Below the pieces are notes generated by a model, which was not told the DNA's origin, did not search any database, and saw nothing but the letters and a program-made list of their open reading frames with translations. A stretch of 42,032 nt of DNA from Chrysochromulina tobinii (taxonomy: Eukaryota): contig JWZX01003315.1 of the NCBI GenBank assembly GCA_001275005.1, forward strand, positions 1 to 42,032. Reading direction: 5' to 3'. Positions 1 to 42,032 of this stretch are shown here, one piece after another. Both the position numbers and the translations under genes were made by a program. Numbering within the stretch: position 1 is the stretch's first letter; the number at the start of each line of letters is the position of its first letter.

Positions 1-173
1 TACATCGAGATACACCTCAAGATACGTATCTCGAGCCCTACTTGCGGCCGCGCTTGGATACCCCCAAACCCCCGAGATACGTGTCCCGGTAAAGGTGTTA
101 GCACGGGTTGTGTCGGCCACACCTCCGTCCATAGCGACAGTGGCCCTCGTGCTTGGGGGTCCGGAGCGTGTGC

Positions 174-226
174 GCGCGTTGTGTTGAACAGCAGCAGCAA
201 TTGCGCGTTGTGTTGAACAGCAGCAG
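174..226 (+). repeat. 24-bp direct repeat gcgcgttgtgttgaacagcagcag (174-197 and 203-226) upstream of first gene
   Basis: Two exact copies read directly from the sequence. Confidence 0.9.
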
Positions 227-264
227 GTGTGCCTCTGCGTTGCGGACCGGGCCGTTCGGAAACA

Positions 265-1047
265 ATGGGGATGGGAAAAACGGCGAGGGTCCATATCGTG
301 GGCGGCGACGAGGAGGCTCGAGCCCGCGATGACGCCATCGAAGAGGCCATCAAGGCCACCACCAAAAGCAAGTATCTGGCACAGGACAAGGAAGTCTCTT
401 TTTGGCAGGCTCACTGGCTCTTCCTGACCTTTGAATGGCTCAAACTCGGCGACAAGGTGCATACCACGGAAAGCGGCAACACGATCAAGGACAATTTCGT
501 CAACGTCGGTGTCGTCGCCGCACTTCTCTTCACCATGGTTACATTAGACGCGACGGCTGTCGGTCCAGAGATCGCGCAGTTCTCCTCTGGCATCGTGACC
601 GAGGAGACTAGCGGCAAGGTCTACGTGTTCATCAACTCTCTTGCAATGTGGTTCCTCTTTGGGGCGGTGCTCCACTCCATGTACCTGTACTGCCAACTCA
701 GCGAGCTCCAGACCTCCACCGAGGTCGGCTACTGGTCCGAGAGCATGGGATTCATCATGTTGAATTTCCACTTGTTCTACCTGGTTGTCGGTTTCGTCTT
801 GTACATCTTGGCCCAAGCGTGGCTCGTCCTGACGTATCTCGGCCTCATCGCGGGGTTCGTCTCCATCGGTATTGCGATCTTCTTCATGGCCGTTCCCCTG
901 GTCTACGCCTCGACCAAGAGCGTCCAGGCGATGTACAATGCCAGGCAGAAAATGGTGAAGGCCGAGGCAACGCTCGCGAAGCCCAAGGACTCGAGCGTTG
1001 AGGGAGGTGACCATGCTGTGCGACCGGAGATGGAGACGCCAACGTAG
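265..1047 (+). CDS. Multi-pass (about 4 TM) membrane protein of unknown function
   Basis: First ATG at 265 in ORF 229..1047; hydrophobic stretches VNVGVVAALLFTMV, VYVFINSLAMWFLFGAV, FYLVVGFVLYILAQAWL, IAGFVSIGIAIFFMAVP; strong GC3 bias. Confidence 0.75.
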   Translation: MGMGKTARVHIVGGDEEARARDDAIEEAIKATTKSKYLAQDKEVSFWQAHWLFLTFEWLKLGDKVHTTESGNTIKDNFVNVGVVAALLFTMVTLDATAVGPEIAQFSSGIVTEETSGKVYVFINSLAMWFLFGAVLHSMYLYCQLSELQTSTEVGYWSESMGFIMLNFHLFYLVVGFVLYILAQAWLVLTYLGLIAGFVSIGIAIFFMAVPLVYASTKSVQAMYNARQKMVKAEATLAKPKDSSVEGGDHAVRPEMETPT

Positions 1048-1429
1048 CCGTTGGCGAGGATAAGGCGCGTCGGGATGGACGCGAGAGCGAGAGACAGAGA
1101 GAGAGAGCCTGACCCTGAGCCTGTCGCTGACCCTTGGCCTATCTCAGCCCTCGTGACGGTGGAATGTGACTTCAAATCAAGGTGGAGCGGAATAGTGTGT
1201 AGAGGCCAGAAATAATGCGCCTCCCAGGTACCGGTACCCTATTACAGGTACCCTAATAGCAATGCCTAATAGGCCCGCGGCAACTTCTCTCTCTCACTTC
1301 ACAGACACGTCGCGCGCGGTCTCGATGAAAGGAGCGATGGTGACGCTGAGGTGCCCCACCTCGGAAGCCCAAACATGGTCAGGGGCCGAGTCTTCACGAC
1401 TTGACTTTGACTTCACAGACGGCTTCAAA

Positions 1430-2770
1430 ATGCCCCTCCTACTGCTCGTGCTCTCCATCGGGGTCGCGTCTCAAGCTGGAGTCTGCCCCGCGAACTGCGC
1501 TGAATGCCCGGGCAGCAGAGGCGGGTGCGCGCCGATTGAGGCCGGTATGGCAGTCGATTGCTGCGGCGATGGGACAGCGTGTGGCACAGGCTACACTTGT
1601 GGCCAGCATACCAGACCGGACACAATGGTCCCAGAGCCGGCTTGCATCGCGCGGACATGGGAGGCCAGCGCCGCCAACGACGATGATACGCCACTTCCAA
1701 TGGGCACGGCCGGCTGGCAGCCCCGCTACAACCTCTGCGACCCTCTATGGCCTGATGCAGAGTCGTGGTTGTTGTATCTCGACTTGGGCGACGGCTTGCG
1801 ATTTCCCTATTACAGCAACGTGGGGCCAATCGCGGGCGCGTTGGCAGGCGTCGAGCTCGCGCTGATCGCGCAGCACGGTGCCGGCCGTAACGCCGACGAC
1901 TACTTCTGCAGCGCGGCCAAGGCGGCCAACATGTCGAAGCTCGCAGGCCGCGTAGCCGTCTTTGCGCCGCGCTTCATGCAGAAGGAGGATAGCGCTCCGG
2001 TCGGCGTGGCTTGGTGGAACGAAAGCTACCCAAACGGCTGCTGGAGGTGCGGCGGGCAGAGCGATCCGTCCGCCTCCAGCTCCGGAGCCACCGTGTCCTC
2101 GTTTGAAATTCTCGATCGGATGGTGGGCGAGCTGCTGAGGACGGCGCGACGCCTGGGGGTGAGGAGCAGCCTGCGCGCGATCACGATCGCGGGTCACTCG
2201 AGTGGCGGCCAGATTGTGCAGCGGCACGCGATCTATTCTCACGTGGAGCCGCCCGACATAGCGTCTGCTGGCGTCCAACTGCGCCACGTACCTGCCAACC
2301 CCTCAAGCTACGCTTACCTCGATGCGAGGCGCTGGGTGCACAACTGGTCGGAGCTGCGAGTGCCTGATGACGCGATGATTGCCAGCTGCCCCACGTACAA
2401 CGCCTGGCACTTCGGGCTCGAGGGCGGGCTACCACCGTATGTGAACGGTACTCCCGGAGGCAACCGCGCCGCGATCGAGCGCTTCGGCAAGCGTGACGTC
2501 GTCTATCTGCAAGGGCACAACGACACGTGCCCGTGCAACCCTGGCGATGCGGGGTGCAGGTGTGACTCACACGATCTCGAGGTGACCTGTGCAGACGAGA
2601 TTGGAGGGCCGTTCCGACTCAAGCGTGGCCGGCTGTACTTTGAAGCGCTCCAAACAGTGTTCGGCACCAACGGCAGCACGCACGCGTTGTACGAGGTGGC
2701 GAATGTGGGGCACGACCACGCGATGATTTGGCAGAGCGATGTCGGCCTGCATGCGCTCTTTGACTTTTGA
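1430..2770 (+). CDS. Secreted alpha/beta-hydrolase-fold protein with Cys-rich N-terminus
   Basis: Signal peptide MPLLLLVLSIGVASQA from ATG 1430; oxyanion-type HGAGRN; nucleophile elbow GHSSGG; ANPSSY; C-terminal VGHD His motif. Confidence 0.75.
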   Translation: MPLLLLVLSIGVASQAGVCPANCAECPGSRGGCAPIEAGMAVDCCGDGTACGTGYTCGQHTRPDTMVPEPACIARTWEASAANDDDTPLPMGTAGWQPRYNLCDPLWPDAESWLLYLDLGDGLRFPYYSNVGPIAGALAGVELALIAQHGAGRNADDYFCSAAKAANMSKLAGRVAVFAPRFMQKEDSAPVGVAWWNESYPNGCWRCGGQSDPSASSSGATVSSFEILDRMVGELLRTARRLGVRSSLRAITIAGHSSGGQIVQRHAIYSHVEPPDIASAGVQLRHVPANPSSYAYLDARRWVHNWSELRVPDDAMIASCPTYNAWHFGLEGGLPPYVNGTPGGNRAAIERFGKRDVVYLQGHNDTCPCNPGDAGCRCDSHDLEVTCADEIGGPFRLKRGRLYFEALQTVFGTNGSTHALYEVANVGHDHAMIWQSDVGLHALFDF

Positions 2771-3116
2771 TGAGTCGCCGACGCGTGTTTCGTCTTTCAT
2801 TCTAAACAAGGAAACGGGCGAGTCAAACCATCCAAAATCCCACCCGGAGCTATCTCGAGGAGCTATCAGAACGTTCTGACGGATACATGCTGACGGTGAC
2901 GCGGATCGGCACGACTCGTATCGTTTACACCGCGCCGGCCCCGTGCCGACACGTTGTAGTACTGTACTACAAAACACACACACACACATTCAGCCACCCT
3001 TTGAACTTGCTCCGATGTGGCTAGCATGTCTCTGCTCGCACGAGCCAAGCCGTCCGACCCGTCGATTAATCTGTCGAGCCGCAGTGGATTCCTACAACGT
3101 CGCTTGGGCTCCATCT

Positions 3117-5837
3117 TCATGGCTGCATCTCTGGCCACGCACCAGCCCAAGACGATGTTGGCGCGGCGGCGCAAAAGCCGCCAGTGCGCATGACTGGAGG
3201 TGAGGTGGCCTGAGGGGGTGGCACCGGCGGCAGCTTGCTGGGGGAAGACGCTAACTTCGGGGGGGAGGAGGGCGCAAGTTTGGCGGGCCTGCCGAAAAGC
3301 TCTGCGAAGAGATTGGCCGAACTTTTTTCCTCTGCCTCCTCCTGGTCCTCTTCGTCCTCCTCGTCCTCGTCCTCCTCGTCCTGGTACTCTTCCTCCTCTT
3401 CAGACTCGTCGTCCGTCTCGTACCCTGTCGGCTTCATGCCCACTTTGAAGCCCATGTCGATCGGCGTGACGCACCGTGGGCGAAGGACGGTCGGCGTCGT
3501 CGGAAGGCCGAGCAATGGACCGACCCTCGCCGGCAGCCCGCCATCTCCCCCGAGTCGAGGGGTCACCTGTCCCGGCCGAGCGGACGGGGGAAGCTCACGC
3601 GCGAGCTCATCGCGCAGCGCCTCCTTCTCGGCCTCCTTCGACGCCATCGCAAAAGCCGCGGCAAAGGCCGCGGCACCCGCCGGGACCTCATCCTCCTCAT
3701 CCTCTTCGTCGGATGCAACACCCCTAGCAGCCTCGGCCGCAGCCTTCTCGGCAACAGCCTTCTCGGCCTCAGCCTCCTCGGCCGCAGCCGTCTCGGCCGC
3801 CGCCTTCTCGGCCGCCACTGCCTCATCAACTGCTGCCACCGCGACCTCCTCAACTGGATAAACAATGGGAGCCGCCCGCGATGCGGCGCCGAGAGCCACG
3901 GAATTAACGGAACTGGGAACCACCAACACTGCCGCTTTCAGCGCGCGCTGTGAACGCTCCTTGAACCGGACGAGCTCCGACTGCCTCTTCTTCGCCGCAA
4001 ACGTGGCCCACTCGATCTGAATCACAAGGGCGGCGTGAGCCTCACGATGCTCGAGGCGCAGCGCGAGCTTCTGCCGAGCGAGCCCCTGCAAAGTGGACGC
4101 GAGTCGCGAGGCCGAGGTGACCATGCTGAGCCGCTGCCGCTTGAGCTCGGCTCCGCCCTTGCGTTCCTTGGCCGGCGTGATGCACAGAGCACCTCCCTTG
4201 ACGTCGCAGACGGCGGCGACGTGGTGGGGCAAGCCGCGCAGCACGAGCGCGTCGCCCACAAGGAGCTTCATAGCATTGAGTGCGCTTTGATTCTTGACGG
4301 GTACCGTTCGCTTGTTGACGGTCGTGCGCACGACCGTGACCGACTTTGGCAGCGCGAGCTGCCCGACAGTCATGTTATTCACACGCTTGTCGACCGTCGC
4401 AGTCATCTCCAACGCCCCTGTGCTCAGCACTCCCAAGGGAGAGAGAGGGAGAGCTGGCTTGCGCTTCTTCGCCTCCGGCGCCGCACCGAGGTACCGGTTG
4501 ATGCTCGCCGTGTGCGCTTTGCTCGTGGCCGCCTGCGTGGTGTAGCGCAAGCTCAGGCCCGGATGCGAAGTCGCCCACGCGCGCTGCGCCGCCAGGCTCT
4601 CAATCGCATCCTCTGCGGCCGTAGGCTCGAAGCATGCTTTGGTGCAGATTGGCTCGTTGTGTACAGCTGCGAGCAATGCAGCCATCAGCCGCCGCGAGCG
4701 CAGCTTGGCCGCCCGCTGCGTGGCTCGGTGTGCCTCTAGCATCGGCTTCGTCTCGCGGCGCTGCAGCTGGCCACGCCGCACGCACTGCAGTCGGCGTGCA
4801 GCATCATGAATACGCCGCTTGGCCCGTATGCTTTCCATCTTGTGACGCACGACGGGAACAAGAGCCTTCTTGAGAGTTTCGGCCGCGCAGATGAGGGCTT
4901 GGCGCTCCCGTTGGATCTCTTTCGTGATCTTGTCGCGATCGTGCCGCGGAGCGAGCACGAGCTTCTTCGACTTTTCCACCGCCACGGCCGCAAGCTGGTA
5001 TGGCAGGCCTTTGAGGACAAGCTCGTCACCCATCTCCACCTTGGTCGAGGGCAGCGTGCCCACGTTGGTTTTATTGCTCTTGGGACGGCGCACGGCTACG
5101 AGCGTCACGTTGCGTGAGAGCTGCAGCGCCGAGACCGTCGAATGGTCGTGAGCCGCGTCGACTTGCACCACAAGCTCCACCGGCTTCTCATGATAGAGTA
5201 GCTCCGCGGGGGATCTGTTCCAGCCAAATGTCTTGTTTACGCGAATCGCGTACGACGCGGCGGCGAGCCCACGTGCCCTAGGATCCAGCATGCGCAAGAG
5301 GAGCTTGTTGGCCCCGGCCGATACATCCGCCTTGAGAATTGCGTCGCCAACGACTTTCTTGAATGATCCTTCGGACGAGGTAGCTCCTCCAGCACCCTTC
5401 TTGAATGATTCGGCCTCCGTCGGCTTCGATGTCGGCGGCCTTCGCGGCGAAGGCGCCTTTCCTTTTGGCGCCTTTGCTGGCGTGCTTTTGGCCTGCTGCG
5501 ATCCACCCTGCGCAGCCGTGGTTCCACTCGTCGTCGGCGCCTCCCCTTTTCCAGCATTCGCTCCCGTCGGCCGTGCTGGTGCGGCTTCCTCCGTCGGCTT
5601 CGATGTCGGCGGCCTTCGCGGCGAAGGCGCCTTTGCCTTTGGCGCCTTTGCTGGCGAGCTTTTGGCCTGCGATCCACCCTGCGCAGCGGTGCCACTCAGC
5701 GCCTTTCTCCCTGGTGACGCTCGGCCCACCTCATCCTTCTTTGATGGCGTTTGAGGCTTTGCGGGCGACTTGAATCGACTGGGAGCTTTAGCAGGTGAGG
5801 CATTCTGCTCCTTATGCGGCTTTTGTGCCGGCGGCAT
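3117..5837 (-). CDS. About 906-aa protein with Pro/Lys/Ser-rich N-terminus, two TrkA-C (RCK_C)-like modules, IQ-like motifs and acidic tail
   Basis: Likely start MPPAQK at 5837; two similar modules ...TVSALQLSRNVTLVAVRR...GDELVLKGLPYQL and ...TVGQLALPKSVTVV...GDALVLRGLPHHV; AARRLQCVRRGQLQRR. Confidence 0.65.
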   Translation of the reverse strand: MPPAQKPHKEQNASPAKAPSRFKSPAKPQTPSKKDEVGRASPGRKALSGTAAQGGSQAKSSPAKAPKAKAPSPRRPPTSKPTEEAAPARPTGANAGKGEAPTTSGTTAAQGGSQQAKSTPAKAPKGKAPSPRRPPTSKPTEAESFKKGAGGATSSEGSFKKVVGDAILKADVSAGANKLLLRMLDPRARGLAAASYAIRVNKTFGWNRSPAELLYHEKPVELVVQVDAAHDHSTVSALQLSRNVTLVAVRRPKSNKTNVGTLPSTKVEMGDELVLKGLPYQLAAVAVEKSKKLVLAPRHDRDKITKEIQRERQALICAAETLKKALVPVVRHKMESIRAKRRIHDAARRLQCVRRGQLQRRETKPMLEAHRATQRAAKLRSRRLMAALLAAVHNEPICTKACFEPTAAEDAIESLAAQRAWATSHPGLSLRYTTQAATSKAHTASINRYLGAAPEAKKRKPALPLSPLGVLSTGALEMTATVDKRVNNMTVGQLALPKSVTVVRTTVNKRTVPVKNQSALNAMKLLVGDALVLRGLPHHVAAVCDVKGGALCITPAKERKGGAELKRQRLSMVTSASRLASTLQGLARQKLALRLEHREAHAALVIQIEWATFAAKKRQSELVRFKERSQRALKAAVLVVPSSVNSVALGAASRAAPIVYPVEEVAVAAVDEAVAAEKAAAETAAAEEAEAEKAVAEKAAAEAARGVASDEEDEEDEVPAGAAAFAAAFAMASKEAEKEALRDELARELPPSARPGQVTPRLGGDGGLPARVGPLLGLPTTPTVLRPRCVTPIDMGFKVGMKPTGYETDDESEEEEEYQDEEDEDEEDEEDQEEAEEKSSANLFAELFGRPAKLAPSSPPKLASSPSKLPPVPPPQATSPPVMRTGGFCAAAPTSSWAGAWPEMQP
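5411..5690 (-). repeat. Imperfect internal duplication (about 105 bp, two copies) encoding TAAQGGS(Q)QAKS.PAKAPK.KAPSPRRPPTSKPTE
   Basis: Copies at about 5411-5519 and 5585-5690, visible in DNA and protein. Confidence 0.85.
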
Positions 5838-6049
5838 GGTCGCGTCTGGATTGGACGGTCGTCGCACTGCCCCTCCAGTAGCGCGTGCAACGCCGCCCCT
5901 TTCACTTTTGGAAAGCCGAGCACGAGGCTGGCTGCTCAGCACAACGAGTTTTGTAAAACTGAGGGCCATATCCACGTTAGATGACCGGGTGACCCAAGCA
6001 ACCTGGCTTATTACCAGGCCGTTACTCGACACTTTGAGTTCATGAAAAA

Positions 6050-8065
6050 ATGCCCGTGACGGCGCCTGCGATGGCGACGACGACGCCGACGGCCACGGCC
6101 ACGGAGACTCACAACTTCGACGTGGTAGTGATAGGAGCAGGCTTTGTGGGCGTCTCAGTCGGCGCCGGCCTCGCAAGCCACGCAGGGGCATGCCGCGACA
6201 ACGACGGCCTGGACCACAGCCGCGTGCAAATCATCGAGCAGGGCCCAGAGTGCGGGGCATTCTGGCTCGGCGGGCACGAGGCGTTGTCGCTGCACAGTCC
6301 GCACCACCGCCTGCCGCACGACGGTGGGCTAGCGTACGACTACCCGATGTTCAAGACTAAGCACGAGGTGCGTGACTACATGAACCGGTATGCCCAGAAC
6401 AAGGGACTCGCACAATGCATGTCCTTTGGCGAGACGGTGCTGCGCATAAGCCACGAGCCCGAAGTCGACAAGGACCGGCCGTGGCGCGTCGCTACTGACA
6501 AGCGCGAACTCCGAGCGCGGCGCGTCGTCGTGGCCACGGGGCTCAACCGGCAGCCCCATATTCCCCACATCCCAGGCAGCGAGGAGCGTGCCGCACACGG
6601 CGCGCGCGCCTTGCGGCATTCGTGGAGCGTGTCGAGCTGCGACGAGTACAAAGGCGAGCGCGTGCTGCTCGTGGGGAGCGGCAACTCCGCGGCCGAACTC
6701 GCCGTGGCGCTGCACCATTCGGGCGCCAAGTCGATCGACATTCTGGTGGACGGGCCGCGCCACTTTGTGAGACGCAGCACGATGGGGCAGATCTTTCGTC
6801 TCTTTCCGTACTTGAGCCTGTCGACGGAGAGCATGGTGCACGATCTGCACCGGTGCACATTTGGCGAGCACACGGCGGATGCCAAGGTGGTCACCGCATG
6901 GGAGCGCTTCCAGGAGGGGCAAGATGAGTTCATAAGGCTTCTTTCCGTCGATCTCGGCCCCTTCGGTATCCAGCGGCCACCGAGCTGGCGGCACGCCGAG
7001 CAGCAGAGCGTCGCTCCTCGCATCCCCGTGTACGACGTGGACCAGCAGCGGTTGCCGCGCTCTGCCGGAGAGGGCGGCATCGTCGGCGGATCCGCAGCAG
7101 TTGGCTACGGCGTCATCGACCTCATTATGAGCGGTGCTGTCGGCATCAAGCGAGGACGCATCCAGCGCTTCACGAGCACCGGCGTCGTCATCGAGGAGGG
7201 GGCCTCGCGTCACGTGACAGCGCGGGCGGGAGCCACCAAAAGTTTGACAGCGGAGGCTGCAACGATGAAGGCGGCGACGGCGGAGGCTGCGACGGCGGAG
7301 GCTGCGACGGCGGAGGCTGCGACGGCGGAGGCTGCGACGACGGCCCCGCCGGGAGGGACGCACCACGCCTACGACGCAGTCATTCTCGCGACCGGCTTTC
7401 GCCACCGCATGGCCGACTTTCTGTGCGCTAAGGACGGGTTGCTTCACACGGCCGCCTCCTTTGGTGCCGCGGACGACGCCGAGGGTGCTCCGATCATCGA
7501 CAGCTGCTCGCGCTCGCGCGTGATCGACTCCATCTACTTTGTGGGCATGGACCAATTCAGGTCGACGGCCTCTCTCGATTGGCCTCCCTGATGACCTCCC
7601 TGATGACCTCTGATTGCCCCCTCTGATTGCCCCCCCCGCTTCAGGTCGACTCTCTCGATTGGCCTCCCTGATGACCTCCTTGATGACCTCTGATTGCCCC
7701 CTCTGATTGCCCCCCCCCGCTTCAGGTCGACTCTCTCGATTGGGCCCGTGCTCGGGTATCGTGGTTACGACGTCGGCGCGGCGATCGCGACCGATTTGTA
7801 CGGTCCGCCCACGAACCCGCTGCGTTTCCCCTCCCTACCGGCCGACGAGCAAGAAGGGAGCAACCCGATCCTGACGCCGAAGCACGCGCTCAAGGTCCTT
7901 GCGGCTGGGGTACTTGTGGGGATAGCTGGCACCCTCGTGATGGGGGCGCTCAAGCGGAAGCCGCGGCCGACAGCTCTGTCAGCCGCCCGAGGCCGCACGG
8001 TCCTCGAGAGCAGGCTAGCCCGCTTCAGCACCGAAGAGCGGCCTCTGACGAAGCCGAGGCCGTAG
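6050..8065 (+). CDS. Class B flavin-containing monooxygenase (FMO/YUCCA-like) with C-terminal membrane anchor; exons 6050-7560 and 7726-8065 (616 aa)
   Basis: FAD motif VIGAGFVG, VVATG, NADPH motif LVGSGNSA, ILATGF; splicing 7561-7725 joins DQFR-STLSIGPVLG in frame; hydrophobic ALKVLAAGVLVGIAGTLVMGAL followed by KRKPR. Confidence 0.85.
7561..7725 (+). other. Spliceosomal intron (165 bp) made of two tandem GT-AG units, 7561-7644 and 7645-7725
   Basis: GT...AG ends, in-frame stop at 7589-7591, removal restores the frame; each unit starts with a copy of the downstream exon start and ends ttcag. Confidence 0.85.
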
Positions 8066-8309
8066 TAAAAGTAGCAGGAGCAAGACGAGAGCCTGTGCTC
8101 CTCTATGATCAACCCAGCAAGAGACTCTGTGCTCTGTGCGCTGCCTCGTCCGGTGAACGCACTTGAGAATCGGAGAGAAAACAAGGTTGCACGCTTCGCA
8201 CTAACTGTACGTTCTTTTTTACAAATGTACTCAAATCATCTTCTTGACGCATGCAATGATTTTTCCTCACATGAAACTTGCATAAACGGGGAAAGCTCAA
8301 GTTCTTGAA

Positions 8310-9371
8310 ATGCTGCTCAGCAAATGCGCCGTGCTTTTGCACAGCAGCGATCGCAATGAGAGCCGGCCCTTTTGGCGCCCGATCTTGGTGACACTGGATC
8401 GTCACTTCCCGCCCGGTCTGTGCGATCTTCACTTTTCGTATGGCGTCGCAGACGCTGAGGCGCACGCTGCTCTCGATGGGCTTCAGCAGCCGTTTACACT
8501 CATCCGTCGCGGCGATGGCGACCAGCTCCTTGGATGGAGCGGAGCACTGCTCAAAGATCTCGAACGGCTTACGGCTTACACCTGGATTTTCCATCTGATG
8601 GACGACGCCATCATCCCCGATCCCATCTCAAGGTTTTCGATCTCCGCAGTGCTCGATGTTGCCCGGAGACGCAACGCGTCCACCATCGCGTTAAACTACC
8701 GAGCCATCTATTACTGGCTCCGCCACACAGTCCTTCACCCTCAAGGTGCCACAGACCATGTGCAGCTTTTCCCACTGGCCTTGGTGACCAGCTCCGAGGT
8801 TGCCTCCGCGCCCGGCGTCAACTCCACACTCAACTTTTATCTTGCCCACCTGGGAAAGTTTACCTTCTCGCGATTCGTGGTCCAGCAGAACTTTGCGCTC
8901 TGGCGACGCGACGCGCTTGCCTGGACACTCCGCGACGCAGGCCCCCAGTCCAACCCACATGAGTGGGAAGCCCGCTTCGCCAACTATGCGAACCTCATCA
9001 GATGGCCTGGAGCCTCACAGGCCCTCGCTGTCTGGTTTCGAGGGCCTGACGGCATGCTGGGCGTCGAGGACACGAGCAGCCTCGGCCGAATCAAGGGCGG
9101 ATTCCCGGCGTGCGCCTGGCTCCGTGCAGCCTCGCGCGTCGGCCTGTCACCCGACTCGGTCCCGGGCGGCAAGGAAGCTGCCTCGCAAACCGGCTACAGG
9201 TTTTGCTACGCGGACGGCTTGCACGGGCTTGGAGCCCAGTTTCTGACGGCAGTGGCCTTGCAGCCAGGGCGCTGCGGCTGCGTGCACGACCACAGGGCCG
9301 TTTCGTCCAGCACTTGTTCTTGCCATGATGCTGGCCTGGAACTGTTGAGATACAACTCGAGCAGTCTATAG
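8310..9371 (+). CDS. Putative GT-A-fold glycosyltransferase-like protein
   Basis: 353-aa ORF; VLLHSSDR...FW, WSGALL...L, hydrophobic strand plus acidic pair IFHLMDD, LWRRDAL...PHEWE; pattern-level resemblance only. Confidence 0.5.
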   Translation: MLLSKCAVLLHSSDRNESRPFWRPILVTLDRHFPPGLCDLHFSYGVADAEAHAALDGLQQPFTLIRRGDGDQLLGWSGALLKDLERLTAYTWIFHLMDDAIIPDPISRFSISAVLDVARRRNASTIALNYRAIYYWLRHTVLHPQGATDHVQLFPLALVTSSEVASAPGVNSTLNFYLAHLGKFTFSRFVVQQNFALWRRDALAWTLRDAGPQSNPHEWEARFANYANLIRWPGASQALAVWFRGPDGMLGVEDTSSLGRIKGGFPACAWLRAASRVGLSPDSVPGGKEAASQTGYRFCYADGLHGLGAQFLTAVALQPGRCGCVHDHRAVSSSTCSCHDAGLELLRYNSSSL

Positions 9372-9643
9372 CGCATGGATCCGTCGTCCAAACGAGCCTT
9401 CGTGCTGCTCGTCCACCGCAGAGAGCGGTCGACCGTCCCGGCACGGTGAAGCACGGTGGTTGTGGTCGTCTAGGCTCTAGCTGCGCGATGAGGGTTGAGG
9501 CGACCTGACAGGGTCCGGCGCTGTAACATCGGTGTACCGTACTGTACCCGAGCTGTGCGCGGGTGATGACCTTTGGCCCGTTATTTTTAAGAACGTTGAA
9601 CAGGGTCTAGACAGTTTACCTTTTGTATAGTACTCCATACTGA

Positions 9644-11854
<2,211 letters not shown>

Positions 11855-11855
11855 C

Positions 11856-12035
11856 TACCGGTAACGCGTGTCCCGTGAACGTTAACACGACAGACGCGAC
11901 AACCGTGCTACGGCACTGTTACTGCCCGCTCAAAATACACACCGTGTGAACGTTAACACGACAGACACGACAACCGTGTGTGTCCCGTGTGTGTCCCGTG
12001 TGTGTCCCGGCTCCCCCCGGTGTCTTACCGGTAAC
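11856..12035. mobile_element. Small non-coding repeat element (MITE-like candidate) bounded by taccggtaac, with a 33-bp internal direct repeat and gtgtgtcccg tandem array
   Basis: taccggtaac at 11856-11865 and 12026-12035; gtgaacgttaacacgacagacRcgacaaccgtg at 11875-11907 and 11946-11978; 3' end recurs at about 35665-35720. Confidence 0.5.
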
Positions 12036-12501
12036 AACATTCACAGCTCACCACCGAACACGACACGTACAACAATTTTTCTCCCTCCCTAGCCGAGCAC
12101 GCCACATCATACACACAAGTTCCACAGCAAACGACCGTCGCGCACATGGGCCACATCCACGCGTCATCACCGAAGCCACGAGCCCTCTATACCTGCCTGC
12201 CTGCCTACCTGCCACACTGCGCCCCTGTTGCTCTTCCCGAAATGCACCGTTCGACGCGAAGAGTCGTGTCCACTCGAACGCGGCGCGAGAACGCGGCAAG
12301 GGTCGTAAAACTGTCGTAAAAGCTGCGACCACTTGCCAAAAATGGTCTCTTGCTGGCATTGGTCATGCCGTCCCCCCGTCCCATGCCTTGTCCATTTCAC
12401 TTCCCACATCTCCCTGCGCTGGTTGGCGCAAGCCTCTCATCTCTCAAGGTTTCAGGACGGAGTGCATGCAGAGCATGTCCATTCGACACGTCCGTCGGAG
12501 A

Positions 12502-15500
12502 TTACGTCGGAGATTGCTCGACCTCGCGCTCGACTTCGTCAACTTCTTCATCGCTCGCGCCGGCCTCGATAAGGAGACGCATGCAATTCAGATGGCCGCG
12601 CAACGAGGCCAGCATGAGAGCCGTGTGGCCGCATGCATCGCGCGCGTCGAGCTCGACATCCTCGGTTCCGAGCAACACGCGCACGATGTCTAGATAGCCC
12701 TCGAAGCTCGCGATATGCAGCGCGTTCTGGTTGCGCCCGTCGCACACACCCACCTTGGCGAGTAGCGATCGGAGGCAATCAGCGGCAATCAGTGGACCAT
12801 TGGAGGCAATCAGAGACCATCAGAGACCATCAGAGACCATCAGAGGCAATCAGAGGTCATCAGAGGCCATCAGAGACCATCAGAGGCAATCAGAGACCAT
12901 CAGAGACCATCCGAGGACAATCAGTGGACCATCCTAAGCCTACCCGGGCGCCGCGCCACACAAGCGCCTGGACGGTCGCAAAGTGGCCCTGCTGGCAAGC
13001 GTGCAGCATGGCCCAGTCCTGCTTGCTCTGGCTGGAACAGCGCCAGATGGGTTGCATGCCACGCACACGCACGCGCTCGGACCCGGGCACGGGATCCTCG
13101 ACGGTACTCGGCCTGTGCACGACCACGTGCGAGAACTGCATCGAGACGACATCAGACGGGTTAGGGTGAGGGTTACCATAGGGTGAGGGTCGAGGCTACC
13201 TGCATCGAGACGACCTCGACGTAGGCGCGCAGGTCGAGTAAGATCGAGGGCAATCAAGGGCAATCAAGGGCAATCAAGGGCGATCAAGAGCAATCACGTT
13301 ACATCAATTATGGGCATTCAACGGAGATCGCACCTGCATCGAGACGACCTCCAGGTAGGCGCGCATGTCGAGGGCGTACGCGTACCATGTGCGCCAGCAC
13401 CGATGGAGCTGCCGGCTAAGTAGGTACCCGACGCCCTGCAAGAACAGCCTCGTCTTGCGGCGACTCAAGCTCCAATAGGCGATCCAGGAGAGCCATGCGC
13501 GTGCGAGATGCCGTCGGCCTATCAGGTGGATCAGCACGCGAGTCATACTGCCGAGCGACTTCCGAAGCTCCATGGCGGTCATGGTGGCGTGCCGCCAGTT
13601 ACCAAAGGCATGCGCGGCGCGCCGCATCGCTAAAAAGGTGACGACCTTGCTCACCTAATGAGGGAGGTCATCAGAGGTCATCAGTGGCCATCAGTAGCAA
13701 TCATTCATCAATTCGAGGGCGACCTCGCGCACCGTCCGCATCGACGCCTTGAGCGCCGACGCGGACTCGACCCAAGCGTTCCAGCCCTTGTGGAGCGGAC
13801 GATGACGGAAGTGGCTCATGCTACTCTGGATGGCTTTGAGCTTGAGCGTGCGCATCTCGTGGTACGCGATCCAAGCTGCGCAGCCACGCGCGAGGTGGCG
13901 GCTCGACAGCTGCCGGATGACGCGCGTCATCAGCGAGCGCAAGCGCTCACTTGCTCGCTTCGTCACGCACAGCGCCTTCCAGCTGCCGAACGCGCGCGCG
14001 CCATGCCGGTTCAAAAAGGAGCCCACGCCCATGCGGACGAGTTGCACCTGATGAGGGAGGTCATCAGAGGTCATCAGGGGCAATCCGCGGCAATCAATCA
14101 TCATCGCGCCCAAATCGCGCCCAGGCGGACGAGTTGCACCATGTGCTCGCGTCCCGAGATCAGATCCACCCAATTGACGAACCCCCTCGCCATATGGAGG
14201 CTCGTCAAGTGCATCAGGCTACGCGTCAACGACGCCCGCAACGACGCGCGCGCCGCGGCGCGCCGTTGGACGTGTGAACGCCAGCTGTGAAACGCCTTGG
14301 ACTGGCCGTGATGGAGTGTGAAGCGCAAGCCTTGGCGCATGAGCGCCGAGAAGGTGCGCGCATGGCCGCCGTACTGCGAGCTCTTGCCCGCCGCCTCGGC
14401 CCAGGAATTCCATCCCTTACCCAGATGCAGGCTGCGCAGCAGCGCGACGGCTCGCGTGACGTGGCGCACGTTGGCCTGACGAGCGTCGACGAAGGCCACC
14501 CAGCCCGCGACGGCACGTGCCTCGCGCTGTCTCCTCAGGACGCGCGCCGTGCGGCCGATGAAGGTGAGCAACTGAAGCTGCCTCGAGCATGCCTCGGCCC
14601 ACGTGCGCAGGGCGCGTGAGAGGCCCCGATGACGCTGGCTGCCCACGACACGTTGGAGTGAGTTGCCCACTTCGCTCTTTCGCCATTCGAACTCGATCCA
14701 GAGGGCCTTCCACACATTGAAGCCGCGCGCGAGGAGGTGGTCGGAGAAGACTCGAACGGCGTCCGTGAATAGAGCCGCGCCGCGCCGGCGCGCCAAGCGC
14801 ACCTTCGTTGCATGCAAGAGGGAGGCAATCAGCATGCAATGGGGAGGCACTCAGCATGCAATGAGGGAGGCACTCAGCATGCAATGAGGGAGGCACTCAG
14901 CATGCAATGAGGGAGGCACTCAGCATGCAATGAGCGCACCTTCGTTGCATGCGCCCACGACGCGAAGCTGCGAGAGAGCGAGTGAGAGGTGAACAAGGCG
15001 ATGCCCTTGCCGAGCAACTCGAGCGCCTCGGCGCGTGTCGCAACCAGCTCAGCCCACGCGTTCCAGCTGCGAGCCATCTGGCGGTGGACGAGATATGCGA
15101 GCATGCGCCGTAGCGACGCGAGCAGTGCTCCCTGCTCCTCGACGCGCTCATGCCACGCATGCCAGCCAAGAGCCATGAGCCGATCGGCCATGCGCCCAAT
15201 CGCGCGACGCGTGGCGATGAATTGGGCGTCGGAGGCGTAGTGGCGTTCGGCCCACGTCGACCAAGCGCGAGCGAGTGCGCTGGAGAGCAAGTGTGCGAGG
15301 GCTCTGCCGACGCGCGCACGCCCCGCCCCGCTGAGTGTGGAGGCCTCCATCCACGTGTTCCACGCGCACGAGAGGGTGCGTGCGCTCAGATGGCTGATCC
15401 CGTGCCTCATTACGTCAGCTGCGTGAGCGTGCGAACGCCAGGTATCGGCCCACGTGTGGTACCCACGTGTCAGGCCGCGCTTGGTGAAGCGGATGAGAAT

Positions 15501-18500
15501 CGCCGACGCCTTCATCAGCTCCGCCCCAATGGCCACCTGCCGCTCCCAGCGAGCGCGCCATACGAGCCAGCCGCGTCCGAGCTCATGCTGACACAAGAAC
15601 GAGAGGACGCGCTTGGCGAGGCGACCACGCGCCGCCCATGCCTCCCAAGCGCGCAGGCCGAGCTTGGCCTTGCGCTCGAAGACGAAGCTGCCCGCCGAGC
15701 GCAGCCTGTGTTTCTCATCCGCCCAGAAGTCAAGGGCGTCCAGCCAGCAGTTCCACGCCCGAGAGATCTGGTGGCCTGTGAGTAGACCGATGGCGCGGCG
15801 CAGTGCCGCGAATGCGTTCTCACGCGCGGAGACGGCGGCGCGCCACGACGACCACCCATACTTGAGCTTGCGCAAGAGCAGGAGGGTGAGCACGCGACGC
15901 ATGGCCGCGAGGCGGTCCGCGCTCTCCCGAGCGGCACAGCATGCGTCTACCCAGCCGCCAAAGCCGCGGCCCATCCGGTGGTGGATCATGTACAAGAGAC
16001 CGCCTCGCAGTGTCTCGCGCATCGCGCCGAGCTCGAGCGCGAACAACGTCCACGTATTCAAAGCTCGTGCGACATGCTGGTGCGAGAGGTACTGCACGAT
16101 GCGTCGAAGTGCGTCGAGCGTACCAGCACGCTCGACGGCGGTCGCGCGCCACGTGTTCCAGCAGCGCGAGAGCGACTGCTGCCTCAGCAGCCGCAGAGCA
16201 TGGCCGGTCAGGGCATCTGCACCGCGCTTGAAATCGCGCTGGAATCGTTGCGATTGCGTCCAGCTCGCAAACGCCCACGCCGCAGCCAGGTGCAGAAAGA
16301 AGCTGGCGGCCCGTTGCACGAGTCGGACGGTCACTGATCGAACGCCACAAACCTCGCGCCACTTGCGCCAGCCTTGCGAGACGCGGAGAGTGATCGCCTT
16401 GCGCACGCCCTGGTGCACCCAGCGCGCGAACTGGCGGCCACGCTCGCGGCACTCAGTCCAGCGAGTCCAGCCACGCACTTTGAGGCAGTTGATCAGGTAG
16501 CGCAGCGCGCACTTCGTCATCTGGCGGCAGGACGCGAGTTTCAGGCACCACCTCGAGAAGCCGACTGCGAGCTTTCGGTTGACCAGGAAGCCTTGCTGTG
16601 GCCAGGCGCTCGAAACCATGTGAATCGGCACCGGCGGCCGCCGGCTCGCACCGAAGAGGCCCGCACGCGACGACGCCACCGAAGAGGCCCGTGATGACAG
16701 GTCCATCGGCGATTGTAGCCACGGCGGCGCGCTACCCCACATCGCACGCGGCGATGCCTTTGAGAGCGGCGGCGTTGTTGCGCCACGAGGCAGCGCACCA
16801 GTGCCACCGGTGGGCATCGTGCAGGCGTTGCTGGGGGGGGGCGTGCCGGCGCGCGACGATGGTGACATGCGTGCCCCCATGTATCCGCCCATCATGACAC
16901 TCGTCTTCAAGTCTCGTGACCCTCGGCTTGAGCTCGGCACCGCTTCGAACGAGGTGGCCATCGAGGCGGCCATAGAAGAGATGATGGAGGCGCTAAAGAC
17001 GGTGGTGAAGGGGGTGGTCTGAACGATGGACATCTGCGACACCGTGGTGTTCTCCTCCTCATCTGCACGCGCGCTGTCGCGCGAACCGCGGCGCGACACT
17101 CCCTCAGACGAGCGCCCCGAGGGCGGTGTGGGCCAGCCGCGCGTTGTCGCCTCCTCCGCCTCGGCCAAGAAGGCAGCTGCCGACGCGGCCAAGGTTGCGT
17201 CTGCTTCGATGCGATCCTTGGCCTCTGAAGCCCTCCGGGCCGCCTCCTCCTCGGCCTTTGCTTTGATTGCCGCTGCTTCCTCCGCCTTCTGAAGCCAAGC
17301 TGCGCGGAGGAGAAAGGCCGCTGCAAGGCGCCCCTTCTCATCCTTCTCCTCCGCCGCCGCCTTCGCTGCCGCGGCTTCGGCGGCGACACGCTCCTCCTCC
17401 TCCGGCAGGGAAGGCGGCAAGGAGTAGGAAGGCAGTCGCTGGGAAATTGGCGACGCCTTTGCTGCCGCTGCTGGAGGGGTACCACTCCCTGCGAGCGGGA
17501 ACGCCGTAACCAAGGCGTCCAATGCAGCCGCAAGCCGTGCGTCCTCCTGCTCCTCCGCCACCCTGACTGCGGCGGCCTCTTTGGCTTTCTCAGCTTTGGA
17601 AGCAGGCTTCTTTTCCATCGCAAGGTGAGCCCTCTCCTCCGCCTCGAGGCCAAGCTTGCGCTTGGCCTGCTGGACGCAACTCTCGAGGAGGGTGCAGAAG
17701 AACGTGTAGAACTCGTCGATCTGGATGAAACCGTCGCCGCTCGAGTCGCTCCGCGCAAAGAGCTCTTCACATCGCTCGTCGCTCGGCATCGCCAGCTCGA
17801 AGCGCTTGCACACCTTGCCCACGCACGCAATCGTCTCGCCCCTGTCGAGCGTGCCGTCGCCGTTGGCGTCTGCAGCGGCGAACTCGGCGTTGCACAGCGC
17901 GCGCCGCACAGGCTCGGTGGACAGAAGGAGGCTTGCCCATTCGACACCCTTGGCTTGTGCCACCTCTCGGAAGGGGAGTGTCGACGACGACGGAGTGCGC
18001 TTGTAGAGGGGCGCGGGCGGCAGCGTGGGCGGCGGCGTCGACAGGGGGGCGGTGCAGAGCGTCGAGGGAGAGGGGAGGGAGAGCGTTGAGAGGCGCTGCA
18101 CCATGCCGACTTCCTCTAGCGGAGTCCAGGAGTGCGCAGATGCCGCCGCCGCTGCTGCCGCCGCTGCCGCTGCCGCTGCGGCCATGCGTGCTTCAGCTGC
18201 CTCGGCCGCTTCCGCCAGGGCTGCTTCGACCTCGGCCTTCGGCTTGAAGTGATCCTCGACGACGGCAAGGTGCATGCGATTAGTAACACGGACGGCACCT
18301 TCACGTGACCGCGCGGCATCCTGTGGGCTTGAGAGCGTCGACGGAGAGGGTGCCGCGTTAGCCGCGAGCGTGGGCGGCAATGGGCGCGACGCCTTATTGG
18401 CATGCGACGGCTTGGTCGCCGCCTCGTCCTCGGACGTCGCCGCCGCGTGTCGCGCGTCGTACTCCGACTTAGCCTTCTTGACGCAAGACTCGAGCACGCA

Positions 18501-18929
18501 CTTGAAGTACCGCTGGTACTCATCAACCTGAATCAGCCCGTCGCCTGACTTATCGCACAGGGCGAAGAGCTGGGCGCACTTGTCGGCGAGCGGCATCGCG
18601 AGATGAAACCGCACGCACATTCGCTCCACGCTCGTGTACGCCTCGATCTTGCCGAGCGTGCCATTGCCGTCAGCGTCCTGCACCTTGAACTCGGCCTCGC
18701 ACAGTCGGCGGCGCTCATCCTTGTCGCTGAGCACGGCCATGGCCCACTGCATGCCCTTGAGCTGCGCCTCATCCTTGGCCACAGCCTCCTTCACAGACGC
18801 CAGGCTGGACTTGAGTTTTTTTATTTCCTTGACCTTAGCAATCGCCCCCAGCTTATCGCCCTTGGTGCGCAAGTGCACGGCCTCAGCCTTTAGAGCCTCG
18901 CACGTGGCCTCGGTCGCGGCGGGCTCCAT
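12502..18929 (-). CDS. About 1910-aa protein: two EF-hand pairs, low-complexity linker, long array of Sfi1-like W-rich repeats, C-terminal ankyrin repeats; exons 18929-14940, 14802-14140, 14047-13733, 13654-13334, 13135-12944, 12753-12502
   Basis: EF loops DADGNGTLGKIE, DKSGDGLIQVDE, DANGDGTLDRGE, DSSGDGFIQIDE; many L.R.W..W repeats; ankyrin NALHIASFEGYLDIVRVLL and TALMLASLRGHLNCMRLLIEAGA; five phase-0 GT-AG introns join six ORF-track pieces in frame. Confidence 0.85.
12754..12943 (-). other. Intron (190 bp) filled with 10-bp tandem repeats (CTGATGGTCT/CTGATTGCCT)
   Basis: GTAGGC...CCAAG; removal joins WRGAR-VGVCDG within an ankyrin repeat. Confidence 0.85.
13136..13333 (-). other. Intron (198 bp) made of two stacked GT-AG units: 13333-13200 and 13199-13136
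   Basis: Both units end in a copy of the upstream exon end GTCGTCTCGATGCAG; removal joins VVSMQ-FSHVV. Confidence 0.85.
13655..13732 (-). other. Intron (78 bp), repeat family core
   Basis: GTGCGC...CCTCCCTCATTAG with in-frame stop; joins ASMRT-VSKVV (an alternative donor 9 nt downstream is also possible). Confidence 0.75.
14048..14139 (-). other. Intron (92 bp), repeat family core
   Basis: GTGCAA...CCTCCCTCATCAG; joins GREHM-VQLVRM in frame. Confidence 0.85.
14803..14939 (-). other. Intron (137 bp) containing about 5 copies of a 23-bp minisatellite CATTGCATGCTGAGTGCCTCCCT
   Basis: Exact 20-bp repeat GCATGCAACGAAG|GTGCGCT spans both junctions; joins HATK-VRLARR. Confidence 0.9.
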
Positions 18930-19160
18930 TACTCTTGCGGATCTCTTGCGTGCGGCCGTTCACACTACCAAATCGAGGTCCGAAATAATTGCATGCCCAC
19001 GAGCACCCTCCCGGAAGTCAGTCGAATTTACACATATCCGGAAGTCATTCAGTTACCCCTTCCTCAGTCAATTCACACTCCCTTGAAGAGATTCACGAGG
19101 AGGACGCCCAGGCAGGGGTGAGGCCAGCAAGAGAGCCCGATCGCGCACTTTCCACCATCC

Positions 19161-20168
19161 ATGCATTTGTCCGGCAGAAGCGCGCTCATCGACATCACCT
19201 TCATCGATGCGCACCTCTTCCTGTGCGAGAGCACCGGCTCGCGGCCGTCGACGCGCTGGGTGTTTCTCGATCAGCTTGCGAAGGATTGCGGCGTGCCTCT
19301 TGCAGCATGCGAGTTGGTTGGTGACTTTTCAGCGGCAATGCACAGCATCACCGCTGAGGCGGATTCGCTGCGCGATGCGGGCATGGTCGGACACCACCAG
19401 GAACTTGTTAGCCAAATCGAGCACCTGCGTGAGCAACGCGCCGAGTGTTTGCAGTCATCCATCCGCCGATCAGCTTCCCGCATTAAGCCTTCGGCAGTGC
19501 GCCTTGGACCGTCGTCATCGTCGTTGTGGGATGTGGCCGCCGTCGCAGCCGAACTCAAGCGTGAGCACTGCTGCGTGATCGACGACTTTGTGGGCGCCGA
19601 CGAGGCGGCGCCGCTTCGGGAGCATCTGGGCTCCATGCGCTCGTCGGGTGCGCTGAAGCCCGGAGAGGTGAGTGCCGGGTTGCAGCAGCAGCGGCGCGGC
19701 GACCTGATGGCGTGGGTGAGCACTGAGGCGGGGGCACAAGCACCGCCGCTGCGTGCGCTGCTCCACTCCATAGACCGTCTCGTCGGTGCGCTCGGCCAGC
19801 AGCCTCTGGTCGCCGACGACCTCGGCCCCCAACGGATGCTCTGCCGTCATGAGATGCAAGTGACGTGCTACCCAGGCAACGGGGCGCGCTACGTGAAGCA
19901 TGTGGACGACCCGCACGGCTCGCGAGGCCGCGTACTGACGCTCATCGCGTACAGCAACCCGCGATGGGAGCCCGGCCACGGCGGTGCGCTGCGGCTGCAT
20001 GTGCCGAGCGGCGCGCGCGACGTGGAGCCACGTGACCGACGGCTCGTCCTCTTTTGGTCCGACGCACGCGCCCCGCACGAGGTGCTCCCCGCGCACCGCG
20101 AGCGGTACGCCGTCTCGGTGTGGTTCTCCGATGCACAGGCGGTCGCCGCGGGCGCGGCGAGTAAGTAG
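19161..20168 (+). CDS. 2OG-Fe(II) dioxygenase, EGLN/PHD prolyl-hydroxylase-like
   Basis: RGDLMAW, CYPGNGARYVKHVD (HxD), GGALRL, RLVLFWSD, PHEVLPA (distal His), RYAVSVW (2OG-binding Arg). Confidence 0.85.
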   Translation: MHLSGRSALIDITFIDAHLFLCESTGSRPSTRWVFLDQLAKDCGVPLAACELVGDFSAAMHSITAEADSLRDAGMVGHHQELVSQIEHLREQRAECLQSSIRRSASRIKPSAVRLGPSSSSLWDVAAVAAELKREHCCVIDDFVGADEAAPLREHLGSMRSSGALKPGEVSAGLQQQRRGDLMAWVSTEAGAQAPPLRALLHSIDRLVGALGQQPLVADDLGPQRMLCRHEMQVTCYPGNGARYVKHVDDPHGSRGRVLTLIAYSNPRWEPGHGGALRLHVPSGARDVEPRDRRLVLFWSDARAPHEVLPAHRERYAVSVWFSDAQAVAAGAASK

Positions 20169-20299
20169 CGTCGAAAGGTACCAAAATCACCCTTTCACCC
20201 TTTCACACTTTCACACTTTCACCTCGCGTGTCGTGTTTTCCACACAGGAAAACAGCTGAATTCACACCAATCTTCACACCCCCGTTCTCTGCCCTCTCG

Positions 20300-21190
20300 A
20301 TGGCGCGGTCCGAAAATGCGTTCGTCGTTCTCGTCGTCGCTGCAAGCGCCCTCTATCTCATGGTGCGACGTCGTAGGCTTCTCTCCGGCGACGTACGGCT
20401 GCCTGCACAAGCTGCGCCCGTGCAGCAGCTGGACGTAGTCGCCAAGGACGTCGTAACGGTGGAGGAGTCGGACGTAGTCCACAACCTGAAGAGTGTGCGC
20501 GCGCGAATGGCCGCTTCCGGACCCGCTACGGCGACGCTCGTCGCTGTTTCGAAGACGAAGCCCGTAGAGCTGCTCCGTGAGGCATACGACGCAGGCCAGC
20601 GCGACTTCGGGGAGAACTACGTGCAAGAGGTGATTGATAAGGCGCCGCTGCTGCCGGGCGACATCCGCTGGCACTTCATCGGCCACCTCCAGTCGAACAA
20701 GGTCAAGGATCTGCTCAAGGTGCCCAACCTGTACGCCGTGCACACGGTCGACACGCTCAAGCTCGCGCAAGAGCTCCAAAAGCGCGCGGCGGCACTGCGG
20801 CCACCCGAGCAGCGGCTGCGTGTCTTCGTACAGGTGAACACCTCGGGTGAGGAATCCAAGTCGGGGTGCGCGCCGGCCGACTGCCCGGCGCTCTGCCGCG
20901 CCGTGCGCTCGAGCTGCGCGGCGCTCGACCTCATCGGGCTCATGTGCATCGGTAAGTACTCAGCTGAGGAAGGCGGTTCGGACGTTGACTTTGCATGCCT
21001 TCGGCAGTGCCGTGTGGCCGTAGCAGGCGATCTGGGCCTGGGCACCCCAGAGGAGCTCGCCATGTCGATGGGCATGTCGCACGACTTCGAGGATGCGCTC
21101 ACGGCTGGCGCCTCGCACGTGCGGGTCGGTTCAACCATCTTCGGCGCGCGGGCTCCCAAGCCAACGGCCAAATCGACGCAGGCCACGTGA
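20300..21190 (+). CDS. PLPBP: Pyridoxal phosphate homeostasis protein (YggS/PROSC/PLPBP) with N-terminal hydrophobic extension
   Basis: LVAVSKTKP, FGENYVQE, WHFIGHLQSNK, QVNTSGEESKSG, GLMCIG, SMGMSHDF, VRVGSTIFG. Confidence 0.95.
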   Translation: MARSENAFVVLVVAASALYLMVRRRRLLSGDVRLPAQAAPVQQLDVVAKDVVTVEESDVVHNLKSVRARMAASGPATATLVAVSKTKPVELLREAYDAGQRDFGENYVQEVIDKAPLLPGDIRWHFIGHLQSNKVKDLLKVPNLYAVHTVDTLKLAQELQKRAAALRPPEQRLRVFVQVNTSGEESKSGCAPADCPALCRAVRSSCAALDLIGLMCIGKYSAEEGGSDVDFACLRQCRVAVAGDLGLGTPEELAMSMGMSHDFEDALTAGASHVRVGSTIFGARAPKPTAKSTQAT

Positions 21191-21515
21191 GAGGGAAATG
21201 AACTGTCGCCACGAGGCCTGCGTCTGACTCGGGCGCGGAGATGGGCGGCGTAATGGCAGTGCGATGCTTAGGCCAAGTTACAGTGTAGATTATGTTGGAC
21301 ACGTTGTACTATAAAGTACTAGAGTAATAGTTTGTGAAAATATATGAGAGAAACACCCTCATATCATAACGTACACACCGCAGCGATCGGCCCACAGCCG
21401 CCGACCCCTGGCCCTGCTCGTCGTCCGTCCCTGCCCTAGAGCGGAGCGCGGCGAGACGGGTTGACTGGTCAGAAGACTACGAGGTAAAGCTCTATGTCGT
21501 CCGTCGGACTCGTCG

Positions 21516-22904
21516 TCAGTCGACTGATGCCCACCGTACGTCGTTCGTGGGGTGGGGTCGAGGCGGCGCATGTAGCTCTACTGAAGGAGGCAGTGCTGTC
21601 GCTCCGCTCTGATCGAAATCGATCAAAAGGCTGCCCTCGTCTACTGAAGGGGGGGGCAGTGCTGCCTCGCTGCTCTCGTCGAAATCGATCAAGAGGCTGC
21701 CCTCGATCTGTTGAAGCAGCTGCCTGCCCTCGAGCCGCCTCCTCGCCTCATGCACACTCAGCACGCCATCCACTGCGATCTCTTCAATGACCTCTGCCGC
21801 CGCAGGAGCATCCGAAGCGGATGATGCCGCCGCCTCCGTCTCTTTATCGGAGGCGGTCGTGCGCAAAGCCGCCTTCGCAGTCGCGATGACGAACTCTCGT
21901 CGTCCTAGCATCGTCACGTTCAATGCTGTAAGCGCGGCCTCGCCCACTGCCGTAATGCGACGTAATCAGTGGCGATCAGTCGCAATCAGTCGCAATCAGA
22001 CGCAATCAGACGCAATCAGACGCAATCAGTGGCAATCACCTGCCGTGCATGCGGCGTGCGAGCACTGCCCCGCCTCGTCGCCCCACTTGTGGCGCACCGC
22101 CGCCTCGACCACCGCGCCGCTCGTCTTACCGATCTCGACCGCGGAATGTTCGAGCTCCTGCCCAATCGTACAGATGGCGGAGATCGAAGCACCGCCGATC
22201 ACCTTAAGTGCCGCGACGGTCGGGGTATCCGGCTGGTTCGTAGCAAGATGCTGAGCTGCTGCCGTGCCGATGGCGCCGGCGACCGCAGCGACGCCCGAGC
22301 CCACCATGCCCGTGAAGCGCAGGGCGGCGTTGGCGACGGTCCGGGTCGTGTTGACTACCTGTATCACCTCGGGAGCCACGAAGGCCTCCCTCTCATCTGG
22401 CTGCACGTGGGTTCGGATCTCGGACAGAGCACACACGAGCCCGTCGGTGATGACGGCGGCGCCGCTTTTGATGCACCGAGCCGCCGCTTGGCCGCCAATC
22501 TGGATCGACATTGCCGCCTCCTCTGCCACCGCTGCCGCAAACAAGCCACCCTCATCGACATCGTTGGAGAGCTCTGACGGCGGAGGCAGACCCAGCATCA
22601 TCGCAAGCCGTTCGCGCGCAGGAAAATCAGAGTGCTCAAAGCGCAGCAATGTGATACCGCCGCCTTGCATGGAGCAGCCCAGCTCAATGCAAGGGACGGT
22701 CCAGAAGATGGCACAACCGTCATCGTCGAGGCTGCGGTCCCACACATCGACGGCTTGGTTGTCAGGTCCATCTGGTGATGGCACGTGTACCAGCCGTCTG
22801 CCTTTCACGATCAGCGATCCCGTGCATTGGACGAAGTGGGTGCCGTCGCCGAGGAGCGCTACGCGAGCGACCGCCTCAAGAATGTGGAATTCGGACGGCA
22901 CCAT
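21516..22904 (-). CDS. Senescence-domain (spartin/ERD7-like) protein; exons 22904-22040 and 21946-21516 (431 aa)
   Basis: Small-residue amphipathic helices and VRHKWGDEAGQ...AVGEAALTALNV, typical of the spartin C-terminal senescence domain; phase-1 intron removal restores the frame. Confidence 0.75.
21947..22039 (-). other. Intron (93 bp) of CTGATTGCGT/CTGATTGCGA 10-bp repeats
   Basis: GTGATT...ACGGCAG; in-frame stop at 22026; ends in a copy of the upstream exon end (CGCAT..ACGGCAG). Confidence 0.85.
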
Positions 22905-23383
22905 TTTGTCGAGCAGTAAACGTCAATGACATCCCTCATCAAGGGGCGGGCGGGCCCTCTGTGAGGGTGACTCATCAGAGGGAAACGATAAGGCCTGCAT
23001 TTTTCTTGTTCACGAACGACGCGCCGGAGACGCGAAGAAGTTTGTACAGTAGTACTTCTCGCAATGTCTCAGGAAAAAAAATGAAGGTGGGGCATGTCTC
23101 ATGTGTGTAGGAATCTACACCTTGTTTCGGCCCGCGGGGACCACCAATACACCAACGCACCCGCGAACTCACTCACTCAACATTATTTGAACTCTTGTAA
23201 CGGCAGAACATACAAGTTTCAACAAAAATCCTTATTTATCGACCTTCTCATTCTCCTTCTCATTGCCAAGGCACGCCACAGCAGCAGCCCTCATTCCTGC
23301 CCTGCTACACGAGGACAGAGACAGTGACGTCTCTCAGAGGCCCAGTTACCATTCTCGGCGCCTAGGCGGAGTTCGCAAAGCAG

Positions 23384-24421
23384 ATGGAGCTCGTAAAGTC
23401 GATGGAAGAACGGTGGGCTGCAGAAGAACGGTGGGCTCTCCGGCAGTTGGCACAGGATTCATCAGAAGAACTCGACGAGCTGCAGGAATTGCGGCTCCTG
23501 CTGCAAAGCGGACCGCCGTCTGATCGGCGCCCCATGGTGCAAAGCGGACTGCCGTCTGACGAGCGGCGCAACCTGCGCAGCATCAGGGAGGACGAGATGA
23601 CAGACAAATATGCCAGTGCACACGCTTTCTTCCCAGTTAGCGGAGTTACCTCCTGGCGGTCCTCGGCAAGCAGCGGCGCGACGAGCGACGGCGCGACGCG
23701 CGGCGCGACGCGCGGCGCGACGAGTGGCGCGACGAGTGGCGCGACGAGTGAAGGCCACCGCCCTCTCCATCTTCTCCGCCCTGTAGCCCAGAAGAAGCGT
23801 CATCCGGCGGCCACCGCGCACGGCATGAAGGCTCAGCCGCGGGTAGATGATGTACAGTCGCCGTCGCCATCACCGTCCCCATCACCGTCGCCATCAGCAC
23901 CGCCGGCACTGCCGGGTGCTGCCGGGCAGATCCCCCCTGGTGCCGGCAAGCGCGCCGTCACGAGCGCCTCAACAGAGCGCCGCACGCACGCTTCCGATCC
24001 ACTCTGCGCCCGAGCAGGTGTGACGAAGCCGAGGGCAGGTGTGGCGGCCCAGTCGGCTGATGATGCACTCTGGGCCCCTGGTGCGGAGCCATCGCCCACT
24101 TCGATCATGGAGTTGATGGCGAAAGTGGCAGAGGCGAAGGCGGGGAAGGCGCCTCGACCTGCAGCCCGAGCGGACCCAGCGCCTCGAACGAGCCATGAGA
24201 AAGAGTCCCTCATGAACGTCACTGGAACATCCAGCGCCACCCAGCACAACGACCCAAAGAAGGTGACCGAGGCGCTCAAGGGTATCTCGGTGCGAGCGGC
24301 CCCCAACCAGCCGTCCCTGCCATCGCCACCGCCACCGGCAATCTCGCCGCCACCAGATTCGTGGGCCCACCAGAAAGGGAACACGCCACGTGGCTACTTC
24401 ATGCGCCTGCGCAAGATGTAA
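23384..24421 (+). CDS. Hypothetical low-complexity protein (coiled-coil start, GATS/GATR repeats, SP repeats)
   Basis: 345-aa ATG-initiated ORF after an AT-rich intergenic region; no recognisable domain; 3' end uncertain. Confidence 0.5.
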   Translation: MELVKSMEERWAAEERWALRQLAQDSSEELDELQELRLLLQSGPPSDRRPMVQSGLPSDERRNLRSIREDEMTDKYASAHAFFPVSGVTSWRSSASSGATSDGATRGATRGATSGATSGATSEGHRPLHLLRPVAQKKRHPAATAHGMKAQPRVDDVQSPSPSPSPSPSPSAPPALPGAAGQIPPGAGKRAVTSASTERRTHASDPLCARAGVTKPRAGVAAQSADDALWAPGAEPSPTSIMELMAKVAEAKAGKAPRPAARADPAPRTSHEKESLMNVTGTSSATQHNDPKKVTEALKGISVRAAPNQPSLPSPPPPAISPPPDSWAHQKGNTPRGYFMRLRKM

Positions 24422-24778
24422 GCTGCTTGCTGCAGCGACGCGAGCAAATGCGCCCACATGGAGCAACAGAGTATGTCGTGTGGCCCTACACGCCACGCGC
24501 AGGTGGGAGTGATCGCAGCGGAGCGCGTTGGCCTTACACGCCACACCGCACGCGGAGGGAGCAGCAGAGCGCGCTCGAGACGGCGCTCGAGAGAGCAGCG
24601 CCACTGGATAGGCAGATGCAGCGTAACTGCCGACTGGATAGGCTCGGGTCGGCTGGTCGCGGCGCGGGCTCGTGAACATCCCGCGCCGCGCCGGGCGCGG
24701 TTGCCGCAGCGGTTCCTCGAGCCGTCACACAGTCACCGCGGAGTACGAGTGAATACAAGCGCGTGAACCAAAAGTGTT

Positions 24779-25393
24779 TCACAGGCGCCGCGCGATATGC
24801 ACCGACGCGAGCAATAAGACGACCACGGTCACACACATAAGGCACAATCCGCAGTACATGTATTGCCACAAGGATTGCAGGGCCACATAGCGCTCATATT
24901 CCATCCTGGTCACCTCCGCCGTTTGCACCTTTTGCCGATTGCCGAGCGGATGACTGCGCGCAGCACGTTTGACGCCCTGCACGAGGGCATTGTAACCGTT
25001 CCATCCGCCCTCCACCCCGCTCGACCGAACGTCCTGCTCCAACTCGAAGCGCAACCTATCACTCCGAATTCGGTCGCGCTGCATCTGCTCGAGCCTTTCT
25101 ATCTTCTGCAGCAGCGCAGAAGTTTGAGCCTGGGCAGCGCCCGCAAGGAAACCCTCCAAGTCGCCGCGCGTGCGCGCGAATTCGGCGGCCAAAAGTCTCT
25201 TCTGCTCGACCGCTGCCGCGCCGGGCATGGTCGTCAACAGCTCCTCGGTCTCCTCGTTGTAGAAGAGAAGCTGGCCGGTTGGGCCGCAGCGGCGGTCCAA
25301 GACGGCGTGCCAGCCCTCTGGAAGCGGGCCTGGCACCGTTAGGTTGCACAGCTCGCCCGTTTGCAAGTCGAACACCGGTTCGGAGGTGGCCAT
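24779..25393 (-). CDS. WW-like domain protein with coiled coil and C-terminal TM anchor
   Basis: PLPEGWHAVLD...TGQLLFYNEET...P (second Trp absent); C-terminal YCGLCLMCVTVVVLLLASVHIARRL. Confidence 0.7.
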   Translation of the reverse strand: MATSEPVFDLQTGELCNLTVPGPLPEGWHAVLDRRCGPTGQLLFYNEETEELLTTMPGAAAVEQKRLLAAEFARTRGDLEGFLAGAAQAQTSALLQKIERLEQMQRDRIRSDRLRFELEQDVRSSGVEGGWNGYNALVQGVKRAARSHPLGNRQKVQTAEVTRMEYERYVALQSLWQYMYCGLCLMCVTVVVLLLASVHIARRL

Positions 25394-25558
25394 CCTCGGT
25401 TTTGCAGTGGTGTCGAATTTACAAACATCTTGACTGTGAACGGGTATTGTGTGCTATGAATTAGTTTCGAGTTGAAAAGGTCCGAGTTGGGCGTACGCGT
25501 CAGCAGTGACCTCCCTCCGCTCACTCTCACACACAAAACCACGTCGTGACGACCTCGA

Positions 25559-28357
25559 CTACACCGTAACACGATGAGAGACAGACGAGGGCCGCAACGC
25601 CACCTGCTCCTCAAACACGTAGCACGGCCTTCGGGTGAGAGGCACTCTCGGAGTATGGTGTGAAAGCCGCGGCGCGTGGTGCCCTGGGGAGCCCAGCTTG
25701 ATCCTTGGTCTCCGGCCTATCGGCGGGCCTATCGGCGGGCCCACCGGCGGGCCCACCGGCGAGTGGAGCGGGTGCCCCATCTTAGGGGCCTGCCCCATCG
25801 TCCACACCTCTGCGTCCTCTTGTGGGGTGGGCGCTGCCGGCGTGGATGGCGTCCCTGATTCCATGCTGATTGCATTCCTCATCAGGTGGGCTCCCTCACG
25901 GCGCCGCCGCACGATCGAAAGCAGATCTTCTCGCTCTTGGAGCCAGCTGCTATTGGCCTTCTGCCACAGCTGCCATCTGGCTTCGAGCTCCGTGTGCGCC
26001 CTGTTGCCTTGCCCCAATCTGCTCACCAATCTGCTAGGATGCGACTCGGCGCCCGGTATGGCGCTCGACTTGGCGCTCTGCTCGGCGCTCTTCTCGGCGA
26101 TTCTCGAGAACGCCGAGTTCGCGAACGGGCCGGCGGGCGTGCGAGCTTGTGGATCAGGCCACCGACGCACCGAGATCGGGTCGGAACCAAACAAGGTGAA
26201 GCCATCGGAACAAGGTGGAGCGCGATTCCATCGTCTCGCTAGCGGAGACCCATCGGCTCCAAATAAGACGTCATTATCGTCGCCGAGGGCATGCGACTCC
26301 AAAGACTGCCGTGGCCGCACTCGACCCACTCCTCTGATTGCATGCTGATTGGGTTCCTCATCAGGTGGGCTCCCTGGCCGCACTCGACCCACTCCCGGCT
26401 GCCTCGCTGATGGGCGCGCGGACGACGCGCGTACTGGCTTGAACGGCACGTCGAGCCTCGTGGACAACACCATCTGTGCCACTGTCTGTGCCACTGTCTG
26501 TGCCACTGTTTGTGCCACTGTCATCTCTTTGCCGACCTCTTTCACTGTGTTTGCCAATGCCCTCTCTTCGCCGACCCCTTCAACTGTGTGTGCCACTGTC
26601 TTCGCTTCGCCGACCTCTTCGCGGGGAATGCGATTTCTCCGACTGCGCGGCGTCAGCTTCTCGTCAACCTTCGCGACGACCAAGTCGGGCGGGCTGATGA
26701 ACACGTCATCGCCTCCGGCAGACTCAGGTGCGGGCGTGACGGCTACTCCCTCAATGCGCGGCCACTCCCTCAAAGCCTTCTTGAGCTTCGCTACCACGCC
26801 CGCCTCCTTGAGCTTTGCTGCCGCTCGTGCTGACGACGTGACCCGCGCCTCGATGGCCGCCTTCACCACTCTGGCAACGGCTTCCTCCTTGGCACGTCTG
26901 GCTGCAGCTAGCTCTTCCTGCTTGGCTGCCTCTTCCTTCTCGATCTTGTCCGCAGAGCCCTTTTGCGCCTTTGCCCACGCCGCTTCTTGCGCCACGCGTG
27001 AAGCGTGCAGTTCCTTGAGTGCCTTTGCAATCGCTGCTCGCTTCGTAATCAAGCGATTGCGATTGCGTTGCGCTGCCTTTGCCGCCGCCGCCCGTTGCTC
27101 CTTTTCGGGTAAGAAGGAGGTGGCGGCCAAGAAGGAGAAGAAGGAGAAGCCTTCTCCTTCTCCTTCTTTGCTCGGCTTTCTTGCCCGCCTCCGCTCAGCC
27201 TCCACAGCTTCCTGCCTCCGCTCAGCCTCCACAGCTGCCTGCCTCCGCTCAGCCTTCACAGCTGCCTGCCTCCGCTCAGCCTCCACAGCTGCCTGCCTCC
27301 GCTCAGCCTCCACAGCTGCCTGCCTCCGCTCAGCCTTCACAGCTGCCTGCCTCCGCTCAGCCTCCACAGCTCCCTCAATCATCTCCGCCATCTCCGCCGC
27401 GGCCGCCCGTTGCTCCTTTTCGAACAACGAAAAGGAGACGCCTTTTTCTTGTTTGCTCGGCTTTCTTGCCCGCCTCTGCTCAGCCTCCACAGCTTCCTCA
27501 GTCTTCTCCGCCATCTCCACTGTCGTCACCGCCATCGCCACCGCCTTCTTCGCCACCGGCGCCGCCGTCGCGATCCGCCGGCGGCGCCCCAATCGCCGTC
27601 CCCCTGACTGCGGCTGCCCCCCTGACTGCGGCTGTCCCCCTGTCCCCCTGTCCCCCTGTCCCCCTGTCCCCAATCGCTGTCCCCCTTGGATGACTGCGGC
27701 TGCCTTGCCAGAGCGCATCTGCTCGAGGATGGCTCCGCGCGCATAGCGCAGCGATGCGAGAGCCGTCAATGTGACGCTGATCGAGGCGACGCGCTTGCCA
27801 TGACGATCGAGGACGTCAATGGCCTGGTTTGTCGGCTCGTGCTCACGCTTCAGCAGGTCCTTGAGGTTCACGTGCGCCAGACCGAGCTCCTGCTCATCGT
27901 CGATCGCCGCCGCCATGACGGCGTCGACGGGAGTGCTCAGCCCGGGGGCTGTTACATGTATCACCTCGTCTGGGTGCTCGGCGTTCAGGCCGGCCTTGAG
28001 CACAAAGTACACGTCCGAGTCTTGCTCCTCGACCGAATTGAGCGCCTCGCACATAGGCTCCCACAGCGGCGTCCCCGGCGAAAGGGGCAGTAGCTCGTGC
28101 ACGTCGAGCAACACCGGGTCGAGCGAGGCGGGGCGAAGCCGGCTTGAGCGGAGCCGTACCTCGAGCTCGTGGGCTCGACCAAACGGGTCGATGGATATCC
28201 ACACGTGCTGCTTCGTCTGCTTCAGCTCTCGCAGCAACGGCGGCTCAAGCTGCAGCGTGTGCACCGAAAGCGTGATCGGCCCGGTCGGTGTTCCTTCCCT
28301 GTCGCCCAACTGTTTGGAAGCCTGCTCGGGCTCGTGCTCTGGAGTCAAGCCAACCAT
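25559..28357 (-). CDS. 932-aa protein with N-terminal C2 domain (RPGRIP1 C-terminal-type), IQ-like motif, coiled coil and disordered tail
   Basis: ITLSVHTLQL...VWISID...VYFVL...ELGLAHVNLKDLL...IDVLD...VASISVTLTALASL C2 strand pattern; AAAVIQ; AERRQAAVE repeats. Confidence 0.6.
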   Translation of the reverse strand: MVGLTPEHEPEQASKQLGDREGTPTGPITLSVHTLQLEPPLLRELKQTKQHVWISIDPFGRAHELEVRLRSSRLRPASLDPVLLDVHELLPLSPGTPLWEPMCEALNSVEEQDSDVYFVLKAGLNAEHPDEVIHVTAPGLSTPVDAVMAAAIDDEQELGLAHVNLKDLLKREHEPTNQAIDVLDRHGKRVASISVTLTALASLRYARGAILEQMRSGKAAAVIQGGQRLGTGGQGDRGTGGQPQSGGQPQSGGRRLGRRRRIATAAPVAKKAVAMAVTTVEMAEKTEEAVEAEQRRARKPSKQEKGVSFSLFEKEQRAAAAEMAEMIEGAVEAERRQAAVKAERRQAAVEAERRQAAVEAERRQAAVKAERRQAAVEAERRQEAVEAERRRARKPSKEGEGEGFSFFSFLAATSFLPEKEQRAAAAKAAQRNRNRLITKRAAIAKALKELHASRVAQEAAWAKAQKGSADKIEKEEAAKQEELAAARRAKEEAVARVVKAAIEARVTSSARAAAKLKEAGVVAKLKKALREWPRIEGVAVTPAPESAGGDDVFISPPDLVVAKVDEKLTPRSRRNRIPREEVGEAKTVAHTVEGVGEERALANTVKEVGKEMTVAQTVAQTVAQTVAQMVLSTRLDVPFKPVRASSARPSARQPGVGRVRPGSPPDEEPNQHAIRGVGRVRPRQSLESHALGDDNDVLFGADGSPLARRWNRAPPCSDGFTLFGSDPISVRRWPDPQARTPAGPFANSAFSRIAEKSAEQSAKSSAIPGAESHPSRLVSRLGQGNRAHTELEARWQLWQKANSSWLQEREDLLSIVRRRREGAHLMRNAISMESGTPSTPAAPTPQEDAEVWTMGQAPKMGHPLHSPVGPPVGPPIGPPIGRRPRIKLGSPGHHAPRLSHHTPRVPLTRRPCYVFEEQVALRPSSVSHRVTV
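27190..27370 (-). repeat. 27-bp coding minisatellite (about 6 copies, AERRQAAV[E/K])
   Basis: ccgctcagcctYcacagctgcctgcct tandem array. Confidence 0.9.
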
Positions 28358-28754
28358 TCGGCCAGCAGTTTCTGTTCGATCTGATCGTCAATTCGGACGC
28401 GGTTGTTCAAGGTCATGAAGGAAATGCATGCGGAAACCAACACTCAAGATTCCAAATTAGTCACATCGAGAACACAACAGTACACGGCCTTCGTACGCAT
28501 GCTTCGCTGGCATAACTGATGTCATCTCTCACGCGCTCAGAAGGCGTTGACGATCGTCACGGCTGGTCATGTCGCACAGACGAGCAGAAGAGAGAAGTGC
28601 TACCTTCACCACTACACGGTGCGCGCGCGGACCCGTCATCTCATCTGTGCGCAGGGTGAAACTGCTGCCCAAGGACCTTGCCTATAGAGTCATCTGGGGT
28701 ATCATCTGGAGAATGGTTGACTGGATGACTGCCGTCCGATGATGGTGTCCAGAG

Positions 28755-30013
28755 TCATGCTGGGGACCACTCCGGGACGGCCCCTTCACCTGGAGCATGG
28801 TTGACTGCCGTCCGATGACGTCGCCCGTGCGGGGATGGGCTGGACCCAAATACCGGTAAGTCACGGATGGGCTCAACCGGGGTCGTGACAGAGTCATCTG
28901 GGGCAGGGCTGACCGCCGTCCGATTACGTCCCGCGAAGCGGCTTGCGGGGGCTTGCCTGCTTGGAGAGAACGCGGAGGTAGAGCTTTTGATGGCAGAGAG
29001 GGCGGAGGTGGAGGCGGAGCGTAAGGGGGCTAATACAATTGAGGCGGATCGTCTGATGGTCTGCAAAGTTTCCGAGGCTGAGTGGCTGAGTCTGACGAGA
29101 GCCGTGCCCGTCTTCTCTCGCTCCGCCTCCGCCTTCTCTGCCGCCACACGCTCCGCCTCCGCCTTCTCTGCCGCCAGACGCTCCGCCTCCGCCTCCGCTC
29201 TTGCCGCTGCCGCTCGCTTCGCCTCAAGCTTTTCAAATTGGCCGCGACGTACCCGCCTGCCGCGCGCGGCCGCCTGGAGCCGGACGGTGGAGGCTCGGCG
29301 GCTGACCCAGCGAGTTGCTGCCCGCTGCACGATATTGATCGCCTTTCCAGAGCGCATCTGCTCGACGATGGCGGCAAGCCGCCGCCTACGGATGGCCTCG
29401 TCAAGCGCCCCGTCGGCGACGGGATTGGGATCGTGCGCGCGCAGATTGGCTAGCACTGCCGTCGCGTAGCTTGCGAGAGTCTCATTGTTTGACGAGAGGA
29501 GCGGCTCGAGGTCGGTCATGAGGCCTCGGCTTCGAAGAGTTTGGCAAAGAGCGTCCGGGTCCAGGGACGTGGCATTCTGGAGCACCGCACACACATACAG
29601 TTGAATGCCCCGCTCGTCTCGCCGGAGCGCACCCTGTAGCGAATCGAGACCATCATGCTCAATGAAAGCTGCGAGCGACAGATCAGCCTCTGGGTCGAAG
29701 ACGTCCGTCGAACAGGTTGCCGACGAGTGCCAACGCGCCCTGGGGGGAGCTCATCACTCTTTGTAGGATCCCCATCATATGTGTTGATGCAGGCGATTAG
29801 CGCGCGTATGCCGCCGCTCTCACGCACTGCCGCAGCGAGGGCGGCAGCATCAGCGCCGTACGAGTTGTCAGCCACACTGTTGAGCTGATCGAGTGCATCG
29901 CTTCGCGTGTCATCGCTGATGGAGTGAACGAGACTGGCGACGAGGACATTGGCTCGAGCGCGGGTCGCCTCAGCCACCCGCTCCGCGCGAGCGCTAAACG
30001 GCGTCGTGGCCAT
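28755..30013 (-). pseudogene. ARM-repeat/IQ-motif protein gene interrupted by apparent frameshifts near 29742-29747 and 29710 (pseudogene or assembly error)
   Basis: ORF 30013 frame gives AVRESGGIRALIACI; a +1 shift gives QGALALVGNLF; a second +1 shift gives TDVFDPEA...QLYVCAVLQNAT in frame with ORF 28755..29594 (YATAVLANL; IQ motifs VQRAATRW, LQAAARGRRVR). Confidence 0.6.
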
Positions 30014-30129
30014 GCGGCTTGTAGGTGTTGTGAGCAGGTCACGCGAGGGGCAGCATTTTTGTGGGGGGACGCCTCACTCGAAAATTGAAACGGCGGAAAT
30101 ACTTACAGGAAAAAAGAGGCAAACATATA

Positions 30130-31972
30130 TTAGGACAAATAAGGGGTTCGGTTGTTCGCTTGATGCATGCCACTAACAACTTCTCTGAACCACGTGGTCC
30201 TGCGGTCAACGATCTGGTTGTGCAGCTCGTGGCTTACGCACAGCGCGGCGTTGCGCTGTGCGGATGCTGCCTGCACAGCTGCTAAGCCGCCTGTCGAATC
30301 TTCCGGCTGCGCCATCAGCATCCGGAGGGCAGCAAGCCCCGCCGCATCCGCCGCCTGCTGCGGCACGTGAAAGGTTTCGCTGTAATTGTGTTCGTGCCAG
30401 CCGGCGGCCGCATCGAGCGCCATCACGTCGAGCAGCTCGATGCACATCTGGGCAGCGACGCGCCGCACGATGGCATCCATTCGTAAGAGCGACTCGAGCT
30501 GATGGTCCGCAACCGTGAGTCCATAGCGGCGTAGGTCCCGCGTCCCTGCGTGACAACTGCGCAGCACGAGCCTGCCCTTAAAGCTTGCCCCGCAGCTTCA
30601 GCATTGCTGCACGCAATTTCGCTTCAAAGCCCGCGTAGATCGCGTCATCGGAGAGGCGGTTGCTATCCGGGACGCAGGGGACGCCCATTACCTTGACCGT
30701 TGTGTTGCCTTTCAAGTAGGTTCCGTTGCGAAGTTCCTCCAGATAGACGAACGCACGCTCGGCCGGCGGAGAGTGGCAGTGCTCTGGGCTCGAGAAGCCA
30801 AAGTAGTACTCACTTTTGTTGATGTGCGGCAAATCCCATGCACACGCATTGAAGATGATGACGGCCGGCGCGCTCCGATTCTCAAAATGGCGACGCGTCA
30901 CGGGGTGTGCGTCAAAGGCATCGCTTGACAGCAGCATGAGTGTCGGGGTTTTTGGAGAGCGTAGGCGCCACTCGGGGTAATGGAACCGTTGGCGAAAGTT
31001 GGCGAGTACGTGATCGAGCTTGTGCAAGTCGAGACCTCGCATGAAGCGAAACGAGAGCAGCAGCGGACTCAAAGTTGCGTTTGGATCACGCATGACCGAG
31101 CGGCACCGATGGTTGGGTAGCCACTCAAAGACAGTGTCTTTGTCCTTCTGCAAGCCGCGGTCCCGCACGCCTATTCCATCGACGTGTGGATGGACGATAG
31201 AGAGGTTGAAGCCGCGATGCCCGATCACGCGCCGTGCGCCCTCGTATACGTGCCGATGCGTGCTGTCGCCCATGAACAGCACCCATTGCCCAGCGAGGTG
31301 CTGCAACATCTCGCACTGGCAAAACCCAGCCCCCAAGATCGCGCGCACGGGGCCACGGGCACGGGACATCTCGAGCTGATGGCGTGTCACGTCGGGGTAG
31401 CGGAGGCTGCAATGCCCGCAAGCAGCAAACGTTACGGGGCTACAATTGGCGCAGCTGGGCAGGCAACTCAGCTGGTTCACGTTCACGTCGTAAGTTCGCC
31501 CTCCTCTCGGCATGCCGCGCCTCTTGCCACCTGGCGTGCGACCTTTGGGGTGCGGGGGCATCTCAGATCCAGAGGGCATCTCCAGCTTGCCGCCAATCGT
31601 GTGGTTCTTGTCCGCTTTGTGGCGCCGCCACCTTGCACCCGCCGTGGGACCGGCGGAGGTTTGATTGCTGCCAGGATCGTCGGTGAAGGGCCTCGACGCC
31701 GCGTACGGAGGCTTCTTCATGTGCTTCCATAGCCGGACATACTTTGAGTAAACTTCGTGTGTATGGACTCCGGCGCAGAGCTCACACGTGCCGCAGGCGA
31801 CGGGACAGTGGGCCATCGGGCATCGTCCCGAGTCGGCCCCGAACGCACATCGGCCCATAGCTCCGGGTTCAGGCCACGGGCCCGGGCAGCAGGTCCCGAG
31901 GAGAACGAGCGAAACGTGACGCGTCATTCGTCCGGTCGTAATTGCAGAACCTATCCGGATAACACGCGCCAT
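30130..31972 (-). CDS. SGNH/PC-esterase (TBL/Cas1p-like) protein with N-terminal Cys-rich ShK-like segment; one frameshift at the C-run 30588-30591
   Basis: C.C followed by VLFMGDSTHR; FNACAWDL; C-terminal D....WH in ORF 30130..30567; deleting one base gives KLRASFKGRLVLRSCH; CPMAHCPVACGTC near the N-terminus. Confidence 0.65.
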
Positions 31973-32103
31973 GCAATCTTTTTTATTTGAGTAACCAGTT
32001 TAACAAACTCCGCCGCTCTGGAATTTGGTCACATACTAGCTTGCAGATGTAAGTAAGGGGTTCGGTTGTTCGTGCATGCTACTTACAACTGCCCGCCTCT
32101 TCA

Positions 32104-42032: not shown

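Follow-up and report, generated by a model that had tools for sequence, protein, structure and literature searches.

The origin of new spliceosomal introns is an open question, and a flavin monooxygenase gene of the freshwater haptophyte alga Chrysochromulina tobinii raises it in a pointed form: how did a single coding position come to hold two near-identical introns placed end to end, and by what route are they removed from the message? Here we analyzed the DNA that carries this gene (contig JWZX01003315.1 of assembly GCA_001275005.1, positions 1 to 42,032 of the forward strand), and refer to the whole 42,032-nucleotide stretch as the window. It offers a verified, doubled intron whose 23-nt footprint can be set among the 18–34-nt footprints of sister introns. 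In the literature searched, the coverage of which was limited, we found neither such a tandemly doubled intron nor haptophyte introns flanked by long repeats described before.

Host gene and layout of the doubled intron

A Pfam profile search of the plus-strand ORF 6038–7591 identified the host gene as an FMO/YUCCA-like flavin monooxygenase, with Pyr_redox_3, Pyr_redox_2, FMO-like and Lys_Orn_oxgnase domains (E 7.6e-17 to 7.1e-14) that pass the curated Pfam cut-offs (PF13738 at 61.9 bits, cut-off 30; PF00743 at 52.9 bits, cut-off 22). Some relatives are annotated by JGI as indole-3-pyruvate monooxygenase. The protein encoded by exon 1 ends ..YFVGMDQF, followed by two bases of an Arg codon, and its frame then reaches an in-frame TGA at 7589–7591, inside the first intron unit. 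The public gene model ends within this unit, and the conserved C-terminal exon, whose protein starts STLSIGPVLGYRGYDVG and which is kept in six homologous proteins (P0006, P0007, P0009, P0010, P0014 and P0036) and in three distant homologues from metagenomes (L004–L006), is missing from the model. Along the gene, the features are:

6050..7560, plus strand: exon 1; 503 codons and the first 2 bases of an AGG Arg codon; 3′ end ..caattcag; covered by RNA contigs.
7556..7582, plus strand: direct-repeat copy 1; ttcag/gtcgac, a 4-nt insertion and tctctcgattgg; bears the 5′ splice site of unit 1 (GT 7561–7562).
7561..7644, plus strand: intron unit 1; 84 nt; GTCGAC.., four CTGAT motifs, a C8 run and ..CTTCAG.
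7583..7639, plus strand: filler 1; 57 nt; (cctccctgatga)x2.3, (cctctgattgccc)x2.2, a C-run and gc; TRF rows 7583–7610 and 7607–7634.
7640..7662, plus strand: direct-repeat copy 2; 23 nt, ttcag/gtcgactctctcgattgg; houses the zero-length exon and lies in an exact 33-nt repeat, 7630–7662 / 7711–7743.
7645..7725, plus strand: intron unit 2; 81 nt; built as unit 1, with t at 7680 and a C9 run.
7663..7720, plus strand: filler 2; 58 nt; exact repeats 7570–7599/7650–7679 and 7601–7637/7681–7717.
7721..7743, plus strand: direct-repeat copy 3; 23 nt; its AG (7724–7725) is the 3′ splice site of the mRNA and the remainder is the start of exon 2.
7726..8065, plus strand: exon 2; the last base of the Arg codon and 112 codons; STLSIGPVLGYRGYDVG.. 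and then a hydrophobic stretch; stop TAG 8063–8065.

By direct reading and from the RNA joint, the intron spans 7561–7725 and is a 165-nt, GT..AG, phase 2 intron. A preliminary description of this DNA, made from the sequence, had divided it into two near-identical units of 84 and 81 bp, each running GTCGAC...CTTCAG and meeting at an AG/GT at 7644/7645. Direct reading confirmed this division, as did Tandem Repeats Finder, which reports 7570–7743 with a period of 80, 2.2 copies, 97% matches and a score of 334; the doubled unit is real. Both units open with gtcgac and close with cttcag, which places an internal ag/gt at 7643–7646. There the AG is directly followed by GT, and a first splicing step would regenerate a donor, which is the structure of a zero-length exon, or recursive splice site. 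The sequence ttcag/gtcgac at 7640–7650 is identical over 11 nt to the junction of exon 1 and unit 1.

The units are tied to the exons on both sides. The first 18 nt of exon 2, gtcgactctctcgattgg, are also the opening of unit 2 (18/18), and unit 1 opens with the same 18 nt plus the 4-nt insertion (22 nt). The preliminary description had noted that each unit begins with a copy of about the first 18 nt of the next exon, and this holds exactly for unit 2 and, the insertion included, for unit 1. Exon 1 closes on ttcag (7556–7560), and either unit ends in these same 5 nt; the repeat thus spans both exon borders and is wider than the preliminary description gave it. Between the repeat copies, the two fillers differ by a single substitution (7600 c / 7680 t) and by one C, in a run of 8 or 9; leaving the 4-nt insertion aside, these are the only differences between the units as a whole. 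Within the window, a 29-nt core has two exact occurrences, where shuffles give an expectation of 0.00.

The two units were also looked for in other data. A metagenome search for the gene returned seven loci, three from the same organism (L001–L003) and four from distant homologues (L004–L007). In the first three, which are assemblies from mixed-culture metagenomes, the host gene is 100% identical to the window, and 261/261 aligned window bases are identical across the intron. Contigs bridging the two units were present in DNA run X1 (7633–7710) and in RNA-library run X11 (a 110-nt contig over 7633–7743), and both hold a unit end, the 18-mer and a unit start. Since this arrangement exists only where there are two units, and the three assemblies are identical, an assembly artefact is unlikely. 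The word depth of the unit-unit junction contigs in X1 is 12.5–17.3 vs 47–49 in the flanks, a dip that may reflect either reduced coverage of repeated sequence or a culture that is mixed in copy number.

Removal from the mRNA

RNA contigs join 7560 to 7726, skipping 165 nt bounded by GT..AG, in 4/6 RNA runs (X11, X13, X14 and X15); the joint was not found in the contigs of the other two, X12 and X16. The shorter side of the joint measures 247 nt in X14 (polyA RNA, 702-nt contig), 79 nt in X13 and 19 nt each in X11 and X15. The alignment places the joint as 7555->7721 ("cut +5"), as 11 letters fit either side. The X14 contigs have 14 listed positions that differ from the window over 6000–8300, and X14 therefore represents a different strain with the same joint. 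Unspliced contigs are also present in X11 (7537–7613 and 7633–7743), which either pre-mRNA or library DNA could explain.

The protein record agrees with the joint. The six homologous proteins that keep exon 2 run unbroken through DQFxSTLSIGP, with the motif in the form DQF[RQK]STLSIGPVLGYRGYDVG. The placement of an intron in an FMO-like gene thus stands, with RNA contigs that lack exactly 7561–7725 and homologues that are uninterrupted across the site. The GT..AG borders, the absence from mature RNA and the conserved frame restored on removal are those of a U2-type GT-AG intron.

These joints give the product and leave more than one route to it. Unit 1 and unit 2 each have their own donor, four CTGAT motifs and an acceptor, with the last CTGAT lying 18 nt before the AG. 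The CTGAT motifs are predicted to be branch-point-like. The unit donor, GTCGAC, may be compared with GTCGCC, the donor of an RNA-verified intron at 13732. As a general rule, the first AG downstream of a branch point is the one used. Unit 1 is transcribed first, and from a branch point within it the first AG downstream would be the one at 7644. Exon 1 would then be joined to the regenerated donor, the gtcgac of unit 2, across the same 11-nt junction, and a second reaction would remove unit 2; this would be the recursive splicing that the preliminary description had suggested. Removal of unit 2 first, or of all 165 nt at once, would give the same mRNA.

The last of these routes could also be the only one, in which case the donor at 7561 would pair with the acceptor at 7725 by way of a unit 2 branch point, the internal AG/GT would never be used, and the doubled intron would be just a longer ordinary intron. 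The 165-nt joint is indeed the sole joint seen in the RNA contigs, and 165 nt falls inside the range of the other introns of the window (64–181 nt). However, unit 1 has all the parts of an intron and a typical intron length, it is transcribed first, and the first-AG rule predicts the use of 7644. Skips of 81 or 84 nt (7560^7645 and 7644^7726) were absent from runs X11–X16, but these are assembled contigs, which drop rare forms, so the missing intermediates are weak evidence against stepwise removal and could have escaped the contig data. We regard splicing in one step only as possible but doubtful.

Age and origin of the two units

The distant homologues indicate what the site looked like without the intron. 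In L004, L005 and L006, which are DNA contigs 42–54% identical, the site is uninterrupted and the Arg codon is CGT, CGA or CGC; L007 stops before the intron site and gives no reading there. Two closer relatives behave differently: proteins P0003 (96% identical) and P0004 (91%) end in read-through tails at the same position, ..FRSTTSLDWPP and ..FRSTASLDCLTDDLSDDL, respectively. These tails imply a putative intron at the same place, opening with the insertion-bearing repeat copy (ST[AT]SLD), and the tail of P0004 can be back-read as a sequence that resembles filler 1 but for about three changes. With exon 2 as the query, eight proteins were returned, and in none does the sequence continue into the 3′ end of a close relative's intron. 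Because the distant homologues are uninterrupted and the close relatives run into an intron, the intron appears to have been gained within the C. tobinii lineage. Repeat copy 1 looks old, as its insertion-bearing form also appears in the tails of P0003 and P0004. From these short protein tails, we infer that the gain probably came first and the doubling later.

With moderate confidence, we interpret the 165-nt intron, with its two abutting, near-identical GT..AG units that are absent from the mRNA, as the likely result of two events: a lineage-specific intron was gained along with a 23-nt duplication of its target, and was then duplicated in tandem on the spot. We predict that the internal AG/GT is used and that removal proceeds for the most part as two short introns, one after the other. 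In a first step, the 57-nt CTGAT-rich filler would have entered the exon and duplicated ttcag/gtcgactctctcgattgg, with the GT supplied by the first repeat copy and the AG by the second. Since both splice sites lie in the duplicated target, excision of the filler and one repeat copy restores the original message exactly. In a second step, the filler and repeat would later have been doubled by slippage or by unequal exchange between the flanking repeats. Filler 2 is closer to filler 1 than the back-read P0004 filler is, and the 18-mer of unit 2 matches the exon 18/18, which fits a later local duplication.

There are no inverted repeats in 7530–7770, and thus no terminal inverted repeats or hairpin; the intron RNA folds no better than shuffles (z = +1.66); and 7300–8000 has no Rfam match at E <= 1 that would indicate an RNA gene in the intron. 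Among the X1 contigs, no full-length filler was in view elsewhere, and those from other loci match only about 7580–7621. What other loci share is the micro-repeat part of the filler, about 40 nt, and two other fillers of the window have an 11-nt head, GTGCGATCTCC, in common with each other. The 57-nt filler sets the intron apart from one made by tandem duplication of exon sequence only (the Rogers model), as neither exon 1 nor exon 2 contains a matching stretch.

Direct repeats of 18–34 nt surround CTGAT-array fillers at no fewer than five further introns of the window. Exact direct repeats of at least 14 nt at a spacing of 35–700 form 73 runs, tandem arrays included, vs 0.26 in 100 first-order Markov simulations. 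The window contains 12 clusters of CTGAT-type motifs. Eight were judged intron-like, and long flanking repeats occur at five of these, the target included. The four dropped clusters (29039, 29880, 27378 and 26773) include motif matches within a 27-mer repeat or in sequence that is apparently coding. For want of clear splice sites or coding context, the direct repeats at 11872, 21606, 26309, 28722 and 37673 were left out of the intron tally. The other introns and candidates are:

14939..14803, minus strand: candidate intron; exact 20-nt repeat with ag/gt inside; the filler is a 23-mer array; placed by ORF-frame arithmetic.
14139..14048, minus strand: candidate intron; 25-nt repeat with 2 mismatches, which supplies the GT; placed by ORF-frame arithmetic.
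13333..13200, minus strand: candidate intron a; 134 nt; repeat of 32–34 nt with 2 mismatches, ending CAG; filler head GTGCGATCTCC; placed by ORF-frame arithmetic.
13199..13136, minus strand: candidate intron b; 64 nt; GTAGCC..GATGCAG; directly abuts intron a; supported by reading frames.
33295..33220, minus strand: candidate intron; 29-nt repeat with 1 mismatch, ending CAG; filler head GTGCGATCTCC; positions 192–246 of Pfam TTL end exon A and positions 249–282 start exon B.
22039..21947: candidate intron; decayed repeat of about 13–14 nt; open frame across.
13732..13655: intron; RNA-verified; no convincing flanking repeat.
12946..12766: intron-like cluster; no convincing flanking repeat.

Over positions 1–20000, X14 RNA contigs gave one further clean intron joint, 13651->13730. 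Other joints over this range were discarded, having sides of 20–32 nt or an undefined in-between, and look like repeat cross-matches. Among contigs over 1–20000, RNA joints were absent for the candidate introns at 14939, 14139 and 13333. The position of the splice junction within the flanking repeat varies between introns, as is expected if any register that removes one repeat and the filler restores the message.

One of these loci resembles the doubled intron itself. The minus-strand exon ends ..EVVSMQ at 13334 and resumes in frame at 13135 (FSHVVVH..), with candidate introns a and b directly abutting between these points. The sequence gtcgtctcgatgcag stands at the end of the exon and again at the end of each intron, whereas the filler of intron a is unrelated to that of intron b. 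If this second pair (13333..13136, minus strand) is right, one site in this genome can be hit twice, and its unrelated fillers therefore keep that origin alive for the 7561–7725 intron as well.

The preliminary description had proposed that the intron either duplicated itself or was hit twice at the same site. The first proposal fits better, given the near-identical fillers and the exon-identical 18-mer of unit 2; the second is less favored, despite the unrelated fillers of the second abutting pair. In two independent insertions, the same short intron-making sequence would have entered the same target twice and duplicated it each time. It would help that every target duplication re-creates the target beside the first insert, and the second pair (minus strand, 13333..13200 and 13199..13136), with its unrelated fillers behind three copies of gtcgtctcgatgcag, may record just such a history. 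The shared head of the fillers at 13333.. and 33295.., GTGCGATCTCC, also hints at a family, but this 11-nt head (<=1 mismatch) does not exceed chance, with 3 matches in the window, a number that 24/100 shuffles reach. Filler 2 resembles filler 1 down to the repeat counts and the filler back-read from the P0004 tail is more different, which counts against separate insertions. Nor is there a full-length second copy of the filler among the X1 contigs, terminal inverted repeats are absent, and the rows covered in the supplements of two published screens enter no introner family for this assembly. On balance, two independent insertions appear unlikely.

A single complex replication or repair error would account for the locus differently. 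Here a stalled or broken strand would switch by microhomology into an existing CTGAT-array intron, copy tens of bases and return upstream of its point of departure, twice in one event, so that the whole order of repeat, filler, repeat, filler and repeat would arise together. The duplicated target has a tail, ctctcgattgg, that is similar to the filler unit cctctgattgcc, and a like resemblance or stutter is found at other repeat-flanked introns, such as the tgggcgcg repeated at the 14139 junction. The repeat lengths vary (18–34 nt) and the filler ends are not common, as is expected of errors rather than of a transposase; the 0 introner families given by supplementary file 7 of PMC12130899 point the same way. 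Against this, the 4-nt insertion in the unit 1 copy is common to the relatives while the unit 2 copy is perfect, which two events separated in time fit better. We consider a single event of this kind very unlikely as the source of both units, and return to gain followed by local duplication as the favored account. As to how such introns are made, the variable repeat length, the lack of common filler ends and the resemblance or stutter between repeat tail and filler agree with a mobile element no better than they do with break repair or template switching.

These observations suggest, tentatively, a broader picture in which C. tobinii makes introns by a process other than classical transposition, combining a CTGAT-array filler with an 18–34-nt target duplication. 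Many GT..AG registers would then restore the message, and the copying of the target would leave sites that can be hit or duplicated again, giving abutting introns that may be cleared recursively through zero-length exons. Whether the spliceosome of a short-intron alga can use zero-length exons is a question for which the doubled intron, like the second abutting pair, is a natural test case. The same loci are test cases for whether flanking repeats promote the gain and loss of intron copies, as precise loss would use the same repeats.

Comparison with known systems

Zero-length exons, the closest precedent, are known from two settings. The ratchet points of Drosophila are zero-nucleotide-exon recursive splice sites (10.1101/226894; 10.1101/006163), and S. 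pombe SPNCRNA.445 has a zero-nucleotide exon in a short intron of 336 nt (10.1101/226894). As described for these sites, a 3′ splice site in C. tobinii abuts a 5′ splice site and use of the internal AG would regenerate a donor. Unlike them, the C. tobinii halves are mutual copies of 81–84 nt that probably stem from duplication rather than being a conserved element of a long intron, and they are known here from the sequence and the final joint.

The repeat at the splice sites invites comparison with introners. Published introners leave duplications of 3–9 nt (PMC9860276), and the same report describes family 5 introners of a marine Chrysochromulina sp. TARA MAG with 4-nt duplications. Introner classes of Polarella glacialis are reported with 3–8 nt duplications, class 14 drawing both splice sites from an AGGH duplication (10.1101/2020.10.14.339549), and the elements of Amoebophrya with 3–5-nt direct repeats and inverted repeats (PMC7789003). 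Like Polarella class 14 and family 5 of the Chrysochromulina MAG, the C. tobinii intron is bracketed by a target duplication that contains its GT and AG; like these introners as described, its presence is lineage-specific and its removal restores the original message. A direct repeat of 23 nt stands at all three junctions, as the target-site duplication of an introner would, at a length outside the reported 3–9 nt. Also unlike the introners described, which are those of the sources above, the duplications of the sister cases are 18–34 nt, terminal inverted repeats are absent and no near-identical family is in view. Genes of C. tobinii average one intron, according to the genome paper (PMC4580454). 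Supplementary file 7 of PMC12130899 (2025) has 0 introner families for the C. tobinii assembly, and among the rows listed in the supplement of the 2022 introner survey the assembly appears only in the list of those surveyed. Long footprints in a genome with 0 listed introner families therefore point to an intron source that such similarity-based screens would miss.

Introns have also been traced to duplication and repair. In the Rogers model, an intron is said to be created by tandem duplication of an AGGT-containing exon segment, and repeat-flanked intron gains in Daphnia have reportedly been ascribed to break repair. The C. tobinii intron is similar to both in that its start duplicates the start of the next exon, with AG/GT in the duplicated piece and the mRNA unchanged. 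However, most of the C. tobinii intron is the 57-nt CTGAT-array filler, of a kind common to other introns here.

The preliminary description had named the locus a stacked twin intron. In fungi, stwintrons are two U2-type introns in one intervening sequence that are removed by consecutive reactions (PMC9024468, PMC8469720), and the C. tobinii locus also has two U2-type introns within one intervening sequence. In that sense the name does not apply, because the units abut and are not nested: they are two complete adjacent introns, each with a GT, CTGAT motifs and an AG. As described for the fungal stwintrons, an internal intron splits the donor, branch point or acceptor of an external one, and the order of removal is forced; the C. 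tobinii units are each complete, and removal in any order or in a single step leads to the same product.

Gene model and coding repeat of the FMO/YUCCA-like gene

The public protein model of the FMO/YUCCA-like gene (P0005, 357 aa; gene at 6050-8065, plus strand) stops within the first unit of the doubled intron, with a tail reading ..STASLDWPP. Because it ends there, exon 2, a conserved stretch of 112 residues, is missing from it. P0005 also removes a low-complexity stretch at about 7200-7370 as spliced-out; contigs assembled from the polyA RNA run X14, from a strain other than the window's, span this stretch (7190-7308 and from 7309). Exon 1 carries an in-frame array here:

7246-7343, plus strand: 15-nt coding repeat GACGGCGGAGGCTGC, 6.5 copies, encoding TAEAA repeats

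Copies are fewer in the proteins of two close relatives, P0003 and P0004, and array length therefore differs between strains.

A candidate second pair of abutting introns

Within a large repeat-protein gene, reading-frame continuity points to a second putative abutting pair:

13136-13365, minus strand: introns of 134 nt and 64 nt, meeting at AG/GT (13200/13199)

Three copies of gtcgtctcgatgcag are found here, at the exon end and at the end of each intron, and the fillers of the two introns are unrelated to each other. No RNA joint was seen for this pair.

Repeat-bracketed introns and direct repeats elsewhere

Four other introns have CTGAT-type array filler bracketed by direct repeats, with splice sites inside or touching the repeats:

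14796-14952, minus strand: 137-nt intron, 20-nt repeat
14024-14140, minus strand: 92-nt intron, 25-nt repeat
33220-33324, minus strand: 76-nt intron, 29-nt repeat
21947-22053, minus strand: 93-nt intron, repeat of about 14 nt

The filler at 13333 opens with GTGCGATCTCC, as does the one at 33295. The last 27 nt of the 92-nt intron at 14139 are identical to the stretch 13684..13658 at the 3' end of the RNA-verified intron.

At 25862-26395 (plus strand), a 38-nt piece that runs from the 3' end of a putative intron into the exon (..ctgattg..ttcctcatcag/gtgggctccct) has a second copy 479 nt downstream; adjoining it, 39 nt of CTGAT filler lies between copies of a 24-nt direct repeat.

Direct repeats of 23-36 nt, spaced 64-76 nt apart, also occur at three further places, and may represent the same insertion footprint lying outside genes or at a gene edge:

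11872-11978: direct repeats
28722-28820: direct repeats
37673-37764: direct repeats

Follow-up and report, generated by a model that had tools for sequence, protein, structure and literature searches.

Tandem CTGAT arrays of Chrysochromulina tobinii as the probable body of a family of young introns copied in part from existing introns

Tandem repeats of 10 to 11 bp are enriched in the introns of Emiliania huxleyi. The repeats described here resemble these in belonging to a haptophyte, in their similar period and in their intronic position. Introners are a second parallel. In the accessible portions of the literature on them (bioRxiv 10.1101/2022.06.06.494994 = PMC9860276; bioRxiv 10.1101/2020.10.14.339549; PMC12130899), they are like the present introns in that similar introns occur at unrelated loci, one splice site is carried and the other comes from a target duplication, and the copies show gene enrichment, one favoured orientation and a phase-0 bias. 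Gene enrichment is reported for the introners of marine Chrysochromulina in the accessible rows of the PMC9860276 supplement. However, introner duplications are described in those same portions as fixed and short (3-8 nt), whereas the ones found here are variable and 7-60 nt long; here, in addition, either end may be the one carried, a tandem 10-mer of variable length makes up the body, and the copies do not resemble one another from end to end. Introns ascribed to staggered double-strand-break repair in Daphnia pulex (PMC4202315, PMC3443670, as far as their accessible text goes) also have filler, internal repeats and, at one end of the intron, a direct repeat of the exon end that adjoins the other, but the Daphnia repeats measure 4-12 bp and the fillers are AT-rich with no shared splice cassette, in contrast to the genome-wide filler family and conserved cassettes of C. 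tobinii. Two further routes appear in the accessible text of PMC3443670. Tandem duplication of AG|GT is matched by our mixed-type introns A and G, which take both sites from such a duplication, although most cases here take one site from the duplication and carry foreign filler. Template switching by reverse transcriptase, named there only as a proposal, would predict sense orientation, confinement to exons and a 3' skew, as seen here. Two other papers were set aside as matches: PMC12403724, whose accessible text describes seamless insertion without duplication, and PMC11146597, on the strength of its listing.

Two proteins of the window share 90% clusters with proteins named Chrysochromulina parva, which places the window in a freshwater Chrysochromulina. 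The genome of C. tobin has a GC content of 63.4% and about one intron per gene according to the available part of PMC4580454. In the accessible part of the PMC9860276 supplement, "tobin" occurs only in a list of screened genomes and the 10-mer was not found, and the literature searched, which mostly excluded subscription papers and bioRxiv supplements, held no description of the 10-mer family or of the two-type architecture. Added here are the mirror types, the microhomology, the antisense survivors, the absence from intergenic DNA, the 3' skew and the branch-point tests.

The window, by which we mean the whole 42,032-nt stretch of contig JWZX01003315.1 (assembly GCA_001275005.1) that was analysed, was examined around the following gene and intron.

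12502..18929, minus strand, host gene of intron B, with EF-hands, a Trp-rich repeat region and C-terminal ankyrin repeats
12754..12943, minus strand, intron B, GT-AG, 190 nt, which houses the CTGAT array
12778..12792, minus strand, last two CTGAT cores of intron B, branch-point candidates

The Trp-rich region, which we take to be Sfi1-like, had no Pfam match. Six filler introns lie in this gene, all within its 3' part. The array of intron B (12768-12933, minus strand) is a period-10 repeat of 16.3 copies with the consensus CTGATKRCCT. The preliminary description had seen 10-bp units of the kinds CTGATTG, CTGATGG and CTGATGA on the sense strand of 12766..12932, and the count bears this out: the minus-strand reading holds 13 CTGAT cores (6 CTGATTG, 6 CTGATGG and 1 CTGATGA) spanning positions -168 to -26 relative to the acceptor. 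Each of the three frames of intron B contains stop codons, AG is absent beyond base 11 of the intron, and its removal together with that of the five introns upstream leaves a single open frame ending in the ankyrin repeats. A relative at 61% identity (P0001/P0002) reads without interruption over the intron B junction and over the junction of introns C and D, on contigs of 1.3-1.5 kb that may be transcripts or intron-less genes. The terminal duplication of intron B is weak (5/7 on the left, 4/5 on the right) and by itself not significant.

Nine sense introns in the window contain this or a related filler (A, B, C, D, E, F, G, H and K). Those other than B are as follows; "3' type" and "5' type" refer to the end at which a shared cassette lies.

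7561..7725, plus strand, intron A, in a flavin monooxygenase-like gene; a unit made of exon copy, filler and CAG is present twice in tandem
13136..13199, minus strand, intron C, CCCTAA/CCCTCA-like filler; its 3' end copies the upstream exon end
13200..13333, minus strand, intron D, 5' type; GTGCGATCTCC cassette, TTGAT units, no CTRAY; 39-nt copy (36 matches) of the upstream exon end
13655..13732, minus strand, intron E, 3' type; start of the downstream exon duplicated over 13 nt (11 matches); CCTCCCTCATTAG cassette at its end; last CTGAT at -17
14048..14139, minus strand, intron F, 3' type; start of the downstream exon duplicated over 22 nt (21 matches); CCTCCCTCATCAG cassette at its end; last CTGAT at -17
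14803..14939, minus strand, intron G, 23-bp CTGAG units with CTGAT in the last unit only (-27); 20-nt duplication across AG|GT
21947..22039, minus strand, intron H, 5' type, in a senescence-domain gene; filler-derived donor GTGATT; its 3' end copies the upstream exon end
33220..33295, minus strand, intron K, in a TTLL gene, 5' type; GTGCGATCTCC cassette; upstream exon duplicated over 29 nt (28 matches)

The same CTGAT units had been claimed for the other introns, which is true of some and not of all, as intron D is built of TTGAT units without CTRAY, intron G of CTGAG units with one CTGAT, and intron C mostly of CCCTAA-like sequence. Runs resembling telomeres (CCCTAA/CCCTCA/CCCGAA) recur as a second filler, at 13136-13199 of the window and at loci L008, L035, L046, L065 and L072 of the wider sample described below; in several cases they lie near intron 3' ends, and CCCTAAC also holds a CTRAY. 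Introns C and D (13136-13333) adjoin with an exon of zero length between them, so that they are candidates for recursive splicing or may be one intron of 198 nt. At 14048-14075 (minus strand), the TCATCAG that ends the cassette and the CTGATGA that starts the unit are reverse complements, which would permit a hairpin over branch site and acceptor; support for it was weak (z = -2.2 for intron F and not significant for three other introns), and we do not regard it as functional.

For intron K, homologous ORFs at 51-69% identity, which may in part be transcripts, are continuous without the intron, and every close TTLL relative whose sequence extends to the junction reads into the intron, with no empty allele among them. 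The absence of K at 51-69% identity and its presence in close relatives fit a lineage-specific gain that is fixed among the sampled relatives. In four RNA runs, no splice or lariat joints were seen for 6000-24000 among those listed; the contigs looked like DNA carry-over, and coverage of this region was thin and even, intergenic and intronic DNA included. Four further runs over 7000-26600 gave no empty allele among the 15 joints listed of 80, and depth in filler bins ran to hundreds or thousands as against about 5-10 elsewhere.

The window also has a high-copy intergenic element (11860-12035, 60-110 and 35660-35720) with GTGTCCC repeats and ACCGGTA ends, whose depth in the four further runs reaches thousands and which looks like a separate dispersed repeat near gene boundaries. 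An ORF of 708 aa (9647-11770, minus strand) falls with cluster members named S-formylglutathione hydrolase and S-(hydroxymethyl)glutathione dehydrogenase and is apparently a predicted fusion of two formaldehyde-detoxifying enzymes.

A wider sample was assembled by a pattern scan of metagenome contigs, which returned 137 loci (708 kb) and is thus selected by that pattern; one of them, L015, overlaps the first 2686 bases of the window exactly. Host strands were called with a codon model trained on the genes of the window and on filler-free ORFs of this sample. Similar fillers occur at many unrelated loci, in 336 distinct clusters. Segmentation of the loci of at least 3 kb placed 148 of 202 clusters in sense coding sequence on both sides and 34 in sense on one side; 11 were non-coding on both sides (by eye all in long introns) and 9 were antisense or mixed. 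Between opposite-strand genes, 52.7 kb of DNA contained no filler (a lenient signature matched twice, neither being a filler by eye), while 230 sense sites were counted in the 528 kb made up of genes and same-strand gaps, from which simple proportion predicts about 16-23 in the 52.7 kb. Within 68 complete genes, whose ends come from the segmentation and are approximate, 130 sites are distributed over fifths from the 5' end as 5/24/37/33/31 (p=0.006; per-gene p=0.0008). The lack of filler in this intergenic DNA and the 3' skew suggest a process linked to transcribed exons. When loci were compared with one another, overlaps were near-identical and alignments of at least 200 nt included no presence/absence case, and a search of viral contigs with two patterns returned no match.

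The sample reveals that these introns are chimeras of shared and local sequence. Flanking direct repeats with a score of at least 11 were found at 116 of 298 clusters, as against 0.7% of shuffled pairs, with a median length of 21 nt and 57 of the 116 perfect; in about 60% of clusters, intron B included, the duplication is below threshold. GT/GC-AG pairs could be anchored on the duplication in 91 of 285 clusters (3.8% in the comparison), and removal restored the frame in 48 of the 52 cases with confident frames. A scan blind to the motif found 37 frame-breaking introns flanked by duplications, 27 with at least two units and the other 10 with related cassettes or units by eye. With GT/GC-AG ends and a frame restored by their removal, these segments are as U2-type spliceosomal introns should be and would, judging from their sequence, be spliced. 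The motif-blind scan also returned 21 unbroken duplications of the kind seen at 41160-41382 of the window, an in-frame tandem duplication of 114 bp at 98% identity and without filler.

A curated set of 65 introns was drawn from the 91 anchored and 37 motif-blind cases. Duplicates were excluded, as were cases flanked by filler and cases that had stops or scored low as coding sequence, and L113 was taken out manually; an antisense case, L002, stayed in the mixed class. The set consists of 33 introns of the 3' type, 23 of the 5' type and 9 mixed, with duplications of 7-60 nt in continuous lengths and no fixed short target duplication. A 3'-type intron opens with a GT-starting copy of the downstream exon start (8-60 nt), which supplies the donor, continues with filler and is closed by a shared cassette, most often CTGATKRCCTCCCTCATCAG (24/33). 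The 5' type is its mirror image: after an exon ending in CAG, the intron starts with a shared GT cassette or with a GT form of the unit, filler follows, and an AG-ending copy of the upstream exon end (7-39 nt) gives the acceptor. In mixed-type introns such as A and G, both splice sites come from a duplicated AG|GT. The 3' cassette was met in 180 contexts at 67 loci, and GTGCGATCTC in 17 contexts at 13 loci. The exon after the 3' cassette begins with GT in 55 of 70 cases and with GC in 8; the exon upstream of 3'-type introns ends in AG in only 8 of 33. In the 17 of 56 junctions where it could be tested, microhomology between copy and filler averaged 3.2 nt in the 3' type (0.55 expected; 11/33 junctions) and 3.3 nt in the 5' type (0.84 expected; 6/23 junctions). 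An AG at -20 to -4 is present in only 6 of 23 exon copies of the 5' type, as against 66% expected, and phase 0 is favoured (41/65). Tandem re-duplication of the whole unit is common, as in intron A and at L007, L017 and L025. By inspection, the printed intron ends had no terminal inverted repeats or end-to-end similarity, one end being a copy of the host exon. At two loci (L116 near 300 and L059 near 11585), the duplicate starts with GA or CT instead of GT; these may be non-canonical donors or products of imprecise splicing.

Filler in sense orientation had been thought to be pre-equipped for splicing by its units. That view has to be given up, since the splice sites come from the oriented end cassette and the exon duplication. 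The U2 branch-point consensus is CTRAY, and the further claim that each unit supplies a branch site survives as far as the match to that consensus, but no more than the final one to three units are close enough to the acceptor to act as branch points, their CTGAT preceding it by 17-37 nt. In 56 of the 65 curated introns a CTRAY stands 15-45 nt ahead of the AG, as it does for 3.3% of 391 exonic AGs, an enrichment that follows largely from the presence of the array at all; the last CTRAY is at -17 in 19 of 33 3'-type introns. No selection was detected on the last unit (CTRAT in 50/56 last and 279/349 inner units, p=0.14) or on spacing (median gap from last core to AG of 28 in the 5' type, mirror gap in the 3' type of 29.5, p=0.44). 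Several 5'-type introns have AGs between the last core and the proposed acceptor. The common units score only 3-4 out of 6 against the conserved U2 motif, and an Rfam search of the window gave no match. One of the last units, a CTGAT among the last three, is likely to be the branch point, and in intron B the adenosines at 12789 (-36) and 12779 (-26) are the likely candidates.

A sister cassette, of which there are 45 contexts at 24 loci (L001, L007, L012, L021, L041 and others) and none in the window, consists of an invariant TGCTCAC, a pyrimidine tract and CAG. In 33 of 41 cases the A of its TGCTCAC falls 20-35 nt ahead of the first AG, with a median of 27, which is the place of the second-last unit of the array (-27). 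Within 120 nt, 30 of the 41 have no CTGAT unit; duplications were found in 15 of 41, and 14 are sense, 1 antisense and 26 uncalled. The CTGAT array, which is likely to be an amplified copy of the branch segment of the end cassette that it accompanies, is neither sufficient nor needed for introns of this kind.

Orientation was the other argument for the branch-site idea. Two inserts in the window appear to run against their host, a stop-free minus-strand ORF of 942 codons (25559-28387) that contains them near 25855 and 26334.

25855..25895, plus strand, insert I, short filler and cassette, antisense in ORF 25559-28387; only a 7-nt repeat, 59 nt apart
26313..26395, plus strand, insert J, filler and cassette enclosed by 20-nt direct repeats that lie 63 nt apart; antisense and in frame in ORF 25559-28387

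Because the codon signal of this ORF is weak at I and J and both are also shaped like a plus-strand intron, the antisense call is likely but not certain, and insert I is ambiguous as nothing longer than its 7-nt repeat flanks it. The two share 10 downstream bases beyond CAG. The preliminary description had reported a strict strand bias of eight out of eight; a strong bias stands and its strictness does not, the window having 9 of 11 in sense, and a genome-wide check agrees with 236 sense and 10 antisense among 336 clusters (3 mixed, 87 uncalled). Branch sites can be part of the reason, as the sense strand is the splice-friendly one, but the AG and stop content of the units by strand adds further causes. 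Sense units have no AG and put stops into all three frames, and antisense units have one or two AGs each, no CTRAY and no stops. A sense copy must thus be spliced because of its stops, and an antisense copy, having none, can be translated. The best reading is that antisense copies survive mainly as in-frame peptides. Among antisense inserts with a clear duplication, the length is a multiple of three in six of seven (L002, 315 nt; L014, 48; L017, 33; L063, 78; L113, 84; insert J, 63; the exception is L064, 55, host unclear), as against an even split of sense introns by length modulo three (33/31/27), which points to selection on inserts of both orientations. L032 and insert I have no clear long duplication. 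Six other candidates for antisense copies (L008 at 13394, L035, L041, L046, L066 and L070) were set aside as sense introns or unclear.

We think it probable that the arrays are the body of a genome-wide family of young introns that arises by template switching from existing introns, followed by selection. A shared filler family with conserved splice cassettes suggests that existing introns act as the templates. A polymerase copying a gene would jump at a microhomology of a few bases onto an existing intron, copy one splice end and some 10-bp units, and return upstream in the host gene, leaving a duplicate of host exon as the source of the other splice site; the same process could yield both mirror types. 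Because a 3'-type intron used as template already has GT after it, copying from it would favour landing on a GT of the host that is then used as the donor. An array may be of benefit in that, wherever in the repeat a copy is cut, some CTGAT stays near the acceptor. Selection would then retain sense copies in which GT-AG is restored, together with a small number of antisense copies that keep the reading frame. A switch at the DNA level, in repair at transcribed genes, would explain the antisense inserts, and a switch during reverse transcription of RNA would explain why the copies are in sense, keep to exons and are skewed to the 3' side. On its own, the DNA-level switch fails to account for the filler-free intergenic DNA, and the RNA-level switch for the antisense inserts; the present data do not separate the two.

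Among the other explanations, a non-autonomous retroelement, that is, a SINE-like introner inserted by target-primed reverse transcription with a constant 3' end, a truncated 5' end and a variable duplication, describes the 33 3'-type introns well, with their fixed end, variable start, 8-60-nt duplication and 5' microhomology, and about 5% of classified introners derive from non-LTR elements in the accessible part of PMC12130899. We nevertheless consider it unlikely. The 5' type (23/65), with its fixed 5' cassette and variable 3' end, is the mirror image of what such an element leaves; several unrelated cassettes share one footprint; the printed introns have no poly(A) tail; intergenic copies were not found; and inserts I and J continue past CAG into their 10 shared bases. 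Duplications that start exactly at the junction, sense orientation, confinement to genes and both mirror types would also follow if an older filler intron had been broken and partly repaired from the spliced cDNA of its gene, so that the introns were remodelled rather than new. Such abortive loss, however, needs introns with two native ends, whereas 63 of 70 exons after the 3' cassette start with GT or GC and AG ends the upstream exon in only 8 of 33 3'-type introns; the duplicated antisense inserts would have no intron as their source, and the homologous ORFs at 51-69% identity lack intron K. We regard it as improbable.

Slightly less credit still can be given to the strong form of the branch-site idea, in which filler is inserted at random, every unit is a branch site and this alone causes the strand bias. 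CTGAT does fit CTRAY and the antisense strand has none, only the last unit of intron G reads CTGAT, and the sense bias is strong; yet both selection tests were null (p=0.14 and p=0.44), the sister family mostly lacks an array, cassette and duplication supply the splice sites, and random insertion predicts many intergenic copies, of which none was found. A classical DNA-transposon introner (MITE) with ends blurred by later slippage is very improbable, for although the accessible parts of the sources report introners in marine Chrysochromulina MAGs, one family with a 4-bp target duplication (bioRxiv 2022.06.06.494994), and 56-100% of introner copies in genes across 16 MAG rows (PMC9860276 supplement), duplication length here is continuous over 7-60 nt, no single element supplies both ends of an intron, and the printed introns have no terminal inverted repeats.

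If template switching from existing introns is the source, the genome might, as a more tentative possibility, house a self-feeding intron factory without a transposase. Any intron could serve as template, each new intron would be half old intron and half host exon, a GT or AG on which copying happened to land would become the missing site, and a periodic array of branch sites would make a cut at any point spliceable. For annotators, unspliced or antisense filler gives recurring junk peptides, and introner screens seek an end-to-end similarity that these chimeric introns lack. How spliceosomal introns come into being has long been debated, and the mechanism can be put to the test in an alga that grows in culture and has hundreds of young examples, many of them with perfect duplications. 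Were the switch to take place in reverse transcription, a single step would account for the sense orientation, the confinement to exons and the 3' skew, and C. tobinii would offer a genome-scale natural case of intron gain by template switching of reverse transcriptase.

Follow-up and report, generated by a model that had tools for sequence, protein, structure and literature searches.

The described systems closest to the intron analyzed here are the break-repair introns of Daphnia pulex and the introners. In D. pulex, as outlined by Li et al., new introns arise from the repair of staggered double-strand breaks; 43 of 90 gains are parallel, six of them at one site, the introns concerned are non-homologous, and a single site is reported to show breaks of mixed type (Li et al. 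2014, PMC4202315). Introners are short repeated elements that make introns by supplying one splice site of their own and obtaining the other from a duplication of the target, and they carry terminal inverted repeats in many families, but not in all (Gozashti et al. 2022, PMC9860276; Roy et al., bioRxiv 10.1101/2020.10.14.339549; Gozashti et al. 2025, PMC12130899). The target duplications are given as 3-9 bp and fixed for each family (PMC9860276), and those of haptophyte introners as 2-5 bp in the 2025 table (PMC12130899). Compound structures have been described in fungi, where stwintrons and complex intervening sequences are reported to be excised by one or two consecutive reactions, and where duplication of the donor element has been proposed as the origin of stwintrons (Ag et al. 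2020, PMC7138796). The papers found, taken without Dataset 1 of the supplement to Roy et al., contain no description of 15-41-nt duplications of exon ends or of stacked introns in haptophytes.

The intron described here lies on the minus strand of a 42,032-nucleotide stretch of DNA from Chrysochromulina tobinii (the window) and is composed of two adjoining units, both of which close with a repeat of the end of the upstream exon. We lean toward the reading that it arose by two separate insertions at one CAG, each with a long target duplication, and that it is removed in one or two steps by way of an internal AG|GT. Introns were placed by hand, using the frames of open reading frames (ORFs), Pfam continuity and RNA joints. 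The models of a home-made gene finder were dropped for their many implausible long introns in GC-rich DNA, and the candidate intron 22039..21947, the acceptor of which had no Pfam support, was left out of the counts. The compound intron and its host gene comprise the following features:

13136..13333, minus strand: whole compound intron, GT..AG, phase 0 (RNA junction; flanking ORFs in one frame; in-frame stops inside)
13334..13372, minus strand: copy A, the final 39 nt of the upstream exon, coding for LDMRAYLEVVSMQ and followed by GT
13239..13333, minus strand: filler 1, 95 nt counting its own GT (array 13243-13296 found by TRF; sister element; AG positions)
13200..13238, minus strand: copy B, a 39-nt repeat of the exon end with 3 mismatches to copy A
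13151..13199, minus strand: filler 2, 49 nt, starting with GTAGCC
13136..13150, minus strand: copy C, a 15-nt repeat of the exon end that makes the final acceptor
13334..13654, minus strand: upstream exon, 107 codons, of the EF-hand / W-rich repeat / ankyrin gene (ORF and profile search)
12944..13135, minus strand: downstream exon, 64 codons (ORF)
14803..14939, minus strand: host-gene intron flanked by an exact 20-nt repeat that contains AG|GT
14048..14139, minus strand: host-gene intron with the 3' end ..CTGATGACCTCCCTCATCAG
13655..13732, minus strand: host-gene intron with a degenerate copy of the next exon's start (13/18 identities, counted by eye)
12754..12943, minus strand: last intron of the host gene, without a clear flanking repeat

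The structure 13333..13136 is a real intron. An RNA contig of run X4 (depth 3.7) joins 13334 to 13135 exactly, skipping 198 nt that have CT..AC ends on the plus strand; the ORFs on either side (13307-13654 and 12893-13195) are in one frame, and the intron length of 3 x 66 nt keeps that frame. Direct inspection of the sequence, together with shuffled controls, bore out the copies, coordinates and mismatch counts that the preliminary description had given for the minus strand. In a direct-repeat search the A/B repeat reaches 41 nt when the GT is included, with 3 mismatches (93%); at up to 3 mismatches copy B matches A and B only in the 42 kb, and two matches occurred in 0 of 100 shuffles. Copy C is exact over 15 nt and extends to 18 nt with 1 mismatch, after which the exon begins with TTCTCG. 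The internal site reads ..GATGCAG|GTAGCC at 13200|13199 and the exon likewise ends in ..GATGCAG, so that the AG closing copy B (13200) directly abuts the GT at 13199/13198. Unit 1 thus measures 134 nt and unit 2 64 nt, and each has an exon-end copy at its far end (39 nt and 15 nt), as in break-repair introns of the Daphnia type. The two units adjoin at AG|GT with full splice signals in each and with no signal split. The structure is like stwintrons in being a compound intron for which removal by one reaction or by two in succession is likely. It differs from stwintrons as characterized by Ag et al. 2020 in that there an internal intron splits a signal of the external one, and the piece duplicated here comprises 39 nt of exon together with GT.

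Other introns of the host gene also carry repeats. In intron 14048..14139 the first 22 nt and the G that closes the exon form a 23-nt copy (1 mismatch) of the following exon's start, and this intron has a 27-nt 3' end in common with intron 13655..13732. Nested in the last intron is a unit (12932..12786) formed by a 15-nt repeat (12932..12918 and 12800..12786) around that intron's 10-mer array; it lies 11 nt inside the intron, away from the junction. Orthologues were sought to tell whether copy A or copy B is the ancestral one: a word-index search with the longer proteins gave none, and a full HMMER search returned the same ORF (P0001, 97%) and otherwise only distant repeat proteins of at most 44% identity.

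The two fillers (95 and 49 nt) are unrelated to exon sequence and, by blastn-short, have no similarity to each other past the GT. This upholds the earlier claim of two units with unrelated fillers, one being a family element and the other holding telomere-type repeats. Filler 1 opens with GTGCGATCTCC, bears 10-mers of the TTGATTGCCC type, closes with GATCTTA and contains no AG. In DNA runs the word depth of its 10-mer array reaches about 840, against about 11 for single-copy DNA. The opening GTGCGATCTCC has exactly two occurrences in the window; both directly follow CAG and make up the initial 11 nt of an intron flanked by repeats. The second occurrence belongs to a sister intron in another gene:

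33220..33295, minus strand: sister single-unit intron in a gene of the tubulin-tyrosine-ligase (TTL) family (Pfam TTL continuity)

The Pfam TTL profile runs unbroken over this intron (profile positions 8-246 as far as 33296, then 249-282 onward from 33219). The sister has the same element ends (GTGCGATCTCC ... ATCTCA), and its element proper spans 33295..33249 and is followed by a 29-nt exon-end copy with 1 mismatch that ends in CAG. The 10-mers of filler 1 and of the sister are 86% alike, their 3' ends being ATCTTA and ATCTCA; the element ends GTGCGATCTCC and ..CGATCTTA / ..CCATCTCA have a direct GATCT in common, and no terminal inverted repeats were seen when the ends were read by eye. Filler 1 is placed in a 10-mer-array family, which counts two members within the reachable data, with one sister to filler 1 in 42 kb. 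Outside the window, AGGTGCGATCTCCNTTGA gave 1 viral match and 38 matches in the prokaryote collection, which we ascribe to chance since no TGAT array follows any of them, and CTGATGACCTCCCTCATYAG gave 0 matches in the viral collection.

Filler 2 carries telomere-type hexamers (AACCCT CACCCT AACCC). When the window was searched with a 17-nt (AACCCT)n pattern allowing up to 2 mismatches, filler 2 alone matched, and 0 of 100 shuffles gave a match; the telomeres of haptophytes are reported to be of the TTAGGG type (PMC3622300). It also has branch-point-like CTAAC and CTGAT motifs, which lie 25 and 16 nt upstream of the final AG. The searches made with filler 2 returned no relative.

The window holds a second stacked intron:

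7561..7725, plus strand: stacked intron of two units of 84 and 81 nt, about 97% alike

It contains three copies of TTCAG|GTCGAC..CTCTCGATTGG and is a tandem duplicate of one unit. The compound intron itself could be imagined to have arisen in the same way: a single ancestral unit, made up of the exon end and the intron, would have been duplicated in tandem, after which the fillers diverged. The stack at 7561-7725 is exactly such a duplicate. We regard this as very improbable for the compound intron, as its fillers are dissimilar past the GT and differ in length and in kind, while the copies that flank them are still 92-100% alike.

Altogether, the window contains 13 non-tandem units with flanking repeats of 15-41 nt at spacings of 63-137 nt. 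Seven of the 13 are GT-AG intron units, and some further units sit in coding or unassigned sequence. The repeats vary in length (15, 20, 23, 29 and 39-41 nt), and a non-exon filler of 38-117 nt separates the copies in all units. A count of GT..AG rotations over all direct repeats was also attempted and was dropped because tandem arrays swamped the signal. The introns at 14939 and 7561 take their AG|GT from inside their repeat. In the AGGT tandem-duplication model of intron gain, a duplicated exon segment supplies the splice sites and no foreign filler is needed. The introns at 14939 and 7561 resemble this model in deriving their splice sites from duplicated exon sequence, whereas the non-exon filler present in every unit sets the window apart from it. 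No reverse transcriptase, endonuclease or transposase domain was found among 79 scanned ORFs and exon translations of the window, 72 in one scan and 7 others in a second.

Two insertion or filler-capture events are the simplest history of the compound intron, because the fillers differ in kind and both abut the same CAG. Each event would have involved either a widely staggered cut of the target (15 and 39 nt) or a template switch followed by a return upstream; a filler of intron-like character, starting with GT, would then be inserted, with the copied exon end (..CAG) serving as the acceptor. As the duplication remakes the target, a second hit at the same CAG would then stack a second unit on the first.

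The same arrangement might instead have resulted from a single complex, error-prone repair of a break at CAG|TTC, with template switching (microhomology-mediated, polymerase-theta-like or break-induced) copying the exon end several times and bringing in both fillers at once. Directly ahead of copy B, filler 1 closes with GCCCTCGA-TCTTA, and GCCCTCGA is likewise found in front of copy A, overlapping it; filler 2 opens with GTAG-CCTCGACC, repeating the first bases of the copies; and two of the three A/B differences change CTGGAG to GTCGAG, a template-switch-like cluster in which GTCGAG is the exact reverse complement of the first six bases of the A/B repeat. Elsewhere in the window, unit 26312-26395 has as its filler a copy of an intron-exon junction that lies 480 nt upstream, and the divergence of A from B (3/39) and of A from C (0/15) is compatible with one age. 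We nevertheless consider a single repair unlikely. The stutter matches (7-8 nt) are only weakly beyond chance, the other units of the window are single, and the defined ends of filler 1 recur in the single-unit sister intron of another gene, so that unit 1 looks like the product of a standard one-unit process.

The preliminary description went further and took the two insertions at one CAG to imply that existing splice junctions are preferred targets. An insertion machinery of this kind, spliceosome-linked or guided by junction sequence, by which introns would attract introns, agrees with the position of both events exactly at the CAG junction and with the likeness of the family targets, TCGATGCAG|T and TCGATCAG|T, which resemble the 3' ends of introns in this genome (..CATCAG|). 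It is nonetheless improbable in our view. The compound intron is the one case among the 13 repeat-flanked units in which a second, unrelated unit sits at a junction; the nested unit of the last intron lies off the junction, and others lie in coding or unassigned DNA. Selection alone would explain the CAG at the target end, since the product is spliceable only if CAG ends the target, and reverse splicing would give no duplication. Moreover, as a long duplication remakes its target, re-insertion is expected from any preference for a site, or from a break hot spot, with splicing playing no part. With one unrelated-filler stack in the window, and nested and coding units elsewhere, the proposed preference for splice junctions was not supported.

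Environmental DNA gave a view of variation at the locus. Both units are present in all five metagenome DNA contigs, at about 0-3% divergence, and the DNA-like contigs of runs X13 and X14 span both units as well. Across the five metagenome loci, copies A, B and C have no variable sites, filler 1 has 6 substitutions and a 10-nt indel, and filler 2 has 2 substitutions. Length differences over up to 5.3 kb are confined, in all five loci, to the copy numbers of the 10-mer and 23-mer arrays, and no presence/absence polymorphism of units between close strains was found in these loci. The alleles or strains with a single unit that the preliminary description had proposed to look for did not appear, loss of either unit being seen in none of the five metagenome loci and neither of the two DNA-like runs; an intron-free ancestral allele was likewise absent from both sets, and no orthologue from another species was found. 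Two events at one CAG, as first proposed, stand as the simplest history, and because no single-unit strain was found they can be neither ordered nor shown to be separate.

Contigs from 8 of 16 listed sequencing runs were compared with the locus, and whole removal and removal of unit 1 are represented by one low-depth contig each from environmental metatranscriptomes. In the known cases, from Drosophila and vertebrates, recursive splicing at zero-length-exon "ratchet points" serves very long introns. As at these points, the compound intron contains an AG abutting a GT: removal of unit 1 would join CAG to GTAGCC and so remake the donor, and the internal AG|GT would then serve as a zero-length-exon recursive splice site. 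Unlike ratchet points, the site lies in an intron of 198 nt and would be a by-product of insertion, and one-step removal, which may use the branch-point-like CTAAC and CTGAT, yields the same mRNA. The contig that fits the intermediate comes from the polyA library of run X11 (218 nt, depth 2.66); it covers 13125-13197 and then 13332-13476, with 134 nt skipped, so that unit 1 alone is absent and unit 2 is kept. The joint matches GT..AG in two registers and carries 20 nt of identity. Logan contigs were, we presume, assembled at k=31, and an assembly mis-join is unlikely because this identity is shorter than the 31-letter word of the index. Of the RNA forms that the preliminary description had anticipated, the recursive intermediate thus has one polyA contig that fits it, and the micro-exon form was not seen. 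Copy B as a 39-nt micro-exon was rejected: it has no acceptor before it, because filler 1 contains no AG, and no such RNA was seen.

It is possible, although we find it doubtful, that the intron is removed in one step only and that the contig lacking unit 1 reflects a DNA allele (ancestral, or produced by recombination deletion between A and B), DNA carry-over or unspliced RNA, or a reverse-transcriptase switch. The X11 contig has a base at 13163 that is absent from every DNA source and therefore comes from another strain. Among the pieces and joints listed, those of the RNA runs X1 and X2 at the locus are unspliced, with X2 unspliced across the acceptor (13120-13260), and those of runs X3 and X5 cover exon 1 and the array. 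The absent piece is bounded exactly by direct repeats, of which the 20-nt repeat would permit a reverse-transcriptase jump, and the stack at 7561-7725 shows repeat-mediated gain of a unit in DNA. The internal acceptor also has a poor branch-point geometry, the nearest YTGAT lying 54 nt upstream with another AG (13215) in between. The density of YTGAT is 41.7 per kb in 7 introns, compared with 1.3 per kb in exons (9.9 kb). On the other side, the library was polyA-selected, the joint fits GT..AG, the remade donor GTAGCC is similar to GTAGGC, the donor of the host gene's last intron (12943), and no unit is missing from the DNA contigs and DNA-like runs described above.

With regard to the known systems, the compound intron is like the D. 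pulex introns in having unrelated, non-homologous inserts at one site, both abutting CAG. It differs from them in its repeats, which measure 15-41 nt as against the 4-12 bp reported there (PMC4202315), in that one filler comes from a repeated family, and in that both of its units occupy a single molecule, one stacked on the other, and are fixed in five of five contigs, the parallel gains of D. pulex being described in separate alleles. Filler 1 and its sister resemble a Chrysochromulina introner family, as presented in the introner sources, in carrying the 5' splice site and co-opting the 3' site. They depart from the introners so presented in the long and variable duplications, in the lack of visible terminal inverted repeats and in the lack of presence/absence polymorphism in the five loci, and filler 2 is no family member. 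Tentatively, a broader process may be at work in this genome, unlike that of the described introners, in which long staggered cuts or template switches would duplicate a target of 15-41 nt and insert fillers that include telomerase-type repeats, and in which hot sites would be hit again and compound introns with recursive sites would pile up.

The origin of new spliceosomal introns is still debated from rare fresh cases. In C. tobinii the footprints are unusually legible: exon ends are copied over 15-41 nt, one family of fillers has defined ends, and another filler is of the telomere type. On the two-insertion reading, one site would record two events in succession, with splicing of the product seen in environmental RNA. 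If such insertions occur genome-wide, this culturable alga would allow direct tests of insertion-site preference, of the enzyme behind the long duplications and of recursive splicing, and introner surveys that use short fixed duplications and whole-intron similarity may miss a major source of introns.

The compound intron at 13333..13136 of the minus strand comprises two consecutive units, each consisting of a filler followed by a copy of the end of the upstream exon, an architecture that is confirmed and genuinely unusual.

Layout of the compound intron and its copies, read from the sequence
13372..13334, minus: copy A, the end of the upstream exon (...CTCGACATGCGCGCCTACCTGGAGGTCGTCTCGATGCAG)
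13333..13239, minus: GT and filler 1
13238..13200, minus: copy B, 39 nt with 3 mismatches
13199..13151, minus: GT and filler 2
13150..13136, minus: copy C, 15 nt without a mismatch (18 nt if one is allowed), then the exon TTCTCG...

The A/B repeat reaches 41 nt when GT is included, and at up to 3 mismatches copy B matched A and B alone in the window, two matches being obtained in 0 of 100 shuffles. The fillers share no similarity with each other, which contradicts a simple tandem duplication of one unit; the coordinates, the mismatch count and the unrelated fillers of the preliminary description were correct. Two of the three A/B differences sit 2 nt apart (13352-13354 versus 13218-13220, minus) and convert CTGGAG into GTCGAG, the exact reverse complement of the first six bases of the copies (CTCGAC); because of this change, copy B is able to form a 6-bp stem and copy A is not. 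In protein terms, the three changes would read M>L and L>V.

The host is a single minus-strand gene spanning about 18959 to 12505. EF-hand domains lie in its long 5' exon and ankyrin repeats in the last one, and it also has W-rich repeats. The ORFs flanking the compound intron share one frame (protein ...LEVVSMQ / FSHVVVH... across the exon ends), and the 198 nt between them (3 x 66) contain in-frame stops. The branch-point-like word YTGAT has a density of 41.7 per kb in seven introns from the window and of 1.3 per kb in the 9.9 kb of exon belonging to them; for AG the respective densities are 19 and 60 per kb. Only four AG dinucleotides are found in the compound intron (G at 13215, 13200, 13196, and 13136), none of them in filler 1. 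Candidate branch adenines, in CTAAC and CTGAT, lie 25 and 16 nt ahead of the final AG; for the internal AG (13200), the closest upstream YTGAT is at a distance of 54 nt. Among the six units of the five host-gene introns, a repeat of at least 15 nt flanks four, a degenerate one (13/18, by eye) flanks one, and none flanks the sixth.

Eight of 16 listed public sequencing runs were examined. In X4, a freshwater metatranscriptome, one contig (151 nt, depth 3.7) joins 13135 to 13334, exactly the predicted 198-nt removal with GT..AG ends. In X11, a polyA metatranscriptome, one contig (218 nt, depth 2.66) covers 13125-13197 and then 13332-13476; the 134 nt of unit 1 (filler 1 and copy B) are gone, whereas unit 2 (filler 2 and copy C) and the unspliced final acceptor are kept. 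Two GT..AG registers are compatible with this deletion, 13333 to 13200 and 13348 to 13215 (donor to acceptor). Logan contigs are assembled at k=31, and the index word of the run search also has 31 letters; since the repeats at the two joints (15 and 20 nt) are shorter, an assembly artefact is unlikely. Runs X1 and X2 gave unspliced pieces only among the matches listed, e.g., 13120-13260, and X13 and X14, which behave as DNA at about 11x, cover both units.

Three routes (removal of the whole, unit 1 followed by unit 2, or the reverse) would yield an identical mRNA. The contigs show whole removal and a form compatible with removal of unit 1 first; judging from the contiguous copy B and filler 2, an RNA in this form would read ...VVSMQVASTLTLW-stop. 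A stepwise route is likely but unproven, each RNA form being one low-depth environmental contig. The recursive intermediate anticipated in the preliminary description would correspond to the X11 contig, which may instead be a strain allele, a repeat-mediated deletion, or a reverse-transcriptase jump. The X11 base at 13163 is absent from all five metagenome contigs described below and therefore places this contig in yet another strain, which may have an allele lacking unit 1.

These five contigs were retrieved in one metagenome scan with the upstream exon as the query. Two match the window at 99.98% identity across 5.3 kb, and three are about 95-99% identical over aligned pieces, array indels counted. 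All five carry both units, and no single-unit allele was found among them. Over the 1.7-5.3 kb compared, length differences concern only the copy number of 10-mer and 23-mer arrays. Across 371 aligned nt, no variable sites fall in copies A, B, and C or in the exons; filler 1 differs by 6 substitutions plus a 10-nt indel, and filler 2 by 2 substitutions.

Filler 1 opens with GTGCGATCTCC, followed by 10-mers of the TTGATTGCCC type, and closes with GATCTTA. The only further exact match of this 11-mer in the window, at 33295, likewise starts an intron directly after CAG. This sister intron (33295..33220, minus, 76 nt) contains 10-mers 86% similar, ends with ATCTCA, and takes its acceptor CAG from a 29-nt copy (1 mismatch) of the upstream exon end, so that the element family has two members in the 42-kb window. 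Its host is a tubulin-tyrosine-ligase (TTL)-family gene, in which the Pfam profile covers 8 to 246 as far as the end of the exon and starts again at 249, two residues past the start of the following exon; the element and one duplication copy must therefore be excised exactly from the transcript. The same gene carries in its C-terminal part four in-frame 42-nt tandem repeats (32805-32972, minus) encoding SAHPSAGSPESAHY-type peptide repeats. For the compound intron, short stutters where fillers meet copies, and the two A/B differences that reproduce the reverse complement of the repeat's start, suggest as a rival reading that one complex template-switch repair made both units; however, unit 1 resembles the standard single-unit product.

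Word depth of the filler 1 array is about 440-840 in DNA runs versus about 11 in flanking DNA, and that of 10-mer (CTGATGGTCT / CTGATGACCT) and 23-mer arrays in neighboring introns is 10^3 to 4x10^4 versus about 11 (two DNA-like runs), so such arrays must occupy thousands of genomic places.

Intron 10-mer and 23-mer arrays with word depths of about 1,500-39,000
12764-12945
13583-13764
14038-14128
14857-14947

Filler 2 (GACCCT CACCCT ... AACCCT CACCCT AACCC) has single-copy depth, and no relatives of it were found within the window. It is the sole match in 42 kb to a 17-nt (AACCCT)n pattern at up to 2 mismatches, with matches in 0 of 100 shuffles. It is composed of telomere-type NACCCT hexamers (13151-13199, minus), the G-rich strand being the plus strand, and TTAGGG-type telomeres are described for haptophytes in PMC3622300 and bioRxiv 10.1101/2022.10.25.513657. 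Filler 2 looks as if telomerase had extended a 3' end, or as if a break had taken up a telomeric fragment.

A census of all exact direct repeats of at least 12 nt at 35-1500 nt spacing (117 runs; tandem arrays excluded, the others extended) gave 13 non-tandem units; the repeats on either side of them measure 15-41 nt, with 0-3 mismatches, and the spacings are 63-137 nt.

Non-tandem repeat-flanked units
7561, 7645 (plus) and 13333, 13199, 14139, 14939, 33295 (minus): GT..AG intron units in ORF-bearing genes (7 of 13)
12786-12932, minus: nested unit (1 of 13) within intron 12943..12754, 11 nt past the donor; the 15-nt exact repeat ATGGTCCACTGATTG encloses the entire 10-mer array
21705..21606, minus: coding-like unit (1 of 13), 66 nt, in frame, EGSLLIDFD read twice
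11978, 26312, 28722, 37759: unassigned units (4 of 13)

Splice sites are drawn from repeat or filler in every combination. At 13333, 13199, and 33295, the filler contributes GT and the exon-end copy contributes AG. At 14139 and the degenerate 13732, whose fillers share an identical last 27 nt, the filler instead contributes AG, and GT is part of a copy of the following exon's start. At 14939 and 7561, an AG/GT within the repeat provides both sites. In the window's other stacked intron (7561-7725), the two units are about 97% alike, and the stack is a tandem duplication of a single unit. Unit 26312-26395 (plus) has a 21-nt exact repeat around a 42-nt filler (26333-26374) that nearly copies an intron-end/exon-start junction 480 nt upstream (25856-25896, plus); the 11 nt of exon included point to DNA or unspliced RNA, and not to excised introns, as the source of the copy. 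Unit 21606-21705 (39-nt filler, 27-34-nt flanking repeat) appears to be an insertion of the same kind retained as coding sequence, its filler end being intron-3'-like (CCCCCCCCTTCAG). The preliminary idea that insertion is aimed at splice junctions is not borne out, with the present stack as one case for it and several units of the window against.

A candidate 93-nt intron in a Senescence-domain gene (22039-21947, minus) opens with GTGATTGCC, contains seven 10-mers of the GCGACTGATT type, and terminates in an imperfect exon-end copy (ACGGCAG, about 12 of 14 nt); Pfam gave no confirmation of its acceptor. Elsewhere, a duplication of about 100 nt (5414-5690, plus coordinates; spacing 171-174 nt) lies inside a long ORF with a TrkA_C domain (3120-6230, minus), and an uninterrupted 736-codon ORF (9647-11854, minus) encodes an esterase D-like domain together with a zinc alcohol dehydrogenase, likely a fusion of both glutathione-dependent formaldehyde detoxification enzymes. 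The plastid-import gene Tic22 is also present, and freshwater sources supplied sequence in both the run search and the metagenome scan.

We infer a genome process that would insert 38-117 nt of mostly intron-like filler while duplicating 15-41 nt of the target; an exonic insertion would persist if a GT..AG register excises the filler and exactly one duplication copy. Two such events probably occurred at one CAG site. In one possible order, unit 2 is the older, and the family element was later inserted between CAG and GT with a 39-nt duplication of the exon; in the other, unit 1 is the older, and the telomere-type filler was inserted behind copy B, whose last 15 nt were duplicated. The present sequence would result either way, and the observed divergence (A/B 3 of 39, B/C 0 of 15) would fit either order; alternatively, recombination between two alleles with different insertions at a hot spot could have stacked the units. 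The long and variable duplications argue against a cut-and-paste transposase, and target-primed reverse transcription, long-stagger break repair, and replicative template switching are possible makers. No enzyme candidate was found in the window.

Daphnia pulex introns (PMC4202315) are the nearest match in logic: staggered breaks give rise to direct repeats of the exon end, and a single site has repeatedly gained introns that are not homologous to each other; however, the repeats there are 4-12 bp, against 15-41 nt here, and the parallel gains are in different alleles. The family aspect and the use of one carried and one co-opted splice site resemble introners (PMC9860276, bioRxiv 10.1101/2020.10.14.339549, and PMC12130899), whose duplications are in contrast 3-9 bp. 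In the 2025 introner table of PMC12130899, the haptophyte rows (E. huxleyi, Pavlovales) give 2-5 bp, and its supplementary file 7 has no introner family for Chrysochromulina tobinii. Recursive splicing and the fungal complex introns of PMC7138796 have the two-step option in common with the present intron. The literature searched yielded no account of exon-end duplications of 15-41 nt, or of stacks of this kind, in haptophytes. A two-hit history of the compound intron is plausible, though unproven, and because the duplication recreates its target, repeated hits would be predicted by any sequence preference or break hot spot.

What the first reader, a model, noticed from the sequence alone, without database searches (positions are those of the whole stretch)
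14796..14952. Clean AG|GT target duplication: exact 20-bp repeat around a 23-bp minisatellite
Seen: GCATGCAACGAAG|GTGCGCT occurs exactly at both junctions, so both splice sites come from one duplicated proto-splice site. The filler (CATTGCATGCTGAGTGCCTCCCT, about 5 copies) shares GCATGC with the target and CTGA.TGCCTCCCTCA with the family core. Inference: a very young intron whose filler is a hybrid of target and family sequence, as expected from iterative template switching.
Basis: partly seen in the sequence, partly recalled or inferred. Interest (0 to 1): 0.7.

Follow-up and report, generated by a model that had tools for sequence, protein, structure and literature searches.

The report
Satellite-filled new intron in an alga
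A gene of a freshwater alga (Chrysochromulina) carries a 137-base intron that its sister lineage lacks, made of a repeat found at many other places in the genome and bracketed by two copies of the gene's own 20 bases, likely the scar of a DNA break patched with copied repeat DNA, a route to new introns that would need no transposon.

Summary
There is an exact 20-bp repeat (14796-14815 / 14933-14952) around five 23-bp units. Removing 137 nt restores a minus-strand gene, and AG|GT is the only canonical register. One RNA contig shows this joint. The host is in the Chrysochromulina parva/tobinii group.

A sister lineage (89.6% amino-acid identity) has the empty site in 12 of 12 sequences. All 10 of 10 same-lineage proteins carry the insert, and alleles have 1, 3 or 5 units. 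So the intron is a lineage-specific gain, but apparently fixed.

The 'hybrid filler' idea fails. GCATGC belongs to a repeat unit found at many other loci, so the match to the target is a 6-7-nt junction microhomology, not borrowed sequence. Most family introns in the window have flank copies of variable length (7-32 nt).

Best reading (0.55): staggered-break repair copied a splice-signal-bearing satellite from elsewhere. The main rival is reverse-transcriptase insertion (0.22). It fails published introner criteria, and a 2025 screen lists 0 families for C. tobinii. The scan met a similar repeat-flanked intron earlier in this genome (e1-2577349).

The parts
14803..14939 (-). Spliceosomal intron, 137 nt, phase 0, GT...AAG
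   Evidence: ORF restored; one RNA contig skips 137 nt with CT..AC ends; site empty in sister lineage
14933..14952 (-). Upstream copy of the 20-nt repeat: last 13 nt of the exon plus first 7 nt of the intron (supplies the GT donor)
14796..14815 (-). Downstream copy of the 20-nt repeat: last 13 nt of the intron (supplies the AAG acceptor) plus first 7 nt of the next exon
14816..14932 (-). 117-nt filler: five 23-nt units of a multi-locus repeat family plus 4 nt; 3 units in L003 and L004, 1 unit implied by P0016
   Evidence: family abundance
14809..14815 (-). GCATGC(A): 6-7 nt that fit both the target and the family unit or terminus (junction microhomology); not needed for splicing
   Evidence: chance about 0.002 (6 nt) to 0.0006 (7 nt) per junction
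14828..14832 (-). Branch-point-like CTGAT, A 27 nt from the intron end, followed by a pyrimidine run; the first AG after it is the acceptor (inferred; L003 has no such motif and L004 has it only 74 nt from the end)
   Evidence: YTRAY consensus recalled
12502..18929 (-). Host gene, 1,910 codons when five phase-0 introns are removed; EF-hands at the N-terminus, Trp-periodic helical repeats (Sfi1-like label is recalled, no Pfam match), ankyrin repeats at the C-terminus; all five introns are repeat-filled
14048..14139 (-). Neighbouring family intron, 16-nt exact (about 25 nt with 2 mismatches) copy of the downstream exon; shared with the sister lineage
13136..13333 (-). Neighbouring double insertion: family filler, then telomere-like filler, each followed by a copy of the upstream exon (about 32 and 15-18 nt)
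   Evidence: one RNA contig joins 13135 to 13334
26312..26395 (+). Control locus: 21-nt duplication around 42 nt of the same family (contains GCATGC; its flanks do not), antisense to its gene, 63 nt and in frame

Best explanation
This is a spliceosomal intron gained in one Chrysochromulina lineage, likely when a staggered DNA break at an exonic AG|GT was repaired by copying in a piece of an abundant repeat from elsewhere in the genome. Shown: the insertion is absent from the sister lineage; 11-20 nt of target are duplicated; the filler belongs to a multi-locus family; the junctions overlap family and target by 6-7 nt and 2-3 nt; unit number varies between alleles. Inferred steps: (1) staggered break ends are filled in, which duplicates the target; (2) a break end primes on another family copy, is extended, and is joined where GCATGC(A) matches (microhomology-mediated, polymerase-theta-like templated insertion); (3) the product survives because the duplicated AG|GT gives donor and acceptor and the unit supplies spacing, a branch-like CTGAT and a pyrimidine run, so splicing restores the mRNA exactly; (4) the unit then changes copy number by slippage or unequal exchange. 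Each new intron would be a new template, so the family could spread with no transposase.
For: Empty site: 12 of 12 sister proteins reaching the site read straight through. They are unspliced genomic ORFs, since they end inside the next intron. RNA joint 14795 to 14933, CT..AC, in one contig. Family origin of the filler: in DNA run X12 the flanks have depth 37 and the array up to 30,242 from 230 contigs (summed depth, a rough measure); other loci end in ATTGCATGCAG|G, TTGCAG|GT or CATCAG|GT (table 7). 8 of 9 protein hits carry the unit in unrelated flanks. Variable geometry: among 8 introns in the window the flank copy is upstream (7, 15-18, 29 nt), downstream (13, 24 nt), on both sides (focal 13+7; 7561 locus 5+6 exact) or decayed (1 of 8). 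Four of 8 exact totals (11, 15, 16, 20) exceed the maximum of 8 in 56 cross-pairings. Fillers are heterogeneous, including telomere-like DNA. An antisense insertion survives as an in-frame 63-mer. In sister alleles, 3 of 4 distinct short in-frame lesions in about 1,550 aa lie at this empty site. Staggered-break repeats at new introns are described in Daphnia (PMC4202315). Templated insertions in POLQ-dependent repair: PMC2943611 abstract. Tandem duplications at staggered breaks: PMC8355091 passages.
Against: No whole genome was available, so the family survey rests on one 42-kb window, contig piles and protein hits, and no exact donor copy was identified. Variable duplications and junction microhomology also fit reverse-transcriptase insertion (established knowledge, recalled). 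Shared termini (GTGCGATCTCC at two donors; CATCAGGTGGGCTCCCT at two loci) look element-like. Only 4 of 8 introns have exact duplications above the cross-pair null. Microhomology free of splice-site constraint rests on this one junction, and 40 of 263 AGGT sites have a 6-nt match to the unit within 30 nt upstream. The sister lesions include slippage-type changes in Arg codons, and only in-frame changes are visible in proteins. The splicing evidence is one contig at depth 2.1 in 1 of 3 RNA runs, and an empty-allele DNA molecule would look the same. POLQ in the host was not tested.
Confidence: 0.55

Rival explanations
1. SINE-like or other reverse-transcriptase-driven insertion: family RNA (pre-mRNA or intron) is copied at a nicked target, giving variable target duplications, truncation at microhomology and slipped tandem units.
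For: Variable duplication lengths; recurring termini across loci; family sequence is present in RNA libraries; nearly all insertions seen are sense to their gene.
Against: Both donor-carrying and acceptor-carrying fillers, a telomere-like filler and an antisense copy occur. The focal filler has neither family terminus intact. No poly(A) tail. Duplications reach 29-32 nt. Sense bias is also expected from selection for splicing. No autonomous element could be sought.
Confidence: 0.22
2. Two steps: first an in-frame 21-nt exon duplication, later invaded by the repeat through recombination at the CTC/GCATGC junction, which turned it into an intron.
For: The sister codon after Val-Arg is Ser, as in the 5' copy, which would make the duplication 21 nt; small in-frame indels are tolerated here in sister alleles.
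Against: No duplication-only allele among 22 proteins covering the site; duplication plus filler co-occur at many loci.
Confidence: 0.08
3. Classical DNA-transposon introner (MITE-like) with a target-site duplication holding AG|GT, later degenerated into a minisatellite.
For: Introners recruiting both splice sites from an AGGH duplication exist (Polarella class 14, bioRxiv 10.1101/2020.10.14.339549). Marine Chrysochromulina MAGs have introners with 4-bp TSDs (PMC9860276).
Against: Duplication length is not fixed; the filler has no terminal inverted repeats (the fold does not pair the ends); no constant element boundaries; C. tobinii is listed with 0 families.
Confidence: 0.06
4. One reading: the unit was built on the spot by iterative template switching between the target and a family core, so GCATGC is borrowed from the flank.
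For: GCATGC is in the target, is self-complementary and is in phase with the units.
Against: The same unit with GCATGC sits at unrelated loci, e.g. an 80-nt match with 2 differences in another contig, window 26337 and 8 of 9 protein hits. The focal 8-nt share is reached by 14% of random windows; no flank borrowing in 5 of 7 other fillers.
Confidence: 0.05
5. Old intron lost in the sister lineage, with the array expanding later in this lineage.
For: No outgroup closer than about 25% identity was found, so polarity is not proven; the lesions at the empty site could be loss scars.
Against: An exact 20-nt exon copy inside an old intron would decay; both copies carry this lineage's Thr-Lys codons where the sister has Met/Ile-Glu; 8 of 12 sister alleles have no indel or multi-residue swap at the site.
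Confidence: 0.04

Closest known systems
[quoted passage not shown]
   Same: Insertion with a direct repeat of adjacent exon sequence, an empty allele or lineage, internal repeats, serial insertions at one site.
   Different: Repeats here reach 20-32 nt against 4-12 bp in Daphnia. The filler comes again and again from one abundant repeat family (that Daphnia fillers mostly lack a genomic source is recalled, not checked).
Tandem genomic duplication model (duplicated AGGT gives both splice sites; PMC3443670, passages read)
   Same: Both splice sites come from one duplicated exonic AG|GT, and the mRNA is unchanged.
   Different: Only 20 of 137 intron bases are duplicated exon; 117 are foreign filler, without which the intron would likely be too short to splice.
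Introners / introner-like elements (PMC9860276, PMC12130899; Polarella class 13/14 and Florenciella, which co-opt both sites)
   Same: Related sequence creates introns in many unrelated genes; splice sites are co-opted from the target; phase-0 bias (5 of 5 introns in this gene).
   Different: No fixed TSD length (3-9 bp in described families), no TIRs, no constant boundaries, and the similarity is satellite-driven, a class the 2025 screen removed by hand. Emiliania fam24 is noted there with 10-bp terminal direct repeats, the nearest listed case.
Polymerase-theta / SD-MMEJ templated insertions and small tandem duplications (PMC2943611 abstract; PMC8355091 passages)
   Same: Short duplication at a staggered break, templated filler, junction microhomology of a few bases.
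   Different: Studied in animal cells at induced breaks, with flank-derived templates in the SD-MMEJ model (recalled beyond the abstract); here the template would be a dispersed repeat, and the enzymes are untested.

Membership tests
Spliceosomal (U2-type) intron | GT...AG ends whose removal restores the reading frame | tested here: met
Spliceosomal (U2-type) intron | Removed from RNA | tested here: inconclusive
   One RNA contig skips exactly 137 nt with CT..AC ends; contigs cannot exclude empty-allele DNA. DNA run X12 shows no such joint.
Introner (criteria of PMC12130899) | Related introns in at least 4 unrelated genes | tested here: met
   (family level; the 23-nt unit is at many loci)
Introner (criteria of PMC12130899) | Similarity reaches the intron boundaries, with consistent boundaries across copies | tested here: not met
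   Both ends of this intron are target copies; family introns in the window differ at both ends (criteria)
Introner (criteria of PMC12130899) | Similarity not driven mainly by simple repeats or satellites | tested here: not met
   The filler is a 23-nt tandem array; other members are 10-nt arrays
DNA-transposon (TIR/MITE) introner | Fixed-length TSD and terminal inverted repeats | tested here: not met
   Duplications of 7-32 nt on either side; no end-to-end pairing
Tandem genomic duplication intron | Duplicated exonic AGGT provides both splice sites | tested here: met
Tandem genomic duplication intron | Intron body is duplicated host-gene sequence | tested here: not met
   117 of 137 nt are family repeat
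Break-repair (DSBR) intron gain | Direct repeat of adjacent exon at the insertion borders and an empty orthologous site | tested here: met
Break-repair (DSBR) intron gain | Junction microhomology beyond chance | tested here: inconclusive
   6-7 nt at one junction (p about 0.002-0.0006), 2-3 nt at the other (p 0.17-0.06); one locus only
Break-repair (DSBR) intron gain | Dependence on end-joining enzymes (POLQ, Ku) | not testable with these tools
   no host genome; needs induced breaks
SINE / non-LTR retro-insertion | One constant end with nested truncations, and a tail | tested here: inconclusive
   Recurring termini exist but in several forms and on both intron sides; no poly(A)
SINE / non-LTR retro-insertion | Autonomous RT element sharing the end sequence | not testable with these tools
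   no host genome

The most novel reading that the evidence does not exclude
Freshwater Chrysochromulina gains a large part of its introns by a transposon-free, self-feeding process: break repair duplicates 10-30 bases of exon and patches the gap with copies of a dispersed satellite that is itself a portable branch-point / pyrimidine-tract / acceptor cassette. Selection keeps spliceable or in-frame products, and each new intron becomes a template. Introner screens miss this by design.
Probability: 0.4. Interest if true: 0.8.

Novelty: new variant of a known kind. Interest (0 to 1): 0.5.

Why it matters
[quoted passage not shown] This locus has an empty sister site, an RNA joint, allele-length variation and a microhomology that splicing does not require. 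It is therefore a clean test case in a cultured, sequenced alga where the introner screen reports none. If the pattern holds genome-wide, it is a family-scale route to intron gain that current pipelines filter out. As a single locus it is one more repeat-flanked intron gain.

Tried and rejected
No host genome was held, so no genome-wide catalogue was possible.

Motif scans found nothing useful. Viral contigs gave 0, 0, 0 and 2 hits; the 2 show no family array. Genome contigs gave 2 single bacterial hits, taken as chance and not examined further.

The one metagenome scan returned 4 loci. L001 and L002 are 99.985% identical to the window and not independent; L003 and L004 are about 97-98% identical. 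No sister-lineage DNA was obtained, so the empty site is known from protein only.

Rows dropped before counting: 2 of 12 listed same-lineage proteins and 3 of 15 listed sister proteins do not reach the site; 10 of 25 sister members were not listed. Long frame-shifted stretches in P0018, P0025 and P0030 were left out of the lesion count. P0199 is an unrelated hit among the 9. The one-unit allele rests on one protein (P0016) and may be a collapsed assembly.

RNA runs X15 and X20 do not bridge the site. For X16 and X18 the joint table was cut.

The filler folds better than shuffles (z -2.8), but this comes from the palindromic TGCATGC in each unit and I draw nothing from it. A 12-bp palindrome lies 3 nt from the repeat, but the window has 23 of them.

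Pfam and the protein atlas did not name the Trp-repeat region. The Emiliania genome paper was not held.

Paper searches showed no description of this family in their listings. The C. tobinii genome paper mentions 'intron' once. Subscription papers, files 13-14 of the PMC12130899 supplement, the cut end of the PMC9860276 supplement and the bioRxiv supplements were not seen and may bear on novelty.

Full report
Observation. The exact 20-nt repeat is at 14796-14815 and 14933-14952, 137 nt apart, around a 23-nt array. The gene is on the minus strand. Removing 137 nt opens a 786-codon frame. The repeat holds a single AG|GT, giving a phase-0 intron at 14803-14939 with an AAG acceptor. Simulated windows hold no such repeats, but the real window holds 38 non-tandem pairs of 12 nt or more against 1.8 expected. 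The feature is real and belongs to a pattern.

Host. A protein cluster of a neighbouring gene includes a protein labelled Chrysochromulina parva, and a second gene matches a C. parva model at 98%. The host is therefore in the freshwater parva/tobinii group. The interrupted gene encodes 1,910 residues with five phase-0 introns, EF-hands, Trp-periodic repeats and ankyrins. All five introns are repeat-filled.

Splicing. One contig from RNA run X17 joins 14795 to 14933 with CT..AC ends, 56 and 95 nt on the two sides, with 0 and 2 differences. DNA run X12 shows no such joint. This is 1 of 3 RNA runs in that call and cannot exclude empty-allele DNA. A branch-like CTGAT lies 27 nt from the acceptor in the window allele, but not in L003, and only 74 nt away in L004.

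Gain and age. Homologues fall into a same-lineage cluster and a sister cluster at 89.6% identity. All 12 of 12 sister proteins reaching the site read through it; these are genomic ORFs because they stop inside the next intron. All 10 of 10 same-lineage proteins reaching the site run into the insert. L003 and L004 have three units (93 nt), the window has five, and P0016 implies one. The intron post-dates the split but appears fixed. An exact repeat does not prove extreme youth, since the next intron keeps an exact 16-nt repeat and is shared with the sister. No close outgroup was found, so gain is inferred from the duplication.

Source of the filler. In X12, which may be the window's own culture, the flanks have depth 37 while the array collects 230 contigs and summed depth up to 30,242. 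Other long contigs match 75-90 nt of the array, one with 2 differences in 80 nt. Loose ends show other loci ending in ATTGCATGCAG|G (low-agreement consensus of 6 contigs), TTGCAG|GT or CATCAG|GT. A protein search with the array's translation gave 9 hits, 8 with the unit in unrelated flanks. Inside the window, 26337 carries GCATGCTGATTG and a copy near 25865 carries CATGCTGATTG, with no such word in the 26312 duplication. So GCATGC is family sequence. Its match to the target is a 6-7-nt overlap at the junction (chance about 0.002-0.0006); the other junction overlaps by 2-3 nt. The target-only part of the duplication may be as short as 11 nt.

The family in the window. Eight introns were compared. 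Flank copies lie upstream, downstream or on both sides and run from 7 to about 32 nt; one is decayed. Four of 8 exact totals exceed the cross-pair maximum. Fillers include 10-nt arrays, the 23-nt array and telomere-like DNA. At 26312-26395 a family piece lies antisense in a coding exon as an in-frame 63-mer, also present in 9 of 9 sister proteins examined, as expected if insertions occur either way round and selection filters them. In sister alleles, 3 of 4 distinct short in-frame lesions lie at the empty focal site. This hints at a fragile site, but Arg-codon slippage could explain two of the three.

Mechanism. I favour staggered-break repair with a templated insert from another family copy, joined at microhomology, kept because the duplicated AG|GT makes it spliceable, and later changed in unit number (0.55). 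The anatomy is shown; the break, the template jump and the enzymes are inferred. RT-driven insertion (0.22) predicts similar junctions and is helped by recurring termini, but fits less well with fillers of both polarities, telomere-like filler and duplications near 30 nt. Two-step origin (0.08), DNA-transposon introner (0.06), local hybrid filler (0.05) and loss in the sister (0.04) are weaker.

Comparison. Taking both splice sites from one duplicated AG|GT is known from the tandem-duplication model (PMC3443670, passages) and from Polarella class 13/14 introners with 4-nt TSDs (bioRxiv 10.1101/2020.10.14.339549, parts 1-2 of 4). Break-repair gains with 4-12-bp repeats are known in Daphnia (PMC4202315, passages). 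Marine Chrysochromulina MAGs have introners with 4-bp TSDs (PMC9860276, passages and supplement rows). The 2025 survey lists 0 families for C. tobinii and removed satellite-driven families by hand (PMC12130899, passages and supplement rows). This insertion works like an introner at family level but fails two of that survey's criteria. My paper searches showed no description of the family, within the library's limits.

Verdict. Observation confirmed; interpretation partly supported. A new variant of a known kind, interest 0.5. The value lies in the family-wide process, for which this locus is an unusually informative example.

Noticed in passing
window 13136-13333 (-): Two successive insertions at one site, the second with telomere-like CCCTAA/CCCTCA filler, each followed by a copy of the upstream exon; one RNA contig removes both as one 198-nt intron.
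   Followed up: partly
window 7561-7725 (+): A whole family intron with its flank copy is duplicated head to tail (period 80) in a flavin-monooxygenase-like gene; both splice sites lie in the duplicated TTCAG|GTCGAC.
   Followed up: partly
window 26312-26395 and about 25855-25895: Two family pieces sharing CATCAGGTGGGCTCCCT lie antisense and in frame in the 25562-28387 (-) ORF, so intron-type repeat has become coding sequence; sister proteins have a further in-frame duplication plus insert next to the second.
   Followed up: partly
sister proteins P0002, P0023, P0024, P0030 at the site matching window 14780-14802: Three distinct in-frame lesions (one extra Arg, a 3-residue deletion seen twice, a 4-residue swap) at the empty site, against one elsewhere in about 1,550 aa.
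   Followed up: partly
window 14781-14792: Perfect 12-bp palindrome 3 nt from the repeat; one of 23 in the window, so weak.
   Followed up: yes
window 33220-33295 (-): Family intron in a tubulin-tyrosine-ligase-like gene with a 29-nt copy (1 mismatch) of the upstream exon; same donor-side start GTGCGATCTCC as the 13333 insertion.
   Followed up: partly
window 9644-11854 (-): Single ORF fusing an S-formylglutathione-hydrolase-type esterase with a class-3 alcohol dehydrogenase; widespread in algae and other protists.
   Followed up: partly
window 5414-5691, 21613-21705, 28686-28903, 37673-37759, 41160-41382: Further short local duplications (17-114 nt) without the family filler; the genome seems rich in tandem duplications in general.
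   Followed up: no

What the first reader, a model, noticed from the sequence alone, without database searches (positions are those of the whole stretch)
26312..26395. Antisense, unspliced family member retained as a 63-bp in-frame coding insertion
Seen: exact 21-bp direct repeat tggccgcactcgacccactcc (26312-26332 and 26375-26395) around tctgattgcatgctgattgggttcctcatcaggtgggctccc. The filler matches the intron-family 3' end (..cctcatcag) but lies antisense to the host gene, has no GT-AG on the coding strand matching the 63-bp period, and is stop-free (GVGRVRP twice). Inference: the process inserts in both orientations, and antisense events survive only when in frame. That favours an insertion mechanism over splicing-driven sequence drift.
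Basis: partly seen in the sequence, partly recalled or inferred. Interest (0 to 1): 0.75.

Follow-up and report, generated by a model that had tools for sequence, protein, structure and literature searches.

The report
Backwards mobile intron kept as protein
A 42-base copy of a repeated intron sequence, flanked by a 21-base duplication, sits backwards inside a gene of a freshwater haptophyte alga, stays in RNA contigs and keeps the reading frame open, so it is likely translated as 21 extra amino acids; it likely marks a DNA-level insertion process that makes introns in one orientation and protein insertions in the other.

Summary
An exact 21-bp direct repeat (26312-26332, 26375-26395) brackets a 42-bp filler, with 0 chance matches in 100 shuffles.

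The filler belongs to an abundant intron family ending in ...CCTCATCAG. A capped metagenome scan found at least 129 stretches, and the window holds 9 sense-oriented clusters.

Here the element lies antisense to a 942-codon minus-strand ORF in a Chrysochromulina parva-like alga. That ORF is coding:
- All 4 strain indels inside it are multiples of 3.
- Two relatives at about 85% amino-acid identity keep it open.

No GT/GC-AG pair fits the 63-bp period on either strand. Two polyA metatranscriptome contigs, both from one study, cross the segment without a gap.

Four other metagenome loci hold antisense copies in coding ORFs. All four have periods that are multiples of 3 (48... 51, 60, 75, 78 excluded the ambiguous 48) and read in an open frame, against 11 of 35 sense introns (Fisher p=0.017). 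One of them has empty sites in a paralogous unit and in an ortholog.

This is a new variant of introner-type elements. An earlier scan note found the family on another piece of this genome.

The parts
26375..26395 (-). Direct repeat, first copy on the coding (minus) strand. It encodes GVGRVRP, residues 665-671 of the ORF.
   Evidence: Exact 21-mer with 2 matches in the window and 0 in 100 shuffles. Translation.
26333..26374 (+). The 42-bp filler. It is an intron-family element oriented on the + strand (CTGATTG units, ..TTCCTCATCAG, then gtgggctccc). On the minus strand it reads GSPPDEEPNQHAIR.
   Evidence: k-mer matches to family introns at 14045-14056 and 14826-14840. The same core occurs in at least 129 metagenome stretches. 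Retained without a gap in RNA contigs X12 record 4 and X13 record 12.
26312..26332 (-). Direct repeat, second copy on the coding strand. It encodes GVGRVRP, residues 686-692.
25853..25895 (+). Sister antisense copy in the same ORF, read in the other open frame (EGAHLMRNAISMES). It has no clear flanking repeat, only a 7-nt GGTGGGC at 58-nt spacing seen by eye.
   Evidence: The peptide is kept in relatives P0002 and P0003. It shares with the 26333-26374 copy the rare TTCC variant (6 of 148 elsewhere) plus 11 further bases.
25562..28387 (-). Host ORF of 942 codons, stop to stop (P0001). It has a C2/RPGR1_C-like N-terminal lead, a coiled-coil repeat region and a lineage-specific C-terminal region.
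   Evidence: No Pfam family was found.
33224..33324 (-). Sense family member: an intron in the tubulin-tyrosine-ligase gene, with a 25-bp direct repeat and a 76-bp period.
   Evidence: TTL Pfam hits are split over two ORFs. Excising one period joins the ORFs, 2109 to 3189 nt.
14796..14952 (-). Sense family member: an intron with a 20-bp direct repeat and a 137-bp period, containing the same ATTGCATGCTGATTG unit.
   Evidence: Excision extends the ORF from 477 to at least 3192 nt.
14033..14140 (-). Sense family member: an intron with a 16-bp direct repeat and a 92-bp period. The repeat supplies the GT and the filler ends ..CCTCATCA(G).
   Evidence: Excision extends the ORF from 525 to 1065 nt.

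Best explanation
A 42-bp member of a repeated intron family lies, flanked by a 21-bp duplication of the gene's own sequence, in reverse orientation inside a minus-strand coding ORF, where it is kept in RNA contigs and is likely translated as 21 extra residues.

Inferred mechanism: a DNA-level copying or insertion process places family sequence into genes in either orientation and duplicates 14-61 bp of the target. The family sequence has a fixed 3' end ..CCTCATCAG and a variable 5' start.

In sense orientation the duplicated target usually begins with GT. The element supplies CTGAT branch-like units, a pyrimidine stretch and the CAG acceptor, so the unit is spliced out exactly.

In antisense orientation no fitting splice sites exist, so the unit stays in the mRNA. 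It is predicted to survive selection only if three conditions hold:
- the period is a multiple of 3;
- it falls in one of the two stop-free antisense frames (..PDEGGNQHAIR.. or ..LMREAISMQSE..);
- the protein tolerates the extra residues.

This copy met these conditions in a lineage-specific, repeat-rich C-terminal region. It predates the split from a relative with about 85% amino-acid identity.
For: SHOWN
- Repeat and filler: the exact repeat and the filler are in the sequence.
- Family membership: 15-mer and 12-mer matches to window introns. The core pattern occurs in at least 129 metagenome stretches.
- Sense members are introns: excising one period joins ORFs in the TTL gene (2109 to 3189 nt), at 14796 (477 to at least 3192 nt) and at 14033 (525 to 1065 nt). 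GT follows the CAG in 31 of 47 clean loci and GC in 5.
- The coding strand is minus: the codon model prefers the ORF frame in 3 of 4 sub-regions and ties in the fourth. Indels against strain contig L021 inside the ORF are 12, 81, 18 and 3 nt; outside it they are 3, 4, 5, 3 and 1 nt. Relatives P0002 (965 aa) and P0003 keep one open frame through the segment.
- Retention: 27 of 28 residues are identical in P0002, against flanks of 29/40 and 31/40. RNA contig X12 record 4 (25887-27079) and X13 record 12 (25853-27077) have 0 gaps, and no listed joint removes the segment. Strain haplotypes L021 and L117 keep it.
- No exact-excision splice pair: 0 of 22 rotations on each strand.
- Other antisense copies: L027 (51 nt x3, in a 1078-codon ORF), L096 (78), L099 (75, directly after a KH domain, E=4.7e-11) and L123 (60) are all 3n, frame-consistent and open. 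Among sense loci, 11 of 35 are 3n (Fisher p=0.017; 0.0066 with the target).
- Empty sites for L027: a paralogous unit in the same gene and ortholog P0006.

INFERRED
- The insertion polarity of this particular copy.
- Orientation-neutral insertion.
- Translation of the segment.
Against: - No empty site exists for this copy. The only relatives carry it, and an exhaustive profile-free search of 1.84 billion representatives found only P0003.
- The RNA evidence is unstranded Logan contigs from two runs of one study. There is no spliced-intron control from the same runs, and contigs cannot show that a spliced minor form is absent.
- The public gene model P0004 splices out about 26155-26597, which includes the segment.
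- Several in-frame GT..AG pairs of 57-129 nt exist by chance on the minus strand, for example 26332-26388.
- The codon signal is a tie just downstream of the insert, in 25896-26311.
- The synonymous bias of strain substitutions (21 of 36) is nearly matched by the overlapping + frame (19 of 36), so it does not decide the strand.
- The 10 bases gtgggctccc between the CAG and the second repeat do not fit the usual junction, where the repeat starts within 3 bases of the CAG.
- The antisense sample is small. One automatic antisense call (L051, 74 nt) had to be reclassified by eye as a sense intron. Looser-flank candidates L033 (107), L038 (167) and L060 (77) are not 3n, but have inconsistent frames or poor coding scores.
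Confidence: 0.75

Rival explanations
1. The filler was not delivered by a family-wide mobile element. It was copied locally during break repair or replication template switching from the sister copy 480 bp away, together with 11 bases of that copy's flank. The 21-bp repeat is a by-product of that repair. This changes the mechanism, not the outcome (an antisense, in-frame, retained segment).
For: - Copies at 25853-25895 and 26333-26374 share 22 identical bases, TTCCTCATCAGGTGGGCTCCCT. These include a variant (TTCC) seen in only 6 of 148 other element ends, plus 11 bases beyond the family's CAG end.
- Family repeats have very variable length (14-61 nt in simple, non-array loci; median 29 over all 41 loci counted) and the filler has no fixed 5' end. 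That is unlike a transposase with a fixed stagger.
Against: - L099, in an unrelated KH-domain gene, also has CAG followed by gtgggcccc before its repeat. The extension may therefore belong to a subfamily rather than to a local flank.
- CAGGTGGG is common after family ends.
- The direction of copying cannot be told.
Confidence: 0.3
2. The segment lies in a real spliceosomal intron of the minus-strand gene and is removed from mature mRNA. The intron could be the ~440-nt intron of the public model (about 26155-26597) or a short in-frame GT..AG intron. The RNA contigs would then be pre-mRNA or an intron-retaining isoform.
For: - The public model P0004 joins ..EEVGKVKT to ARTPAGP.., skipping the region.
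- In-frame GT..AG candidates exist, for example 26332-26388 at 57 nt.
- Contigs cannot exclude a spliced form.
Against: - The region stays open and alignable as protein in P0002 and P0003, with only in-frame gaps.
- Strain indels in the ORF are all 3n.
- Of the 19 strain substitutions listed in 26396-26577, 14 are synonymous in the ORF frame. The overlapping + frame cannot be excluded by this count.
- Two RNA contigs at depth 15.7 and 19.8 are colinear, and no joint removes the region.
- P0004 also fuses the gene to the next ORF downstream, which suggests an unreliable ab initio model.
Confidence: 0.1
3. The element is in sense orientation for a + strand transcript, for example the 465-codon ORF 26349-27743 or a non-coding antisense RNA. 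It is, or was, an ordinary intron there, with GT at 26310 and CAG at 26364.
For: - A GT at 26310-26311 and the family acceptor at 26362-26364 give a 55-nt candidate (read).
- The + frame shares wobble positions with the minus ORF, so it also shows 19 of 36 synonymous strain substitutions.
Against: - The codon model favours the minus frame over the whole ORF, -3.93 against -4.07 per codon.
- The + ORF starts inside the element and reads as CATV/SASTAACLR-type repeats.
- Relatives' called proteins are the minus-strand product.
- The RNA contigs show no joint at 26364.
- A 7-nt strain insertion at 25500 lies just past the minus-strand stop codon, which fits a 3' UTR there.
Confidence: 0.04
4. The segment is a chance tandem duplication in a repeat-rich gene, and the filler only resembles the intron family by accident.
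For: The host ORF is full of in-frame tandem repeats with periods of 12, 27 and 39 nt. Other [repeat-filler-repeat] structures with non-family fillers exist in the window.
Against: - The filler carries the two-part family core found in at least 129 metagenome stretches.
- It shares a 15-mer and a 12-mer with window introns.
- The 21-mer TTCCTCATCAGGTGGGCTCCC has 0 chance matches in 100 shuffles.
- The same architecture recurs at four other antisense loci.
Confidence: 0.02

Closest known systems
Introners / introner-like elements (Micromonas, Aureococcus, Symbiodinium, Polarella, Chrysochromulina sp. MAG). Sources: passages of PMC9860276 and of bioRxiv 10.1101/2020.10.14.339549.
   Same: - Many near-identical short introns sit in unrelated genes.
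[quoted passage not shown]
- Excision restores the coding sequence exactly.
- Some described classes act in either orientation.
- One described Aureococcus family adds 12 bp (4 residues) to the transcript.
   Different: - Described target duplications are 3-9 bp, and 4 bp in the Chrysochromulina sp. example. Here the repeats are 14-61 bp and variable.
- No terminal inverted repeats of 6 nt or more were seen here.
- The 5' end of the filler is variable.
- The copy studied here is not an intron at all. It is an antisense copy kept as coding sequence. I found no text on that in the passages read or in six literature look-ups.
Repeat-flanked intron family noted earlier in this scan on another piece of the same genome (e1-2577349).
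   Same: The same organism and the same footprint: an intron bracketed by a 15-bp copy of the exon that supplies the GT donor, with more than 100 relatives in lake metagenomes.
   Different: That note concerns sense copies that act as introns. This finding is the antisense, unspliced, in-frame counterpart. It adds the 3n test and empty-site evidence.
Intron gain by tandem duplication of an exon segment containing AGGT (Rogers model; recalled, not read here).
   Same: A direct repeat of exon sequence supplies the splice sites, so that removing one period restores the message. At 14796-14952 both AG and GT lie inside the repeat.
   Different: Here the repeats are separated by foreign family sequence, so a plain duplication does not explain the filler.
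In-frame transposable-element insertions or exonisation in coding regions, for example MITE-derived coding segments (general knowledge, recalled).
   Same: A short mobile sequence is tolerated inside a protein when its length is 3n and it is stop-free.
   Different: The inserted sequence here belongs to a family whose normal fate is to be an intron. Orientation decides between intron and peptide.

Membership tests
Introner / introner-like element family | Many highly similar intron sequences in unrelated genes of one genome | tested here: met
The window holds 9 sense clusters in at least 4 genes.
Introner / introner-like element family | Target-site duplication flanking each copy | tested here: met
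   Locus-specific direct repeats flank 131 of 206 element ends. They are 14-61 nt in simple loci, with a median of 29 over 41 non-array loci. This is far longer and more variable than the 3-9 bp in the literature passages.
Introner / introner-like element family | Terminal inverted repeats | tested here: inconclusive
   Only the short CTGAT...ATCAG symmetry of the units is visible. No dedicated terminal-repeat search was run, and the filler 5' end is variable.
Introner / introner-like element family | Insertion creates a spliced intron by recruiting a splice site from the duplication | tested here: met
   This holds for sense members. Excising one period joins ORFs, and GT or GC follows the CAG in 36 of 47 loci. 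Splicing itself was not seen in RNA here.
Introner / introner-like element family | This particular copy functions as an intron | tested here: not met
   No GT/GC-AG pair fits any of 22 rotations on either strand. RNA contigs keep the segment. The ORF is open and conserved through it.
Introner / introner-like element family | Mobilising machinery (an autonomous partner or transposase) | not tested
   No whole genome is held for this window, and no autonomous element was sought.
In-frame coding insertion derived from a mobile sequence | Length is a multiple of 3, stop-free, and inside a verified coding exon | tested here: met
   The 63 nt are in phase 0. The coding status of the ORF is supported.
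In-frame coding insertion derived from a mobile sequence | An empty site in an ortholog or paralog shows that the state is derived | tested here: not met
   For this copy the only relatives, P0002 and P0003, carry it. The feature is met for the sibling locus L027 and partly for L099.
In-frame coding insertion derived from a mobile sequence | The segment is present in mature mRNA or protein | tested here: inconclusive
   Contigs from polyA RNA libraries are colinear. They are unstranded, come from one study and lack a spliced control. No proteomic data were available.

The most novel reading that the evidence does not exclude
The family is not a classical cut-and-paste introner. It is the product of a template-copying insertion process, either target-primed or break-repair synthesis. 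That process starts at the fixed ..CCTCATCAG end of intron-like sequence, runs a variable distance and duplicates 14-61 bp of the target. It acts in either orientation. One process therefore seeds introns in one orientation and, in the other, sprinkles recurring PDEGGNQHAIR / LMREAISMQSE peptide modules through the proteome of Chrysochromulina. Some of these modules are then kept under selection for long periods.
Probability: 0.3. Interest if true: 0.8.

Novelty: new variant of a known kind. Interest (0 to 1): 0.6.

Why it matters
The origin of new spliceosomal introns is a long-standing question. The main debate is between DNA-level insertion and RNA-level processes such as reverse splicing or gradual drift.

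Copies of an intron family that sit backwards in exons, carry the same target duplication and pass a 3n, open-frame filter could not have been placed by reverse splicing into the host mRNA. They therefore give an internal control for the insertion mechanism.

They also show that the same process adds short peptides to proteins. They flag gene models that wrongly splice out such segments. And they offer a simple genome-wide test in any haptophyte assembly, namely the period mod 3 of antisense versus sense copies.

Tried and rejected
- Whole-genome search: not possible, because no genome is held for this window.
The second call stopped short of those places, so RNA cover of the 5' third of the gene was not examined.
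- Uncovered stretch: no run covered 24726-25451. I draw nothing from it.
- Listed joints: the two joints, 25536>26069 and 25891>26337, are non-canonical. One has a side of 21, the other has 21 foreign letters between its ends. They look like other family copies or repeats, and neither removes the segment.
- Strand from substitutions: the synonymous bias of strain substitutions fails as a strand test, because the + frame shares wobble positions, 21 versus 19 of 36.
- Pre-insertion ortholog: the word-based search found only P0002-P0004. The exhaustive search of 1.84 billion representatives with the C-terminal 382 residues found only P0003.
- Pfam on the host ORF: no family.
- Automatic repeat finder, first version: it mistook family motifs of neighbouring introns for flanking repeats and missed the target's 63-bp period. 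It was rewritten.
- Automatic strand calls are noisy. L051 and L119 proved to be sense on inspection. L005 and L089 read stops in the antisense frame. L053, L025 and L054, and by eye L004, L031, L041, L063 and L075, are chance pattern hits without family units.
- Ambiguous antisense candidates left out of the count: L098 (87 nt array), L071 (72), L110 (48), L085 (57), L033 (107), L038 (167) and L060 (77).
- Extra conservation of the insert: it is in the top 35 of 351 windows only, so this is not decisive.
- Earlier-findings look-ups by sequence and by long word lists: nothing returned.
- One literature query failed on a formatting limit.
Full report
**1. Observation**

The window reads tggccgcactcgacccactcc at 26312-26332 and again at 26375-26395. 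Between them lies tctgattgcatgctgattgggttcctcatcaggtgggctccc.

The 21-mer has exactly two matches, even with 3 mismatches allowed. None of 100 dinucleotide-preserving shuffles gave a match.

A second copy of the filler lies at 25853-25895. The 21-mer TTCCTCATCAGGTGGGCTCCC is shared exactly by both copies and also has 0 chance matches.

**2. What surrounds it**

The window is eukaryotic, with 60-66% G+C. No whole genome is held for it.

A protein search named the closest public model as a Chrysochromulina (JGI Chrpa1) gene at 98% identity. I therefore call the organism Chrysochromulina parva-like.

The segment lies in a minus-strand frame that is open for 942 codons, 25562-28387 (P0001). In that frame:
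- the repeat is GVGRVRP (residues 665-671 and 686-692);
- the filler is GSPPDEEPNQHAIR;
- the copy at 25853-25895 is read one frame over, as EGAHLMRNAISMES.

Pfam finds no family in this ORF. A language-model look-up suggests a C2 / RPGR1_C-like N-terminal domain, with a score of 0.94 and 180 shared features. That is a lead only.

**3. The family**

The window holds introns made of 10-23-nt units containing CTGAT / ATCAG, each bracketed by a direct repeat of exon sequence.

On the coding strand the structure is [repeat, usually starting (G)GT] [units ... CCTCATCA(G)] [repeat]. The repeat therefore gives the donor and the element gives the acceptor.

Removing one period joins the flanking ORFs:
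- tubulin-tyrosine-ligase gene, 2109 to 3189 nt (period 76);
- 14796-14952, 477 to at least 3192 nt (period 137);
- 14033-14140, 525 to 1065 nt (period 92).

The filler of the finding shares a 15-mer with the 14796 intron and a 12-mer with the 14033 intron, both on the opposite strand.

In the window, 9 clusters of family units are in sense orientation to their genes. Only the two copies in this ORF are antisense.

My scan confirms that independently.

**4. Is the host frame really coding, and on which strand?**

- *Codon model.* I trained a codon model on ten Pfam-supported ORFs of the window. On its own training data it finds the right strand in 88% of 150-nt windows and 96% of 300-nt windows. 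It prefers the minus ORF frame in 25562-25850, 26396-27100, 27700-28387 and over the whole ORF. It ties with a + frame in 25896-26311.
- *Strain indels.* A lake metagenome contig of a related strain (L021, about 98% identical) differs from the window by four indels inside the ORF, of 12, 81, 18 and 3 nt. Outside the ORF the indels are 3, 4, 5, 3 and 1 nt.
- *Relatives.* Two proteins called on independent ENA assemblies, P0002 (965 aa) and P0003 (662 aa), align to the ORF end to end. P0002 is 85% identical over 835 aligned columns, with only in-frame gaps.
- *Substitutions.* In an RNA contig of another strain, 23 of 36 listed substitutions fall on third codon positions and 21 are synonymous. 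The overlapping + frame shares those positions (19 synonymous), so this does not decide the strand.

Taken together the minus strand is the coding strand, and the element is antisense to it.

**5. Is the segment spliced?**

None of the 22 possible 63-nt exact-excision windows starts GT or GC and ends AG, on either strand.

Four RNA runs were laid on 24000-27600. Two polyA metatranscriptome runs from one study each have a long contig colinear with the DNA across the segment:
- X12 record 4: 25887-27079, 37 other letters, 0 gaps;
- X13 record 12: 25853-27077, 38 other letters, 0 gaps.

No other letter is listed inside 26239-26395. The only two joints listed are non-canonical and do not remove the segment.

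The limits of this evidence are:
- contigs are unstranded;
- they cannot show that a minor spliced form is absent;
- the runs are from one study;
- I had no call left to show a spliced sense intron in the same runs.

The public model P0004 removes about 26155-26597 as an intron. That conflicts with the colinear contigs, the in-frame indels and the conserved open frame of the relatives. The same model also runs on into the next ORF downstream. I regard it as an annotation error, but cannot exclude an alternative isoform.

**6. Age and conservation**

The only relatives found carry them..RQLGVGRVRH GSPPDEEPNQHAIR GVGRVRP RQ...

In P0002, 27 of 28 residues are identical, against 29/40 and 31/40 in the flanks. 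Of 351 windows of 28 residues in the C-terminal region, 35 are equally conserved.

An exhaustive search of 1.84 billion representatives with the C-terminal 382 residues found only P0003. The region is therefore lineage-specific and no empty site is available.

Every strain-level sequence examined keeps the segment: the window, L021, L117 and the RNA-contig strain.

The relatives also keep the peptide of the sister copy (EGTHLMRNAISMQS). Next to it they have a further 25-residue repeat-flanked in-frame insertion, AISMQS...AISMQS.

**7. Do other antisense copies obey the same rule?**

From the metagenome loci I located flanking repeats for 131 of 206 element ends and merged them into 102 clusters. 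I kept the 45 clusters with at least 90 nt of motif-free flank on both sides, and scored the strand with the codon model.

*Sense copies (log-likelihood difference at least 6).* There are 35 loci. Their periods are 11 / 10 / 14 for 0 / 1 / 2 mod 3.

*Antisense copies (at most -6).* There are 5 loci:
- L099, period 75;
- L027, period 51, three tandem units inside a 1078-codon ORF;
- L123, period 60;
- L096, period 78;
- L051, period 74.

The first four have the same best frame on both sides and are read without a stop. On inspection, L051 is a sense intron of a gene whose + frame reads a plausible protein.

The strain copy of the target (L021, period 63) scores -5.0.

Statistics:
- 4 of 4 antisense versus 11 of 35 sense: Fisher one-sided p=0.017;
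- with the target included, 5 of 5: p=0.0066;
- if L051 is kept as antisense: p=0.056.

Antisense translation of the element gives ..PDEGGNQHAIR.. in one frame and ..LMREAISMQSE.. in another. The third frame has two stops (T**GRQSAC). All accepted cases use one of the open frames.

The L099 ORF has a KH domain (PF00013, E=4.7e-11) directly before the insert. Its relatives P0008 and P0009 have a single VPPVVAGMDHLT and no element, although their tails then diverge.

For L027 the state is clearly derived:
- A paralogous unit in the same ORF lacks the three units, both at protein level and at DNA level.
- The ortholog P0006 has one unit, and it is empty.
- The filled unit is 117 nt longer, counted by hand from the alignment.

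Ambiguous candidates are listed under Tried and rejected.

**8. Mechanism**

*Shown.*
- The copies have locus-specific direct repeats of very variable length: 14-61 nt in simple loci, median 29.
- They have a fixed 3' end.
- They have no fixed 5' start.
- In sense loci the repeat begins within 3 bases of the CAG and starts GT in 31, and GC in 5, of 47 loci.
- Antisense copies exist with the same footprint.

*Inferred.* Insertion happens in DNA and in either orientation. Orientation then decides the fate:
- A sense copy is spliced out, because the target duplication supplies the donor. Its length is free.
- An antisense copy has no matching sites and stays in the message. Only 3n, open-frame copies in tolerant protein regions persist.

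Reverse splicing into the host mRNA would give neither antisense copies nor target duplications.

*How the copy is made is open.* The long, variable repeats and the variable 5' end are unlike the 3-9-bp duplications of described introners (passages of PMC9860276; bioRxiv 10.1101/2020.10.14.339549). They would fit target-primed or break-repair copying.

The two copies in this ORF share a rare variant (TTCC, 6 of 148 other ends) and 11 bases beyond the CAG. This suggests that one was templated from the other together with some flank. However, L099 has a similar CAGgtgggcccc, so a subfamily with a longer end is equally possible.

**9. Comparison with the literature**

What I read:
- *PMC9860276, passages.* Introners have 3-9-bp duplications. 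They recruit one or both splice sites from the duplication. A Chrysochromulina sp. MAG family has 4-bp duplications. An Aureococcus family adds 12 bp to the transcript.
- *The 2020 bioRxiv preprint, passages.* Polarella classes make introns in one or both orientations.

I found no statement on antisense copies retained as in-frame coding sequence in:
- those passages;
- PMC11282704 or PMC12130899 (term look-ups with no hits);
- three full-text searches.

Huff et al. 2016 was not available to me and is only recalled. Supplements were not consulted.

**10. Verdict**

The main gaps are the missing empty site for this copy, RNA evidence that is limited to contigs, and the small antisense sample.

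This is a new variant of a known kind, introner-type intron gain. It has an informative twist: the backwards copies act as a natural control for the insertion mechanism, and as a source of short protein insertions.

Noticed in passing
window 24782-28387 (minus strand): The public gene model (P0004, JGI Chrpa1 22929) skips about 27100-27720 and 26155-26597, and then runs on into the next ORF (24782-25453, a WW-like LPEGWHAV.. protein). RNA contigs and relatives' ORFs contradict at least the 26155-26597 'intron'.
   Followed up: partly
relatives P0002/P0003, aligned to window ~25850-25870: Next to the sister copy the relatives carry a further 25-residue in-frame insertion flanked by a repeated AISMQS (..NAISMQSEDREILLWAASTPAACNQDAISMQSG..). 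It is absent from the window.
   Followed up: no
window 27182-27375 and 27595-27671: There are in-frame tandem repeats inside the host ORF: 27 nt x7 encoding AERRQAAVE-type units, 18 nt x2.4 and CTGTCCCC x5. Strain L021 lacks 81 nt (three units) and 18 nt there.
   Followed up: partly
window 11875-11966, 21613-21705, 28726-28818, 37673-37759: These are other [direct repeat - filler - direct repeat] structures (repeats of 21, 27, 17 and 23 nt) whose fillers do not look like the CTGAT family. They may be other families or older events of the same process.
   Followed up: no
window 7570-7743: An 80-nt unit [family filler + 33-nt exon repeat] is present 2.2 times at the 3' end of the FMO-like ORF. 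This is a tandem array of a sense member. Similar arrays of 2-7 units occur in loci L068, L005, L027 and L098.
   Followed up: partly
window 9647-11854 (minus strand): One 736-codon open frame joins an esterase domain (PF00756, E=5e-47) to a zinc alcohol-dehydrogenase (ADH_N + ADH_zinc_N). It may be a fused formaldehyde-detoxification pair, or two genes read through.
   Followed up: no
window 32805-32972: A 42-nt unit is repeated 4 times (93% matches) within the ORF region downstream of the TTL domain. The period is 3n. Whether it is coding or intronic was not examined.
   Followed up: no
window 41160-41382: A near-perfect 114-nt tandem duplication (2.0 copies, 98%) lies in a + strand ORF at the window's end. 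The period is 3n.
   Followed up: no
locus L027:669-3902: The 1078-codon ORF contains an internal duplication of a ~65-residue unit (GDAVPQAIEWTRRLGSNG...PSFVGC, aligned). Ortholog P0006 has this unit once, and only the second unit carries the antisense elements.
   Followed up: yes
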